Assembly (NCBI RefSeq): GCF_902713615.1
Contig: NC_052151.1
Span: 168,907,050 to 168,971,049, forward strand
Origin: Scyliorhinus canicula
Taxonomy: Eukaryota
DNA: 64,000 bases
Direction of reading: 5' to 3'
Part shown: positions 1 through 64,000 of the stretch, piece after piece
How the letters are laid out: the number at the start of each line of letters is the position of its first letter
Numbering within the stretch: position 1 is the stretch's first letter
Notes under the pieces: model-generated
The model's database searches: none
What the model saw: only the letters and a program-made list of their open reading frames with translations
What the model was told of the DNA's origin: nothing
Made by a program: the position numbers and the translations under genes

Positions 1-189
1 CAGCGGACACTCGCCGGTACATCGAAGACCATGGGATGTGGCAGGCAGCAAGCTGCCACCTTCTCTACTGTGCATCCTGGGGCCACACCTAGACATAGCG
101 GTAAAGTATGGAAGGCTAAGCAGGACAAGGATCACTGAGAGGGCACTGGGGGGAAAGGGGGTAGGGTGGGCGTACATAGGAGGGGGGAG

Positions 190-2059
190 GGGTGTCACTG
201 GCCTCCGTACTGACATAATTAGCCCAGTTCTTAGTGGGTACCCCTTATCCCCCAAGAGCCAACCAAGCCATCCAGGGGCATTGATTGAAGAGGCCGGAGT
301 GTCCAAATGTCCCAGGATGTAGCTGTCATGCACACTCCCTGGGAAACGTGCACACATGTGCATGATCTTTATGTGCTGGTCCCAGATGAGCTACATGTTC
401 AAGGACTGGAACCACTTCCTGTTGATGTAGAATGCTCCTAGAGTGCAAAGCGTCCATCAGCCCCTGGACCTGGGGCATCCTGTCGATGGTGGAGAAATCT
501 GCTGCCCAGGCATCTTGTTGGACTTGGTCCAGGCCAAAGTTTATATAGTTAACTGCCCGGTTATTCAGAGCATCTGTGACTTCATTGATGCACTTGTGGG
601 CTGTAGCTTGTGAGATGCCCTGGAATAATCCTGAGGTGTAGAAGTTCAGAGCTGTGGTGATCTTGAAGGCCACCAGGAGCAGGTATCCTCCTCCTCCACA
701 TGGTGCCAAATCCATCAGATCATGGCACAGATGCCCTACTGTCCCCTTGTTGAGACGGAGCCTTCTGCACCAACATTGTCTGTCATCTGTTCGAAAGATT
801 AGCAATGCCCGTACACCTTGGACCGTCGCAGACCTCCCCCTCTGGGTAACCCCCTGTCTTGGTCAGCCAGGTTCTCAGGGTGTGGGATGGGGCCCTGTCA
901 ACGTTGCTGCCCTCCAGCATCTGGCCACCTGGCCAGCCAAAAGCAACACTCGGGCAGCTTCCGCTGGGTCCAAGATGTCTTCCATTGCGTTGAATATCTG
1001 TAAGGAATTGGGAGAGGATGAGTGTCTAACCACCAGCGGTCTCTCCATCCCAGTCCCCCCATTGCTTCTTCTCCTCCTCCCCCACTCCCCAACACGCCCT
1101 GCCCACACACCCCCAGTGGCAGTGGAGGCCCCTGATGACCGGACCCCAGAGCCTGTATCCCAGACACCTGTACGTAATGTTAATTGGACTGAGTGCTGGT
1201 CCCCTGCCCGATCCGCACACCCACTCTCTGGCCATGGAAATATCCTCGGTGCTGGGGCCCAGCCCCTGGATGTTCGGGTGTTGGCCACTGCAGTCTGTGG
1301 TGTTTTCTCCTGCAGTGTTCAGGCACAGTGTACAGACATCACAGTCTGATTGGGATGCTAGGCAATAACTCCAACATGCTACATGGCATTCCTATCCACA
1401 GAGATCCACTTTGTCTGTGTGAACTGCTCCCATAACTACGATTGTCAATTTCCAATTCGCAATAGCCTTCAGCCGCAGGCATCTGCAGTCAGTGGGAGTT
1501 TCAGGTGGTCAGTGGGACAGGTCGGCAGCGGCTGGGTTGTCCCCAGAATGAGACCACATGATCCAGGGGTTGGCATGGTGGGCCCATGGGCACTAAGACA
1601 CCCAACCCCCCCCCCCCCCCCCCCCCAGCCCAGGATATGAGCAGCAAACCCCAGGTCCGCCAATAGCGATCCAGCCTGACGGAAGCTGTCTCCCCGAGGG
1701 CTCCCCCACCCTCCCTCCAAGCACCGAGGCATCAACTCCAGTGCCGTCGGGCTCTTTGCCTGGAAGCGAAGATGGCTATTCACCTCCTCGGGTTCCAGCA
1801 GCAGCCATTACATGAACTTCACATTTTTAAAAAAGGGTACTAATCAGCACCCACGTGACCACTTGCTGGTGAGGCTGTGTGATTGGGGTCGCTCCCGTTA
1901 ATCGTAAGATTGGTTTCTTGCGATTTCACCAATGGGTGCGGGCCGATTAGATCCCAAATTGATGAGCACCCAGCGCAGTTCTCGATTTTGGCCTCTCCCG
2001 TGATTTTGCAGCCTCGTCGTTCTCTCGCTTCAGTGAAGTGCGACTATTAAATCGCACCC
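190..2059 (-). mobile_element. Degenerate Harbinger (PIF/Harbinger) DNA transposon with transposase remnant
   Basis: Minus-strand translation gives HARBI1-like segments (KITTALNFYTSG..GISQATAHKCINEVTDAL, MPQVQGLMD, GDKGYPL). A TIR-like end TTAAATCGCACCC lies at ~2047-2059. Left boundary is uncertain. Confidence 0.8.
195..805 (-). pseudogene. Harbinger DDE transposase (HARBI1-like), frameshifted
   Basis: ORF 326..805 plus a GDKGYPL motif near 225-255 in another frame. Confidence 0.8.
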
Positions 2060-2064
2060 ACATT

Positions 2065-2620
2065 TTTATTCAAGGGATTTTCATTTTTATACAAAACACA
2101 AATACACAACCATCTTTATAACTGCGTCACCCCACTCCCCATATATCCTACATGCTTCCTTTTATAGCTAAACAATAAAACAGTAATGACTATAAAACAG
2201 AACAATAAACAAAACCCAGCCCTCCCACCCACCCCCCACCCACTGACATTCTTAATGTAGGAGATGAACAACCTCCATCTCGAGAGGAATCCCTCCTTCG
2301 ATTCTCAATTGGCGAATTTTATCTTCTCCACATTAAGGAATTCCGTCAAGTCATGCTCCCACACCACTGTTTGGAGGGCTCTGGAGACCATCACACTGGA
2401 AAGATGCACTTAATCGCACAAAGGAGGATATTGCATTTACCCTCACTCCAAATCCCCCCTCAAATACCTCACCCAGCTCCTCCTCACACTTCCTCTTACC
2501 TTCCTCCCCAATGAGGATGTCTCTCCCTCCATCAAACACAAACAACATCATGATTTTACAGGGCACATAGGCTATCCCCTGCCCTTGCATACCCTGTATT
2601 TCACCTTTGTAATAATTCCT
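2065..2620 (-). mobile_element. L1/Tx1-like LINE 3' fragment
   Basis: Composition and degenerate coding pattern resemble a LINE ORF2 C-terminus/3' UTR; no clean motif. Confidence 0.35.
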
Positions 2621-2624
2621 CATG

Positions 2625-3830
2625 GGATAATGGGCATGGCTGACGAGGTCAACATTTGTTGCCCATGCCTAATTGCCCTTCAGAAGGCGGTGGTGTGCCA
2701 CCTTCTTAAACTGCTAGAGTTATGCGGTGAAGGTGCTGCCATTGCGCTTTTTGTTAATGGCAAGGACAACATTTGTTAGCCACCTTAATTGCGCTTGAGA
2801 AGGTGGCTCCTTGAACCTCTGCAATTTATGTGGTGCAGGTACACCGACATTCCTGCTAAGAAGGGATTTCCAGGATTTTGATCCTGTGACAGTGAAGCAT
2901 GCTGTCAGGATGGTGTGTGGCTTTGAGGGGAACTTGCAGGTAGTGGTGGCGTCATGCATCTTCTGCCCTTGTCCTACTAGGTGGTAGTTGTCACAGTTTG
3001 GAAGTTGTTGTTGAAGGAGTCTTGGTGAGTTGCTGCAATGCATCTTGAAGATGGTACACACTGCTGCCTGTGTGCGTTGGTGGTGGAGGGAGTGAATATT
3101 AAAGTGATGGTGTGCCCATCAAGCAGCTGCTTTGTCCTGATGGGGTGTTGATCTTCTCGAGTTTTGTTGGAACTGCAGTCATCTGGGCAAGTGGAAAGTA
3201 TTCCATCACATTCCTGACTGAGCCTTGTATTTTGGGGGAGTCAGGAGATGAATTACTTGCAATAGAATTTAAAGTCTCTCAGCTGCTCTTGCAGCTAAAG
3301 ATTTTGCATGACTCATCCAGTTCAGTTTCTGCTCAATGTCAACCACAGGATGTTGATATTGAGGGATTCAGCAATGGTAATGTCAAGTCAAGATGGAGAA
3401 ATCCATTGCCTAGCACTTGTGTGCTGCGATTGTGACTTACCACTTATCAGCCCAAGCCTGGATATTGTCCATGTCTTTCTGCATTTGGACATGGACTGCT
3501 TTATTATCTGAGAAGTTGCAAATGGTGCTGACAAATGGTATTAACCAGCGAGTTCCAAGATTGTGACCCAGTGAACATGAAGGAATGGCGATCTTTGTCC
3601 AAATTGTGATGGTTTGTAACTTGGAGGTAAACTTAGAAGTGATGATTTTTCCTTGTACCTGCTGCCCTTGTCCTTCTAGGTGGTAGAGGACATGGATTTG
3701 AAAGGTGCTGTTGGCGAGTTGCTGCAATGAATCTTGAAGAGAGAACACATTGTTGTGGTTGTGAAAGTGAATGTTTAAGGGGCTGAAGGGGGTGCCGATC
3801 AAGCAGACAGCTTTTTCCACAGGCAAGTGA
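2625..3830 (-). mobile_element. CR1-clade LINE fragments (RT C-terminus and 3' UTR, at least two pieces)
   Basis: ORF 3437..3826 ends in MQKDMDNIQAWADKW, a typical CR1 RT segment. 2880-3130 and 3570-3810 are similar to each other. Confidence 0.7.
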
Positions 3831-4262
3831 GATGGTGCTCACATTTAGTTTCCCAGAAGCCTTGGGTGCTCCGCCCTTGTCAGACGAAATTAGGTGCCTC
3901 AGCTGCCATGACTGTTCTTCCAATCAATGCCTTAAATTTAATTGAGAGCCTGATTCAACCTACTGTGTCCATACCCCACCAGCTGTTCATACTCTTTCAG
4001 TGTCAGGAATGTACTTAGGTGCATTTCTGGTTTCACGACTTTATTCTGCTGTGGTGATGAATTCTTGTCTAAAATCTACATTCACTTGAAGTAAATCACT
4101 TCATGAGCTGAGGGTTTTACTGTGTCCTACCACTGTTTCCAAAACAGATTGTATTTGTCAGTGGATTCCACTGGATTAGTGAGCTCATAGGCTCACTTTT
4201 CTCTTCTGTTTTGTCTCTGACCCTTCCAACAGATCTGAAACAGTGAACCATTTCTTCCATGT

Positions 4263-4594
4263 GGGGCAGCACGGTAGCACAGTTGTTAGCAGAGTTGCTT
4301 CACAGCTCCAGGATCCCAGGTTCGATTCCTGCTTGGGTCACTGTCTGTGCGGAGTCTGCACGTTCTCCCTGTGTCTGCGTGAGTTACTTCCAGGTGCTCC
4401 AGTTTCCTCTCACAAGTCCAAAAATGTGCAGGTTAGGTGGATTGGGCATGCTAAATTGCCCTCAGTGTCCAAAAAGTTTGGGTGGGATTACGAGGATAGA
4501 TTGGAAGCGTGGTCTTAAATGGGGTGCTCTTTCAAAGGGCCGGTGCAGACTCAATGGGCCGAATGGCCTCCTTCTGCACTGTAAATTCTATGAA
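4263..4594 (+). mobile_element. HE1-type tRNA-derived V-SINE, CR1-type tail
   Basis: GGGCAGCACGGTAGC head, B-box GGTTCGATTCC, central V-domain, tail ending TGTAAATTCTATGA. Confidence 0.9.
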
Positions 4595-6777
4595 AAGTGC
4601 CGATTAAGCTTCTTTGCATTTTTTGGTTTGGAATCGTGACAATGATTTGATTGATTAACAAAGGTTTTCGTTATCCAACCTGCCCTGTTTTCTTTCCCTT
4701 TTCATTCACTATTTTTAAGCTTTTTAAAGAACAACTGAGGTGATTGAGTGACAATAGAAGCATCATAATCTTCAGATGTGTCACTAGTGACCAGATGCTA
4801 TGGAGATTGAAGTGCAAATTGAATTGGAACGATGGCCAACTTGCTCATTTTTTTGATTGGAGAGGCACTCCACAGCTGTTTTATTGCTGTCAGTAGAGTC
4901 AGAGGGGATTGGCAGTTCTCCACTCAAGGGCAAAAGCCAATTTATGAGGACTATTCAGAATTTTGCTCATTATGAAGCAGTAGCCTAGGCTAATGAACGA
5001 TCCTCTGTGGTACTGATTTGCTATCGCAAGGTATTATTGCCGGACTTATTAACAAATTACATAAGATTCAACTCGAAACCTTTTCTCCCGAGAGGGGACG
5101 GCAGCAGATTGTCCAACCGTGTGATGATAATTTTTGTACCACTTGAGAAGAGGAATACCAGTGGTGAATACATATGGCCATGAACCTGCCCTCTTTTCTC
5201 ATCAACTGGCGCATCGTCAAGTAATCACCTCCTTTCTCCAGCGTTCAGTAAAAAGAAAAATAGGGTGTTTTTCATTAGTATTAATTTACAGTTGCTGGCA
5301 AACATAAAATCACTTATCTTCAATTGATAGAAAGAAAATGCCCAATGATGTTTCGGTTCTATGTTTCGCTGCTTTTGCAGTTCTTCACTTCTATTCCCGA
5401 ACCAACACTAATTTATTACACCAGCTTATTTTATTATTCGTGATCACAGCTACTTGAAATTGTGAAGTACCTTTGTCTTGGTTTTTGTTCATTTCGCAGT
5501 AATAAATATGCTTGCTGGACCTTGACATTTAAAAATGTATTTCCAGAATATGCCATTCGAAAATGTATGGACTATTTATCACGTTTGTTCATTCAAAAAA
5601 ACCCTCAAATGTTTCTGTTTTTCTGTTTGTATCCATCATTTTCCCCTTCAAATATGGGCAAAATGACTTGAAGTTTAAAGAAAGATGCAATGCTTGTTTT
5701 TGCGCATTGATGCAATTTATTGAGAGGACAATGTGCAGTGCCACAGAAAGATTGCATTCAGGTTCACATCTGGGATTCTCCACATCAGTACGTTCACAAT
5801 CTCAACTGTGTTACTGTGAAATGAGTTTAGGTGCTTCCTACAGTGAGAGAGAATTCCAAGAGAATTGCTTTGCATTTAGGTTTGTTGATAATGTGGTAGC
5901 TTCTTCTACTGGGCTAGGCACAGACAAATCTCAAAAGACTAGTTGCTGTTGAAAAAAAGCACTTAATTAAACAACATCAACACTCTCTGAAGTATACAAG
6001 TCCGACTTTTAAGTTATGGAGCACAATCTAATGGCTGCGATGCACTCAGCACAGTTCCGTGCGAGTCGGATAGATATCGGCAGAGGACAAAATCAGGATC
6101 CGCACAAGGCGGTTTACGACCTAAGCGGCCCGCTCCCGTTGGCAGGTTCCGGATCCTTCCTTGATGTGGCGAGGTGACAGTTCACACCAATTGAGGGCAA
6201 TCTCCATCTCATTATAAGATGGATACCCTATTGAACGGCTTCTCGTGATCTAACCAGTTCCCCAACAGGAGGTCATGAGGGCACCCTGTAGCACTAAAAA
6301 CGGGAAGCTCGTGCAATGGCTGCTGTGGGGATCGGAGGAGGTAAGTAGCCATCTTCGAAATCGGGCATGCAGCTCCATGGTATTTGAATTTGGTTTGTCC
6401 TCTGAAAATGAGGTGATATATGGATACGAATCTGGAACGGTAATGTTTCCTTGTTGTTTAATGGTTAGTGTGATATGTGGAATGTTTCACAGTTGATTTT
6501 CAAATCTTTGTTACTGTTGACGGTTTAATAAACAAAATATTCTCAAGTGGAATCTCGTGAGTACACGTTCCAAGTCGCCGGCGAATGATATTGCCCTTCA
6601 TCCCAATCAAGCTGTGAGGCCTCAACACTCTGCCTGAGCCCTGGAGGTGTCAACACCATAGAGGTAACAGCCAACAATTCAACACCAATAGCTAGGCTTC
6701 AGCACTGGGAATATCCCCCTAACCAGGGAGTGCGTGTGTGTTTGGATCCGGGAGGATACCTGAGCCTGGTCCTTCAT

Positions 6778-7131
6778 GGGGCAGCAGGGTAGCATGGTGG
6801 TTAGCATAAATGCTTCACAGCTCCAGGGTCCCAGGTTCGATTCCCGGCTTGGTCACTGTCTGTGTGGAGTCTGCACGTCCTCCCCCTGTGTGCGTGGGTT
6901 TCCTCCGGGTGCTCCGGTTTCCTCCCACAGTCCAAAGATGTGCGGGTTAGGTGGATTGGCCATGCTAAATTGCCCGTAGTGTCCTAATAAAAGTAAGGTT
7001 AAGGGGGGGGTTGTTGGGTTACGGGTATAGGGTGGATATGTGGGTTTGAGTAGGGTGATCATTGCTCGGCACAACATTGAGGGCCGAAGGGCCTGTTCTG
7101 TGCTGTACTGTTCTATGTTCTATGTTCTATG
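6778..7131 (+). mobile_element. Young HE1-type V-SINE with (TTCTATG)n tail
   Basis: Full head, V-domain and tail; nearly identical to the copy at 36029-36380. Confidence 0.92.
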
Positions 7132-8857
7132 TGTTCCCGGCAGGGGTCTGGGGTCTGGTGTCCACGGGAACCTGCTGTGACAGAGGCTTCACATGTCCCA
7201 GGTGTACCATGTTTAATTGTGAACATTCAAAACCCTAACTGTCCCTAGCTACTGATTAGTGCCCCACCCTCCACCCAGTGCCCAATCTACTTCAGCTTCC
7301 ATGCTCTGCCGCTAAGTCTGTTGTATCCCTAGGGAGCACATCGGAAGTGGAAGCAGCCTGCTGCTTTTTGTGACCTGTGGCCTTTGATGTCCCTGGCGGG
7401 CATCCTCTGGATGGCCTGGAGCTAAAGGGACCCGGCTGCCTTACCGGTGACATCTGCTTTGCCCGCTGCCTTGAGATGTGCCACGGTACAGCGGGAGGGG
7501 GAGGGGAAGGACTAGGGAAAGCTGAAGACCGCCGTTGTCACTCTGGTGAAAGGCTCGGCGTCAGCCTCCGGCTCTGCCTCCTTCCGGAGGGTGCCCATAG
7601 TGCCCTGCTGGCCTTGATAGGAAGGAGGGGCAGCTGGAGTGAGCATCAAGGGCCCCTGCATCATTTAGCTCTGCTGCTCCTGGCACCTCCCCATTCTCTG
7701 CACCATGGTGTTGGCGCCCTCAGAGATGCTCCTCAGTGACTGGGCCAGGCTCTGGAGAGCCCTGGCACTGCTCACCTGCATGTGAGACATGGTCCACAAG
7801 CATCGACAATGTCCACCTGTGCCAGGCACATGTCCTGCAGTGACTGTGACATGCTGTCGAGATGATCAACGATGACCATCACAGACTGAACCATGCATTT
7901 GACACCACCACTCATGGCATGGACGTCGTGCTCCAGGCTTTCCATTGTGGTCGCCACCCTAGCAGTGTTGACCTCGGTGCCATGCAGTGTCTACACCATC
8001 TCCTGAACCCGCAGACTTTGGGATTTCTCCAATAGGCTGCGCACTCGTTGGTGTGTCGCTGACATCCTCTCCTGAATCTCACGGCCAACCCTAGCGTCCG
8101 CATCAACTCCGGGATAACCTTGTCCAGAAGCTCGACATCTGGCTGGGGCCCTACTGAGTCCTGTGATACAGCACAGCTCTGACTACTGACTCCCTTCAAT
8201 GTTTTTGCCTCCACCTGATGAGCAGCAGCAACTGTATGGTGCTAACCAGATTGCGCCCCAGACCCCTGTCCACCTTGTCACCCACGGAGGTGTGTGTCTC
8301 TGCGCTGGTGGAAGGTGGAGGCGATAGCTGTGATGCCTCGATGTTCTCCTCCAAGGTGGTCTCTTGGAAGGCATGCGGCAGCCTGGCACCGGGGCCCTGG
8401 ATGGGCCGTCACCACCCAATGGAGATACTCTGAGAGAATGGGCATGCGGTCTGTGAGAGGGAATGATCGTTTTTTCTGACATGAACCACTCGCTTGATAC
8501 AGGACATCTGGATGAAGCGGCAGTGGATCTTCACCCCCTGCAGTGCAGGCCAACCTCTATCCTCGCCATCTGTCTGGGCTCTTTCCTGCATTTTAGGTGC
8601 CAACGTCTTGCAAGGACAAAGAAAAGGTATTGTGAGCCGGATACTTGATGCATTGGGTGTGAGGGGCTCTATGGCGGGTGACATGTGGGCATGGATAGGT
8701 TGTGCTAGTGGGTGCCACGGTGTGCTGGGGCACAGGCACAGTATCATGCTAGGGCAGGAGGTGGGTGTCCAGTACCAACCGCTGACACACTGGGAGGGGG
8801 TTGGGAGGTCCTGGCAGTGTGAGGTGAGATTGATGCCGGGGGCCGATGTCAACTCAC

Positions 8858-9045
8858 CCGTGCAGTCTGGTGGAGGTCTTTGTTCTTCTTCCTGTACTGG
8901 ACTGCTGACCTCCTGGACTGATGGCCACTGCCTCCCAGGCAGCACTGGCAGTCCTGAGGCTGATCCTCCGATCACGTTGGGTGAACAGGGTGTCCCGTCT
9001 CGACTCCATAGTGTCCAGCAGCCTGATTAGGCAGCATCTCTGAAA
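8858..9045 (-). pseudogene. Harbinger Myb/SANT-like DNA-binding protein, first exon (frameshifted)
   Basis: ORF 8854..9150 plus the adjacent frame giving the Q-x-RKK-x-x-DL motif; intron donor immediately after. Confidence 0.7.
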
Positions 9046-10129
9046 TGTGAAGCAGGTCTTCGTGGTGCTGTTCTGAGTGTATTTGGAGGGAGTGGTTTCT
9101 GTGCTGCTCTCCCTGGTTACCAGGGAGATGCTGAGCACGGTACAGGCCAATCAGCTGGCAGGAAGCGACTGTGTGGCGCTAACCAGATTGCGTCTCAGAG
9201 GCCTGTCCACTACTGCCGCCCACGGAGATGTGTGCCTCTGTGCTGGTGGAAGGTGGGGGTGATAGCTGTGACTCCCCGATAGTGGCATCCCCGGAGCTCT
9301 CCTCTAAGGTGGTCTTTTGGAAGGCGGGTGGCACCCTTGCACCATGCCATCCCAGATGGGCCATCATCACTGGGGGAACATTTCCAGCACTAATTGCCAT
9401 TAGGTACTGGCTGCGGAACCCCTGGTTGGCTGTCGGGAAGCACACAGGAAATCACGTTCACTACGGAGTGTAGAGCTTCACCCATTCGATCACGCCCGTG
9501 GTGTTTTATTTCAGTTTGGAATGGTTTGAAAACAGGCTCAATTGTTCCCATGCAGAGTAAATGCCTACAGACAATGCTGGCAAATATTTACCGGCCTTAA
9601 AGTTGCTGATGTTTTCAAAGACAAAGCTGCCAACCACATAGCTTCCTCAACCCCTCAATCGTGTTTGCATCCTTTAACTCTAAAATTAATGAAGGATCTG
9701 GCCCAGTTCATCACCAGGTAATTGGTTCATTTGTCAAATGTAAGCACACATTTTTTGCCCATAGGAAGAGCTCAGGACAATTACAGTGGACAGTTAACTT
9801 TTGGTTGTACACCATCAGTAAATGTGGGGCTTGTATCAGCTCTAATGACTGGTAATCTTTCTCTTCCAATGGCTGAAACATGAATGACAAAAATATATCG
9901 TCAATGTTATCAATAGGATTGATAAATGCTTGTATTCTGCAAAGATGTCTTCAGAAGATCCTTATATTTATTAGTAAGATCATCCCTGAGGTTGAATCAA
10001 ATGTTAACGTGTTTTGAGTTATCCTAGCTTTCTACATTATTTTAAGTCAAGCTGACTGAACTGCTGTCAGAATCTAGAAGTGATAGATCAGAGAAGATAA
10101 TGCAGTTGACAACTTTTGTTTGACACATA

Positions 10130-11112
10130 TACGCATTGGATCATGAGAGAAAGGGAGGCTTATGGCAGATATCGAGGGTTCAAAACAGCAGAAGCCTGAG
10201 AGGCATATAGAATACGTAAGAGGGAACTTAAAAAGGAAATTACAAGAGCGAAAAGAGGACATGAAAGGATACTAACATAAAGGAAAATCCGAAGTTGATT
10301 TACAAGTAAAGATAATAAGATAACGAGGGAAAGAGTAGGGGCCATTAAGGACAGTTAATACTTTTTATTATTTAATAAAATTACAGTTGTAATTTGTGTG
10401 TGGAGCCAGAGGATGTAGGTAGGGTATAAATCAATACTTTGTTCACTAGTGAGAGGAATGATGTGGGTATCAAAATCAGAGAGAAGGACAGTGATAAAAT
10501 GAAATAAAGTAACAGAGAGAAGGTTCTGAGTGGTCTGTCAGGCTTAAAAAGTAGACAAATCTCCAGGGCCAGATGAAATGTATTCCAGGCTATTGAGTAA
10601 GGCAAGGGAGGAAATAGCAGGGGCACGGGTAATATTTTTCAGTTCCTCTCTGGTCACAGGAGAGGTGCCAGAGGACTGGAGGACAGTCAATGCGGTGCCT
10701 TTATTCAAGAAGGAAGGAAGGCATAAACCAGGAAACTACAGGCCAGTCAGTCTTACTTCAGTGGTGAGGAAATTATTGTGAGCAACTCTGAGGGACAGAA
10801 TTAATCTACATTTAGAGGAATCAATAACCAGAGATTTAAAGTAAGGGGCAGGAGGTTTAGAGGAGATGCGAGGACAAATATTTTTATCCAGAGGATGGTG
10901 GGAGTTTGGAACTCGCTGCTCGAATGGATGGTGAAGGTAGAGACCCTCATAATAATTTAGAAGTATTTAGATGTGCACTTGTAATGCCAAGGTGCACAAT
11001 ACTATGGGCCAAGAGCTAGGAAATGGGATTAGAATAGTTAGGTCGTTGGTTTTGACTGCCACAGGCTCAATGGGCCGAAGGGCCTTTTCTGTGCTGTATG
11101 ACTCCATGACTG
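10130..11112 (+). mobile_element. CR1 LINE, internally deleted ORF2 fragment with 3' end
   Basis: ORF 10578..10781 GEVPEDWRTVNAVPLFKKEGRHKPGNYRPVSLTSVV; 3' end GGGCCGAAGGGCC..CTGTGCTGTATGACTCCATGACT. Confidence 0.9.
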
Positions 11113-12345
11113 TTTTATTTTTATAATTAAATAAAGCCACCAATCCCTGATTAGCAATTGAGTAAACAGTTTGTGGGTTAATTTATTGAGACTAGGACAT
11201 GACAACAGATATAAATGGCTATAAAGCTTGCAGACCCCAGCAGCAGAGCTGTATTGTGTGCTCTGCTTTAAGCAAAAGTGAAACAAAAACTGATCACATG
11301 ACACCTTCCCTTTCTCCTATCCCTGAAAGGCATATTACAGCTGACACCAATATGCTTAGTGATAGTCAATGGGGTGGACAAATGGATCTCCAGTTGTATC
11401 AGACTGTATTGCTTTAATGGAAAATAAGGTAATAAAATTGAATCATTCCAAAATCAGGTGACATGTTTACCATTAGCATGGTCCATTGAACTTCATTGCA
11501 ATTGGATTATTGATTTTATACTTCACAAAGATTTCCATGTACAAATCTACATAATATTGTCCATGTGACAACTGTATTGAGTACCAAGCATGAAACATGA
11601 AATGCTCAATGTTACCAGTTTAAGGTATGGGCATTTGAATGCAACTCTCCAACACTGGAATATGGGCAAAATACAGAGTTAAATTTATTATTAGTGAGGC
11701 AGAGCCACTTTCTTTGGCTGAACTCAGTTTCCAATTGAAGCCAGCTGGTTGATGATCAAGCTTTTGTTCAGAAGGGCAATAACGTGCTTAGGAATTGCCC
11801 AGCTAGCCACCTGTTCTATGTAATGGATCCTACCCTTTGTGGAAATCTGCCAACTGAGTCGTTGCTATTAATGACAGAATCATCAGTTCTGTGGGGATAA
11901 CAACCTTCCTTTTCTGGCCTGTAAATGAAACACTTGGACTGACAATAGGTTGTGAAAGCTATATGCTTTCCAACTTGGATTACTTTATAATTGTCGTGGG
12001 CTGTGATACAGATGCAACATTACAGTAATAAAGCTGCTTAATTTCCAAAGTGCTTTTATCCTTGACCCAAAACTGTTAAACAAAAGTCCCAAAATCTAAA
12101 TTCTTGGGGGACAAAGTGGTCTCTTGAGTTATGCCCCAATATTTCACCTTGGGCTTCGTTGAGGGGATAGAAGTTCCCTTTTGCCATTGACAATAATAGT
12201 TCAATGTGTAATGAATTTGAGATATTTCAATCTGGATCCCAGTGAGCCAAGGCCTACAGCACGTAAATGCACCTAATTCAGCAGATAAAGTAGAGTAGAA
12301 TCTAGTTGCAAGATTACCTGACCCGGAAGTGGGTGCTGAAACGGG

Positions 12346-12516
12346 GAGCTGGATTCTCCATCCCACCGCGCCAGATTTCTGGTTCAGCACGCAGACGGGA
12401 TGCTCCGTTTCGCCGGCTGGTCAATGGGGTTTCCCATTATGTGGCAGCCCCATGCCGTCGGAAAACGCCCGGGTTGTAGGCAAAATGGAGAATCTCGCTA
12501 GTGGAGAATCCAGCCC
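12346..12516. mobile_element. Short Harbinger-type MITE (~170 bp)
   Basis: TIRs GAGCTGGATTCTCC / GGAGAATCCAGCCC; internal GGCTGGTCAATGGGGTTTCCCATT shared with the 19207-19376 copy. Confidence 0.85.
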
Positions 12517-12667
12517 AGGGTGCTTGAAATGGGAAGTGTCCATCCCCAAGCACTATTCACACTTCTGTTTGATGAGTATAAATATGTCCATTTTTATGAA
12601 AGGGGAAAATGTTTTGGATGCCCTGGGTAGGTGAAGCAGCTTCTGTTGAGAGAAAAACAGCATTAAC

Positions 12668-12852
12668 GGGCAAAGTTCTCTGGCCTCCCCATGACATGTT
12701 ACTTGGTGGCGGGAGGTGGCCTGTCGTTGGCTGGTAGCGGGATCTTCTAATCCCTTTGCTGTCAGTGGGGGTTTCCCACTGAATCCACACTGTGCCGCCA
12801 GGAAATGCGCGGGGCGGGGGTGCACTGCCGACAGGACCAGAAGATTCCACCA
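12668..12852. mobile_element. Older short Harbinger-type MITE
   Basis: Degenerate GGGC..TTCTC start and AAGATTCCACC end; internal GGGGTTTCCCA core. Confidence 0.5.
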
Positions 12853-13757
12853 CTGTGAACAGCCGGATGATCTCGTCCATCGTCTCAGATCAAATACCTT
12901 CCATCAAAGCCCTGAAATATTATCAGATTTACAAATGACAATGGAACACTAAATTCTTCCTCATTGCAATATAATTGCAACCACTTTAATCGCCTTTTTG
13001 CAGGTTTCTATGAAGATCTCCATGGGCATTTGTCAACATTCCCAGAGGTTGAACAAACACATGAAAAGCGGTGATTTCAAATGGGAAAATAAATACAGAA
13101 GACAGATAAAATATCTGACAACAAAGGGGAAATATTGGCATTTTCCAACAGGCAAAAAGTTCTCTGTATAGTTTAGAAAAATCGTTTTCGACTTGCAATG
13201 CTGACAATTAATAGCACTTAAATAAATACTTGAAATGGTCTCCATTCTGTTGCAGTCATGCATTCTTATTATATTTCAGTATGTTTTCTTTCCATTTTTA
13301 ATTCTTCGTTTTTTTCCCCCTAAAAGTGAAAAAGGCAATAGAGCTGAAGTCCAGAGGGGTCAAAATGCTTCCCAGTAAGGACAGCAACCACAAGAATTCT
13401 GTCTGTAAGTCCATTTTTTTTTTCATTTTTTGATCATCAGTCAATAACATGTAAAGTGATTATCCCCAAAAGGTTGGGGTTGACTCATAGTTCTGTTCAT
13501 CTTTTCTTTAATGCACACCTGTTATAACATTAGAAAAGCAATTATTTAAATGAAAGAGACTGCAGAATGCTGCAGGTTTGGATGTCCTTGCCCATGAACC
13601 ACAAGACTTTAGAACGCAGGTACAGCAAGTAACTGGAAGGCAGTGGAATGTTAACCTTAATTGCAAGGGAAATGGAATATACAAGCAGGAGTGTTTTGCT
13701 GCAGCCATTCAATGGGGAAACCACACCTGGAGTACGGTGTACAACTCTGACCTCCTT

Positions 13758-14128
13758 ACAAACAAAGAACAAAGAAATGTACAGCGCAGGAACAGGACCT
13801 TCGGCCCTCCACGCCTGCGCCAACCATGCTGCCCGTCTGAACTAAAATCCTCTCCACTTCCGGGGTCCGTATCCCTCCATTCCCGTCCTATTCATGTATT
13901 TATCAAGATGCCTCTTAAACGTCACTATCATCCCTGCTTCCACCAACTCCTCTGGCAGCGAGTTCCAGGCACCCACTACCCTCTATGTAAAAAAACTTGC
14001 CTCGTACATCTCCTCTAAACCTTGCCCGCGCACCTTAAACCTATGCCCCCTAATAATTGACCCCTCTACCCTGGGAAAAAGTCTCTGACTATCCACTCTG
14101 TCTGTGCCCCTCATAATTTTGTAGACCA
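13758..14128 (-). mobile_element. CR1 LINE 3' end
   Basis: ACAAAGAACAAAGAAA tail repeat followed by a typical CR1 3' UTR/ORF2 end; ORF 13542..13823 starts MAQAWRAEGPVPALY. Confidence 0.85.
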
Positions 14129-14619
14129 ACCATGATGAAATCAAATTATGGAGCAGGCTTGATCAGCTGAATGGACTGCTCCAACTCCTATTTCTCACCA
14201 TTGTATGTAAGGCTGAAAAATGTCATTGTGTATTTAAATATTGCCTTCATAATGAGTAAGATGCTTTATAGTGTGCATGCTTAAAGTTTCTAATAGTCAC
14301 ATGATATGCACAGGTCCAAATTATTTGATTTTATTTCCTTCATGGTGCAATGAAATATGATCTTGAATAAACCCAACAAACAGAGGTATATAAGCAATAA
14401 TTTGCTGTGTTGAACTTTTTATTGTTATTGTGGATGACTTAGAACATGACTAACATATTTGCTGGCCGACAGGAGAGTGCAAAGTGTTGACCTATCCCTT
14501 AGTAGTTAAGGAGTAGTTAGGGTCAATATCACCATCAATCAACAATATTAAACTGATAACCAAACTAGTTAGCATCTTTGTTGGCCCAAGGTACTATGTT
14601 GTGTGGGATTACATAGACT

Positions 14620-15560
14620 ACATGGCACAGTAAAGGGACATTTGAAAAAACCAGTCCATTCTGGTGATAATGCTCCACTTGAGTATCCTCTTCCTTTTCT
14701 CAGCTACATCTGTCAGCAGAACGCTTGTAAGATGTATCTTTAATAAAGACATGGGGGCGGCGGGTTGGGAGTGGTCCACACTGACTAAAATTAAGAACAA
14801 GTTTCATTAATATGCAGGATATGTACACTTCCCGGTACCCCTACTGGGGTTCTGTCTGGTCGGTGCCTTACTGGCCAATCAGAAATATACCGGGTAATTG
14901 GGCGGGGTGGGGGACAGGGACGGGGACGGGGGGAGGGGGGGGGGGGAGAGAAGGGGGAGGTGGGGGGAGAGGAGGGGGGGGGGGGGGGGGGGGGGCGGGG
15001 TGCTTATATTCTGCAAAGAACATGGGATAGACAAGCATTCCCACCCTGTATGTCTTTTGCGGGATATTACAGTAACCCTCTACCCCGATAAGTTACTCTA
15101 CGTTTCGGACAAAAGAATTATGAGAAATATTGAAACAACACCCAAAGCTGAGGTTAAACACAAAGTACCAATACTAAGGTTTGGACAATACAATACTCCC
15201 ATTATATTGCGACCATTAAAAATACAACGATGCAAATCTGTTACAGAGATTCATCGATATGATTATCCAGCCACCAGTTAACCTCCTGCCATTCGTACAT
15301 TTTCGCAGCTGATTAAGCTGCCCTACTTGAACTTTGAATAGCTCTTTTCAATGATTTTTATATCTTTCTTTCTAAGGTGGGAAAGATGTTTCTTTGTCAA
15401 GATCATATCACCCTATCAAAATCCAGCTTAAGCTAGAAATGTCAAATGAAGTCTCTAATTCTTTGTTCAAACTACAATATTAGATAATGCTTTACAATGC
15501 CCACCTGTTTAAACTTCTTTCAGTAATTCCATCCCTCATTGGTGTTAATATGAAGATCTT
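14620..15560 (-). mobile_element. L1/Tx1-like LINE ORF2 fragments with a G-rich tract
   Basis: Degenerate coding-like sequence with LINE ORF2 character; no intact motif. Confidence 0.4.
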
Positions 15561-15610
15561 GATCCGTAAATAGAATAGTACTTTCCTTCCTTGGTCAGAG
15601 GCTGCGTATA

Positions 15611-15638
15611 TACACACACACACACACGCACACAAACA
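15611..15638. repeat. (CA)n microsatellite
   Basis: Direct reading. Confidence 0.9.
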
Positions 15639-15697
15639 TAGAGGCAGGCCAGTTTGTATCACTCCATCACAGTTTTCAGAATAAATAAGTTAGCTAA

Positions 15698-16004
15698 TGT
15701 GGTGATCTCCATATGTATAGCAATGTATATAGTTGGATGTGTGACCTCCAACCAGCAGGTGGGGATGGTGATCCACCATGTAACTCCACAGCTCCACAGA
15801 TTAGGATTTGGTAGTAAATCATATTGGAGGACAGTTGCATGAGATGTAGCTCCAGGAGAATTCACTTATTTATTACCGTCTGTATTAGAGTTCATTAGTT
15901 ATCTTTCCACATGTTCATTTTGTTAATAAACTACCTTACTAATCAAAGAACTATATGTTCTTTACCACGGCCCTATTATATTCTGTGCATAATAGAATAT
16001 AACA
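15698..16004 (+). repeat. 5' LTR
   Basis: TGTGGTGAT...AATATAACA; aligns with 19572-19867 at roughly 85% by eye; contains AATAAA. Confidence 0.95.
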
Positions 16005-16017
16005 TGGCACCAAGAGT
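16005..16017 (+). promoter_or_regulatory. Primer binding site, probably tRNA-Leu(TAA)
   Basis: TGGCACCAAGAGT directly after the LTR; 11/13 match to TGGTACCAGGAGT, the complement of the vertebrate tRNA-Leu(TAA) 3' end as recalled. Confidence 0.7.
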
Positions 16018-16148
16018 ATAAAATAATTGAAAATAACTACAGAGAAGACAGGATGAAACAGACTGAAGAAAGAAAAAGAAAATTCTTCCACCTATCTGGT
16101 AAACTACGGGAAACTGGAACTCCATGCACGGAAAGACTAAAGTTAGAT

Positions 16149-16960
16149 TTGGAAGGGCTGACAACAACTCACCAGCTTCAAGTCACCAGTAATGTAGACG
16201 AGAATTGACGTGTTTTAAGCAGCAATTCAAACTCAGTGTTGTAGCCCTTGGCCTGCAGGCACAGCCTGACAAGAGTCCAATTGCATTGCTGCTCATAGTA
16301 GCAGCTCCTCAGCAATTGAAATTTACAATACATTCGCGTTCGATAGCGAAGGATAAAGCAAAACCTTCGATGAAGTAATAGAATACGTTGATCGACATTG
16401 CTCCCCAAAAAGAAATGAAACATTCCAGCGGTATATCTTTCGCAAGTCTACTCAGAAGGTGGGCAAATCGTTCGATAGTGTTCCAACCGAAGACGCAGTC
16501 GTGCAATTTTAATACATTAAAGATGTTGTGATCCGTGATTGGGATATCGAATGACAAGGTACGCGAGAGGCTTTTGAGGGAAGAAGACCTTCAATTAGAA
16601 AACACTCTGGAGATTTGTCATGTGAGCAAGCTAGCTGCACAGCAGATTAGTACGCTGAACCTGAAACATTTTGGCGCCAATGTACATGAAGACGCCAGCT
16701 TAGTGACGCATTCCAATAAGAAATGTTATCCCAGTGTGGGTGGCCATTTTAAACAGCCGACCAGATCCACCATTTTGTGCGCGTGATGTGGCAATTGACA
16801 TGAGCCACGGCAATGTCCAGCTTTTGGGAAAGAGTGTTCAAAGTGTGGCATAACAAATCATTTTGCGAAGCAACGTTTTTCACATCCAACAATGGACCAA
16901 ACCAGATCAGTCAACATGGTTGATGAGATGTGCATTGAATACCTGTTTTTCGTTGATCTG
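16149..16960 (+). pseudogene. gag: Gypsy gag with two zinc knuckles (stops and frameshifts)
   Basis: FKQQF..IALLL..AIEIYNTF..PKRNETFQRYIF..IGISNDKVRERLLREEDL; CxxC..H..CPAFGKECSKCG..NHFA at ~16777-16880. Confidence 0.9.
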
Positions 16961-17040
16961 ACTTTGACTGAGGACACGATAGGTTTGAATATGCAGTCTT
17001 ACTTACCAGTTGCAGCAATAGTGATGGTGATGCTGACACC

Positions 17041-17346
17041 ATGGAAGACAGATGGATAATACCATTGATGCTGGATGGCATTTTAATTAAATGCAAGCTT
17101 GACATGGGAGCGAGGTCCAACATTCTCAGTTTCATAGATTTGATCAGGCTGAGAGTCAAACCGACAGCCATCAATCAAACAAGTCTGCTGAGAGACTACA
17201 ATGGGATGGAGATTGCAACATTAGGCGCATGTGAGCTCGCAGCATGGGTACACAACAGAAGTCACACCCTATCATTTTCCATTGTGGACGTGGAATGGGA
17301 GTCCATCATAGGAGCTGAAGCATGCCAGGCAATGAACCTAGTTTAG
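17041..17346 (+). pseudogene. Retropepsin aspartic protease (active site D-T-G reads D-M-G)
   Basis: CKLDMGARSNI...LRDYNG..I.TLG...IIGAEACQAMNLV. Confidence 0.9.
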
Positions 17347-17370
17347 CAGCTGTACATTCCAGACAGCGCA

Positions 17371-18276
17371 GTGACAGAGGATCATTGCAAGTGGCAACGA
17401 GATGAAGTGGAACAGTTATCCGATTAGATAAAAGCAAAAGTCAAGGTGGAGGAAGATGAACCAGATGAAGAGATGGAGGAGCCAAAAGCAATTCCAGAAT
17501 TCTGGTTGATAGTCTTAAAAAATGTGGATTTGCTCAATGACATGATACAGGAGAATGCTGAGCCTTTCTTAAAGCATTTACAAGATTTACAGGTGAAATG
17601 TTCAGATCCTGGACAGCCAATGAGTTTTACTCTGGAGGATACATTTGAGCCAAATGAGTATTTTACAAATGAAGCAGTGACAAAAACATACCAGATGGCG
17701 TCACAGTCTGATGAGTCTGATTTTTTTTTCTTGGATGAAGCAGAAATCATTGGATGCACAGGGTGCCAGAACGACTGGAAGAAAGGAAAAAATATCACAT
17801 TGAAAACAATGAAGCAGGAGCATCAGGGCCAGAGCACTGGTAGAACAGTTACAAAAACTGTACCAAATGACTCTTTCTTCAATTTAATTAGTCCTCCTGA
17901 AGTTCCAGAGGATGGGGAACTGGATGAAGGTTCTGCGGCAAGACTCACTGCTGATTTTGAAATTGGTCATTTCATGCAGGAACACATAATTCCACAAGTA
18001 GTGTTGTACTTCACAAGAGAAGCTACAGCAGACGATAATGATGATGATTACGATGGTGATGAAGAAGATTACGATGAGGAAAGTGAAGAATCAGATGATA
18101 AGCCAGAAGAGGAAGACTATGAAAGTTTATTTAGTTTATTTGGCATTAGTGATGAGGTGATAATGAATAGCATCCAATCTGAGCAGAACAACGATGAGTG
18201 TGAAAGTTTGAAGATGGAGTGTGCAGAGGCTGAAAGTGAGATTGCAACAGCAAACAAATTATCTGAGAGCGAATAA
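17371..18276 (+). pseudogene. NAP1L1: Intronless, 5'-truncated NAP1L1 (nucleosome assembly protein 1-like) retrocopy; open from 17428 to 18276
   Basis: IPEFW..KNVDLL.DM.QE..EP.LKHL, GQPMSF, FEPNEYFTN, TKTY, IGCTGCQ.DWKKGKN.TLKT, NDSFFN, ADFEIGHF, IIP..VLYFT and acidic tail are collinear with vertebrate NAP1L1. In-frame TAG at 17425-17427. Confidence 0.93.
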
Positions 18277-18716
18277 ACTGTGAACAGCCAAATGGTGACT
18301 GAAGAAATAATCCCCATTTTGGAGAAAGTGGCTCCAGAGAAGTACGATGAATTATCCACGGAAAGGTTCCTGCAATGGATTCACAAGTATTCAAGGCCAG
18401 TCCAAAAAAAAACTTGCAGCAAGAACATATGAATACATTTTCATGCAGTTCTACAACAACAGATGAATCATTATATCAGATGAGGATGATCCACTAATTT
18501 AGACTCAAACACAAAGTGAAGTATTGAGGACATTGATCTAGCTAAGATACTGGAATGTGAGTGTTTGCAGATCATTCCTGAAGTTGCAAACTTGCCTGCA
18601 ACTGTGGATGCTCCAAGAGTATTCCGACATTAGATGCCTCACCTGTTGTTGGGCACGCAGTACAGCGTTCGTTCACAAGCACCATGGATCAACCAAAATA
18701 CCCCAATCCAGCAAAG

Positions 18717-18893
18717 GCTCCAGAATCAGCTATTGTGGCAGTAGAGTCAGAAACAACTTTCACAGCAGATGATCCAGAGACAGCTATTATTGCAGAAGAT
18801 CCAGACACAGCTATTCCAGTAGATGATCTAGAAGCAGCTGTTGCAGCAAAAGATCCAGAAGCAGCCATTGCAACAAGGGGTCCAGAAACAACT
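18717..18893 (+). repeat. 27-bp coding tandem repeat, about 6.5 units (D-P-E-T/A-A-I-x-A-x)
   Basis: GATCCAGARRCAGCTATT-like units at 27-bp spacing within ORF 18684..18944. Confidence 0.85.
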
Positions 18894-19206
18894 AAACCCT
18901 TGACCGAGACCAATAGCCAGAATGATGCTCTAGGTGCACAGTGAGATGCGAGTGTGAATCGCAAAAATTTCACTGATGATGCCACTAAAGCTAAGAAGAA
19001 AAGGAGAAGGAAAGTGCTGATTATAAAAAAGAGAAGGAAGGATAAGAGAAGAGTTGAGGACACAGTTGCTCGACTGGGTAGCAGACGCGACAGTGAAGAC
19101 ACAAGCATCGGCAATAAGGCCAATATGCAAGAACACACACTGTGTAGGAAGCATCGCTTCAAAAGGCTGAAAGAGATGGTGATTCAAAGACCAGCCAGAA
19201 AACCAG

Positions 19207-19376
19207 GGCTGGATTCTCCGCCCCGCCACACCACATTTCTGGCCCGACCCGCTGGTGGGATTCTCCGTTACGCCGGCTGGTCAATGGGGTTTCCCATTGT
19301 GGGGCAGCCCCACGCCATCAGGAAACCCCCTGGGCGCCGGCAAAACGGAGAATCCTGCCTGCGGAAAATCATGCCC
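19207..19376. mobile_element. Short Harbinger MITE nested in the LTR element, TSD CAG
   Basis: GGCTGGATTCTCC...GGAAAATCATGCCC flanked by CAG at 19204-19206 and 19377-19379. Confidence 0.9.
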
Positions 19377-19559
19377 CAGGTCTTTCGAAAGATGAAACAA
19401 GGTCATGTGTTTGGTTAAGATTTAGGAGATCAACAAGAAGATGCCATTAACCTGAAAGACTGAACATGTAACGAACTGTGTACAAGGGACACGTTTGAAA
19501 TTGTTACGCATGTCATGTTTTGTAATGCACAGTTAGATTTGTTAAACATTCACATTTCC

Positions 19560-19571
19560 AAAGGAAGGGGA
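19560..19571 (+). promoter_or_regulatory. Polypurine tract
   Basis: AAAGGAAGGGGA immediately before the 3' LTR. Confidence 0.85.
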
Positions 19572-19867
19572 TGTGGTGATATGCATCCGCATAGCAATGT
19601 ATATCATTGGATGTTTGACCTCCAACCAGCAGGTGGGGTGTGGTGATCCTTTATGTGACTCCACAGATCAGGAGTTGGTAGTAAGTTATACTAGAGGGCG
19701 GTTTGCATTAGAAGTAGCCCCAGGAGAATTCACTTATTTGTTACTGTCTGTATTAGAGTTTGTTAGTTATCTTTCCACGTGTTCATTTTGTTAATAACTA
19801 TCTTACTAATCAAAGAACTAGATGTTCTGTGCGCACCTTTACCACAGCCACAACACAGAACATAGCA
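19572..19867 (+). repeat. 3' LTR
   Basis: TGTGGTGATATGCAT...AGAACATAGCA followed by TSD GCTAA. Confidence 0.95.
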
Positions 19868-20259
19868 GCTAACAGATATTTTGGCGCTGTTTTATTTGTG
19901 TACTTGAAGCTTCTCCAAAGTTCTAAATTGGCGTAAAAAAAAGCTTTGAAATATATTTGTTCAATGGTTGCAACCCTACTTTGACTTCTGACTCTTTTGC
20001 TAAACATTCTATAGCCTTAAAATGTTGCAGACCAATGACCCTTATTATTTGTGAAGAAATAAAACATCCTTCAGTTGTTAACAGGTTATCTTTCATTCAA
20101 AAAGCCCTTTTGGCCTTCACAATACATGTTGGTCAGATTCAGTCAGTTTCTGTGCTCCAGTACACAGCCAGCGGCATTCTGTATTTCATTTCAAATATTA
20201 ATGCTCCTCCTGCGTTGAATGAGTTCCTCTAATCTCAATCACAAATTTCACTTCAAAGC

Positions 20260-21700
20260 ATGATTAAGTCGGTCAAAGATATTACAGCATCTTCCAGCCT
20301 CTATTCCCTTCTCCCTCATATGCTTGTCTAGTTTCTTGTTAAATGAATCTATAGTGCTCATTTCAGCCACTCCCTCCGGCACTGATTCTCACCACTTGTT
20401 GGCTAAAGAAATTGCTCCTGCATTCTCGGTGACTATCTTATATTGGTGGCCTCTAGTTGTGCTCTTTCACACAAGATGAAGTATTACTGCAGCATCCACT
20501 CTATCAAAACCTTTCATAATTTTAAAGACCCTTATTCGGTCACAGCTGGCTTCTTTCAAGTAAAAGAGACCCAACCTGTCAATCTTTTCCTGATATGTCT
20601 ACTCAAGCATTTACTGTAATCAGCCTCATAAATCTCTGCACCCCCAGTGCCTCTGTACCATTTTTATAATATGGTAACCAGAACTGTAGGAATGGTCAAA
20701 ACAAAGATATATGACCGGTTGATTGTAACTGCTTGGTTTCCTCTTTGCTAATCTGTGGAGCGACTTATTTCTGGTCTGTGGAACTCAAAAATCCCTTTAT
20801 TCCTCTTTACCGACTAGACATGCACCTTCCAAAGTAGTAGTTTTCCCCTGCTGAAATGTACTGCCTCACATTTATGCATGGTTATCTTCATTTACTCATT
20901 CTGCAGATTTATCAATGTCCTCCTGTAATTTATTGCATTCTCTTCATTAACTTGGTGTCATCCACAAATTTTGAAATTGTGTTTTTGATTTTAAATCATG
21001 AATGTAAATTATGATCAGCAATGCTCAAAGCACTTCCCACCTTCCCACTTCCCGACTTCTGGCACTCTGAGTAATTATCTTTATTTCCAACTTTTTCTTC
21101 CTGTCAAGTAGCAATCCATTCAGCCACTTCTAACCTTACTCCATATTTTCAAGCTTATTCGTTAGTCTGTTCTGGGGCACCTTATTCAAGACTTTTGGAA
21201 AATCCAGTACATCTACAAGATTAGCATTCTCTACTCCCCATTACCTCCTTAAAACATTCAATTAGGCTGGTCAGGCAAGATTTTCCCTTCTGAAATTCAT
21301 GCTGACTGTTCATTGTGATTTTGTTTGATTCTAGATGTTCTTTTATTCTTTCCCTTAGTAGGGGTTCCATTATTTCTCTTACCATCAATGTTAAGCTGAC
21401 TGATCTACAATTTCTGTGTTCTGTTTCCCTTCTTAAATATCGGAATTAGATTAACTATCTCACAGTACTCTGGCACAGAACCTTTTTCCAACAATTCTTA
21501 ACTATGAGTTGCATTGTCTTTCCTGCCTCTTGCCTAGATTATTTAAAAATATGTGGATGCAATCTATCCAGATCAGGGGTATCCCCCTTCTGTTTGTTTA
21601 GTTTATTCAATATTTCCTTTTTCATTTAATGTGCATATCCCATTGCCCTCAACTCATCATTCAATGCCATTTCTAACCTCCCTAGTAAAAACTAAAACAG
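20260..21700 (-). mobile_element. Old CR1 LINE fragments
   Basis: Degenerate RT segments on minus (KFVDDTK-like near 20950-20975; DF.K.LNKVP near 21170-21210). Confidence 0.7.
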
Positions 21701-21879
21701 AATAATGGGCTGGATTCCCCGCTGCCCGACACACTCAGACATTCTCTGCCTGAGGCAACAGTTGTCAGGGACCAGTGAGTTTTAAAGCAGTGATCTTTTT
21801 CATTGATTCTGTCTAGGTTGCACTTTAGCTTCCTGGCAGGGGTCTCTGTTATGGGGGATCTCTGTCTGGTGGTGGTGGG

Positions 21880-21911
<32 letters not shown>

Positions 21912-22183
21912 CTGGTGAGGATGCGGTGGGAAGGTAAGTACAGCGTTATCAAAAAACAGCATCGGTACCCGGCATCAATCCTTTGCCGATGCTCTGCTGG
22001 TGGCAGCATCGAGGTTTGTGCCTTGTTCCAAAAGGGTTTTGCACATCGGTCAAATCGACCCATTTGCATCATATGAACCAGATGGGCACCAAATTCTCTC
22101 TGTCTCTGTGATTCACCTGTCCTCTCGATCAGAATTCATGTGGTCGTGGATTGGTGCAGGTAGTTGTCAGAATAGCCCTGGCA

Positions 22184-22439
22184 TGAGGGACCTCATGGTG
22201 GGCCAAGGAAGTAGGTCTTTCAGGTCGGTGCTCTCAAAGTCCAAAGGCTTTATTACGCAGAGTTGTGGAGCCTCCCGCAGCTGCTGCTGAAATGGCTGCA
22301 GCTCGGAGAGCCCACACATTTATACTCCGCCTGCTGGACGGAGCCAGCAGGCAGGGATCTACCCCCGTACCTGTAGTACAAGGGCCTTACCGTAATACCC
22401 TCGTATGCAGTATATAATACAACAGTGGTGATTACCACA
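22184..22439 (-). repeat. 3' LTR of the Gypsy element
   Basis: TG start next to the PPT; TATAAA and AATAAA on minus; left limit approximate. Confidence 0.75.
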
Positions 22440-22519
22440 TTCACCCCCTGTTAAAAAGGAGTCCAGCGGGGGTGGTGGAAACTATTTACATACAGGTTGT
22501 TAAAAACATTTTGAAAGAG

Positions 22520-23590
22520 TCGACAAATTTAGACGGTCGGGCGCCTTGATCCGCCATTGCGAGCGCCGCAGGTGTGGTGTTGATGCTGGCGTTGGTTCGG
22601 TCGTCGGTGACTCCAGGAGCGTCATCTTCATCCACGGGTGGGACCAAGGGGAGGGTAGATCATCCTGGAACGGGGGCTGTGGCGGGGTGCGCCGGGGGAG
22701 GGGGGGGGCTGTGCGGGGACCCGGCTGGTGCCAGGTCCGGGAGGGAGACTGTGTCTTGGTGGCCGTCGCGGTACGTGCGGGTTCGCGTGGCGTAGCTGTA
22801 CCCTCTCAACCAACGGGTCCGCCTTGTGGAGCCACACGCGCTTACAGAGGAGAACGGGTCCTGGAGCTGCCAGCCATGTTGGGAGCGAAACCCCGAAGGT
22901 GGACTTCCTAGGGAAGGCAAAGAGACGTTCATGGGGAGTTTCGTTAGTCGCAGTACACAGGGGCGACCAAATGGAGTGAAGGGTATCGGGGAGGACCTCC
23001 TGCCAGCGGGAGGCCGGGAGATTTCTGGACCATAGGGCCAGCTGGACGCCTTCCAGACCTTCCCATTCTCCCGCTCCACCTGCCCGTTTCCCCGGGGGTT
23101 GTAGCTGGTCGTCCTGCTCGAGGCAATGCCCCTGTTGAATAGGTACTGGCACAGCTCATCGCTCATGAATGAGGATTCCCAGTCGCTGTGGATGTAGGCG
23201 GGGAAACCGAACAGAGCGAAGATGGTGTTAAGGGCTTTGATGACGGTGGCAAACGTCATGTCGGGGCATGGGACGGTGAAGTGGAATCGCGAATACTCGT
23301 CGACCACATTGAGAAAATACGTGTTGTGGTTGGTGGAGGGAAGGGACCCTTTGAAGTCCACGCTGAGGCGTTCAAAGGGGTGGGAGGCCTTCACCAGGCA
23401 TGCATGGTCCGGCCGGTAGAAGTGCGGCTTACACTCTGTGCAGACCTGGCAATCTCTGTTGATAGCCCTGAATTCCTTGATGGAATAGGGCAGATTGTGG
23501 TCCTTTATGAAGTGGTAAAAGCAGGTGACCCCTGGGTGACAGAGATCGTCGTGGAGGGTGTGGAGTCGGTCTACTTGTGCGCTGGCACAT
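22520..23590 (-). pseudogene. Gypsy integrase (HHCC, DDE core, C-terminal LRRSQWRIKAPDRLNL)
   Basis: ORF 22660..23394 PFERLSVDFKG..VVDEYSRF..IHSD..YNPRGNGQVEREN; frameshifted. Confidence 0.92.
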
Positions 23591-23595
23591 GTACC

Positions 23596-24930
23596 TCAGG
23601 ATAGGGCATCAGGGGGTTTGTTAAGCTTCCCGGGGCGATATAAAGTCTCGGAATTGTAGGTGGAGAGCTCAATCCTCCTCCTCAAGATCTTATCATTTTT
23701 GATCTTGCCCCACTGTGTGTTGTTAAACATGAAGGCAACCATCCGTTGGTCAGTGAGGAAAGTGAATCTCCTGCCGGCCAGGAAATGCCTCCAATGTCGC
23801 ACAGTTTCTACGATGGCCTGGGCCTCCTTTTCGGAGGCATGGAGGGTGCGGGAAAAGAATGCCACGGGCCTGCCTGCCTGGTTGAGGGTGGCTGCCAGAG
23901 CGACGTCTGATGCATCGCTCTCGACTTGAAAGGGGAGCGTCACGTCGTCCGTGTGCATCGCGGCCTTGGCGATGTCGGCCTTGATACGGTTGAAGGCCTG
24001 GTGATCCTCGGCCGTCAGTGGAAAAGTGGTGGATTAAATGAGGGGGCGGGCCTTTGGGCGTAGTACAAAAAGAACCCCAGGCATCGTTTTAAGGCCTTGG
24101 GGCAGTGGGGGAGGGGGAGTTCCATGAGGGGTCGCATGCGATCGGGGTTGGGCCCTCGAACTCCGTTCTGGACCACGTAGCCGAGGATGGCTAATCGGTC
24201 TGTGCTGAACACACACTTCTCCTTGTTGTAGGTTAGGTTAAGGAGTTTGGCGGTGTGGAGGAATTTGGAAAGGTTAGCGTTGTGGTCCTGCTGTTGTGGC
24301 CGCAGGTGGTGACGTTGTCCAGGTATGGGAAAGTGGCCCACAGTCAGTACCCGTCAATCATTCGGCCCATCTCCCGTTGGAAGACTGAGACCCTGTTATG
24401 ACGCCGAAGGGAACGCTAAGGAAATAGTAAAGGCGGCCATCTGCTTCAAATGTGGTATACTGGCAGTCTGCCTTGCAAATGGGGAGCTGGTGGAAGGCAG
24501 ATTTCAGGCCCACTGTCGAGAAGACCCGGTACTGTGCAATCTGATTGACCATATCAGATATGTGTGGGAGGGGGTACGCGTCGTGCTGCGTGTACCGATT
24601 GATTGTCTGACTGTAGTCAACGACCATCCTGTTTTTCTCCCCGGTTTTTACCACGACCACTTAGGCTCTCCAGGGGCTGTTGCTGGCCTTGATAATACCT
24701 TCCCGTAGCAGCTGCTGGACTTCAGATCTGATGAAGGTCCTGTCCTGGGCACTGTACCGTCTGCTCCTGGTGGCGATGGGTTTGCAATCTGAGGTGAGGT
24801 TCACAAACAGGGAAGGTGAGTTGACCTTAAGGGTCATGAGGCCGCATACAGTAAGGAGTGGTAGGGGCCCGCCAAATTTCAAGGTTAAGCTCTGGAGGTT
24901 GCACTGGCAGTCCAGGCCGAGTAGCAAGGC
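23596..24930 (-). pseudogene. Gypsy reverse transcriptase and RNase H
   Basis: SPWRA, RMVVDYSQTINR, DAYPLP, LKSAFHQ, PFG, YLDNV; VESDASDVALAATL..RPVAFFSRTL..EKEA..TDQ. Confidence 0.92.
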
Positions 24931-24959
24931 AGTGCAGAGGTTGGGGAGGACATAGAGGC

Positions 24960-25200
24960 GGAAGCCACTGAACTCTACGCCTCAAATGGTGAGGGTGGCA
25001 GTGAAGTACCACTGAGTGGGATCCGGAAGCCAGGGAGATTCTCTGGTTGGTGGGGTGGACCGTGAGGGAGCAGCGCCTTACTGTATCGGGGTGGATGAAG
25101 CTCTTAGAGCTCCCGGAGTCTAGAAGGCAGGAATCCTTGTGCCCGTCGATCTTCACCGTCATCGATGCGGTCGCGAGGTTGTGCAGTCGTGTCAGGTCAA
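24960..25200 (-). pseudogene. Gypsy aspartic protease
   Basis: VKIDGHKDSCLLDSGSSKSFI in ORF 24827..25348. Confidence 0.88.
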
Positions 25201-25279
25201 TCGTAATGAAGGCCAGGCGTGGCTGGTCGGCGGTGGTTGCAGGAGATGAGTGGCTCGATGAGGTGTCTGACGAGCAGGG

Positions 25280-25490
25280 ATCCTGAGGCGGGGAAGATGG
25301 CGGCACCCACAGGCCGCATGTGTCCTGAGGCGGGCAAGATGGCAGCACCCACGGGCCGCATGTGTGAGGCGAGCAAGATAGCGAGTAAGATGGCGGCGCC
25401 CACGGGCCGCACGTGTTGCGAGGGGAGCATAATAGCGGCGCCCACAGGCCGCTCGTGGTCTGCGGGGAGGAAGATGGCGGCGCCTGGGGG
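25280..25490. repeat. GC-rich minisatellite (~42-51 bp units, about 5 copies) in the gag-PR linker
   Basis: Repeated AAGATGGCGGCRCCCACRGGCCGCA. Confidence 0.85.
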
Positions 25491-25492
25491 TT

Positions 25493-26135
25493 TCACATGG
25501 GGGGCGCCGGGGCAACAGCGGTGACCGAGCAGGTCTGGCACACAGCAGCAAAATGTCCTTTCTTACCGCAGGCCTTGCAGAGTGCGCTCCATGCCGGGCA
25601 GTGTTGTCGGGGGTGCTTTGACTGTCTGCAGAAGTGGAACTTGGGTCCCCCAGGGTTGTGTGGTTGCGGCGTGGCGCAGGCCTGGGGTTGGCTGGGGGCG
25701 GTCGCTGATGGGGTGCACTGTAGGGTGTTCACTGGCGGGGTGCACGATGTCCAGGAGGGTTGGGCGGCGCGGACGGGGGCATGCGCTTGAATATTGCACG
25801 AGGCAACTGTGAGCGAGAGCGCTAGTTTCTTGGTTGCCGCGAGGTCGAGGGTAACCCCTTCTAAGAGTCGCTGGCAGATGTAGGCCGACTCTATGCCTGT
25901 AACGAAGGCGTCTCTAAGTAGCAAGTCCGAATGTTCAGAGGCCGAGACGACCTGGCAATCGCAGTCTCTCACTAGGAGTTGCAGGGCACGCCAGAAATCC
26001 TCCACAGACTAACCGGGGAGTTGATGCCGCATGGCGCGGAGGTACCTGGGGTAGACCTTGTTGGTCTGCTGCGTGCAGTTCTTCAGTTTTGCCATGGCCT
26101 CAGCGTATGTCGGCGCATCCGGATGAGGGGGAAGA
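25493..26135 (-). pseudogene. gag: Gypsy gag with zinc knuckles
   Basis: LLRDAFVTGI..ICQRLLE; CPAWSALCKACGKKGHFAAVC. Confidence 0.9.
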
Positions 26136-26164
26136 AGCATTTTCAAGTTTAAGTCCACTGTTAT

Positions 26165-26550
26165 CCAGCTCTGATAAAGAGTCATCCAGACTCAAAACAT
26201 TAGCTTCCGCCTCTCTCCACCGATGCTGTCAGATTTGCTGAGATTGTACAGTACTTTGTAATTTTATCCCACTCTAAGCCATTTCCTGCCATGCAGGAAG
26301 ACTACTCAAGATAGTTAGCCCTGTTCCTGAGACCACCCTCTGCACACCCAATGTGGCCTCAGGACCTTCCACATCACCCATCTTTTCTCTTCCAGTGTCC
26401 TCGAGCTGTCCCTCCGGGAAAAGGGAGATGGGAAAGGGCTGAATTGTGGCTGCGTTTCTCCCTCCACAGATGCTGCCAGGCTTGCTGAGCTTAACGAACA
26501 TTTTCTGCTTTTATTTCAGATTTCCAGCATCTGCAGTATTTTGATTTTAT
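26165..26550 (+). mobile_element. Penelope-like terminal repeat remnants (two pieces)
   Basis: CTGATAAAGAGTCATCCAGACTCAAAAC..CTCTCCACCGATGCTG..TGCTGAG, with a second CTCCACAGATGCTGCCAG..TGCTGAG; a related piece lies on minus at 46612-46715. Confidence 0.55.
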
Positions 26551-27589
26551 TGCTGTCTGCATTTTGTTGGTACCACAGATATGGTATGAAATGTTCTCTT
26601 TGACCAAAATTTTTAGTTTTCTTCATTTTTTAAAAATTTGGCAAAAGGAAGAGGCCTTGTGGCACAGTGGGACCACCCCTAATACTGGACCTGAAGCTCT
26701 GGGTTAGAGTCCAAAGTGAGGATTTGTAGGAGTTGACGGAAGGAGCGTTCGTAACCTGGTTCGAAGGGCTGATCATCAACACGGTCATCCTTCCCTCACT
26801 ATTTCCTACAGGGAAAAGAAAGCGTGGGTGTGAAGATACGCTGATACAAAATTGGTGAAGAATATTGAACACAAAACAAATTCCTCTGTCATGTGTAATT
26901 ACTTATTTCCAGTCAAATCTGTCCATTGTTTTGCAATCATGCAATGTGAGTTCAATCACCTTAATACTGTAAATATATTTAGAATAAAATGCACTTTCTC
27001 AATATAGGTGTATCATGATCTGACCACCCACTATGAGCAGGAGCAGAATACCAATCTCAGTGTAGGATGTATTCATCCCATTGAACACTCGCTGATCTAA
27101 CTGTCTCACCGAGTGCTGGGATCAGGAGAAGGCCCGTATCAGTATATTCCCAAACTAACAGATTTAAATTTGTTCAAATTTATATTTCCAGTGAGTCACA
27201 AAAGATATTTAGATGAACATTGTAACCAATTATTAAAATATATTCAATTTCAAAGCACTGATGGAATCTGGGGATTAAGTGGAAGCGATCCGGCATTGAA
27301 TAAATTATAGGAATGAAAGATCATTGAATAATAATAAAGATTTATTAGGTTTGACATGTTGATACTCATTTGACAGCAACAATATGAAGTGTAACACAGG
27401 GGAAGATTTTATGCTGAGGTTCCCAGCCTGCTGTATTGTTGTTCTCAACAATACGACAGGGAGGATATACTGAGCAAAGTCCCAAATGGTTTCCTGTCTG
27501 TGGTGAGTGAGTCACTGGATCACAGCCACATTGACAGCTTTTTCAAATGACTGAAAGGTCGTGGGGAGTACCTCTTGAGGTGGTGGCAA

Positions 27590-28460
27590 ATTACAGGACT
27601 GTGCTCGCACCTTTTGAGCTGTGAAGAAGGAATTTGCTGACTCTCCTCTTAAATGCAGTCCTTTCTGAAACATGGAGCACTCATAGGTCTCATTCACCTG
27701 TTTCTTCCAGTGTATACCGAACTTTTGAAGCCCCATGCTGTTTTTATTTTTATCCTCATCTGCACTGAACTCAAATGAATTAAAGAGCTCCAATGCTTAC
27801 GGTTCAGCCAAATTTAGTCGGAGTGCTATTTTTCATTGGTCTAATGCATTTTCAAGCGCGGAGGCAGAAATAAAAACTTCAAACTGTTGCTTAAAGAAAG
27901 CCCAGTTCTGACATAGTTTACAGTGTGTCTTGAAATGGTCAGGCTTCTTGAGACCTTCCATTATCAGATCAGTCTTTACCATAGATTTTTCCTGAGTTGT
28001 AGCTTCTGGATTGCTTCTTCAATCTCCAATGCTATTCTTTCCTAATCTAACTGTTGTTTCTTACAAGAAATAGACTACTGGTACCACATTGTGTTCTTTG
28101 TGGTGTTTATTTCAGGATAGTTGGTGTAGTGTTCGCAGAGACAAAAAAAAACTTTAACTTAATCAAAGTTATGATTTTATTTTGCGCTACTAACTTGGAT
28201 TCAACTCCTTAAGAATACACAATTGATCAATAACAGCTATGTACACTCATCTACTATAAATCTCACTACTGCTTTAAACTATGATCTAACTTTACTTGCA
28301 CTATCTGCTCTTCTGAACTTAATTTGCTAACTCCTACATACACAACCTCCCCTGACGTCTAGCACCACTGCCTTATATAGTTGTAACTGTAGCTCCATCT
28401 AGTGGCCACTCTCGACACTACATTAACCCTTGCAATGCTGATAGTTATGATGATACGACA
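27590..28460 (-). mobile_element. Truncated Gypsy element: 5' LTR (28087-28460), PBS (28074-28086), gag N-terminus (27590-27961)
   Basis: Minus strand MEGLKKP..NWAFFKQQF..KIAL..ALELFNSF..NETYE..GES..AQSCN; PBS TGGTACCAGTAGT. Confidence 0.85.
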
Positions 28461-28969
28461 TTATCCTGTCTTGTTCAATTCAAAATTGAATCGTACCTGC
28501 TTTCCACCCAGTATTTTTCATGTCCTGTTCCCTGGCATAATTTCTGGAACTCACACCAAGCAGCTTTCCATTTTGCTGATGTTTGCATTCAAAACCAGGG
28601 AAAATTACTTCATGTTGTTTTCTGCCCAATTTGAGTCCTTCCATCTCATTTGTGCTGTTCTTCTCTTGGCTTGCAAAAGACAACTGTGCCGGGTCCTGGG
28701 GAGAAGGTAGGAGAGAATTTGCAGAGCCAAACATCAACATTGTTAGCAACAGCTTTCGGAGCGTGAGGTCTTGCCCATCACCTTGCCATTTTTCTGCCTA
28801 CCATTTGACACAATGGATTTATATTGAGAATTCTTTTTTAGCTTTTATTTTGTTTCGGGAGAAGAAAAGGAGCTGTCGATGCTTGGCTTGGCACAAAGTG
28901 CTTGCGAAACACAAGGCCTCCTTGCTGAAACAGAGAACGAAAGAAAAGATTGGGTAAATGTTTGATTTG

Positions 28970-29464
28970 AAGCGGTTCATGCCGCTCCATCTGCCAACTC
29001 CGGCGTCAACTGGGCGCTGCGGTATCCGCACATGCGCAGTGGCACCGGTGTCAACACGCACATGCGCAGTGGGACCAGTGCCAACGCGCGCATGCGCAGT
29101 GGCTTCCTTCAACGCGCCAGCCCCAATGCAACATGGCGCAGGACAACAGGGGCCGGCATGGAGGAAAGGAGGCTGCCAGCCAGAGAGGCCGGCTCACCGA
29201 TCGGTGGGCCCAGATTGCGTGTGTCGACGGCACCGGCGGGACTCAGTGTTTTTAACGATGGCAGCTCGGCCCATCCCGGGCTGAGAATCGGCTGGGGGGT
29301 GCGTAGAGCGGCCCTGACTGGCACCGTGCCAGCCGTGCCGGTGCCAATGGCGCCGATTCTCCGCTCTGAAAGTCAGAGATCGGCAAATCGCGTTGGGTCG
29401 ACGTGGCACGATTCGAGCTGATCGCAGGGATTCTACGGCCCAGCCCGGCTGAGAGAATCCCGCC
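28970..29464. mobile_element. GC-rich Harbinger MITE, one end truncated
   Basis: Ends GAGAATCCCGCC; internal CACATGCGCAGTGG repeats; related to 59400-60030. Confidence 0.8.
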
Positions 29465-29511
29465 TGTGGTGCCATCGGAGCTGAAACATGAAAGCAGAGG
29501 AAAGAAACCAG

Positions 29512-30203
29512 GGACGAAATTCTCCGACCCCCAGCAGAGTCGGAGAATCGCCCAGGGCCACCTAAAATCCCGCCCCCAGCATGTCCAGAATTCTCCCACC
29601 CGCAAAAAGTCGGCGTTCCGCCAATCCCGCCGCCCGCCTCGGAGAATGGCGAGGGCCGGTGGGAGGTTATGGGTTTCTATGCTGCCATTATTCACCGGCC
29701 CGCGATGGGCCGAAGTCCCGCCGCTGGGAGTCCTCTCCCGCCGCCGAGGTTTGAACCACCTCTGGTGGCGGCGGAATCGGCGGCGCGAGCGGGCCCCCAG
29801 GGTCCTGGGGGGGTGCAAGAAGATCAGACCCCGGGGGGGTGCCCCCACGGTGGCCAGGCCCGCGATCGGGGCCCACCGATCGGCGGGCGGGCCAGTGCCG
29901 TGGGGGCACTCTTTCTCTTCTGCCGCCGCCACGGCCTCCACCATGGAGGAAGCGGAAGTTGAATCCCCCAGCGCGCATGCACGAACCGGCGAACGCCTTT
30001 AAGCCAGCCCGGGCGGCGGGCGTCAAAGGCCGTTGGTGCCGGTTTTGGCGCCAGTCGGCGTGGTGCCAACCGCTCCGGCGCGGGCCTAGCCCCCAAAGGT
30101 GCGGAGAATTCCGCACCTTTGGGGAGGCCCGACGCCGGAGTGGTTGGCGCCACTCCGCTACGCCGCGACCCCCCGCCCCGCCAGGTAGGGGAGAATCCCG
30201 CCC
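29512..30203. mobile_element. GC-rich Harbinger MITE, complete, TSD CAG
   Basis: TIRs GGACGAAATTCTCC / GGAGAATCCCGCCC; CAG at 29509-29511 and 30204-30206. Confidence 0.9.
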
Positions 30204-31413
30204 CAGACCTCTGGAGAGCTTTGGGATTTAGATTTGGAGGAGCATTTGAGAAAGTGCAATGAAATGGCAAGAAACGTGATGAGTCACTGTTGGAACAGAT
30301 ACAAGAATAGTGATTGATACCACCAGATAAAGGAAAAACAGCTTTGGGTATGTGCTGAGAGAGAATGAGATGCTGAAAGAGGTGTGAGGACAGATGTAAG
30401 CAAGGAAACCAATAGAGAAGAGGAAGAACAGGAAATGTATCTGGTGAATTAAGGAGAGAAGCATAAGACTGGTTTGAAGATGGGAGAATTAAATGAGAAT
30501 TTGCTTCAGCCCAACCAGTGAGTATGATGCACAGTCTCGTATTTGTAAAAGAAGCAGTCACTGATTAATGCAAAATATTTGCAAATTAACTCAGTAATTC
30601 ACATTATCACAGGTACAAATGTGCTCAGCGAGTACAAGAGTTGTTTGTCAGAGCACGTAATTTCATCTCCTTCCCCATTTACAACCTGTAGCAACATGAC
30701 TGGTGCAAATCTATAGAGTCGTAGCAGTAATGATAGTGCAGACTTTGCAGATTGCAACAAGATGTTCCCTTGATCACTGCTGTGATCTAATGATTCATCC
30801 AACAGCATTATTCACAATATGTGAGTCAATACTCGCTTCCCTAGGAACAGCCATGATGCTATTAAATGCAAACAATTAACTTTGCCAGCACCGTTTGAAC
30901 TTGAGTGACAGATTAGTGTGGTTCCCGAGGGACAAAGGCTATCCTCTGCAACCATGGCCCTAGATCCCATGTGTGCTAATATACATGTTCTGAGCACTCA
31001 TCGCTGTCCACATCTGCTAACGAGAAAGCAGTATGTCAGTTTCTGTATTGTGTTTTAGCAGTAGCTAACGGGTCAGAGCTGAGGCAACTCTTGGAAGATC
31101 TTTCCCTCTGAGAACACTGTTTTATATGGGGGAACCACATCTGGGGCAAGTGGATATTTTGCCCCAAATTAAGCCACGTTGTTTGCAACATTTTCGACCA
31201 GGGCCCATTGGCCTTGGTATTAACTACCACAATGGGTGGGAGAGCACAGAGAGTGACACAATAGGTTAAATACAGGGAAACCATTGTGCATGTGACCAGT
31301 GGCCTATTGCCGTGCAGAATATTAGAGCATTCAAATGTCCTGCTGTGGAGAGGCAGGACACTTTGTGAGGGGGGAGGGCAAATAAATATGTTAACATTAT
31401 ACCTGGAGGCCAA

Positions 31414-31602
31414 GGGGCTGTTTAGCACAGGGCTAATTCGCTGGCTTTGAAAGCAGACCAAGCAGGCCAGCAGCACGGTTCGATTCCCGTAACAGCCTCC
31501 CCGAACAGGCGCCGGAATGTGGCGACTAGGGGCTTTTCACAGTAACTTCATTTGAAGCCTACTCGTGACAATAAACACTTTTCATTTTCATTTCATTTCA
31601 TT
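31414..31602 (+). mobile_element. Short tRNA-derived SINE without V-domain, with shared LINE-like tail and (TTTCA)n end
   Basis: B-box GGTTCGATTCC; tail CCCCGAACAGGCGCCGGAATGTGGCGACTAGGGG; second copy at 40505-40686. Confidence 0.85.
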
Positions 31603-31972
31603 TTTAAAAGTTGCTGCTGCTGTTTGGGCTTCCAGGCGTCTGCAAATCCAGCAGTGAAAGGGAAAGTAAGAGCTACCAACTCCACAAAGTATGAGCTTGT
31701 TTCGGAAGACATTACAGGAAGAAAAGTGCTCCCCGACCCAACATGGAAGCTGACAGTCTGCCCCAACCCTGATCGGCAGCCTCCTCACAACCCTCAGCGC
31801 TCCTGCTTGTGGCCTCACTCCCACTCTCTATCCAATTACAGGTACTTTACTCCTTCCAAACATGGCCACTCCCTCTTCCCAACCCTAGTCTCTCTCTATC
31901 TCCCCTTGCTGATCGCGGGCTCAGTGACCTCTTCCAATCGCAGACTCATTTGTCCATTCCTATCCCAATCAC

Positions 31973-32433
31973 TGTTGTGTTATGTTTCTTCATGTAGCAT
32001 AAGCTGCATGTATACTCTGACAAAGGAAGGTTCAGACTTGAAGATAGGGTTAACACATTTATTGAACAATTAACAATTCTCCTACTTGAGTTCGACTCTC
32101 CTGCTGATCTTGCTCCAGTAACTCAATCTAACTAACCAGTCTGCTCTAATCCATGCTGTGGGTGTGATGCTTCTGATCTGCCCCGGTCTCTCTGAGTGTT
32201 GCCTATGGAAAGAGAAAGAGCATGTGTGCCCTGTCCTTTTATATGGATAGCCCCCTTGTGGTAGTATCACCTCTGGGTGTGTCTTGACTGCCCATTGGTC
32301 ATGTCCTATCTTACTGACCTATTGGTTGAATGTCTGTGTGTCATGATGTCCCTGGTGCTCCCTCTGGTGTTTATTTAGTTCTAGTGTATTTACATTAGCC
32401 CCTTGTATATTTGCAATAATGCATATCACCACA
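31973..32433 (-). repeat. Solo LTR
   Basis: TG...CA ends; flanks ATCAC/CTCAC; TATAAAA and AATAAA on minus; minus strand starts TGTGGTGATATGCAT. Confidence 0.85.
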
Positions 32434-33027
32434 CTCACAACTTCTGAACACAACTCCCACCCCTCGATTGGCATGAAATGACCCTAAGATACACTTTGGC
32501 AACTCCTTGACTCAACCAAAGGCCAGGTAGGTATGTTCATGGCCAACCTGCACTGCCTCTGTGTAAATACCAGGACCAATGTCTCTGGGTTGAACGCATG
32601 GCTTTTCTTTGGACTCCTGCTAAACATGGTGGTAAATGTACTGGAGAGTCTATGGGTATTTGGCACTGTGTGCTTTTTATATGTTACTACCTCTGACAGC
32701 TTGTTGTTAAATTAATATTAACAGCTTTGCCTCATTCAATATCCAATGCAAGAAAGCATTAAATAAAGAGAAAAGAAAAAATAAATCAGTACTGGAGATT
32801 AATGAAAACACCAGCCTAGGTAATCCATAATTATTTAAACGGTTGCATTCACCATCTATATTTATTAAAGTTTTGAAGAGTGCAACAACCAGGTGGGAAC
32901 ACTCCTTGAAACCTAATACACAGAAAATCCTCTGAAATGTCATCATTAGCATTGTTATAGCATCTGTTCTCTATGATGAACATTTCCCATTACTCTGGAA
33001 ACTGCCTGTGACATGTTTGAAGAGATC

Positions 33028-33870
33028 ATGGGTGTAATTTAATGCCCTTTCGTGTATTTACTGGTGCTGGGGCCATTTAACTGTATTGGGGGTGGGTGGG
33101 TGGAGGATACCTGTTGCCTTCCTGCTTCGCCCCCTGTGGTGGGAAGGCCTGTGGATGTCCTTCCTGCCCTACTCCCAATTGAGGCCACTAGGTTAATGCC
33201 AACCCCACTGCCACTGGTGTTAACGTGGGGGATACCCCAAGTGGGGAGCCTGACACGCTTGCAGACGTCCGGGAAGAGTCCCTCTTTCAGTGGTACTCAG
33301 TGACTGATTGAAGGACCCAACATCAGGAACGGGAAGGCCACAGAGGACTCTGCCTTTGCCGCTGAAGCTTCTCCTCTCCCTCTTCTCTGAGCTCTACCCC
33401 ACCACCCCTTCCCCCATCATTCAGCTCAACCTGGAATCCAGCAACAGTCCTAGCTCTTGAGTGGATGTCGTACCTACAGCAGCAAGTTGCTTTGACTTGG
33501 CTATTCCAGTGGATTCCTGGTCGCTCTCCAACCGTTCCATCTGACATGAACATGAGCTCATCCAAAACCCTTCCTTCCATATCCTAGCTTGCACCAGTGT
33601 GATTTGGATTACGCCCTCAATACACTCATTTAAATATGCGTGGCCACCTTGATGCCACATTCACCCGGCATCCGGGAGTCACCAGCGAGGCTTCAACTGG
33701 GCCGTCAATTAGTACTGTTCTCCACAAGTGGACACCAAGCGTGATGGCCACTCTGGGCTCCGGAGGCCATTGGAGCCCTCGGAGGGGGGAGGGGGGGGGG
33801 GGGTTGGCAGGATATAACACTGGCATTCCCCCTGCCAGTGCCAACTTGACACCCTGGTAGTGCTACATTG
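33028..33870. mobile_element. Old Harbinger-type non-autonomous fragments
   Basis: GGGTGTAATTTAAT TIR-like start; internal blocks resemble 40370-41440 and 58725-59010. Confidence 0.45.
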
Positions 33871-34736
33871 GTACTGCATACTCAAGTGAACAGTTAGGCT
33901 TATTTGAATATGTCTGCACTGGAGTCACTCAATGCTGCTGGCACCCCAAACTACATGGCAGCTGGAGAAATTCAGGTCCAACAGAATTAGTTCAAATACG
34001 GATTTCTAATGTGACTCAAAATGGAAGTTTATCATTGTGAGCAAGTGACAGTCACAATAATCAGATAATGTCATAAGGCTAGACAGGATGTGGTGATATC
34101 AGCTGCAAGAGATATTTAGGAACTTAAATACCCTGCTTGGAGAAAATTGCAATGTTGGAGCTGACCTTTCCAACAAACTCCCAAAATCACGCATGATAAA
34201 AACACCCGTTACAGTGACAAAACACATCACATTTTTTTTCACAGGCCAAAGATATGCCATTCTTGTCTCTTTCCTTCAACTTTCTCTATTCTTGTCAAAC
34301 TTCTTGTGGATTATTTAATATAATGAGTGTTGCCTTCTGCAATGGGCTTGGGAGAAAAAAGTCTGCTGTTTTCTTACATAATTTTCATGGAATTACTTCT
34401 GCTAATGTGCTTCGGGAGCAAAAGCTGTCAATCCCTTACAGAGCATTCTCTAAATGCGAGTAGGTGAGAGAGAAGCAAGTCTGGGCTTGATTTTCTGGGA
34501 TATGATGTTGCTTCAGCAAGTTGTATTGAATAAAATGAAGTGCTTACTTCTCTTATTGCAATCTGTGCAACACAGAAAGGTAGATTAACTCATTAAGAAG
34601 GCATTTTGAAAGAGGGAACATAAATCGGTTCAACCAATAACTTGATGGAACAGAAAATATTGAGAGATATATGATGAGAAGTGCAGTTGGTGTGGTTGAT
34701 CAATAAAAAAAAAGTTGTCAGCCCTAATGATCTTTT

Positions 34737-35022
34737 AATATTAATAGTAATCTTTATTATTGTCACAAGTAGGTTTACATGAGCACTGCAATAAAGTTAC
34801 TGCGAAAAGCCCCTCGTCGCCACACTCTGGCGCCTGGTAGAGTACATAGAGGGAGAATTCAGAATGTCCAATCCACCTAACAAGTACGTCTTTAGGGACT
34901 TGCGGAAGGAAACCGGGAGCACCCAGAGGAAATCCATGCAGACGCGGGGAGAACGTGCACATTCCGCACAGACAGTGATCCAAGCAGGAATTGAACCTGG
35001 GACCCTGGCGCTGTGAGGCTAA
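34737..35022 (-). mobile_element. V-SINE with (TTA)n-ending LINE-like tail
   Basis: Reverse complement of SINE head/V-domain plus AACAGGCGCC-type tail. Confidence 0.88.
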
Positions 35023-36028
35023 CGTACCTTTCTGAAGAATTTTTATATGCTTTGGCTGACGAACCATTATTTTTTTGAGTCTGTTCTTCTGTGATTACTT
35101 TCTTTTTAAAAATGCTGAATAACTTCAGCATGCAAACAGAATAAACTTACTGAATCCCTGCAGACAAAAGTAGATTATTTATTTAAAATAGTTGAACCTG
35201 CATAAATGGAAATGTTTAGAATTGTTTGACATAGCATCAACTGATTCAAAACTCTCAAGAAATGTTTTTCTTTAAAATTCAACTCAAGATAAACATGGGG
35301 GCGAAAGGTTACTGGGGGTACGGGAGATAACGATCAGATCAGCCATGATCTTACTGAATGGCAGGGTACGCTCCTCATATTTCTTCTACTTCACAAAACT
35401 AAATTGATGTCTTCCGTTACCAACCATAGGTTTAACTTATTAAAATATTCTTTCATGGAAAGTGCGTGTTGCTAGCTGGGCCAGAATTTATCGCTTATCC
35501 TCTCTTGAACTGAGTGACTTGCTGGACCACTTCAACAGGGGCATTCAAGAGTCACCCACATTGCTGTGGATCTGGAGTTACATACAGGACACACCAAGTA
35601 AGGATGGTAAATTTCTCTCCCTAAGGAGCATTAGTGAAGTGGATGTTTTTTTCACGTCAATCAATAATGGTTTTATGTTCATCATTAGACTTTTAACCCC
35701 AGATATTTTTGAATGCATTTGAAAGCTGAAGTGGTGGGATTCGAACCCAGGTATTGCCCAGGGTCTCTGGATTACCATTGTGCCACCATCTGACTTCTGA
35801 CAATACAGTCACCCCTTCACTACAGCACGGGAGTCCTGATATATGAGAGACGCGTTTGGCGCAGAGTGGATTAGTCATAGATGGGAAACTGGACAGAATA
35901 GGTTTGCCAAATATACTTCCGTTAGAAACTATGGGATATCCTTCAATGTTCTTTTCTTGAGATTTCCTGCCCAACCATTAACCTGATTGACAGGCTAGGT
36001 CAAGAACTCTCCCAGGAACTCCAGCACA

Positions 36029-36380
36029 GGGACACAGCAGGGTAGCATGGTGGTTAGCATAAATGCTTCACAGCTCCAGGGTCCCAGGTTCGATTCCCGG
36101 CTGGGTCACTGTCTGTGTGGAGTCTGCACGTCCTCCCCTGTGTGCGTGGGTTTCCTCCGGGTGCTCCGGTTTCCTCCCACAGTCCAAAGATGTGCGGGTC
36201 AGGTGGATTGGCCATGCTAAATTGCCCGTAGTGTCCTAATAAAAGTAGGGTTAAGGGGGGGTTGTTGGGTTACGGGTATAGGGTGGATACGTGAGTTTGA
36301 GTAGGGTGGTCATGGCTCGGCACAACATTGAGGGCCGAAGGGCCTGTTCTGTGCTGTACTGTTCTATGTTCTATGTTCTA
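36029..36380 (+). mobile_element. Young HE1-type V-SINE
   Basis: Nearly identical to 6778-7131. Confidence 0.92.
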
Positions 36381-37272
36381 TAACGGAGCGGCAGGTTGGG
36401 AAAGATTCAAGGTTTTATCGGGCAAGTGGGAGAGATCACGGGGATGGGTTGGAGATGGTGATGACGATGGAGGCTTGGCAGAGCAAACAGCTGGTGGTCT
36501 GTGAGGGGGATTGGTAGAGAGGACAAGAGGAAACACATAGTGGTAAAGAGGGTCCAATCATGAGGAGCGGTGGGCATCAGAGGGCATCAAGGTAAGGGGA
36601 TATAATTATGATGAGGTCGAAGATGCTGTATGAGGATTTGATCATGGTTTGGGGTGGGGAGGGGAGATGGTGGTTGAGCAGACAGTCATCCCACCAGGGC
36701 CACAAGCAGATTGTGGGAAAGTGTACACTTCTCCTCCTGGCTCACAAGCAACGTTAACTTTATAAATTCCATGCTTCCCGCTTCATTTTACCTGCTGGGA
36801 TTCCTGCCATGCAGGAAACCTCCCCAGTTATGGTTAACAATAGAATAATTGTTATAATGGAGTCATACATCCTCCTTCAAATATTACAACGATTAACCCC
36901 CTTCTTACCAGTGGGAAAGGGCAACATTTGGAGATGGTTACTGTGAAACATAATGGGAGGGGGCATTATGCTCAGTGTGAGTGTTCAGCAGGGGATGTGA
37001 GGTGCCTGGAGAGAGAGAGAAATGAATGGAGATGAAAGGTGTGTTGTGATAAGCAATGCTGTTCAGGAGAATGCTGGGTGAGTCAGTGTGGGGATTAGCA
37101 CCTGATAATGTTACACCTTCATCTTCACATCTGAGTTCTTGGATCCTGTTGGTGCTCTATTTCCAGGTTGTGGGAACCACACTACTGCTAACTTTCACAG
37201 TCACTTCCATTCATGTCTGCTTGTTTTGAGAGCTTGTCTTCATCTTCCTGTTGTTATCCCAATTGATATTAT

Positions 37273-37489
37273 TTTTTTAAAATTTAGAGTACCCAATTAT
37301 TTTTTTTTCCAATTAAGGGCTAATTTAGCATGGCCAATCCATCTAACCTGCACATCTTTGGGTTGTGGAGGTGAAACCCACGCGGACATGGGGAGAATGT
37401 GCAAACTCCACACGGACAGTGACCCGGGATTTGAACCCGGGTCCTCAGCACCCCAGCCCCAGTGCTAACAACTGGGCCACATGCCGTCC
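37273..37489 (-). mobile_element. V-SINE short form with A-rich tail and ~16-bp TSD
   Basis: Flanks TCCCAATTGATATTAT / TCCCAATTCATATTAT. Confidence 0.88.
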
Positions 37490-37552
37490 TCCCAATTCAT
37501 ATTATAACTGGACAGGAAGATGCCAGAATGGAACCCGGGCTCAAAAGACCAT

Positions 37553-38235
37553 GGTCGGGATTCTCCTTTCCCGGGACTAAGTCCCACGCCGCCGAGAAAA
37601 CCGGTGCCAACCACTCCGGCATCAACAGCCCCCGAGAAGTGCAGAAATCTTCCACAGAAAAGGAGGGGTTGGTGCCACGCCAGGCGACGCTGAAGGGACT
37701 GCACGAGTTAGCGCATGTGCCGAAGGGCCAGAGTGATCTCATGCATGCGCGGAACTGCCGGTGTGGTTCCGTGCATGCGCAGACCGGCCGGCGTACTCTG
37801 GCGCATGCGAGGGGGCTGTCTTCTCCACGCCGGCCATGGTGGAGCCCTATAGGGTCCGGTGCATAAGGAAGGAGTGCCCCCCCACGGCACAGGCCCGCCC
37901 GCAGATCGGTGGGCCTTGATCGCGGGCCAGGCCACCATGGGAGCCACCCCTGGGGTCGGATCCCCCGCCCCCTCCCACCCCGAAGACCGCAGCAGCCGAC
38001 TTACCTGCCAGGTCCTGCCATGTGTGACCATGTCTAATCCACGCTGACGGAACTGGCCAGAAACTGACGGCTGCATCAGGGTCCGGAGAATTGCCAACAG
38101 CCCCCAACCAGTGTGGCATGAACCCCACCCCCGCCCGAAAACCGGCGCCGGAGAATACGGCTGCCGGCGTCGAGGCGGCGGGGTGGGATTCGCGCCACCT
38201 GGCTGGGATTCTCCGACCGGGGGGGGGTGGATAAT
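37553..38235. mobile_element. GC-rich Harbinger MITE
   Basis: GGTCGGGATTCTCC start; internal GGCACAGGCCCGCC..GATCGGTGGGCC core shared with other copies. Confidence 0.85.
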
Positions 38236-39199
38236 TAGTTTTTAACAGCAAGAAAAAAAACAATTGTTAAACATGAAAAAATGGATTATGATACAATATG
38301 CTTTTAATCTCTCCCTTAACTTAACAATTATCCACAGGTTTTATGATTATCACAGATTACAAAGTACATTTAAACCAACAGTGTTCTCATTAACACAAAG
38401 TCCCTTTTAAGCATACAAGATGATTGTGGGAAAATACACTTTCCACTCTGAACCTCAAGTGAAGGTTTGTAGATGACTGCTCAGAATTCCCTCAGATATT
38501 GCCACGTGAGTGTTTCAAAACTTCAAAAATCTTCTCTCATAAATATGCTTTCCCTTAGCGGTTTGCATTCTAACATCCGGACTAGGTTTCCTAAATGGCA
38601 CATTTAAACACTTTAAGTAGAGACTCCAGACCAATTTCACACCAAAACATTTCAGATTTATTTGCCTTGACTGCTCTACAAAGTGTTCACAATTGCTTTA
38701 ACTCTCTATTCCCAGACTGTATGACAATAACATTACTTTACCTTCGAAGGCTGTTGTCCCCCCACTAAAGCTGGTTACTGCAATTGGCTCATTAACTCAG
38801 AACAATTTGTTTCCTGAACCATACCTACCTTATTCTCTGTTCACTGAACTGCAGACATCTTGGATACTTCTCTTCATTTCTATGGTTTTTGTAACTGGCT
38901 GCTCTTCAGGTCCCTGCACTTGTTTTCTTAACCAATACTGCATGGTATGGCTTTTCTTCTAACAAAACTGAGAAAGATATCGAAATGTAGAAACGTAGAA
39001 AATAGAAGTTTGAGGAGGCCATTCAGCCCTTTGAGACCCACAGGCCTCCCAGAAAAGAGACACCTGCCAGGAAGACCCTCAGAAAAGAGAACCCTCTCTA
39101 GAAGCTAGAGAGCAGTCCAGACAGAGGCAGTGAAAAGAAATACTGTTGTGACACTCACCTGGGCATACACCTACTGGCTCAGATAGAGGAAGCACCACA

Positions 39200-39518
39200 G
39201 GGTGGCATGGCAGCACAGTGGGTGGCACTGTTGCTTCTCAGCTCCAGGGTCCCAGGTTTGATTCCCGGCTTGGGTCACTGTCTGTGTAAAGTGTGCACGT
39301 TCTCCCTGTGTCTGCATGGGTTTCCCCCGGGTGCTCTGGTTTCTTCCCACAAGTCCCAAAACACATGCTTGTTCGGTGAATTGGATATTTCGAATTCTCC
39401 CTCTGTGTACCAAACAGGTGCCGGAATGAGGCGACTAGGGGCTTTTCACAGTAACTTCACTGCAGTGTTAATGTATCAAGGTAAGCCTACTTGCAACAAT
39501 AAAGATTAATATTATTAT
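39200..39518 (+). mobile_element. V-SINE with (TTA)n-type tail
   Basis: Head, V-domain and AACAGGTGCCGGAATG tail. Confidence 0.88.
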
Positions 39519-40369
39519 GTCAATTCCTGGAAAGAAAAAACAGGAGCTGTGTTGAAACCCCTCAGATCTTTGAGCTGCAAGCCATTCATTCATTTACCTT
39601 ACTAGGCTGTGATTGGCAGCTTCCACCCACACAACTGTCAGCTTTGCTCCATTCATCTTCCTTCATGGTTGAGTAACTCTGAAGTGCCCTAACTTAAGAG
39701 AGTAAGTGCTGCCAATTTCTAGCTGACCATTTCAAAAGCTCTCAACATGAAGGCAGGTAATGGGAAAGCATTGCTATTCCATGCCATTACATATTTCATA
39801 TGAAACCTTTTAATGCCATTCCACTCCTTCTGAGCCTCCTATGTCACCCCCATCCCACACTAGCCTGCAGGGTAACTTTGCAGTTGGGCTCCCCTTATGT
39901 TCTGCTTTTTCTGCACCAACACTTCAACCTACTGTCGTCAACACCAACAACAACCATTGGCAGCTGCACATGCAATGCATGAGTTCTAGTCCTTTGTACT
40001 CTCCAGTCCGCCATGTACTCTATGTGCCTCCCCACGCATCAGGTACAGGCTACAACTTAAACTTACCCTAAATTGACCAATCAAATGAATGCCAACAGAC
40101 AAACAGAGTGTGCAATTATAACAGATATTTTCAGTGTGTTCCCGAAACTGCTTCAGGACTTGGCTTTGAGCCTTTGGGCACAACTCTCCCAAAAAATGAC
40201 CAAGTGTAATTTTGGGTGGGTTTGGCAGGGTGATTCCTGTTGGGTGTTTGGACATGATCTAGACCTGTATTCACCCATACTTAGTTCTTTTTTGGAGATG
40301 GGGAATTTATCACTGAAAAATCCCACACTTAAATTTTTTTCTGCAGTGGGGAACTAAAGATTCCGGTTC

Positions 40370-41440
40370 AAATCAGTTTCTCAGAGATTGCTGTGCCATT
40401 TTTGAAGGGTGCCCAGATCTCAAAGTAAGGTTGAGCGTCTCCCACATCCCCCACCCATAGACATTGGGACCCCCTGACAGACATGGGCACCACCACCAAC
40501 CCTCTAGTTGGTTTAGCACAATGGGATAAGTAGCTGGCTTGCAATGCAGAACAATGCCAGCAGCGTGGGTTCAATTCCCGTATCAGCCTCCCCGAACAGG
40601 CGCCGGAATATGGTGACTCGGGGCTTTTCACAGTAACTTCATTGAAGCCAACTTGTGACAATAAGCGATTATTATATTATCATTATACCCTGAGGGGGAA
40701 CCTCCACCCCATCACTAAAAGTCCGCCTGACTCTCCATTTCCCCACACCACCACCCAGCATGAGGGTGACCTGACTCCACTGCCACCCATACTTGTCGGC
40801 ATCCCCCTCCCTGTAGTGATCATACCCCACGATAGGTTGCTGAGGGCCCCCCGTGTTAAAGGCCAAACTTCATAACCTCCCCTACATGCCCCCTTCAGGC
40901 CCATTTCATGGGCCCCGTTCAGGCCCTGCACCTTGGCAGTGCCCCAAGGGCACCCAGACACTGTCCCTCATTCCCTGGCAGAGCCAGCCTGACAACTGGG
41001 CACTGTCCCTGGCAGTCCAAACTGGCAATGCCAACCTGGCCCCTACAGTGCCAGATCGGCATCACCAGCTACCAGGGGCCCTGCCCCCATCCACCTCGTG
41101 GCTCCAATGGCCTCCCATGTTCCGGCACGTGGCGATCACGTCTAGTTTCTTTTTCTGGAGATCAGTTCTAATTTGTGTCGGCGTGAGGCCATGCCAGTGT
41201 GGCCCCACTGGGAGAGAATACTGGGAGTCGGGAGACTGCAACCTCGAATGGGCTGCTCATTTTTAAATGAGTGCAGTGACTCATTTAAATATGCTGATCT
41301 GGATCACACCCAATGATCCCTTTTTTGGCCTCTCCCGCTATGCACCCGGTGTAGCTGGATCGACATCGGGCAAAATATGGTCAGAAATGTGTCCCCTTTA
41401 TCTTGACTTTACACCAAACCAGCGCTATTCAGTTTGTACC
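40370..41440. mobile_element. Harbinger-type non-autonomous element with a nested short SINE (40505-40686)
   Basis: TGGCAGTGCC motifs and a subterminal block resembling 1850-2059. Confidence 0.55.
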
Positions 41441-43215
41441 TCGCTTATTGAAGAACCCAATCAAACAAATCATTGCACGTGCGTGTGGGCTGAATATTTC
41501 TGATTGTGGATTATCAATGATCTGTGAAAATAATAAGACAAAACTGCATCATTCTGCCTTTTGGTTCAAGAGACATCATCATTTGACATGATACAGGATA
41601 CTGGAATTTAAGTACAATTATGGACTGCAGTGTGACACTGCTGACTAGAATTTTCCTTTCATGTGCATTTGTCAAGATTCTTCAACCTTTTTTCTTTTGT
41701 GGGTTATTAAGCTGTCACAGCATGATTTTACATAAGTTCTTCAATCATTTTTTCTTTGGTTTGTGTTTTATTTATATACTGCATTTTCATGCTTCACACT
41801 GTCATACGGTAAATCTTATTTTGTAACTCTTATTCTGGATTTTTTAAAAACTCACACTGAAGATGAACTACTGGAGGGGATATTAGAGAATACAAGACAG
41901 AAAGTGCAGGGCATTCCTGTTTTATGCAGTGGGAATGTAGAATTCACATTGTGTGCAACAGGGGAGTGGAAATATTACCAAGAAGTGTGTGATGTTGTGA
42001 TTGAGTCACTGGCAGAGTTTTCAATTAGAACATCATTTGTTGGACAATACTGCTGCCCACCCATGAATGTACCACAATGGGATTTCCTGCGATGAGGAAA
42101 ACTGTGATCGACTATAATTGACCTTAATAACCCTAGGAGTTTTTGGAAAACAATTTACAATAGTCCAGCATGCCCTTGCCCTGGTCATAAACTGTCATAA
42201 GCATCTCGTAACCAAACATTATCCATTCTGGAACTGAGCTTGAAGGCACTGAAGCAACAAAAACATGTCTTTTTTCTGGCACCTCCACTGTAGAACATTT
42301 GAAGATGATCCTCAGAATGTGCAGTCCCGAATTGTTTTCAATAAAAACAACAAACCATTCCACTCACCATTTCATATTTTCATTTTCAGTGGAGACATTA
42401 TGACCCCAATTTTAACCGACCCCTTGAAACAGCCAATGGGAACGATGCACAGTTGGGGTTAAAATTTTAAAGTTACACCTCCCTCCTCCCGCTTTTGAGC
42501 ATTTAAACTTTTACTGTGTATGAACTAGCCATTTCCATGGCTTCACCGAAAAGCAGTGGAGGACCTAGTTAACATTCTAAAGACATTGTTGATGCCGTGA
42601 CGTCGAAATAGCCAAATTTCAGGAGGGGTCCCATGGTGCTGGATGCCTGGGAATATATCCAAGGCAGGGAGCACTGACTGGTCAACACAAGTATTAAAGG
42701 TCTGGCCCTTTTAGAACTCATCCTGGACCAGGAGGGTTAGGATGGCCTGTTGAGGAGTCTTTGGACCCAGCCATCCCTCACCTCCAGTCGTCATTGGAAC
42801 TTTTAATATCCAGTCTCATGCACAGCCTCCTTCCATTGGCTGCTGGGGGATCATTTACACAGATCCCTGGCTGCACCTCCTGCTGTTAGGTTCCTACCCT
42901 TGCCCACTGGACACCCAGTCAATCTGGCTGGATGTTGGGTAGATGTCTGCAGATCTTTATTTACATAAGGTATTGCAGTCAAATTTGGCCCTCAGTCCCC
43001 AGCTTTGGCAGTTCATTTGCTGCACCCCCCCCCCCCAACACCACCACCATCTCCAACACACACATCCTGCCCTCCTGTGAATATCAAGGACGTTAGGTGT
43101 TTCGCAGATGGATTTAAAAACACATCTAACTGCTCATCAAGTCTGAATACTCAATATTTTAACATAATGGGATAATCTATCTTGATCATTGAGGAAGTAT
43201 TATTGAGGATATATA

Positions 43216-43537
43216 GCGGCACAGTAGCATAGTGGTTATCACTGTAGCTTCACAGCGCCAGGTTCCAGGTATAATTCCCGGCTTGGGTCACTGTCTGTGC
43301 GGTGTCTGCACATTCTCCCTGTGTCTGCGTGGGTTTCCTCCTGGTGCTCCGATTTACTCATACATGTCCCGAAAGACGTGCTGTTAGGTGAATTGGACAT
43401 TCTGAATTCTCCCTCAGTGTACCCGAGCAGGCGCCAGAATGTGGCGACTCGGGGATTTTCGCAGTAACTTCATTGCACAGTTAGTGTAAGGGTACTTGTG
43501 ACAACAATGATTATTATTATAATGATTATTATTATAG
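43216..43537 (+). mobile_element. V-SINE with (TTA)n-type tail
   Basis: Head, V-domain and tail as in 39200-39518. Confidence 0.88.
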
Positions 43538-44726
43538 CATGTCTGAGTACTTAACCTTTACTGAAATAAACAGTGGAGTAGAATTTTATTGTGTCGTCAC
43601 GTGGACGGGTTTTTGGCAAGTTGGCAGCCCCTTTTATATCTCTCCTGATTTTTATTTCCATTGACTGGAAAAATGGGAAGAGCCGTTATCTGCGCCATCA
43701 ATCCACTGTCAGCTGTTTTTCAAAATCCCAGTAAATTCTACCCCAACATGATTGAAAAGGAATTTATCTACATTTTATTTTTAGAGAAACATTTTTTCCA
43801 CACTGGCCCTTTGTTATCAGTGTTGATCCAAAATACAGCTGCACACCAGCGATACTAATGTTAAATCTCTTGTTTGAATAAACAAGCGGCTTCTGCTGGT
43901 TAATATAATCTCTGAACTGTTGAATTTAAAAGATTTTAAACCTTTGCTCCCTTAGTATTTTTTATGGGAAGAATAAATTAATAGCCATGAATTGGAAGCG
44001 AAGAGGAATTGAGCTTTACTTGATCCTTGCTAAATTTTCCATTAAGTAGAAATAATTTGGATAAGTACTTGTACTGACATTAATGATGTTTTCTTATAAC
44101 ATCTTTAATGGAGAGTCCCACAATTACTGCAAAGGAACATTGCCTTACACAGTAAAATTATACATGCATTATAACTTTCACATCTGTATCATCATAATAG
44201 ATTATATTGAGGTAATTACGATAGCTCAGCACTGAATATAATTGTTCTTCAGGTAAAGTATCTCTTTTTATACTTGCAACTTGAAGCTCACACATTATTA
44301 AAAAAACAAGTGTTTGTACAGAAGCAGAACTACAGCACAAAACCCCACAGCTGATTTTGTGTTGTGTACAATTTTATTTGTTGTGATGCCTTGACCTTTA
44401 AAAATAATAATAGCCCCAGAACCGATAACCCCTCAGTTTTCTTTCATACTTTTCCTTTTGTCTGTATCACAGTCTGTAACACAGGTTTGATGCTAAATTC
44501 AAATCCTCAGTTTTATTCTTGCATGAATGGACCTTTCGCTTCCATTTCTCGTTCATTCAGTTCATGGATTTCATGTATATGTGCATTGACCATGGGAGAA
44601 CATTGCTTAAGACGCAGATTAGAAAAAACCCTTACTTAGACCAGACGATGTAGGAGACTAATGACAGCTTCACAGCAGAAAGATTTCTTGAAGGAGGAGA
44701 GGGCAGTTGAGGAATCTTGTAATAAT

Positions 44727-44950
44727 TTTTTTTTGTTTAAGATTTCGAGCACCCAATTCTTTTTTTTTTAATTAAGGGGCAATTTAGGGTGGCCAATCCA
44801 CCTAGCCTGCACATCTTTGGACTGTGGGGGTGAGACCCATGCAGACACAGAAAGAAGGTGCAGACTCCACATAGACAGTGATCCGGAGATTGAACCCGGG
44901 TCACAGCGCCGTGAGGCAGCAGTGCTAACCACTGCACCTCCGTACCACCC
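44727..44950 (-). mobile_element. V-SINE short form with A-rich tail
   Basis: Flanked by TTGTAATAAT at 44717-44726 and 44953-44962. Confidence 0.85.
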
Positions 44951-45987
44951 CATTGTAATAATATTCATACATCAAAACAAATACAGGCCTGGTTCAAAAT
45001 ACTGCATATAATTTGTTGCAATAATTTTATCGCATCACTTTAATAACAAAGAAAATTTAGGCAATAACCTTATTAAAGCAATTGTGGTGCAATTTTGCTT
45101 TTACAATTTTAACTTTTCATTATTCGTGGCATTAAGCAAGGTACACATTTAAAAGATTTACACAACAATTTAAAGAAGTGGTATTGGAACATGTAATGAA
45201 ACTGGGAATCAATTTGATGTGGGATTCTCTGCCACAAATATATTTGAAATAAAGTCCATGAGTTATTGTGAAAGGAAATCATACAGTAGCTTGAAAAAGA
45301 GTTCCGTTAAAGGTTATAAGGAACAAATAGGAGAGAGGGTAGAGATTTGTGATTCACTAGATCGTGTAAAGAAAATCTCTACCATGGAGAAAATTAGCTT
45401 TTTCTGTCTGATCCATTGAGTTATACAGTCATCAAATTCCATCACAATTGTTTGTCTCTCTGCTGAACCTCCGAAAGGACTGTACCTGCAACTGTTCGGC
45501 ACTGACCTCAATCGGTCAATTTTCATGTATCCTCCCAGACATTGCATGCCAGGATCAATTATACTGCAAGACCATCACGGCTGAGCCTCTTGTCCTTTGC
45601 TGAAGCCAACAAGCATTCACTTTAAGACAGAGGGCACCCGACATGACTGACTATGAACAATTTATTGTTCATCTCTCGTCCAGGGGTGCGGAAGGCAGTT
45701 GTAAAACTATGACTGCAGTACTGACCTGACAACACGGACATGAACCTGGGAACCACATGGTATCTTTACCTGTTACGCTATCAGGGGTGCTTTCAATGAG
45801 ATTTTTAATCAATATCTCAGATAAAGGGTAAGGTGAAACAAAATCCAGCCGAGGGAACTTAACACATATTCTTGCTAATTAAGAGCAAGTCCTATCACCG
45901 GTTCAAGATTAATTTAATCAAAGTGAGTGATTTTTTAATTTGCTGTTTACTTTATTTAACTTAGCATTTAAATAAAAAGCAATAGGT

Positions 45988-46830
45988 ACATAAGAAATAG
46001 AAGCAGAGGAAGACCATTCAGTCCCTCGTAGCTGCTCCACTATTCAATGTGATCATGGCCGATCTCCATTTCCCCACATTTTCTCCTTGTCCCTTTATTC
46101 CCGAAGAGGTCAAAAATCTGTCAATCTCAGCCTTAAATATATTCACAGCCATCTGGGGTAGCAAATTCCAATATTCGTAACCCTTTGAAGAGACTTCTCA
46201 ACTGAGTCCTAATTGATCAGCTTCTCGTCCTGAGACTGTGCCCCTGTATGTTCCAGATACCCCACCTCCTGGGGTCTATTCGATCAATCTCTTCAGAATC
46301 TTGCATATTTCAATTAGATTGTCTGCCATGCTTCTAAGCTCCAGGGAGTAAGGGCTCAATTTACTCAATCTCTCATCAAAGAGCAACCCTTTTGTCTCAG
46401 GAAACAGTTTAGTGAATCTTTGCTGAGCTACCTCCAAGGTTATGATATCCTTCCTCAGATATGAGAACAAACTGCAAGATTCTCCAAATGTGGGCATGTC
46501 AAAGCCTTATATAATTGTAATGGAACTTCATTATTCTTGTCCTCAATCCCCTTGCAATCAAAGCCATTTGACTTCCTAATTGCTTCCTGGGCCCACGCGC
46601 TCACTTTGTGCAATAAAAACAAGACTTCGAAAAATCTCCAACAAATCTGGCAACATCTGTGGAGAGAGGAACAGTGTTAATGTTTTGAGTCCACTGTGAC
46701 TCTTCTTTAGAACTGCTCACTTCCTCGATGCCTTGTATGAATATCCCCAAGTCTCTCATCAACATTTATACGTTTCACACCTGTTAAACAAAATTCCAGT
46801 TCTTCTTTTTTACAGCCAAAGTGAAGAACC
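45988..46830 (-). mobile_element. CR1 LINE 3' portion with a nested Penelope-like piece
   Basis: ORF 46276..46497 YLRKDIITLEVAQQRFTKLFPE..ERLSKLSPYSLE..LIEICKIL; CATAAGAAATAG tail. Confidence 0.85.
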
Positions 46831-47587
46831 ATTATTTTAATAATTTCATGGTTGGGTGTCACTGGTAGGCCAGCAATTTTTGTCTCCCCTTAATTGTCTT
46901 TGAACTGAATGACCTTAATCGATCACTTTTCTGTCGGCCTGCAGCAACATGTTGATGTGTGAAGACTGCAGACTTCCTTCCCAAAGAATATGAGTGAATC
47001 AGGTTTTTTTTTTACAACAATCAATGATAATTTCATGGTCTCCATTTCTGCAATTATCTTTCAATTCCAGATTTGTTTTTATTACCAATAAAATTTAAAT
47101 TCTACCAGCTGCTCTGGTAGGATTTTAATCCATGTCCCTGAAGCATTATCCCGGGCCTCTAGATTACTATTCCAGTGACATTACCACATCACCATCTCTC
47201 CCTACCTCACATTTCCCACATTATGGATGAAATTTTCAAGGCCCGCCAGCAGTGGGAAGCTTGGCAGGCAGATGTTTGGTGTGAAGCCAAAATTCTGTCT
47301 CCCGACAATGGAGGTGAACTTTGGCAATTATGTCCTTGAGGACTTTAAAGGAAGGTCACGCATCCCAAAGAACAATATTGAGAAGCTATTTTGACGTGTA
47401 TTAGCACGTGTTGCATGCTCTTTAAAAGACCACCTTACTGGAATTAAGTTCCCCTCCAAATTAAGTTCCCACAAATTAGTAATTAGAACATTCAACAACA
47501 CATACGTGGTGTGCATCTGCTGAGGCAGACTTTTTCCATGATTAATGATGAGTTATCACTATGTTGGCCTCTATTGGAGGCATCTAT

Positions 47588-47805
47588 TTTTTCTTTAATT
47601 TAGAGTACCCAATTATTTTTTCCAATTAAGGGGCAATTTAGCATGGCCAATCCACCTATCCTGCACATCTTTTGGGTTGTGGGGGTGAAACCCAGGCAGA
47701 CACGGGGAGAATGTGCAAACTCCTCACGGACAGTGACCCAGGGCTGGGATTCGAACCCGGGTCCTCAGCGCCATAGGCAGCAATGCACTGTGCCACCGTG
47801 CTGCC
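47588..47805 (-). mobile_element. V-SINE short form with A-rich tail and exact 17-bp TSD
   Basis: CTATTGGAGGCATCTAT at 47571-47587 and 47806-47822. Confidence 0.92.
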
Positions 47806-49051
47806 CTATTGGAGGCATCTATAAATGCCAGCCTATGCTTGAGACCGGGTGATGGCAGTGCACTGTACACCGGCATGGATGATGATCAAGGAAAGAAGGA
47901 AGAAAGGAATGGTGAGCGGTGAAGGGCACAGCAGTGGTTTGGCAAAGGTGAAAGAAATAGTGCAGACTGTCCTGGAGCCATGTCAATATGGCATCTACAC
48001 CTTCGATCCCATGATGCAGTGGCAGGGACCCCGCTGCAAAAATCGGCAAGTTTCTCGCAGATGCATTTTGAATGTGTTCGGTTATTATGCTCCCCCAACG
48101 GAAATCACTCCCACCTATACACCCGTCACCAAATTTCAACTCCAGAACAAAAGATTCCAGCCTATTTTCCATATGCTACCTTGTTCCTCACTCATAAACT
48201 GTCTATATCTCTTTGCAGCCTCCTTGTGTCCTCCTGACAGGATATATTCCGATTTTATCAAATGGATTTTGGATATCCAAGTATATGAAAGCTATTGGCT
48301 CCCCTTTATGCTCTATTAGTTACATTCACATATATCTCTAATGCATTTGTCAAATACAGTTTCCCTTTCATGAACCCAAATTCTGTCTGATCTTGCAAAA
48401 TAAACTTGCTGGCAGGATAACTTGCCCCCAATAGAAATGTAAGAGGGGATTTCCACTTTAACGTGTCCTGGTGTTGGTGCCAGTGGCTCATAATGAATTA
48501 TGAATTGGGATCCCAAATTTATTCTGCAGAAAAAACTGCCAGAACAACACCAAAACATTACATAGAGCTGTAGGGATTTCTCGAACAGAAAGCCAATGCA
48601 GAAACAATGCACAGAATAGCCTCCTTTGGTGCTGGAAACATATATGTTTTTTATGCGCTACTTCTGCAACATAACTCACACGTATCCCAATCTTGCCTCC
48701 TTTCCCGCTGGAACTCTCGTCAATGCCCTCTTCACTTTGAGATCCTTAGAGCACAAATTTCAATTTATTTAGAATGCCATTATACTTATTCCATATTTTT
48801 CACCACATTGTTTTCGAATCTTCGTTGGAACTGAATTCCCCAAAATAGTGGTCAAGACCCTCTGGAATCTGGATGTTCAGAGACCATAGGTACCCTGGAC
48901 GGTGCGCTATGGAACCCTTAGAAATCCCAACCCAAGGACTCAGTGGGAATTTGCCAGGAAGTTTCATATTAGGACTCTCAAAAAAGTTTTTCAACTCTGA
49001 GATGGAGTTGGAGATTTTGGAGGGTTCAGACTTACTTTGCTTGATAGTTAC

Positions 49052-49302
49052 TTTTGTAAAGGGCAACGAGAAGAGGCCACAATGTGTTGTAGAGAAAAAT
49101 AAAACTTACTTTATTTAAGAGATTAACTATTATTTACAGCTCCAGAAGTTCCCTACTGTGCCTGGCTGGCTGACTCTATTTATGCAAAGGCACAGAAACT
49201 TATTAAGGGTCCTCTGCTTCTTTATCAAGGCAGCTTGTATTCTGCAAAATCCACAGGGTAGTAGATCAACCCTACCCTGTAAGACCCGTGTGGGTTATAA
49301 CA
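49052..49302 (-). repeat. Probable solo LTR
   Basis: Ends TTATAACA; start TTTTGTAA is a degenerate inverted match; flanks GTTAC/GTTAA; AATAAA on minus. Confidence 0.5.
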
Positions 49303-50513
49303 GTTAACCAGGAAATGTTGGACTGGGAAAAGAACAGTCTAACGCCTAGGTAACCACAACTAACCCTGCAACACCCCACTGACCCTGATCCTCTGACCCG
49401 TTCTGGCCTCCCCTTACTCTACAGTCTCCCAATTCGCTAATTCACCCAAAATTGTACACCCCCTAAACCCTTCAACTCCCCCTAAGCTGCTGTCTCCTCA
49501 TGAAACCCTTTGACTTCCCCTGATGCTCCCTGCTGCCTGACCAACACTGTGCCTACCCACCTGGTAACTACCATAATGCCACCAACCATCTTGCCACCTT
49601 ACACACCCTGCCACCTTATGCACTCACCTAGCACCATACCCACCACACAACCCCACCCACCTTCCCACCCTAATCACCCTATCCACTTACCTCATTCATA
49701 CCCATTCATTAACACACTGTAAAGTTATTTAAATGCCCCAAATCTTATTACTGCATTAATGAATGAAGGCATGCAAAATACAGAAGCTGGTGGTACCAAA
49801 AGAGATCACGGCCTGGCTTCCCTCAACATTCATGTATTATGAGGTCGGACTCTGAGAACAGGCACGCTGTGAATTTCTGAAGAGGTCAAGTTCGGATGAC
49901 TGAGCTCGAAATTTGAGCTCCAGCATTTGGATATGAAAATAGTAGTGTGACAATCTGAAGGTGATTGTCACCCGACGGAAGATTGGACCCAATGATTTCA
50001 AAATCCTCATCCTTCTTCGCACGCCCCGCTGTTACCTCACCCTACTCTACTTCCACAACCTCTTCCAGCCCACAAATCTAGTGTGCCCTCTCCATCCTAC
50101 ACCAGCCTTTAGCATATTCTGATTTAATATTGCCAGACACCACAGCATCTGAGCCATTAATCTCATGAAACGTTTCGTTTTTGGGACCTGAAAAAGTTAT
50201 CAGCACACCTTTTTATGTGTTGGGAGACACGTGGTTGATCTCATACCATTTATACGTTTTAAACGCTATTGCAGCAATGATGCACAATTCTTCCCCCTAG
50301 TAGAACATGCAAAAAGATTTGCTTGACTTTTTTTTTCAAAACGCAGAATCCCCTTTTGGAATCACTATATGTGATCACTGTGGTCATATGCTTTCAGTTC
50401 CCTGTGAACAGAAAGCTTGCCTGAGGATATAATATTGCCTGCAATTCTACCTTCATTGTAACTTAATGGACAATATTGATGTGAGAAGGTCTAAAGTATA
50501 GGACAGAGAAATT

Positions 50514-50810
50514 TAGAACATAGAATATACAGTGCAGAAAGAGGCCATTCGACCCATCGAGTCTGCACCAACCCACTTCAGCCCTCATTTCCACCCTATC
50601 CCCGTAACCCCATAAACCCTCCTGACCTTTTTGGTCACTAAGGGCAATTTATCATGGCCAATCCACCCAACCTGCATGTCTTTGGACTGTGGGAGGAAAC
50701 CGGAGCACCCGGAGGAAACCCACGTAGACACGGGGAGAACGTGCAGACTCCGCACAGACAGGGAACCAGCGGGGAATCGAACTTGGGACCCTGGTGCTAC
50801 CATGCTGCCC
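50514..50810 (-). mobile_element. HE1-type V-SINE, CR1-type tail
   Basis: Reverse complement of the SINE with TAGAACATAGAA tail. Confidence 0.9.
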
Positions 50811-51782
50811 AATTTCAGTCAGATTAATGCGCAAATTCAAGAGATTAGGGTTTTGGAACTTTTAAAATTAAAATGTTCTCCTTTCGCTGCCAGTTCCCCA
50901 TTCCACTCCTCTTTCTCTCCTCAGCGCGAGAGTACCATTCCAAAGACACTCATCAGGACCTCACCAAAAGAAGCACATATTTCAAATGTGAACCTTGACA
51001 TGAGCACTGGGAGGCTATTCAGGTTTCAGAAATGGAGAAGAGGGCTCACAGCTGAGTATAGTGCCCATGAAATTCCACTTCCAAAGGGATCTGTGAACAG
51101 TACCCTTCAACTATTCTGATGTCACCTGTCCTGACTTTTCAACTCCTAAATTGTCACTTATTTTTAACCATCCAAGCCTTCACCCAAAATGGCTGCCGAT
51201 CATGATGGCAATCTCTTATATTTCCATGTCACCATTCTTCTCTCTGCCACTTGCATTCAACTTGTCTTGAGGAGTCCACTACCTATTCACTTTTCCATTG
51301 GGTCATCTCTCAGTTTACTCATCTTAAAGCCCATTGATGCATCATTCCTCTCGCTTGTGCTCTCTGCCACCCCACTCCTCCCTCAAGCCGTCTCTCTACG
51401 CTTAGTTCCTTTTGCCTCAGTGAAGACACACTGTGGATTCAAAGCAAGTTCTGAGAACTCAAGGTTGGATTCTCTTAATTTGCCGAAGGAATATTCCAAT
51501 ATGAAAACAAGTAAGTTTCAGTTTACATTTTTCTGTGAATATTAAAAGATCTTTCTCAGTATTAGTAGAAAGATAGGCCCAGATCTCCATTCTCCCAAAG
51601 GACCTCTCAGACATTTCAATGCAAGGACTCCAATGGAATGACCTGGAAAGATTAATCTTTCCACTGCTCCGTGGGAACCTTCAAAAAGATCCCCAGCTCT
51701 GGATTGGAGTCGGAGAATTCAGATGGTACCAATTCAGTTACTTAGATGGTGACCCAGGAAATATTAGCAGAAAAACAAATCT

Positions 51783-52092
51783 GGGCCGCACGGTAGCACA
51801 GTGTTTAGGACCGTTGCTTCACAGCGCCAAGGACCCAGACTTGATTCCTAGCTTGGGTCACGGTCTGTGTGGAGCCAACACGTTCTCCCCCTGTTTGCAT
51901 GGGTTTCCTATGGGCACTCTGGTTTCCTCTCTCAAATACCGAAAAACGTGCCTGTTAGGTGAATTGGGCATTCTGAATTATCCCTCAATATACCCGAACA
52001 GGTGCCGGAGTCTGGTGACTACGGGATTTTCACAGTAACTTCATTGCAGTGTTAGTTTAAGCCTACCTATGACACTAATAAAGATTATTATT
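51783..52092 (+). mobile_element. V-SINE with (TTA)n-type tail, diverged
   Basis: Head, V-domain and CCCGAACAGGTGCC tail. Confidence 0.85.
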
Positions 52093-52329
52093 AAATCTCT
52101 AACTTCTGACTGACTATACAACTTACAGTCCAACACTTCAGACCATCCTGACCCTCAAACTCCTCCCATCTCCCAACACTTTTGACATCCACTAACCTTC
52201 CTACTCGCTCCCAACTGTCTGACATCCTTCGTTCCTCCGACTCCCCATTGATCATCTGACTCCCACCTGGCCCTCCACTCCCGCCCCACTCCCGACCCTC
52301 CAACCACCCCCGGCTGCAGGCAGAGGACC

Positions 52330-52948
52330 CCCCGGCGATTCTCTCGCCCTTGATGGGTCGAGTGGCCACCCGTACTCGGCGGGTCCCACCGGCGTAAATC
52401 ACAACAGGTCCTTACCGGCAGGACCTGGCTCCACAGGCGGCCTGCAGAGTCCTGGGGGGAGGGGAGGGGGAGGGGGGAGGGGGGAGGGGGTGGAGGAGGA
52501 GGAGGGTGGGGGTGGCGGTGGGGGGGAAGGAGGGTGGGGGGGTGGTGGGAGGGGGGGCACGGGGGAATCTGGCCCTGGGGGTGTCCCCACGGTTGCCCCC
52601 ACGATCGCCTGTCCCACCAATCCGTGGGCGGGCCTGTGCCATGGGGACACTCTTTCCCTTCGCATCTACTGCTGTCATCCTCCATGATGGCCGGTGCGGA
52701 GAAGATCGCCTCTGCGCAAGCGCTGGGATGATGCCAGCACACGCTGGTGCTCCCACGCATGCGGCAACTCGCGCTGGCCGGCAGAGGCCCTTCTGCGCCG
52801 TCTGGTGGCGCCAAACATTCCGCCACCGGCCTAGCCCCTGAAGGTGCGGAAGATTCTGCAGCTTCGGGGTGGCCCGACGCCGCAGTGGTTCACGCCACTC
52901 CTCGGTGCCGGAGTGGCCCGCTCCGCCAGTTGGTGGAGAATCCCGCCC
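52330..52948. mobile_element. GC-rich Harbinger MITE with an expanded G-rich tract
   Basis: Ends GGAGAATCCCGCCC; similar to 29512-30203. Confidence 0.82.
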
Positions 52949-53467
52949 AAGGAGCGTGGCTTGGCTTCCCTGACAATCCTGCCCTATGAGGAAGGCATGT
53001 GAGAACAGATCCGCTCTGCATTCCTGAAGAGGCCTGGCTTGGAAGACTGGGTCAGAAATGTGTAGTTCCCTTTTAGTGCAGTAAAATCAGAATGCATGGC
53101 AAACTGACGGTGATTGCGATCCCACGGACGATACGGCCCATAGTAAGTTTTGTTAACGTATGTATAGTTGTATATTTTCCCATTACATAAAAGTGATTAA
53201 AATGCTGTGATTCATTTCCATAAAACTAAAGTTTTCATTTTCGTTTGGTGTATTTGTAATTTTCCATGTTTAATTTTCTCTTCCCCCCCCCCACACCATA
53301 TCCATTGTGAACAGTACAGCATTAAACTTCCAAACATCAAGGTCTCTACAGCTATTCAATGGCAAAAACAAGATTTGAATTCTAAAAGGTGTCCACAGGG
53401 GTGTGTATTCCTATTGGTCATCAAGGTGTGTGAAATAATATTGTAAAGATGATTTTAAATTGTTTAT

Positions 53468-53777
53468 CACGGTAGCACAAGTGGATAGCACTGTGGCTTC
53501 ACAGCACCACAGTCCCAGGTTCGATTCCCTGCTGGGTCACTGTCAGTCAGGAGTCTGCACGTTCTCCCCGTGTCTGCGTGGGTTTCCTCCGGGTGCTCCG
53601 GCTTCCTCCCACAGTCCAAAGATGTGCAGGATTGACCCTGCTAAATTGCCCCTTAGTGTCCAAAAAGGTTAGGCGGGGTTATTGGGTACAGGGAAAGGGT
53701 GGAAGTGAGGGCTTAAGTGGGCCGATGTAGACACGATGGGCCGAATGGCCTCCTTCTGCACTGTATGTTCTATGTAT
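53468..53777 (+). mobile_element. HE1-type V-SINE
   Basis: Head, V-domain and CR1-type tail. Confidence 0.9.
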
Positions 53778-53787
53778 GGCAGTGCCA

Positions 53788-53885
53788 GCAGTGCAATGCT
53801 CCCTCAGTACTCGGCTGGAATGACAGCCTAGATTTTTGCACTCACATCTCAAGTTGGGATTGAACCCACGACATTCTGTTTAGTG
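53788..53885 (-). mobile_element. Old DeuSINE/SacSINE1-like 5' fragment
   Basis: Minus strand GTGGGTTCAATCCCAACTTGAGA..AATCTAGGCTG..AGTACTGAGGGAG resembles this SINE family from memory. Confidence 0.45.
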
Positions 53886-53949
53886 CACCAACTGGAGGAG
53901 GGAAGCTTCATGAATATTTTCATTCCTCACCACGTGGGCGTTTTCAGTC

Positions 53950-55975
53950 AAAAGTCCTAATTGGCCAATCCTATCAGCTTCCTCTTGAGATTCGTCCATC
54001 ATAGATGCCAGTGCCCAACCAATTTATTTCACTCCATGTTGTGTTAGGAAGCAGCTGAGTGCACTGGGCATTGACAACAGCCTGACTGTAATTCTGAAGA
54101 ACTGTGCATGACAGCTGACTTCTCCCCTTACCCATCTGTTCCACTATAGCTTGGACACTGCCTTTGATACCTAACTGACAAATTGGAATGTTCTCCTATC
54201 CACAACAAAAACTGATATGGCCTGTTCACAATTATAAACAAAGTGATGGATGTAACCATCAATACTGCCAACAAGCAACCCATTCTCACTAAACTGCTCA
54301 GTCAAAATAAGTTTTGATTCTGGCAGAACACTCGCCTCCAGACGTCATTGCAGCTTCAATGCAGACCTGGACAGAAGGGAGCATTCAATCAAACAGCCAA
54401 CCAAGAACCACTAGTAAAACATACAAATCAGGAGTGTGGTATAGTATTTTCCACACACCATCCTGACCTGAAACTATGTCACCGTTCTTCTGTTGTTGGG
54501 TCAAAATCCTGTAACTCGCTCTCTAACAGCACTGTGAGGATGTCTACATCATATAGACTGCAGTGGTTCAAGAAGGCGTCTCAGAACCACCTTTGGAAGG
54601 GCAATTATTGCTGGACAATAAATGCTGGTCTGTGACACCCACGTCCCATAATCGAATGAAAAAGAGCTCAAAGGGAAATTTTCCAGTTGTAATAATGGAG
54701 TCATAATTGATACAGAGGAAGATGATGGTGATTGCCATGACCCAATCTTCAGAGTTCTAAAGCACTACTGGAGCAATTCTTGGCCTAACTACCTCAGCTG
54801 CCTCAACAATTACTTTCCTTCCATCATAAGTGGGCAGCACGGTAGCATTGTGAATAGCACAATTGCTCCACAGCTCCAAGGTCCCAGGGTCGATTCCAGC
54901 TTGGGTCACTGTCTGTGCGGAGTCTGCACATCCTCCCCGTGTGTGCGTGGGTTTCCTCCGGGTGCTCCGGTTTCCTCCCACAGTCCAAAGATGTGCAGGT
55001 TAGGTGGATTGGCCATGATAAATTGCCCTTAGTATCCAAAATTGACGTTAGTGTTGGGTGGGGTTACTGGGTTATGGGGACAGGGTGGAGGTGTTGACCT
55101 CGGGTAGGGTGCTCTTTCCAGGAGCCGGTGCAGACTCGATGGGCCAAATGGCCTCCTTCTGCACTGTAAATTCAATGATAGTCAATGATAATCAATGATA
55201 AGGCAATGGTTATTCACTGCCAGATCTATAACAATCAGGTCTGCTGATCGCTGCTTATAACTTGAAAGCCCATGCCGAGCGCCAACAAGACCTGAACAAC
55301 ATTGAGACTTGGGTTGACATGTGGCAAATTACACACATCACATAAATGCTAGATAATAATCATCTTGAACAAGAGTACCCAGCTATCTCCTCTTGTCCAT
55401 CAATGAATATGATCATCAACATGTCCCCTACCACAAACATTTGGGTCAACAAAATGGCTGGAAGATTAACTGGATCAGTCAAATCCCATGTCTAAAAGAT
55501 TCTCTATGCTTAATGGCTCACTATCAACTACAAGATTCCAGTTAGGAGTGTGGTAAACTCATCACATTCCTTGATGAATGCAACCACAACAACAGCCAAG
55601 AGCCATCCAGGATAAAACAGTTTGCTTGTTATTGTGGCTACAGTATGCATGAACTACAGGCCGCATTGCAGCATTTCACTTTGATGGTACCTCTCTTTCA
55701 ACCTCTATCACCAGCGACAAGAGGAGCCACGTAATCACCACAAAATTGTATTCCAAGTCACGTAGCTCTCTGACTTCGATAAATATGATGATTCTGTTGC
55801 ATCGGATCTAAATCCTGCAATTTCATAATTGACACCACTGTGAGAGAACCATTACACCAAGGACTGGAGCCATTCAAGGAGTGGACCTGACATCGTTGCC
55901 ATGTTAATATAGATGGGCAGTAAATGCTGCCCCTTGGCAGTATCATCCATCCTGAGACCAAATGAACAAAAATGA
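53950..55975 (+). mobile_element. Old CR1-clade LINE fragments, interrupted by a SINE
   Basis: QQDLNNIETWVDMWQ-like segment near 55285-55330; 3' UTR blocks similar to the reverse complement of 2625-3100. Confidence 0.65.
54831..55200 (+). mobile_element. HE1-type V-SINE with (TCAATGATA)n end
   Basis: Head, V-domain and CR1-type tail. Confidence 0.9.
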
Positions 55976-56664
55976 CCAACTCTCCTCTGCATCAATAAAT
56001 ATTGCAATTGTTTTTAAACTGTCCTCCCTGTACATACCAAATGTTTCTTCTCTGTATTTTCTCCAATGTCTGGAAATTACATCGTGAATACAATTGTATA
56101 TAGTCTGTCAAATGTCGCCTAAGGAGTGCATTGTGCGCTTTCTACACAATCTCAGCTGATTTGTATTCCATTGATGAAGGTCTATCCCAACATTTTGTAA
56201 GCTTTTCAATTGTATAGTAATGAGTGCCTGATTATTTATAAATGGAAACTAGGGAGAGAGCTCGTCTTGCAGCACTGTTGTTTATGGAACTTCAAAGTAA
56301 CAGAATTGTAAGCTCTGAATGCAACTCAACGCTCTTGCCCTCTGTTGACAATGCACTTTTCCTTTTTACTCCCTGTTTGTATTGGTTAGCTAGCTTGGGA
56401 TACGGTCCTTTATTCTATCCTGCTTCAAGCCTTGGTAGAATGCAGGGCCTTATCAACGTTACAGTTTCCATGCACCGTCTTGCTTTGTATGTTGATTTAG
56501 TATTCAGCTGTCTGGCATAGCCAGTATTCTATCTTCTCCCTTCTTGTCTGACAACAAAATAAAATAGAAGAATTAGGTTTTAGAACCTTGTCACTTGGGA
56601 ATAGAGCTGGATCATTATGGCACATGATGCCCTCAATTTGTAACCCAGGACCACAATTAAGGAG

Positions 56665-56999
56665 TGTGACAAAATGTATATTGTATAGTAAATGAAGGGT
56701 TAACAATTTGATGTGAATGCTTCCAACCACTAGATGGTGATCAAGAGCACACACGTGAATAACGTGATTGATTCTGGCGGTAGGTGATTAGGAGGATAGA
56801 GAGTAGTCGTGTTTTCTGTAGCTCTGTAGATAGAGTAATAGTCTTAGTATATTTTGTAGTCTTTATACCTTAGTAAATTGGTATGAATTTAGTTTAGTTG
56901 CAGTGTTAATAAATAAGCTTGTTTGAAACATAGCTTGATGGTCTTTGTTAGTCACCACATTTCAAAGCCATCATCATGCACAAAGCAAAGTACATCACA
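56665..56999 (+). repeat. Solo LTR (335 bp)
   Basis: TGTGA...TCACA termini; exact TSD AGGAG at 56660-56664 and 57000-57004; AATAAA present. Confidence 0.9.
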
Positions 57000-57919
57000 A
57001 GGAGCACATAGTGTGGAGGTGCAATATCAGAGATTTTCTGGATTGGGGCAATGGATCAGAGTCGGATTACCACTCCGTTCCTACTTTCTAACCTCAAATA
57101 CTTCCCAATCCTTTCCTTCCTGACCTTCCAACACAGGTTGGGTGAGAACTCTGCTGGGCAGCATGCTCCTGAGGCCTTCAATCTGGTGCTGCAGAATAGA
57201 ACAGAACAGAAGGAGGCCGTGTCCCCTTTTTTTTAAGGCATTAGCTAATCAGGTGAGTTTAAAAGTCCAGCCACTTTCAAGCCAGGTTAAGTTTGTCAGT
57301 TAAGTGGTTAGAATTTGTGGGTGGTGACAAGAAGAAGGAGGGCTATGGTAGTCAGAGGAGGTGTTGGGAAGTTGGAGGCAGAGGGGCGGTAAGGGCAGAG
57401 TGGGGCTGTCGGGCAGTTTTCGGAAGTGCCGGCAGACCATGGGGGGAGGGGGAGGGGGAGGGGATCGGACAGTAAAGGGGATGTTTTCTACACCTTTTCT
57501 GCTTCTCTTCTTTTTTCTATATTCTGACTTTTCTTTTATATATATATGTCATACGCTCCTACTTTTAAGTCACATCTAATTTGAATATTTAAATTTACAT
57601 GATTTGCTTAATCTCTTTTTCCTGACCTGATAGTAGGTTCAGCCAGTATCTTTTTCAACTCCCATTTGAAAGTTTCCTTAGTTTTGGCCAATATCTCATC
57701 TGTCAGATTCTCTTCCCAGTGTATTTCGCAAGTTTTTTTTGTTTTGGAATGTCTTCATCTGCGATTGTTCTTCTTTTAACATACTGAACCTAATTATGCT
57801 CTATTTTCTGTTTTTGAAATGTCACCCACAACTGGAAAATTTACCTGCATCATTTCCAGTCCTGGAATTAAGTTCAGAACTATTTCCTTCATTGCCGAAG
57901 TAAAACATGTTCTCTTTTA

Positions 57920-58640
57920 ATCGCCACAACATGTGTCTCTTCTCCTGAATCCCTTATCCATGCCTTCATTATATCTCGACTCAATAGGTGGGATACTCCT
58001 GCCACGCCTACTGACAGAATTGTCCGATTCCAGTGAAATTAAATGGACGTTTGGCTGGGCCGTTGCATTTCTCATGGTGGACCCCTCCACAACGGGGACG
58101 TAAAATCACAGCCAATTATTCTAGTGCATGGCCTCTATAAAACCAAGGTCATCCAAAACTCCATTGACCATGCTATATCTTATATCACATCCCAATTATA
58201 TCACCCCTGTGCTCACTGATCCACCTTGGCACCTGTACAAGCAGAGCCCTGATATTAAAATTCTCCTTGTTTTCATATCTTTTCAAGGTCACCCTTTCCT
58301 ATGCCTGTGATCTCCTCCAGCTCTATAACCGTTCATCTAATATTGGCACCTTAGGCATCCCAATCTTAGGCAGCCCTACCATTGGTGGCCAAATCTTCAG
58401 TTGCCAGGGCTCGAAGCTCTGGAATTTCCTCCTGAAACCTCTCTAAATATTTACCACTTTTTCTTCCCTTAAGATATATGATGTGATGCTTAAACATATA
58501 ACTTTGAACAAATTCTTGGCCATTTTCCCTGATATTTTTTGATGAAGTCGAGCGGCTAATTTTGCTTTATTATAGCCTCTGTTCAATGCTTTGGGTCATT
58601 TTTTTAGGTAAAAGATGCTATATAAATGTAAACTGTTATT
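57920..58640 (+). mobile_element. L2 LINE 3' fragment with a small MITE inside
   Basis: LIHAFIISRL and ITPVLTD..W-type L2 ORF2 C-terminal segments; ends GCTATATAAATGTAAACTGTT. Confidence 0.7.
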
Positions 58641-59092
58641 CTTATCTAAAAGGAAACCTGCACCAGGTAAACTGACTGGACAAAAAGACAGGTAAAAAGG
58701 CCAGTGACAGATATTTAAATACAAAGGGCGTGCTTTTCCCGCCACGTTGCACCCGGCACTGATCTGGGTGTGCCAGGAGCATCGCAAGAGAGGCCTAAAT
58801 CAGGGTTCGCACCTGGTTCAAAGCCATTCACAAGTTACCTGGCCCGTGGCACCTGACGCGACAGGAACGATGTCCTCGTTGGGCATGATCTTTAAATGAA
58901 TCGTGAGCTTTTTTAAATATGTGTGGCCTATTTGAAGTCACATTCTCCCGTGCCTGGGAGTCATTGGCCACACCGACGTGGCCTCAACCGGGCACTGATT
59001 AGTGAATACATTAACCCTTAACTGCAATCTTTCATCTCACTCAAACAGCAGAACAAACCCATCTCAACTCTCAATCACTGTTAAAATACAGT

Positions 59093-59293
59093 AAGAAGTC
59101 TTACAACACCAGGTTAGAATCCAACAGGTTTGTTTCAAATCAGTAGCTTTCGGAACACTGCTCCTTCCTCAGGATAAGGAAGGAGCTGCGCTCCGAAAGC
59201 TAATAATTTGAAAAAAACCTGATGGACTTTAACCTGGTGTTGTAAGACTTCTTACCATGCTCACCCCAGTCCAACGCCGCCATCTCCACATCA
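59093..59293. mobile_element. Penelope-like palindromic insertion with 14-bp TSD
   Basis: Inverted arms across 59091-59255; TGTTAAAATACAGT at 59079-59092 and 59294-59307. Confidence 0.8.
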
Positions 59294-59399
59294 TGTTAAA
59301 ATACAGTTAGCACTCAGGAATACCAGCTTTACAGAGATGTCTGGATACACCATTTTGAGAAAAAGAGATATTTTGATATCGCTTTAAAGAAAAGATCTG

Positions 59400-60030
59400 G
59401 GGCGGAATTCTCCGACCCCTCGCTGGGGAATCGCGCCACGCCGCCACAACTGCGAGACGCGATTCTCCACAATTGGCGCCATCGGCGCTGGCGTGGTCGG
59501 CGCAGTGCGGGTCAGGGTGTGCGCCACACGAGCCAGCGCGCCGATTCTCCGGCCGAGCGGCAGTCATCAAAAAACCAAGTCCCGCCGGTGCCGTTCTAAC
59601 ATCCTCTAAGCTGGCGGGACCTCGCCGTTGAAGGGTCCGGGTGCAGCCTGTTTGGGGGGGGGGGGCCTTCGTAGTGGCCTGGCCCGCGATCGTGGCCTGC
59701 CGATCAGTGGGACGGCCTCTCTGCCCGTCGGCCTCCTTTCCTCCATGCCAGCCCCTGTAGCCCTGAGCCATTTGGCTATGGGGCCGGCGCGGGGAAGAAG
59801 GCCACTGCGTATGCCATAGTTGGTGCCGGCCCAACTGCGCATGCGCGGACCCCACGGCATCGGGTTCAGGCTGGGATCGGCAGCTGGAGCGGCATAGGCC
59901 CCTCCAGTGCCGTCCTAGCCCCCTGTGGCCCGCAGAATGGGGTCCCGGAACGGGCGCTGACGCCGGAGTAAAACACTCTGGTTTTTACTCCGGCGCCGGC
60001 ACTTAGCCGCCCATTGGGAGAATCCCGCAC
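59400..60030. mobile_element. GC-rich Harbinger MITE
   Basis: GGGCGGAATTCTCC ... GGAGAATCCCGCAC. Confidence 0.88.
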
Positions 60031-60457
60031 AGTAATCCTGTCAGAACCATGCAGAAACTCTGCCTGTATTTTTTCAAAAACTGCTCCAGCTTGTTTCAGA
60101 TCACTTTCAACCATACTCTTCTGAACTGCCTGGAAAGAAACTGCTAATCTAGCTACCGACATATCTTTTAACTGAACGGAGATGCTTGACTTTTATTCAC
60201 ATCTCCAACTAACACTCAACTAATACTGCTTTTCTGCAAAATGTCTGATACCTTGGCTGCTCGCAGTATTTACATCACCTTACCAATCTAAAATCTAATC
60301 CACTCCACAGGGAACCCCTTTAAACAAAGCAACATTCTATTAGCCCAAGATTTTTATATTTTAATTGCACTCCTGGCCCCCAAAATCTTTCAACCCCGGA
60401 TTCTAGAAAACATTACTGACCCAGGCCTTTAACCCTTAATGCACCAAATACATATAT

Positions 60458-60775
60458 GGGTGGCACGGTAACACAGTGGTTAGCACTGTTTACAGCGGCA
60501 GGGTCCCAGGTATGATTCCCGGCTTGGGTCACTGTCTGTGTGGAGTCTACACGTTCTCGCTGTGTCTGCGTGGGGTTCCTCCAGGTGCTCCGGTTTCCTC
60601 CCACAAGTCCTGAAAGACATGCTGTTAGGTGATTTGGACATTCCTTGGACATTCTGAATTCTTCCTCTGTGTACCCGAACAGACGCCGGAATGTGGCGAT
60701 TAGGGGCTTTTCACAGTAACTTCATTGTAGTGTTAATGTAAGCCCACTTGTGGCAATAAAGATCATTAATATAAT
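60458..60775 (+). mobile_element. V-SINE with (TTA)n-type tail
   Basis: Head, V-domain and CCCGAACAGACGCCGG tail. Confidence 0.88.
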
Positions 60776-61322
60776 ATAGTATAGGAATTCCTACATTCAT
60801 CACTATGTATGTTCTTATGTACGATAAGGTTCTTAGTCAAATGTATCCTGACTGGTTTAAAGTTAATATGATGATGCATTGGTTTCCTTGGTGCAACTTG
60901 GCCCAATCAGGGCAAAAGATTGCAAAATTATTAGCATAAATTGCAATGCGAGTTTATGTGAGCTTTTCTGCTAATTTAACCCTCATCCAGCTGTTTACCA
61001 ATTCCTAGTCATTGTTAGTATTTGTTCTAATAATGTCTTCCTGAATAATTTCTGCTCTCACTGATTGGAAATCTGAATTTCATTTTGCATTCTGTTGCTC
61101 AGATGATTCAGGTTCTTTCTGGCCATGCATACACACCTGCAGTTGTCCTTTTTCCATGGTTGCTACCTTTACCTCTTGTTTGCTGAGTGACGAGAATTTC
61201 CCATCACATTATTGTCAGGAATCTTGAGATTTCCAGCTAGATTCCAGCTTTCTTGATGGCTCCTACACAAAGCATTGGGGGCTATCTTCCCCACCATCTT
61301 TTTCCATGGAGTGAAAGGCAAA

Positions 61323-61962
61323 GGGCTGGATTCTCCATTTCAGTGGCTAAGTGGTGGCTCGAATGGAGAATTCACGGGTGTTTAACACCAAAAGAATCGT
61401 GCCGATCCCTCACCAATTCCAAGGCTGGTGAGGGGCAAGCAGCGGCACTGGGTGAAACTCTTGGGCCCGTGCTGAAAATGGCTGGAGAATGGCCGCGTCC
61501 CTGGTCACACATGCGCACAGCACAACCTGCAGCGGTCATGCCATACAACATGGTGCCGGCCATCCGTGGACCCACCTGCCATCCGCAACCCCACAGGCCA
61601 CCCCCTGGCCATTCCCTAACAATCCCCCAGCCCTCACAGAACCCCCCCCCCCCCATCTGCCCAGCGGCACAGATCCAGACAGGGTGTGATGGCGCTGGAC
61701 ACAGTCCACAGCCGACACACTGGGTTCCCGACTGCCAAGACGACACGTGGCCCGCGCGGTTGGGAACGGCCCACGGGGGTGGAGCATCGTGAGAGGGCCT
61801 GCCGATGATGTGCCAATGCCATTGCAACGGCACACAGCCCATCAGGGCAGAGCATGGCGGGCCGGCGTCAGACGAGCGTTAGCCCCGATTTGGGTGTCGG
61901 ACTCAATTCTCCACCCGATCACCGATTACGATATCAGCAACTGGCAATGGAGAATCCCGCCC
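61323..61962. mobile_element. GC-rich Harbinger MITE
   Basis: GGGCTGGATTCTCCA ... TGGAGAATCCCGCCC. Confidence 0.88.
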
Positions 61963-62782
61963 ATAATGTTAGATGCAGGAATTAAAAAAAAAACAATTTT
62001 ACGGGGTGCGAGCAATGCTAGCTCTGCCAGTTTTCATTGTTCACTCTTATTTGCCCTTGGGTAGGTGGTGGTGAGCTGCCTTTTGAATTACTGCAGTCCC
62101 TGTGGTATAGACGTGTGGTCCCTGTGGTGTTGAAAATTAATACTGAAAATGTTTAGCAGTTAAGGTAGTTGGCATTTCCAGCTTCAAGATGTTTCCAGAG
62201 GACCAATGTATTACAGATGAACAGCATTTGGCGTTTCGCTAATGCAAGTTCTTTGGTCATTTTCCGAGCCTTGACAATGGGCATTAAGGCCTTCCATGTT
62301 ATTGTTTTTCTACAGATGCTGCACTATCTGCTCTGTACTTGTGTTCCACCCTTTTTATTTTCCTCTGCAGAGCACAGAAATGCTTAACAAAGCAAGGGAC
62401 TGAATGCTTATTCCTGAATAGGTCTTAGTCATCTTATAGCGATGGGGTTTATGAACAATATTATGATTAAGCTTCCTTTGTTACTTACTGATGTTCTCAT
62501 TACAGAAGTTACTTAATCCATTTGTTAACACATACTCCTTCATCTGCCTTCAATGTTTCAACTGTTTGACTGAAAAATCAGACTTAACCATTATGTGGGG
62601 GTTGAAAGCAAATTTGTTGTCAAATTGAAGTTTCTGAACTTTAGAGAAGGGTCAAATGCTTCTTTGAAAAAGTTATGCGTGGAAACATGAATTTTCTTCA
62701 AACACACAACAATTTTAAACTGTTACAGCAGAAATGATATTTTCATTTTGCAAGTGTTTGCAGAAAATGTCATTGTATAACA

Positions 62783-63350
62783 TTATAGAATCATCAATGC
62801 AGCACGCAGAAGGAGGCCATTTGATCCATTATGTCTGTGCTGGTTTATCTTGCAGCTCTCTACGACCTTCTGCCCATAGACTTGCACATGCCTCTTTATC
62901 AGATAATAAGGCAACATCCTCTTCACTGCCACAATTAAACCTGTCAGATGGTACAGTTCAGATCCTAACCACTGACTGCATGTAAAAGATTTTACTCATG
63001 TCTCCATTATTTCTTTTGCAAATGACATGAAATCTGTGACATTGTTCTTGATCTTTCCACCAATGAAAAATTTCCCCTTCTCTACTCGGCCCAGATCCCT
63101 CTTGACTTTGAATACCTCTATCAAATCCCCTCTCACCCTTCTGTTCCCAAATGAAGACCGTCGCGATATTTCCAATCTATCTGTGTAACCGAGTTACTCA
63201 TCACTGGAACCATTCTCGTGAATCAATTCTGCACTTATTTTAATATCTTCACATTTTCCACGGATATAATACTCGAGTTGTGACTGAACTGGTATTCTGT
63301 GCAACTTCAGCATAACCTCTTTGCTTTTATACTCTTAACAAAGCCTCGGC
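62783..63350 (-). mobile_element. Old CR1 LINE 3' fragment
   Basis: ATAGAATCAT tail, AGAAGGAGGCCAT 3' UTR motif, degenerate ORF2 end. Confidence 0.7.
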
Positions 63351-64000
63351 TTAATATAGCTAGAACTAGAGATAGTTCATTATATCTAATTTTATAGCCA
63401 TATCATTGTGTTAATGTTCCGTACAAAGTGTTAATGAAAGGCTTTTAGCTACACACTGAGTAACAGTCAGACTGGTACTTTAATGAGTGCCTTTGGGTAT
63501 GCTGTTGGCAGATCATGTTGGATGTAATTGTCCATTGCCTGCACTTGAAGAATGAATGAGCTGGTTGGTATGACATTAGTCATGATTGAGAAGAGCAGAA
63601 AAGGCTTCAAAGGTCTTTTGTCCTGGTATTAGGATAAAATGCAATCTCTGTAAAAGTTGGTATTTGGACCTCATCACACCAAAGACATCATGGCAGTGTC
63701 AGTTCTATTTCGTAACAAAGTTTCATCATCATGAATGTAACAATATATACCCTAATCTGTGCCAAACAAATTAAAGTTAGTTGCTGTAATTCAAATTTTG
63801 AAGAAAGTTCAGAGGTTTAATCTAGGAAATTAGAGGTCTATTAGCTTTACATCGATAGTGAGAAAAACACTGGTCCGTTTTCAAGAAATCAATACTTTAG
63901 GATTTAGTGAGAGTAAATGCAGTAAAGCAAAGATTGATTTCTAAAACACAGTTTGTCCCTTATAAACTGATTAGCATTTGCTTGGAATTGAGTAGTATGG

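What the first reader, a model, noticed from the sequence alone, without database searches (positions are those of the whole stretch)
15698..19867. Gypsy LTR element that swapped its RT/RNaseH/integrase for a captured histone chaperone (NAP1L1)
Seen: a bounded element (two LTRs, exact GCTAA TSD, PBS, PPT) whose interior reads gag - protease - NAP1L1 - acidic/repeat/basic region - pol tail, with no RT, RH or IN core. Established: NAP1-family proteins are H2A/H2B chaperones, and LTR elements can capture spliced mRNAs by template switching. Inference: intact cis signals and no poly(A) or separate TSD around NAP1 suggest the chimera transposed as a unit, possibly as a non-autonomous family carrying chromatin cargo. 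Such cargo could aid nucleosomal integration, loosen silencing or act as a histone decoy. I do not know of a described NAP1-carrying Gypsy family, but cannot search to confirm.
Basis: partly seen in the sequence, partly recalled or inferred. Interest (0 to 1): 0.93.

Follow-up and report, generated by a model that had tools for sequence, protein, structure and literature searches.

The report
Shark Gypsy retrotransposon carrying NAP1L1 fragment
This is an old, decayed copy of a non-autonomous Gypsy-type jumping gene from a shark whose copying enzymes were replaced by part of the spliced messenger RNA of the host histone-chaperone gene NAP1L1. The hybrid then spread to several chromosomes, but the captured piece looks like a passenger that decays freely, not working cargo.

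Summary
Window 15698-19867 is a bounded LTR element. It has a 307-bp and a 296-bp LTR (TG...CA, about 83% identical), an exact 5-bp GCTAA target duplication and a polypurine tract. Inside are a decayed gag with two CCHC knuckles, a retropepsin (DTGA now DMGA) and then a NAP1L1 fragment in the same frame.

Relatives of the gag and protease are Ty3/Gypsy polyproteins. None matches anything 3' of 17390, so RT, RNase H and integrase are absent and the "pol tail" is not supported. Part of that stretch is a separate MITE-like repeat.

Window 17374-18122 is collinear with nine consecutive exons of a shark NAP1L1 gene that span 43 kb. It has no introns, starts inside an exon, and lacks the last coding exon, the 3' UTR and a poly(A) tail.

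Five RefSeq "NAP1L1" models on different large contigs of Scyliorhinus canicula and S. torazame form one clade (100/100) with the window copy. Three also share the non-NAP tail, and one carries the gag. So the chimera amplified as a unit.

The cargo lacks the dimerisation helix and evolves almost neutrally. This is a new example of LTR-mediated retroposition with secondary amplification, which is a known mechanism. No evidence for a cargo function was found.

The parts
15693..15697 (+). 5' target-site duplication GCTAA
   Evidence: Identical to 19868-19872 and directly abuts the TG of the LTR.
15698..16004 (+). 5' LTR (307 bp, TG...CA, AATAAA at 15925)
   Evidence: Aligns with 19572-19867 over 294 columns at 83% identity with 5 gap events.
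16005..16016 (+). Putative primer-binding site TGGCACCAAGAG
   Evidence: Starts with TGG immediately after the LTR. The tRNA was not identified, so this part is only plausible.
16053..17040 (+). Decayed gag (4 frame changes, at least 5 in-frame stops), with two CCHC zinc knuckles at 16778-16876
   Evidence: tblastn hits of P0122 (E 6e-34) and P0121 (E 1e-33) at 16202-17056. Alignment to intact gag P0121. Weak zf-CCHC Pfam hit. Three-frame translation.
17041..17355 (+). Retropepsin-type protease, active site DMGA (17101-17112) instead of DTGA, ending in the LV(K)RV(Y) linker
   Evidence: tblastn of P0122 residues 294-400, E 7e-20, plus 20 or more other relatives. That region of P0122, P0127 and P0181 is Pfam gag-asp_proteas / Asp_protease_2. 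Alignment.
17356..17373 (+). 5' junction: 18 nt assignable to neither the protease nor NAP1L1
   Evidence: Protease homology ends at about 17355. NAP1L1 nucleotide homology starts at 17374, which is 33 nt inside host exon A.
17374..18122 (+). Captured NAP1L1 cDNA fragment (host residues about 130-378 of 395). It covers nine consecutive exons without introns, in frame with the protease, with a stop at 17425-17427.
   Evidence: 83% nucleotide identity to the concatenated exons of Mustelus NAP1L1 at L001 19788-62728. Six junctions are seamless: 17421/22, 17550/51, 17622/23, 17762/63, 17902/03 and 17922/23. Pfam NAP E 4.8e-59. Matches PDB NAP1L1 chain residues 153-378.
18123..18432 (+). Family-specific coding tail of unknown origin (ESLFSLFGISDEV...AEAESEIA...). 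The ancestral reading frame probably ended near 18290.
   Evidence: Conserved in P0001, P0002 and P0003, with a trace in P0050. Found only in family copies. No similarity to the Mustelus NAP1L1 locus. No Pfam hit. PDB search gave only a compositional hit.
18612..19207 (+). Unassigned interior: a nearly open frame with one stop at 18942-18944, a 27-bp x 6.5 tandem repeat (18719-18894) and a basic KKKRRRK block (about 18990-19060)
   Evidence: Translation, TRF, repeat family D2. No Pfam or PDB match. No match to Gypsy polyproteins.
19208..19376 (.). Separate palindromic MITE-like repeat, nested in or carried by the element
   Evidence: 78% identical to 12348-12516 and self-complementary.
19560..19571 (+). 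Polypurine tract AAAGGAAGGGGA
   Evidence: Lies directly 5' of the TG of the 3' LTR.
19572..19867 (+). 3' LTR (296 bp)
19868..19872 (+). 3' target-site duplication GCTAA

Best explanation
This is an ancient, dead copy of a non-autonomous Ty3/Gypsy-derived LTR retrotransposon family of catsharks, created by LTR-mediated retroposition.

Inferred origin: during reverse transcription inside a virus-like particle, the reverse transcriptase left the element's RNA just after the protease-coding region. It copied a co-packaged, spliced NAP1L1 mRNA from the middle of one exon to the penultimate coding exon. It then switched again, onto sequence of unknown origin, and finished on the element's PPT and 3' LTR.

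Inferred product: LTR-gag-PR-(truncated NAP1L1)-tail-...-PPT-LTR, probably one continuous Gag-PR-NAP fusion frame. It kept the cis signals but lost RT, RNase H and integrase, so it could move only with enzymes supplied in trans by an autonomous Gypsy relative.

It did move. It gave a burst of copies on several chromosomes, and this window holds one of them, with its own 5-bp target duplication.

Shown here: the element's structure, its Gypsy affinity, the spliced and doubly truncated cDNA origin, the single origin of the copies and their near-neutral decay.

Inferred only: template switching as the joining mechanism, mobilisation in trans, and the continuous ancestral fusion frame.
For: - Bounded element with TSD, LTRs and PPT.
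- gag and protease are homologous to a family of more than 20,000 gag proteins. Its full-length members have the order gag-PR-RVT_1-RT_RNaseH_2-Integrase_H2C2-rve.
- Those polyproteins do not hit 17400-19900 (best E 0.13). So RT, RNase H and integrase were replaced, not interrupted.
- 17374-18122 is collinear with nine exons spread over 43 kb of the Mustelus asterias NAP1L1 gene. Six junctions are seamless. The match starts 33 nt inside an exon and ends inside exon H. The last coding exon and the first kb of the 3' UTR give no match.
- There is no poly(A) tail at the 3' end of the NAP segment. The only flanking direct repeat is a 7-mer, which is expected by chance.
- The protease and the NAP segment are in the same reading frame.
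- Five RefSeq models lie on five different large contigs of S. canicula and S. torazame. Three share the non-NAP tail, and P0050 carries a trace of it. P0050 also carries the family's gag N-terminus fused to NAP.
- The P0001 gene is a single 882-bp exon.
- All six copies form one clade (100/100) nested inside galeomorph shark NAP1L1. The stem is 0.16 and the terminal branches are star-like at 0.22-0.28. There are 13 shared derived substitutions.
- Decay is near-neutral. 21-29% of residues invariant across vertebrates are replaced in every copy. Codon-position differences are 31/34/60 and pairwise dN/dS against the constrained host gene is 0.31-0.42.
- The mechanism and its hallmarks are described in PMC5131818.
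Against: - I could not retrieve DNA of the other copies. Their LTRs, TSDs and the nucleotide-level 5' junction were therefore not seen. Family membership rests on proteins.
- The autonomous partner of this particular family was not identified. Microsimilarity at the switch points could not be examined.
- The origin of 18123-19207 is unknown.
- The NAP-plus-tail stretch has no frameshift and one stop in about 930 bp. gag-PR has 4 frameshifts and at least 5 stops in about 1290 bp. This is a mild asymmetry that a purely neutral history does not predict strongly.
- Four other copies keep open frames of 213-293 codons. This may be ascertainment by the annotation pipeline.
Confidence: 0.85

Rival explanations
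1. NAP1L1 is an ordinary LINE-made processed pseudogene that landed inside a pre-existing Gypsy copy after its integration.
For: - A 7-bp direct repeat TAGTTTA flanks the segment at 17339 and 18132.
- An A9 run lies at 18404.
Against: - About 1.3 such 7-mers are expected by chance in the flanks searched. That figure is my own calculation from the lengths searched.
- The A9 run is 280 bp beyond the end of NAP1L1 homology. The sequence between does not match the NAP1L1 locus.
- The cDNA lacks its 3' end: no last coding exon, no 3' UTR, no poly(A).
- RT, RNase H and integrase are missing exactly from the junction onward, not displaced downstream.
- The same NAP+tail and gag+NAP combinations recur at five other loci in two species, and all copies form one clade.
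Confidence: 0.03
2. The copies spread by segmental or DNA-level duplication of one chimeric locus, not by retrotransposition.
For: I saw no DNA of the other copies, so I did not observe their LTRs and TSDs.
Against: - The window copy has its own LTR pair, an exact 5-bp TSD and a PPT.
- The copies lie on five different large contigs of 44-426 Mb.
- The phylogeny is star-like with equal terminal branches.
- The P0001 neighbourhood carries a different gene (Vac_ImportDeg) 5 kb downstream.
Confidence: 0.04
3. The captured NAP1L1 fragment is, or was, functional. Either it acted as cargo that helped the element (chromatin tethering or a histone decoy), or some copies are domesticated truncated NAP1L1-like genes of catsharks.
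For: - The fusion to gag-PR is in frame.
- The chimera amplified successfully.
- Open frames of 213-293 codons survive in four annotated copies. All four start at the same derived Met. Three of them, like the window ORF, end within about 15 codons of one another.
- The window's NAP+tail has no frameshift, and all its indels are multiples of three.
- The fragment keeps NAP domain II and the acidic tail.
Against: - The N-terminal 129 residues, including the dimerisation helix, are missing.
- 21-29% of residues invariant from sharks to mammals are replaced in every copy, close to the 27-40% at variable sites.
- The stem of 0.16 and tips of 0.22-0.28 compare with 0-0.04 for the host genes.
- Codon positions 1 and 2 changed as often as the copy's estimated share of position 3.
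- The window copy has stops at 17344 and 17425.
- The triplet indels lie in GAT and AAG repeat tracts, where slippage is expected.
- Annotation pipelines report only the copies that happen to be open.
Confidence: 0.08

Closest known systems
LTR-mediated retroposition chimeras in metazoans (Tan et al. 2016, PMC5131818: Drosophila, mosquito, zebrafish, chicken, mouse)
   Same: - An intronless partial mRNA copy replaces part of the internal ORFs of an LTR retrotransposon.
- Both LTRs are kept.
- There is no poly(A) tail or TSD around the retrocopy.
- The mRNA is truncated at arbitrary points.
- Chimeras can take in more than one foreign segment.
- The chimera can behave as a non-autonomous element and undergo secondary retroposition.
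   Different: - The host is an elasmobranch and the captured gene is NAP1L1.
- The event is old (LTRs about 17% diverged) rather than polymorphic.
- The chimera reached at least six dispersed copies across two species.
- Microsimilarity at the switch points could not be checked here.
Maize Bs1 (LTR retrotransposon carrying fragments of three host genes, 1-5 copies sharing switch points)
   Same: - A transducing LTR element that retains gag-type sequence.
- It lacks RT and IN.
- It carries host exon fragments as a fusion frame.
- It amplified secondarily.
   Different: - Bs1 is a plant element.
- Only one cargo gene is identified here, although the 1.1-kb remainder may hide more.
Acutely transforming retroviruses (v-onc transduction) and HERV-K/FAM8A1
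   Same: - Replication genes are replaced by a spliced host cDNA.
- The cDNA is often an in-frame Gag fusion.
- The product depends on a helper.
   Different: - This is a Ty3/Gypsy element with no env and no infectious cycle.
- The cargo shows no sign of selection.
Autonomous Ty3/Gypsy elements of fishes with the same gag family (for example P0127, P0159, P0181)
   Same: - Homologous gag with two CCHC knuckles.
- Homologous DTGA protease.
- LTR, PPT and 5-bp TSD architecture.
   Different: - RT, RNase H and integrase are entirely absent here.
- The closest relatives are only about 30-35% identical, so the true partner has not been found.
Host NAP1L1 (histone H2A-H2B chaperone)
   Same: - 74% amino-acid identity to shark NAP1L1 over 219 residues (83% nucleotide identity to Mustelus over about 750 nt).
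- Domain II and the acidic C-terminal region are present.
   Different: - No introns.
- Residues 1-129 (including the dimerisation helix) and the C-terminal CKQQ exon are missing.
- Constraint is relaxed.
- The fragment is embedded in a transposon.

Membership tests
Ty3/Gypsy (Metaviridae) LTR retrotransposon | Direct LTRs ending TG...CA and flanked by a short (4-6 bp) target-site duplication | tested here: met
   LTRs of 307 and 296 bp, 83% identical, with an exact 5-bp GCTAA TSD.
Ty3/Gypsy (Metaviridae) LTR retrotransposon | gag and protease homologous to those of elements whose pol order is PR-RT-RH-IN | tested here: met
   gag E 6e-34 and PR E 7e-20 to P0122. The full-length relatives P0127, P0159 and P0181 carry gag-asp_proteas, RVT_1, RT_RNaseH_2, Integrase_H2C2 and rve in that order.
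Ty3/Gypsy (Metaviridae) LTR retrotransposon | Own reverse transcriptase, RNase H and integrase | tested here: not met
   No hit better than E 0.13 from 150 relatives anywhere in 17400-19900. No Pfam domain there. The element is therefore a non-autonomous derivative, not an autonomous member.
Ty3/Gypsy (Metaviridae) LTR retrotransposon | PBS complementary to a tRNA 3' end, and a PPT next to the 3' LTR | tested here: inconclusive
   The PPT AAAGGAAGGGGA is present at 19560-19571. A TGG-initiated stretch lies at 16005, but no tRNA was matched.
LTR-mediated retroposition chimera / transducing non-autonomous LTR element | The internal foreign segment is an intronless copy of a spliced host mRNA | tested here: met
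   Nine consecutive exons of Mustelus NAP1L1 (L001 19755-62741) are collinear with 17374-18122. Six junctions are seamless.
LTR-mediated retroposition chimera / transducing non-autonomous LTR element | The retrocopy replaces internal element sequence rather than interrupting it, and both LTRs are retained | tested here: met
   Everything after the protease linker is missing, and there is no pol remnant downstream. Both LTRs are present.
LTR-mediated retroposition chimera / transducing non-autonomous LTR element | Partial mRNA with no poly(A) tail and no TSD of its own | tested here: met
   The segment starts 33 nt inside exon A and ends inside exon H. The last exon and the 3' UTR are absent. 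The only flanking repeat is a chance-level 7-mer and there is no adjacent A-run.
LTR-mediated retroposition chimera / transducing non-autonomous LTR element | Microsimilarity between element and mRNA at the switch points | not testable with these tools
   The sequence of the parental autonomous element is not available. 18 unassigned nt lie at the 5' junction (17356-17373).
LTR-mediated retroposition chimera / transducing non-autonomous LTR element | Secondary retroposition: several dispersed copies sharing the same junctions | tested here: met
   This is protein-level evidence only. P0001, P0002 and P0003 share the NAP-tail junction, and P0050 joins the family gag to NAP. The copies lie on five different contigs in two species and form a monophyletic clade (100/100). 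The LTRs and TSDs of those copies were not seen.
Functional NAP1-family histone chaperone | Complete NAP fold including the long dimerisation helix (domain I) | tested here: not met
   Only Pfam model positions 70-266 of 266 are matched. The ORF from 17446 aligns to residues 153-378 of human NAP1L1 and 172-397 of yeast NAP1. The full fragment from 17374 starts at host residue 130.
Functional NAP1-family histone chaperone | Purifying selection and an intact reading frame | tested here: not met
   Stops at 17344 and 17425. 26% of vertebrate-invariant residues are replaced in the window copy and 21-29% in the others. Codon-position differences are 31/34/60. Branch lengths are 10-50 times those of host genes.
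LINE-mediated processed pseudogene | Complete 3' end with a poly(A) tail, flanked by a 7-20 bp TSD | tested here: not met

The most novel reading that the evidence does not exclude
The in-frame Gag-PR-NAP1L1(domain II plus acidic tail) fusion was not a mere passenger. For a time it may have helped this non-autonomous family to be packaged, to reach chromatin or to evade silencing, for example by binding H2A-H2B or competing with host NAP1L1. That could explain why this chimera, unlike most, amplified into a dispersed family. Alternatively, a few copies that still keep open frames of 275-293 codons from a shared derived Met are expressed as truncated NAP1L1-like proteins in catsharks.
Probability: 0.07. 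Interest if true: 0.75.

Novelty: new member of a known kind. Interest (0 to 1): 0.4.

Why it matters
- It is a clean vertebrate example of a retrovirus-oncogene-style transduction by a Ty3/Gypsy element. A spliced host mRNA fragment replaced RT, RNase H and integrase, and the chimera then amplified into a dispersed family. It extends LTR-mediated retroposition with secondary amplification to elasmobranchs.
- It has a practical consequence. At least five RefSeq models in Scyliorhinus canicula and S. torazame that are named "nucleosome assembly protein 1-like 1" or "uncharacterized protein" are transposon-borne truncated retrocopies, not NAP1L1 paralogues. They would inflate gene-family counts.
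- It does not currently support a new biological function for the cargo.

Tried and rejected
- Fetching the DNA around the catshark copies P0001, P0050 and P0003 failed because the assembly files were too large. LTRs and TSDs of other copies could not be checked.
- Pfam gave no hit for the window's own protease piece or for any piece 3' of NAP. Protease identity was established through relatives instead.
- Search for the source of the tail: a word-indexed protein search restricted to the tail found only family copies. blastn and nhmmer against the whole Mustelus NAP1L1 locus, including introns and 1 kb downstream, found nothing. PDB sequence searches found nothing, except a match to staphylococcal protein A in which no single stretch passed the threshold. 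I regard that match as compositional.
- A possible read-through into the intron after exon H (15 of 20 nt by eye) was not supported statistically.
- The gag region of P0050 found only one relative in the length-limited search. The unrestricted search was needed.
- The second Gypsy-type element in the window is not the partner: no nucleotide or tblastx similarity.
- Rfam found nothing in 15000-20500.
- The single tRNA call in the window is a SINE-like repeat and does not explain the PBS.
- Literature searches found no description of a NAP1L1-carrying LTR element or of NAP1L1 expansion in Scyliorhinus.
- I did not scan metagenome or prokaryote collections, since they cannot contain the relevant genomes.

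Full report

Yes, for the most part. The sequence at 15698-19867 is a bounded LTR element.

- The two LTRs, 15698-16004 and 19572-19867, begin with TG and end with CA. They align over 294 columns with 50 substitutions and 5 gap events, giving p = 0.17 and K2P = 0.195.
- They are flanked by an exact GCTAA duplication at 15693-15697 and 19868-19872.
- A polypurine tract, AAAGGAAGGGGA, abuts the 3' LTR.
- The 5' LTR carries AATAAA at 15925.
- A TGG-initiated stretch follows the 5' LTR, but I could not assign it to a tRNA. The PBS is therefore only plausible.

**2. What is inside?**

Three-frame translation and tblastn with 150 relatives show a decayed gag at 16053-17040. It has 4 frame changes and at least 5 in-frame stops. 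It carries two CCHC knuckles that read LCA*CGN*HEPRQC and CSKCGITNHFAKQR at 16778-16876.

A protease follows at 17041-17355. Its best match is P0122 residues 294-400, E 7e-20. That region of the relatives is Pfam gag-asp_proteas / Asp_protease_2. In the alignment the catalytic DTGA reads DMGA in the window, and the conserved LG..C..L.LVKRV end of the protease is present as IGAEACQAMNLV*QLY.

The gag belongs to a huge family, with 20,842 hits at E <= 0.001. Its full-length members (P0127, P0159, P0181) have the order gag, aspartic protease, RVT_1, RT_RNaseH_2, Integrase_H2C2, rve. That is the Ty3/Gypsy order.

None of those polyproteins gives any hit better than E 0.13 between 17400 and 19900 on either strand. 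Part of the supposed tail, 19208-19376, is a self-complementary MITE-like repeat that also occurs at 12348-12516.

**3. The NAP segment**

The ORF at 17446-18273 hits Pfam NAP at E 4.8e-59, but only model positions 70-266 of 266. It aligns to residues 153-378 of human NAP1L1 and 172-397 of yeast NAP1 in solved structures.

I obtained the genomic locus of NAP1L1 from Mustelus asterias, another carcharhiniform shark. This is L001, where the gene spans about 89.8 kb.

- Window 17374-18122 is collinear with nine consecutive exons that lie between L001 19755 and 62741. Nucleotide identity is 83%.
- The exon-exon junctions at 17421/22, 17550/51, 17622/23, 17762/63, 17902/03 and 17922/23 are seamless. 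One of them flanks a 20-nt micro-exon.
- The last two junctions lie in the acidic GAT/GAA tract, where small in-frame indels blur the alignment.
- The match starts 33 nt inside exon A (host residue 130 of 395) and ends inside exon H (about residue 378).
- The last coding exon (CKQQ), the 3' UTR and every intron give no match to the rest of the element.
- There is no adjacent A-run. The only direct repeat flanking the segment is a 7-mer, which is expected by chance.

This is therefore a 5'- and 3'-truncated copy of a spliced mRNA. It replaced the element's sequence from just after the protease, and it is in the same reading frame as the protease. These are the hallmarks of template-switch, LTR-mediated retroposition as described by Tan et al. 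2016 (PMC5131818). They are not those of a LINE-made processed pseudogene.

**4. Is it a family?**

A protein search with the NAP+tail ORF returned three proteins at the top that cover 87-98% of the query, including the non-NAP tail:

- P0001, XP_038676838.1, S. canicula
- P0002, XP_072347442.1, S. torazame
- P0003, XP_072353948.1, S. torazame

True NAP1L1 orthologues cover only 64% of the query. The alignment shows the shared tail ...EEEDYE.LFS.FG.SD.V....QS.Q.ND.CES.KM.CAEAESEIA....

P0050 (XP_072357097.1, S. torazame) joins the family's gag N-terminus to the NAP segment, and it carries a trace of the tail. P0102 (XP_038646186.1, S. canicula) is a fifth copy.

The five lie on five different large contigs. 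The P0001 gene is a single 882-bp exon.

In a maximum-likelihood tree the six copies form one clade (100/100) nested inside galeomorph shark NAP1L1. The stem is 0.16 and the terminal branches are nearly equal at 0.22-0.28. Host genes have branches of 0-0.04. Thirteen substitutions are shared by all or all but one of the copies.

The simplest history is one capture, a period of evolution as an element, then a burst of retrotransposition followed by long decay. I could not fetch the DNA of the other copies, so their LTRs and TSDs remain to be seen.

**5. Does the cargo do anything?**

The evidence points to a passenger.

- The fragment lacks residues 1-129. From the published NAP1 structure, this region contains the long dimerisation helix.
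- Every copy has replaced 21-29% of the residues that are invariant in 20 vertebrate NAP1L1 proteins. That is almost as high as at variable positions, 27-40%.
- Against the Mustelus coding sequence, the window copy differs at 31, 34 and 60 first, second and third codon positions, with pairwise dN/dS of 0.31-0.42. This is roughly what a neutral copy lineage compared with a strongly constrained host lineage should give.
- About 13% nucleotide change on the copy lineage fits about 8-9% since insertion (half the LTR divergence) plus the stem.

A caveat remains. NAP+tail has no frameshift and a single internal stop (17425-17427) in about 930 bp, while gag-PR is much more broken. Four other copies also keep open frames from a shared derived Met. 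Triplet-repeat slippage and annotation ascertainment can explain this, but I cannot exclude a past or residual function. I give that reading 7-8%.

**6. What remains unexplained**

The stretch 18123-19207 has no detectable relative outside the family. It contains the conserved tail, a nearly open frame with a 27-bp x 6.5 tandem repeat, and a basic block. It may be a second captured transcript, which is known to occur in such chimeras (PMC5131818), or sequence from the unknown parent element.

**7. Comparison and novelty**

The mechanism and the class are known: a transducing, non-autonomous LTR element that arose by LTR-mediated retroposition and then underwent secondary retroposition. Examples are maize Bs1, the Drosophila, zebrafish, chicken and mouse cases, and HERV-K/FAM8A1.

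I found no description of a NAP1L1-carrying LTR element or of these catshark loci in the searchable literature. I file it as a new member of a known kind. It is of moderate interest as an old, amplified vertebrate example and as a source of mis-annotated "NAP1L1" genes.

**Verdict**

Everything holds except the pol tail, and the PBS is uncertain.
Capture and family are supported. Functional cargo is not.
- Confidence in the best explanation is 0.85.
- Interest is 0.4.

Noticed in passing
window 22987-27964 (minus strand): A second, degenerate Ty3/Gypsy-type element. It has gag at 27961-27590 and 26119-25514, RT at about 24804-24385, and RNase H / integrase at about 24066-23071. No LTR pair of 60 bp or more was found in 20500-30500. 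It shows no nucleotide or tblastx similarity to the NAP-carrying element, so it is not its partner.
   Followed up: partly
window 19208-19376 and 12348-12516: A palindromic, GC-rich MITE-like repeat with terminal GGCTGGATTCTCC...GGAGAATCC. Two copies are 78% identical, and one lies inside the element. I did not determine whether it is a later insertion or part of the family.
   Followed up: partly
window 18612-19418: One reading frame is open for about 270 codons with a single stop at 18942-18944, although the element is otherwise decayed. It encodes 9-residue acidic repeats (DPE.AI...) from a 27-bp x 6.5 tandem array, followed by a KKKRRRK-rich block. No homologue was found, so it may be a second captured transcript.
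   Followed up: partly
proteins P0001, P0002, P0003, P0050, P0102 (XP_038676838.1, XP_072347442.1, XP_072353948.1, XP_072357097.1, XP_038646186.1): RefSeq models of Scyliorhinus canicula and S. torazame that are named NAP1L1, NAP1L1-A or uncharacterized protein are truncated, transposon-borne retrocopies of this family. P0003 is modelled as a 48-kb multi-exon gene and P0050 as gag spliced to NAP. Both are probably annotation artefacts.
   Followed up: partly
window 47735-47810 (minus strand): ARAGORN calls a tRNA-His with anticodon atg. The sequence (GGCAGCACGGTGGCACAGTG...GGGTTCGAATCCC...) looks like a tRNA-derived SINE rather than a tRNA gene.
   Followed up: no
window 14889-14999 and 15612-15638: A G-rich low-complexity tract (runs of G with GGGGA/GGGAC units) and an (AC)13 microsatellite lie just upstream of the insertion site.
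   Followed up: no
L001 54617-54636 (Mustelus asterias NAP1L1): The host gene has a 20-nt micro-exon (VPENGEL) and a 33-nt exon. Both are represented in the captured fragment, which confirms that the fragment came from fully spliced mRNA. An alternative end (DYDPKV) reads into the intron after exon H.
   Followed up: yes

Follow-up and report, generated by a model that had tools for sequence, protein, structure and literature searches.

A catshark (Scyliorhinus canicula) locus at which a NAP1L1-like reading frame follows a protease frame raises two questions: whether both once belonged to a single polyprotein, and what such a fusion would have done for the element that encoded it. The locus was analyzed within a window of 64,000 nucleotides, that is, the whole stretch of DNA to which all positions below refer. 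An initial annotation had described two open reading frames in a shared frame, separated only by TAG codons at 17344-17346 and 17425-17427, and had proposed that NAP1 was translated within a polyprotein and could have been packaged in particles and released by the protease.

Element anatomy and the ancestral frame

Both reading frames belong to one decayed member of a non-autonomous family of Ty3/Gypsy-type LTR elements, about 4.2 kb long (15698-19867; Table 1), with paired TG...CA LTRs, a short target duplication, a tRNA primer site and a polypurine tract. In the window copy gag is disrupted by stops and small indels; its start codon is placed by the family column at 16149 (15 of 17 copies), and its CCHC knuckle gives a weak match to zf-CCHC (E 0.039). 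The gag of a sister copy resembles K02A2.6-like Gypsy polyproteins (best E 1e-34 to 3e-34; seven matches among 685 candidates) and the protease is 25-46% identical to the proteases of RT-bearing Gypsy loci (tblastn), while a protein search with the protease alone returned no matches. The protease, previously labeled retroviral-type, is thus of Ty3/Gypsy type. An endogenous retrovirus (Retroviridae) was considered and ruled out, the nearest gag relatives being Gypsy polyproteins and the LTRs enclosing no env-like or pol ORF.

Table 1 Features of the NAP-bearing element in the window.
Feature	Position	Strand	Basis or remark
Left 5-bp target-site duplication, GCTAA	15693..15697	+	Identical 5 bases after 3' LTR
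5' LTR, TG...CA ends	15698..16004	+	Aligned to 3' LTR, K2P 0.132, 267 sites
Primer-binding site, complementary to tRNA-Leu(UAA) 3' end	16005..16018	+	LTR-adjoining sequences of copies match host tRNA-Leu(taa) genes
gag, capsid-like part then CCHC knuckle (~16832-16873)	16149..16900	+	Start column, zf-CCHC, Gypsy matches
gag-protease linker	16901..17040	+	Window copy frameshifted by private deletion after 16994
Gypsy-type aspartic protease	17041..17346	+	Catalytic motif 17101-17109 altered in window copy; private TAG at end
Protease-NAP junction	17347..17373	+	Position of PR-RT linker in autonomous relatives
Captured intronless NAP1L1 piece	17374..18102	+	Pfam NAP E 3.8e-59, profile 68-266; host exon DNA matches
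In-frame tail, acidic then basic	18103..19463	+	Family stop column 19461 (12/15); no majority stop earlier
27-bp in-frame tandem repeat inside tail	18703..18890	+	Period-27 matches
Lysine/arginine-rich stretch, putatively nuclear-localisation-like	18987..19052	+	Translation; comparable stretches in sister copies L081, L082
Later insertion, unrelated short repeat, private to window copy	19208..19378	.	Present in 1/39 copies
Polypurine tract	19560..19571	+	
3' LTR	19572..19867	+	Pairs with 5' LTR
Right 5-bp target-site duplication, GCTAA	19868..19872	+	Same as left

The NAP piece had been placed directly after the protease, where reverse transcriptase (RT) normally follows, and comparison with Gypsy relatives bears this out: in the relative P0122 the equivalent protease end runs on into RT. 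More generally, fish K02A2.6-like Ty3/Gypsy polyproteins (P0121-P0125) carry a related gag and protease in one frame with the same protease end, but continue to RT-RNaseH-integrase, whereas the shark element continues to NAP1L1 and a tail. When 67 copies were scanned with the pol of a relative, none had RT-RNaseH-integrase in place of NAP, and weak pol matches in three of them lay at the edge, upstream or on the opposite strand. Lacking pol, the element is non-autonomous and needs the enzymes of a helper, and its assignment to the Ty3/Gypsy clade is therefore drawn only from gag and protease. No helper was found among 30 RT-bearing loci compared (of 150 matches); the best candidates at these 30 loci reached 36-48% protein identity to the element, with no more than two short stretches matching at the DNA level. 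Another Gypsy family in the genome, young and autonomous, has open frames of ~1436 codons and dozens of near-identical matches (G000:C20:86457946 and many others). With a protease just ~31% identical to that of the element, it is probably not the helper.

The ORF ending at 17346 and the ORF at 17428-18276 do share a frame (both mod 3 = 1), and both intervening TAG codons proved to be private to the window copy, stops being present in 0 of 29 copies at each column. In a second set of copies, stops were found at 17344 in 0/28 and 0/30 and at 17425 in 1/28 and 1/29. Between anchors at 17320-17440 the commonest length was that of the window (identical in 15 and in frame in 17 of 28 copies). Stop-free columns and anchor lengths together support a genuine shared frame and go beyond the one-in-three chance agreement against which the initial annotation had cautioned. 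Its second ORF end stood less well: the frame is shared, but the TAA at 18274 that closes the ORF at 18276 is private to the window copy (0 of 17 others), so that the family frame extends well past this point.

Called column by column, every segment shows a frame in which no stop is in the majority, in copies that were chosen as best junction matches and hence were selected for having the junction. Across copies, gag, protease and NAP1 form a single open frame from about 16149 to 19461 (~1,050 codons), in the order gag, protease, intronless NAP1L1 piece and a tail of some 400 codons beyond NAP. The frame is identical in the two subfamilies compared below, between which the only fixed indels measure 9, 6 and 60 bases; a low-complexity GAT stretch aligns ambiguously, with anchored lengths across it in frame in 22 of 30 copies. 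We are all but certain that gag, protease and NAP1 formed one ancestral fusion frame. Among the best 150 matches listed for the protease-NAP read-through query (50% representatives), no protein joined protease and NAP. For the tail no Pfam match above the cut-off was obtained. Its 27-bp repeat has grown to arrays of more than 1 kb in copies L041 and L050, and the short repeat inserted in the tail of the window copy has a 78% match elsewhere in the window (12348-12516).

Other mobile sequences were seen nearby. On the minus strand, 22500-26010 holds a second, unrelated decayed Gypsy-type element with pieces of gag, protease, RT, RNase H and integrase (Pfam, ORFs). From their translations, we take 326-862 to be a fragment resembling a Harbinger-type transposase and 10548-10781 a fragment resembling a CR1/L2-type LINE RT. 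Furthermore, part of the catshark gene model P0126, for a PKD-repeat protein, is 75% identical to the gag of the NAP-element family and represents either an exonised piece or an annotation error.

The captured NAP1L1 piece and the spread of the family

The best protein matches of the NAP ORF are Scyliorhinus gene models and shark NAP1L1. Its identification as NAP1L1 was right for the TEDHCKW stretch, which matches host gene DNA from 17374 onward, and needs narrowing in that only the part after about residue 125 is present. Seven host NAP1L1 exons are matched in order at 77-87% with the introns gone; the match starts about 34 nt inside an exon and ends at 18102, short of the last coding exons. 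Free of introns and beginning mid-exon, the match indicates a spliced mRNA joined at a position other than an exon boundary. This mRNA replaced RT-RNaseH-integrase in frame at the protease-RT linker, probably by template switching during reverse transcription, as the mid-exon junction and the known mechanism of LTR-mediated retroposition (PMC5131818) suggest. An intronless host sequence replacing internal ORFs between LTRs is also what characterizes LTR-mediated retrocopies. A processed pseudogene made by a LINE was rejected, since the host match falls short of the mRNA 3' end and the frame runs on into the tail. The host NAP1L1 gene with its introns and a paralogue, likely NAP1L4, lie at G000:C20:48551729-48608387 and C9:127717671-127725415.

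The captured piece comprises the accessory region, the earmuff domain with its basic hairpin and the beginning of the acidic tail. These are parts of NAP1L1/NAP family chaperones (PDB 7un6, 6k00), from which the shark piece differs in lacking the N-terminal helices and the dimerisation helix and in being embedded in a polyprotein. In the modeled shark NAP1L1 P0004 the long helix spans residues 76-125, and the capture begins at about 131. The accessible parts of two studies assign dimer formation to this helix (PMC13255070; PMC9128123). Since the piece begins after it, it cannot form the normal NAP1 dimer. According to the same sources in part, worm NAP1 holds H2A-H2B through the helices and acidic tail of one monomer (PMC13255070), and in yeast NAP1 the export signal lies within the helix region, missing here, and the import signal within the hairpin, kept here (PMC9128123).

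A model of the NAP core reached a pLDDT of ~90 and matched NAP1L1 structures in Foldseek at E 1e-22. Folding the protease-NAP read-through with a NAP-only alignment mis-modeled the protease as helices (pLDDT <60), and structural statements here refer to the NAP core model only. A complex prediction of the window NAP piece with host H2A-H2B, in which the alignment was not used, scored 0.02 and bears neither way on binding. Columns that are acidic in the host are still acidic at 28 of 31 positions in the window's group and at 20 of 31 in the later subfamily, which retains 43 of 57 host hydrophobic columns; judged from these columns, the fold appears to be conserved more clearly than the histone-binding face in the later subfamily.

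The family has spread to more than 100 genomic places. Searches with the junction (821 candidates, 40 scored, 40/40 matching), with shark NAP1L1 (2697 candidates, 104 scored, 107 matches) and with a divergent copy (897 candidates, 40 scored) give numbers of candidates and matches, not copy numbers. All 107 matches to shark NAP1L1 (104 scored of the 2697) begin at residue 128 or later. The LTR pairs of 21 copies diverge by 0.10-0.20 (median 0.15), indicating an old family, with no clock applied. DNA contigs of a second species cover 30/30 bins of the element, and S. torazame gene models contain the same fusion parts. In a tree of 63 copies and the host, from which four of 67 copies were left out as too short, the host falls among the window-like copies and the other subfamilies are set on a ladder of internal branches. 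NAP is retained in all sampled subfamilies.

Selection on capsid, NAP and protease

Selection was assessed between group A, the junction-query set minus nine copies outside the window's clade, and group B, the 30 divergent-copy-query loci representing the later subfamily. Per segment, copies with less than 60% coverage or with large insertions were dropped, leaving (A/B) 12/15 for gag, 29/30 for protease-junction, 24/24 for NAP and 19/14 for the tail. Synonymous and non-synonymous differences fixed between A and B were compared with those of single-copy variants, which served as the neutral yardstick; the dN/dS of copies within their own group was rejected for this purpose since it was 0.4-0.7 and not 1. 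Strong constraint was observed for gag (51.5/14.5 fixed vs 139/333 single-copy; ratio 0.12, p 2e-14; 0.10 with CpG dropped) and for the NAP core (31.5/23.5 vs 125/469; ratio 0.20, p 3e-8; CpG dropped 0.18). The protease (8.5/22.5 vs 78/226; ratio 0.91, p 1; CpG dropped 0.76) and the junction (4/14 vs 33/137; ratio 0.84; CpG dropped 0.79) were near-neutral, and the tail gave 38/65 vs 87/250 (ratio 0.59; CpG dropped 0.40). Net divergence over all pairs, a measure that uses no yardstick, was 0.03 for the capsid, 0.22 (0.14-0.35) for the NAP core and 0.71 (0.39-1.21) for the protease, in agreement with the fixed-difference ratios; the corresponding values inside the groups were 0.4-0.7.

A comparison with host NAP1L1, suggested by the initial annotation, gave a dN/dS of 0.15 (0.07-0.31) between host and window-like copies over the NAP core, not about 1; of 20 amino-acid differences, 17 fall on the element's side. 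Since the host branch plays no part in the A-B comparison, the selection seen there acted during the element's own replication. It is highly probable that purifying selection on the NAP piece served the element itself. Repeated captures of host mRNA were rejected as the cause of the low dN, since the derived clade also stands farther from the host in synonymous change (dS 1.13 vs 0.27). Synonymous divergence between A and B differs by region (capsid 1.55, NAP 0.50, tail saturated), so that recombination may blur the subfamily comparison. In the capsid part (gag 16150-16660) it is about three times that of NAP or protease, which may reflect a gag swap by recombination, or saturation.

A chance in-frame retrocopy without selection, or a domesticated host gene family, is very hard to reconcile with these data. 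Animals commonly carry LTR-mediated retrocopies, and young ones are often in frame, as far as the accessible part of one survey goes (PMC5131818), but the fixed differences found here are strongly biased to synonymous ones; moreover, single copies decay with stops and frameshifts, showing that the host is not preserving them, which argues against domestication. Selection might instead have kept only the frame open, for example against nonsense-mediated decay, with NAP as a passenger whose folding allowed Gag to assemble. This explanation, which we regard as improbable, would account for the open frame through a dead protease, and the conserved positions are mostly core; it is opposed by the near-neutral protease of the same polyprotein, in which synonymous and non-synonymous fixed differences stand at 8/23 vs 32/23 in NAP (p 0.006), and by the retention of NAP in every sampled subfamily.

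The history of the protease is informative in its own right. A full catalytic D-[S/T]-G motif was present in 11 of 29 A copies vs 0 of 29 B copies (by position 22, 18 and 23 of 29 in A; 24, 1 and 8 of 29 in B). Of 33 further copies, 8 have the motif, 19 have an altered form of it and 6 could not be aligned there; no copy of the most derived clade has it. Protease changes show mild constraint on the leg from A to intermediate copies (8/8, p 0.04) and a neutral-like pattern on the leg from these to B (12/27, p 0.56), while NAP was constrained on both legs. Over linker, protease and junction, about 225 fixed substitutions would, on a rough estimate, be expected to bring about 11 stops, with none fixed and no fixed indel, and no internal Met column is common to both subfamilies. 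A frame kept open through a drifting protease, together with the lack of a shared internal Met, implies that NAP could only be produced joined to Gag, as the initial annotation had supposed. Its further suggestion, release of NAP1 by the element's own protease, is not supported as it stood, given a motif that early-branching copies have but all 29 later-subfamily copies lack, and given the near-neutral protease and junction. Cleavage by this protease appears to have been dispensable, at least late; the helper's protease may have cleaved the fusion, though the junction is not conserved.

A possible role for the Gag-NAP fusion

Co-assembly of NAP into particles is the simplest inference from a conserved capsid and a forced fusion. 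We consider it somewhat probable that the locus is a decayed non-autonomous Gypsy element whose Gag-NAP1 fusion was borne by particles and supplied the new DNA copy with a module directed to the nucleus and able to handle histones; for a particle-borne chromatin role of the NAP module as such, the chances appear roughly even. Copying needed a helper's enzymes, pol being absent. Capsid and NAP core stayed conserved, while the protease, mildly constrained early, drifted later and served as an open-frame spacer. Gag would have carried the NAP module into particles and clustered a monomeric earmuff that, without the dimerisation helix and the export signal, kept the basic hairpin and acidic tail. 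It may have helped the cDNA reach or handle chromatin, through entry into the nucleus or by exchanging H2A-H2B on the cDNA or its target. Such a particle-borne monomeric histone-handling or import module is favored by the worm mode of H2A-H2B binding, the lost export and kept import signal and the basic stretch of the tail. Against it, 11 of the 31 columns that are acidic in the host have lost their acidic residue in the later subfamily, compared with three in the window's group. The splice-acceptor-like site and gene model described next also tell against it, as does the absence of a helper among the loci compared. The fuller account, in which the lineage dropped its own enzymes, fused a monomeric host chaperone to its capsid, delivered it with each DNA copy for chromatin handling and thereby out-replicated others via a helper, is tentative, with slightly less than an even chance.

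NAP may alternatively have acted on the integrated element, a fusion or spliced Gag-NAP form in the nucleus opening the chromatin of the LTR promoter or interfering with host NAP1L1, and thus raising transcription of the family. The import-type basic stretches kept and the export-signal region lost would suit this, as would a splice-acceptor-like AG at 17362, just before NAP (23/29 and 18/29 copies, by a loose criterion with no chance control), and gene model P0046, which joins gag to NAP and skips the protease. A product acting in trans on all copies should, as a general argument, weaken selection on the encoding copy, and strong capsid conservation with the open frame through the dead protease ties NAP to Gag; we therefore think this unlikely. 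Somewhat less likely still is a general acidic chaperone for basic particle proteins (nucleocapsid, basic tail or the helper's integrase), aiding assembly or winning helper enzymes and playing no part in histone handling. In its favor, the element relies on a helper and the NAP fold outlasts the host's acidic pattern, and human NAP1 is described, in the part of the source available, as binding the basic domain of HIV-1 Rev and preventing its aggregation. That same text has the Rev site using both monomers and helix 1, which is missing from the captured piece (PMC13255070), and this reading, too, is weakened by the acidic residues that the later subfamily has lost. The particle-borne module remains our preferred reading, with both of these alternatives as serious competitors.

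Defective acutely transforming retroviruses likewise have host coding sequence fused in frame to Gag, have lost pol and need a helper. Such Gag-oncogene retroviruses are short-lived, exogenous and selected for tumour growth, whereas in the shark a Gypsy lineage of the germline was under selection along a long internal branch. Among Gypsy elements, chromoviruses and others bear a chromatin-reading module on the integrase of an autonomous element; a chromatin-related domain is common to both, but in the shark element it is a recently captured host chaperone on the Gag of a pol-less element.

Closest in kind are the LTR-mediated animal retrocopies of Tan et al. (PMC5131818), in which, as described in the accessible text, spliced host mRNA also replaces part of the internal ORFs between LTRs and moves non-autonomously; theirs are young, few-copy and mostly decaying, in contrast to the more than 100 scored copies, several subfamilies and purifying selection seen here. 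Maize Bs1 is similarly an LTR element that has transduced host coding sequence and transposed again with its switch points fixed; it differs, in the portions available (PMC5131818, PMC7264820), in its one to five copies, plant host, several donor genes and lack of a chromatin protein. No report of a NAP1-bearing retrotransposon was found in the literature covered, mostly abstracts, with Repbase, Dfam and subscription journals outside this scope; a term search of the main text of the catshark genome paper (PMC11979771) gave no mention of NAP1.

Host-gene capture by LTR elements is a known kind of event; the novelty lies in its scale here, in the function captured and in the selection demonstrated for the captured domain. 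Captured host pieces usually decay. In the shark, by contrast, selection on the element itself maintained a host chromatin chaperone across several subfamilies, even as the element's own protease was abandoned. This points to a limit on retrotransposition at histone handling or nuclear entry, and suggests that a NAP1 earmuff without the dimer helix can be useful. If true, the fuller account above reverses the usual direction, in which hosts domesticate Gag. The captured piece also explains the spurious NAP1L1-like catshark gene models P0001, P0002, P0005, P0046 and P0100.

In two RNA runs, the gag and protease bins had depths below 2 and the NAP bins depths of 70-280; an RNA run of organism B, with 6 of 30 bins covered, was set aside. 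The loose end of the NAP-bin reads matches a host exon, which together with their depth indicates that these reads are mostly host mRNA. With gag and protease nearly silent in both runs, present-day expression lends no support to the fusion. Over the element-specific tail (18082-18373), RNA depths of 3-15 were observed on the same strand as the NAP reads; these reads lie beyond the host match, suggesting that some copy may be transcribed at a low level.

What the first reader, a model, noticed from the sequence alone, without database searches (positions are those of the whole stretch)
18684..19471. Hidden C-terminal ORF: acidic 9-aa repeats, basic NLS-like patch and integrase-type tail, restored by removing the MITE
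Seen: ORFs 18684..18944 and 18954.. share a frame split by one TGA. Deleting the MITE plus one CAG joins ...RKP to GLSKDETRSCVWLRFRRSTRRCH*PERLNM*. That tail matches the integrase C-terminus of the other Gypsy in this window (LRRSQWRIKAPDRLNL, ~22522-22572 minus). The segment also has KAKKKRRRK and KKRRKDKRR. Inference: the original ORF probably ran from gag to the native pol stop, keeping a basic tail that may bind chromatin or direct nuclear import and could replace the lost NAP1 basic loop. 18277-18683 needs several frameshifts to connect.
Basis: partly seen in the sequence, partly recalled or inferred. Interest (0 to 1): 0.7.

Follow-up and report, generated by a model that had tools for sequence, protein, structure and literature searches.

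The report
Shark retrotransposon carrying two chromatin genes
The hidden reading frame is the decayed end of a catshark jumping gene that replaced its own copying enzymes with pieces of two host chromatin genes, one of them a helper of transposon silencing, and then spread to many copies; whether the fused protein ever did anything is not shown.

Summary
The frame, the 27-bp repeats, the basic patches and the MITE are real. They are the 3' part of an old, broken copy (LTRs K2P 0.14) of a multi-copy, non-autonomous Gypsy family of Scyliorhinus-type sharks (15698-19867). Shark gene models and contigs of public runs show the same fusion in other copies, some without the MITE, with breaks at other places, so an originally open frame is likely through the ATF7IP part. 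18530-19205 has no identified parent; its last motif sits where a Gypsy integrase ends but scores at window-wide chance level. The 'replaces the lost NAP1 basic loop' idea fails: two other copies keep the loop. Copies differ from each other as much as from host NAP1L1 (about 71%), as in neutral decay, and the SETDB1-binding part of ATF7IP was not captured. Best reading: Bs1-like LTR-mediated capture of two mRNAs, then amplification in trans. A selected chromatin-acting fusion is not excluded (15%).

The parts
15693..15697 (.). left target-site duplication GCTAA
   Evidence: same 5 bases at 19868-19872
15698..16009 (+). 5' LTR (TG start; end at 16004 or 16009), followed by a PBS-like TGGCACC
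   Evidence: 245 of 291 aligned bases identical to the 3' LTR; K2P 0.14 over 259 sites; primer tRNA not tested
16047..16999 (+). broken gag with a decayed CCHC knuckle
   Evidence: tblastn of K02A2.6-like Gypsy polyproteins P0019-P0022 and of Scyliorhinus model P0017
17053..17346 (+). aspartic protease region, same frame as the NAP1L1 piece, ending in a stop
   Evidence: 24-35% identity to the protease region of P0018-P0022; no Pfam hit
17374..18110 (+). captured NAP1L1 fragment (host residue 129 of P0003 to the acidic tail), no intron-size gaps, N-terminal 128 residues absent
   Evidence: PF00956 E 3.8e-59; 64% over 245 residues to Xenopus NAP1L1; a high-depth contig of run X15 leaves the window at 17374 with letters that read as upstream NAP1L1
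18109..18523 (+). captured ATF7IP/MCAF1 fragment (about residues 215-365 of P0024, with the EIIPILEK motif); starts in the NAP1L1 frame; one stop and two frame changes in this copy
   Evidence: phmmer: 4 of 7 hits are chondrichthyan proteins with PF16788; three colinear pieces in three frames
18524..18581 (+). unassigned link; frame not determined
   Evidence: no hit covers it
18582..19205 (+). coding remnant of unknown parent, 208 codons with one stop at 18942-18944
   Evidence: no Pfam family; no match to the ATF7IP profile, E 0.14 or worse; covered by other copies at family depth
18719..18894 (+). 6.5 x 27-bp tandem repeat, 9-residue acidic units
   Evidence: depth peak in run X11
18987..19055 (+). 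basic patch KAKKKRRRK...KKRRKDKRR
   Evidence: NLS-like by recalled pattern only
19206..19376 (.). very high-copy MITE with inverted ends and a CAG duplication (CWG type, as in the NuwaI group of PHIS/Harbinger)
   Evidence: depth 71,553 in X1; CWG from PMC4482050 passages
19379..19471 (+). probable remnant of the parent's pol end: RR(S/P)xR...PxRL motif with an internal stop
   Evidence: position fits, score at window-wide chance level; no match above chance to the ends of P0019-P0022
19560..19571 (+). polypurine tract
   Evidence: seen directly
19572..19867 (+). 3' LTR, followed by GCTAA

Best explanation
The stretch is the 3' end of one decayed copy of a non-autonomous Gypsy family. Inferred: inside the particle of an active Gypsy, reverse transcriptase switched template from the element's RNA just after the protease onto host NAP1L1 mRNA, then (in the same or a later round) onto ATF7IP mRNA, and back to the element's 3' end, which kept the last pol codons, the polypurine tract and the LTR. 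The chimera kept all cis signals, was copied in trans by an autonomous partner, and spread to tens to a hundred or more copies in Scyliorhinus-type sharks. After insertion each copy decayed on its own; this one took stops, frame changes and a MITE. The repeats and basic patch belong to the family's low-complexity tail (parent's pol end or a third captured piece), and no working protein is made from this copy. Shown: anatomy, both host sources, the same fusion in other copies, the later MITE. Inferred: template switching, mobilisation in trans, an open frame over the whole length.
For: LTR pair, PPT and 5-bp duplication. gag and protease match Gypsy polyproteins, whose RT, RNase H and integrase find no match in the element. 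NAP1L1 and ATF7IP pieces are truncated, in sense, and colinear with the host proteins. Four other Scyliorhinus gene models hold parts of the same layout: gag+NAP (P0017), NAP+ATF7IP (P0027), acidic tail+ATF7IP (P0023, P0028). Contig depth is 137-1202 (X1) and 584-12262 (X11) in all 20 internal bins from 16116 to 19195 against 2.7-18.7 in the two flank bins; contigs with 44-68 differences bridge the protease/NAP1L1 and NAP1L1/ATF7IP junctions. Copies are 71-72% identical to each other and 66-70% to three tetrapod-type host proteins, which are 91-97% identical among themselves. A neutral simulation at 7% change gives about 1 stop in 18582-19205 and 2.3 in 17374-18276, against 1 and 2 seen. The mechanism, with multi-parent cases and secondary copies, is described in PMC5131818.
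Against: Switch-point microsimilarity could not be tested (no parent element or host DNA in hand). Both testable junctions are in frame (1 in 9 by chance) and the repeat unit keeps the frame, which hints at selection for translation. Only 10 of 141 host-invariant NAP columns are changed in all three copies, against 11-14 private changes per copy; without the shark host protein this cannot separate short time from constraint in the founder lineage. Summed contig depth is not a true copy number (tool's caveat). The parent of 18530-19205 is unidentified.
Confidence: 0.7

Rival explanations
1. The founder made a gag-protease-NAP1L1-ATF7IP-basic-tail polyprotein that was selected because it acts on chromatin: the acidic NAP1 part and basic patch load or chaperone histones on new cDNA or carry it into the nucleus, and the conserved ATF7IP motif soaks up a partner of the SETDB1 silencing complex. 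This would explain why the family spread so far.
For: Two captured genes are both chromatin factors and one is needed for retrotransposon silencing (PMC11703210 passages). Protease/NAP1L1 and NAP1L1/ATF7IP are in frame. The captured ATF7IP piece holds a motif kept in all 4 chondrichthyan proteins. P0028 reads in the ATF7IP frame across the place where 9 profile positions are missing. Copy number looks far above the 1-5 reported for Bs1.
Against: The SETDB1-binding region (PF16788, residues 408-638 of P0024) and the FNIII domain lie outside the captured piece. The N-terminal 128 residues of NAP1L1 are absent; recalled: these hold the dimerisation helix. A conserved NAP motif is altered in all three copies while shark host reads keep it. 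Copies decay without visible constraint. Raw RNA reads of one run give depth 0-1.6 over 18426-19195 and 0-0.9 over gag. No paper names the motif.
Confidence: 0.15
2. 18530-19205 is a third captured host mRNA fragment rather than the parent's pol tail, and only 19379-19471 (or nothing) is native pol.
For: The four closest full Gypsy relatives have only about 50-90 residues after their last conserved integrase block, far fewer than the roughly 250 codons here; none matches this stretch. The element has already captured two mRNAs.
Against: No host protein hit covers 18530-18630. No high-depth transcript lies on 18426-19195 at 80% likeness in X15 or X22, whereas the NAP1L1 and ATF7IP parts do show such excess. 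No library-wide homology search covered 18631-19205, so this is open.
Confidence: 0.25
3. One reading: the basic tail was kept to replace the NAP1 basic loop and restore nuclear import or chromatin binding.
For: Basic patch present and the loop is damaged in this copy.
Against: P0017 and P0027 keep the loop with its lysines, and a high-depth contig of X15 has the six bases that this copy lacks at 17810. The damage is later than the family's tail.
Confidence: 0.03

Closest known systems
Maize Bs1 and LTR-mediated retrocopies of animals (Tan et al. 2016, PMC5131818; passages read)
   Same: Partial host mRNAs in sense inside a discontinuous LTR element; more than one parent gene; secondary copies sharing the junctions; parts in frame.
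   Different: Gypsy family in a cartilaginous fish; cargo is two chromatin genes; apparent copy number tens to a hundred or more against 1-5 for Bs1; old and decayed. [quoted passage not shown]
K02A2.6-like Gypsy polyproteins (P0019 Archocentrus, P0020 Leptobrachium)
   Same: gag with CCHC knuckle and protease in the same order, 24-39% identity; an R-x-x-R...P motif near the protein end.
   Different: RT, RNase H and integrase are absent here; their last 30 residues match 19379-19471 no better than chance.
Vertebrate NAP1L1 (PF00956)
   Same: 64-69% identity over the core and acidic tail.
   Different: First 128 residues and the true C-terminus missing; fused to ATF7IP; decaying.
ATF7IP/MCAF1, SETDB1 cofactor
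   Same: About 150 residues of the N-terminal region, 50-54% identity to Heterodontus P0024.
   Different: Lacks the SETDB1-binding helices and the FNIII domain.
NuwaI group of PHIS (PIF/Harbinger-related) transposons, PMC4482050
   Same: CWG duplication, short inverted ends.
   Different: 170-bp non-coding MITE; no transposase linked here.

Membership tests
Ty3/Gypsy LTR retrotransposon | Paired LTRs, PPT, target-site duplication | tested here: met
Ty3/Gypsy LTR retrotransposon | gag and protease related to Gypsy polyproteins | tested here: met
Ty3/Gypsy LTR retrotransposon (autonomous) | RT, RNase H, integrase in that order | tested here: not met
   no match of these parts of P0018-P0022 in 15698-19870; so a non-autonomous derivative
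Ty3/Gypsy LTR retrotransposon | PBS complementary to a tRNA 3' end | not tested
   TGG-starting site seen after the 5' LTR; no tRNA set in hand
LTR-mediated retrocopy (Bs1-like) | Truncated host coding pieces in sense between discontinuous LTR-element parts | tested here: met
LTR-mediated retrocopy (Bs1-like) | Secondary copies share the junctions | tested here: met
   gene models P0023, P0027, P0028; bridging contigs X1 record 5, X11 records 10-14
LTR-mediated retrocopy (Bs1-like) | Intron loss | tested here: inconclusive
   245 residues colinear with host protein; that the host gene has introns there is recalled
LTR-mediated retrocopy (Bs1-like) | Microsimilarity at switch points | not testable with these tools
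   no parent element or host gene DNA held
Gypsy integrase C-terminal tail | Terminal R-x-x-R...PxRL-type motif (recalled) shortly before the PPT | tested here: inconclusive
   pattern occurs at 2 places in six frames, both before a 3' LTR, but the pattern was drawn from those two; score 35 reached by 8 of 25,459 tiles
Gypsy integrase C-terminal tail | Upstream integrase core, SH3-like block or chromodomain | tested here: not met
   no Pfam family in 18582-19415; no tblastn match
Functional NAP1 chaperone | NAP domain | tested here: met
   PF00956 positions 68-266 of 266
Functional NAP1 chaperone | Full N-terminal part and conservation like host orthologues | tested here: not met
Functional ATF7IP | SETDB1-binding region PF16788 and FNIII domain PF16794 | tested here: not met
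   both lie beyond the captured residues
PHIS/Harbinger-type MITE (NuwaI group) | Inverted ends and CWG duplication | tested here: met
   at this site with insertion-free copies; left flank of the second copy is degenerate
PHIS/Harbinger-type MITE (NuwaI group) | Matching autonomous transposase element | not tested
   none sought

The most novel reading that the evidence does not exclude
A vertebrate Gypsy family captured pieces of a histone chaperone (NAP1L1) and of its own silencing cofactor (ATF7IP), fused them in one frame with gag, protease and a basic tail, and was selected for that protein, which helped new copies enter chromatin or dodge SETDB1 silencing and drove a burst of tens to hundreds of copies in catsharks. 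The conserved EIIPILEK motif would then mark an undescribed binding site of ATF7IP.
Probability: 0.15. Interest if true: 0.85.

Novelty: new variant of a known kind. Interest (0 to 1): 0.55.

Why it matters
LTR-mediated capture of several mRNAs is known, but the animal cases in the passages read are young and of low copy number. Here a two-gene chimera seems to have become a successful family in a shark genome, and its cargo is a histone chaperone plus a cofactor of transposon silencing. Many independent copies make a direct test possible of whether captured host genes were selected for the element's benefit. It also explains several odd RefSeq models in Scyliorhinus (named NAP1L1, KEX1-like, chloroplast translocase-like or uncharacterised) as pieces of one element. 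I found no description in five searches of the held library (listings only); Repbase and subscription journals were not searched, and no supplements were read.

Tried and rejected
No whole genome is held, so copies could not be read in full. NAP ORF against longer proteins (495-2000 aa): 15 of 2042 candidates, none a gag fusion; P0017 (443 aa) lay below that length window. Protease against longer proteins: 0 of 215 candidates. Pfam on 18582-18941, 18945-19415 and the X-read frame: no family. ATF7IP as source of the basic patch: rejected, tblastn E 0.18-0.32 and profile E 0.14 or worse. The first tail comparison used a wrong frame of the other Gypsy and was redone; a last print step crashed without affecting the counts. 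No RNA holder listed (no evidence either way); 20 of 24 rows hold part of the stretch, none half of its words, in 7 studies; 4 runs were laid. One search showed only 40 of 1369 difference rows, 12 of 108 indel rows and 15 of 482 joints, and the stops at 18942 and 19448 are not among them, so whether they are private to this copy is unknown. Earlier findings: four look-ups, nothing. Considered and rejected: chance ORF, functional retrogene at this locus (breaks throughout), replacement of the NAP1 loop. Paper searches gave background listings only.

Full report
Observation. The two ORFs share one frame, open from 18582, with one TGA at 18942-18944. One stop in 208 codons is reached by 1 of 2000 dinucleotide shuffles over three frames and 16 of 2000 over six; the part after the repeats alone is weaker (56 and 1161 of 2000). 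The repeat is 6.5 units of 27 bp. The basic patches are there. The insertion near 19206-19376 has inverted ends, a CAG duplication and a 78% copy at 12348-12516. CWG duplications mark the NuwaI group of PHIS transposons (PMC4482050, passages).

Context. The stretch lies in an LTR element from 15698 to about 19867: LTRs 245 of 291 identical, K2P 0.14, GCTAA on both sides, a PPT before the 3' LTR. Broken gag and protease match Gypsy polyproteins; their RT, RNase H and integrase find nothing in the element. From 17374 a NAP1L1 fragment follows in the protease frame (PF00956 E 3.8e-59; 64% over 245 residues to Xenopus). No genome is held; 'catshark' is inferred from the named nearest proteins.

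A second captured gene. A phmmer search of 18124-18630, read with X at stops, against 1.84 billion representatives gave 7 hits. Four are chondrichthyan proteins with the ATF7IP domain PF16788 (three named ATF7IP; Heterodontus E 2.4e-13), three are Scyliorhinus gene models. A profile of the four host proteins hits 18109-18366, 18363-18467 and 18464-18523 in three frames, in order, at profile positions 23-105, 107-141 and 151-170 (same pieces by tblastn). Its central helical part binds SETDB1 and is needed for retrotransposon silencing (PMC11703210, passages). That part (residues 408-638 of P0024) and the FNIII domain are outside the captured residues (about 215-365).

It is a family. The best gag hit (1 of 6, among 169 candidates) is an S. 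torazame model that joins gag to NAP (P0017). P0027, P0023 and P0028 join the NAP acidic tail to the ATF7IP piece. Contigs of two DNA runs of two organisms cover all 20 internal bins from 16116 to 19195 at depth 137-1202 and 584-12262, against 2.7-18.7 in the flanks and 5-14 for single contigs. Medians read off by hand (about 510 and 1700) suggest tens to a hundred or more copies; the tool warns that summed depth is no copy number. Divergent contigs bridge both junctions, and others run colinear through the basic patch (X15 record 22: 253 bases, 35 differences, no gap). Insertion-free joints occur in 5 contigs of 3 runs.

Was the frame once open? Through the ATF7IP piece probably yes: 3 of 3 other models have a residue where this copy stops at 18274-18276, P0023 leaves the ATF7IP frame a few codons later than this copy, and P0028 is in that frame where this copy changes frame near 18467. 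For 18524-18581, the stops at 18942 and 19448 and the insertion site it is not shown: the stops are not among the 40 of 1369 rows displayed, and the joint row (174) and the net length of X15 record 23 (173) differ by one base.

The end motif. It aligns over 15 residues with the other Gypsy's end, score 35, which 8 of 25,459 tiles of the window also reach. Its place fits: 148 nt before the 3' LTR against 129. It does not match the ends of P0019-P0022 above chance, there is no DNA likeness between the two elements' ends, and most copies have Pro for the Ser. A native pol end is likely from position, not proven. What lies between 18524 and 19205 has no identified parent: no Pfam family, no ATF7IP match, no high-depth transcript at 80% in two runs. 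No library-wide search covered 18631-19205.

Function. The loop idea fails because P0017 and P0027 keep the basic loop. Over 155-157 NAP columns the three copies are 71-72% identical to each other and 66-70% to host proteins that are 91-97% identical among themselves; of 141 host-invariant columns 74 are kept in all copies, 10 changed in all three, and 11-14 changed privately per copy. The number of stops fits neutral decay at 7%. In one raw RNA run (about 32% read) depth is 0-1.6 over 18426-19195 and 0-0.9 over gag, while 16-71 over the NAP part comes mostly from reads under 90% alike, i.e. the host gene; one tissue is weak evidence. Against pure passivity: both testable junctions are in frame, the repeat keeps the frame, both cargoes are chromatin factors, and the family spread widely.

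Mechanism and comparison. Template switching in the particle gives partial mRNAs inside a discontinuous LTR element, sometimes from several genes, with secondary copies; maize Bs1 has three parents and 1-5 copies (PMC5131818, passages). This element works like that and meets the structural tests; microsimilarity could not be tested. It is not an autonomous Gypsy, not an intact NAP1 and not an intact ATF7IP. I found no description (listings only); Repbase and supplements were not seen. Recalled, from no call: the NAP1 dimerisation helix lying in the missing N-terminal part, introns in host NAP1L1, the integrase end motif and the NLS-like pattern.

Verdict. The hidden ORF as such is a dead remnant in this copy, but it leads to a multi-copy shark Gypsy derivative carrying NAP1L1 and ATF7IP pieces. 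New variant of a known kind; interest 0.55; chance of a selected chromatin-acting fusion 0.15.

Noticed in passing
window 22439-~26000, minus strand: Second Gypsy element, broken but with protease, RT, RNase H and integrase core (Pfam); different LTR start, so not the partner of the NAP1L1 element.
   Followed up: partly
window 16001-16009 and 19859-19872: Both LTRs seem to run 5 bases past the first CA (TGGCA / TAGCA) before the duplication GCTAA, so the LTR end overlaps the PBS-like site.
   Followed up: no
window 18734-18887: Depth over the 27-bp repeat is about eightfold above its neighbours in run X11 but about threefold in X1: longer arrays or a separate minisatellite in that organism.
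   Followed up: no
P0017, P0023, P0027, P0028: RefSeq models in Scyliorhinus named uncharacterised, KEX1-like, NAP1L1 and chloroplast translocase-like are pieces of this element family.
   Followed up: partly
P0024, P0029: Some chondrichthyan ATF7IP isoform models end in DUF3504/tyrosine-recombinase-like (Crypton-type, recalled) domains instead of FNIII.
   Followed up: no
window 326-862, minus strand: ORF that by eye resembles a decayed Harbinger-type transposase; no Pfam hit at E 0.01.
   Followed up: partly
window 4266, 6781, 36034, 43216, 50629, 53465, 54834, 60457: Dispersed 160-210 bp repeat family, SINE-like, 65-90% alike.
   Followed up: no
window 59091-59255: 79-bp arms 89% complementary, 7 bp apart: a hairpin-type MITE.
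   Followed up: no
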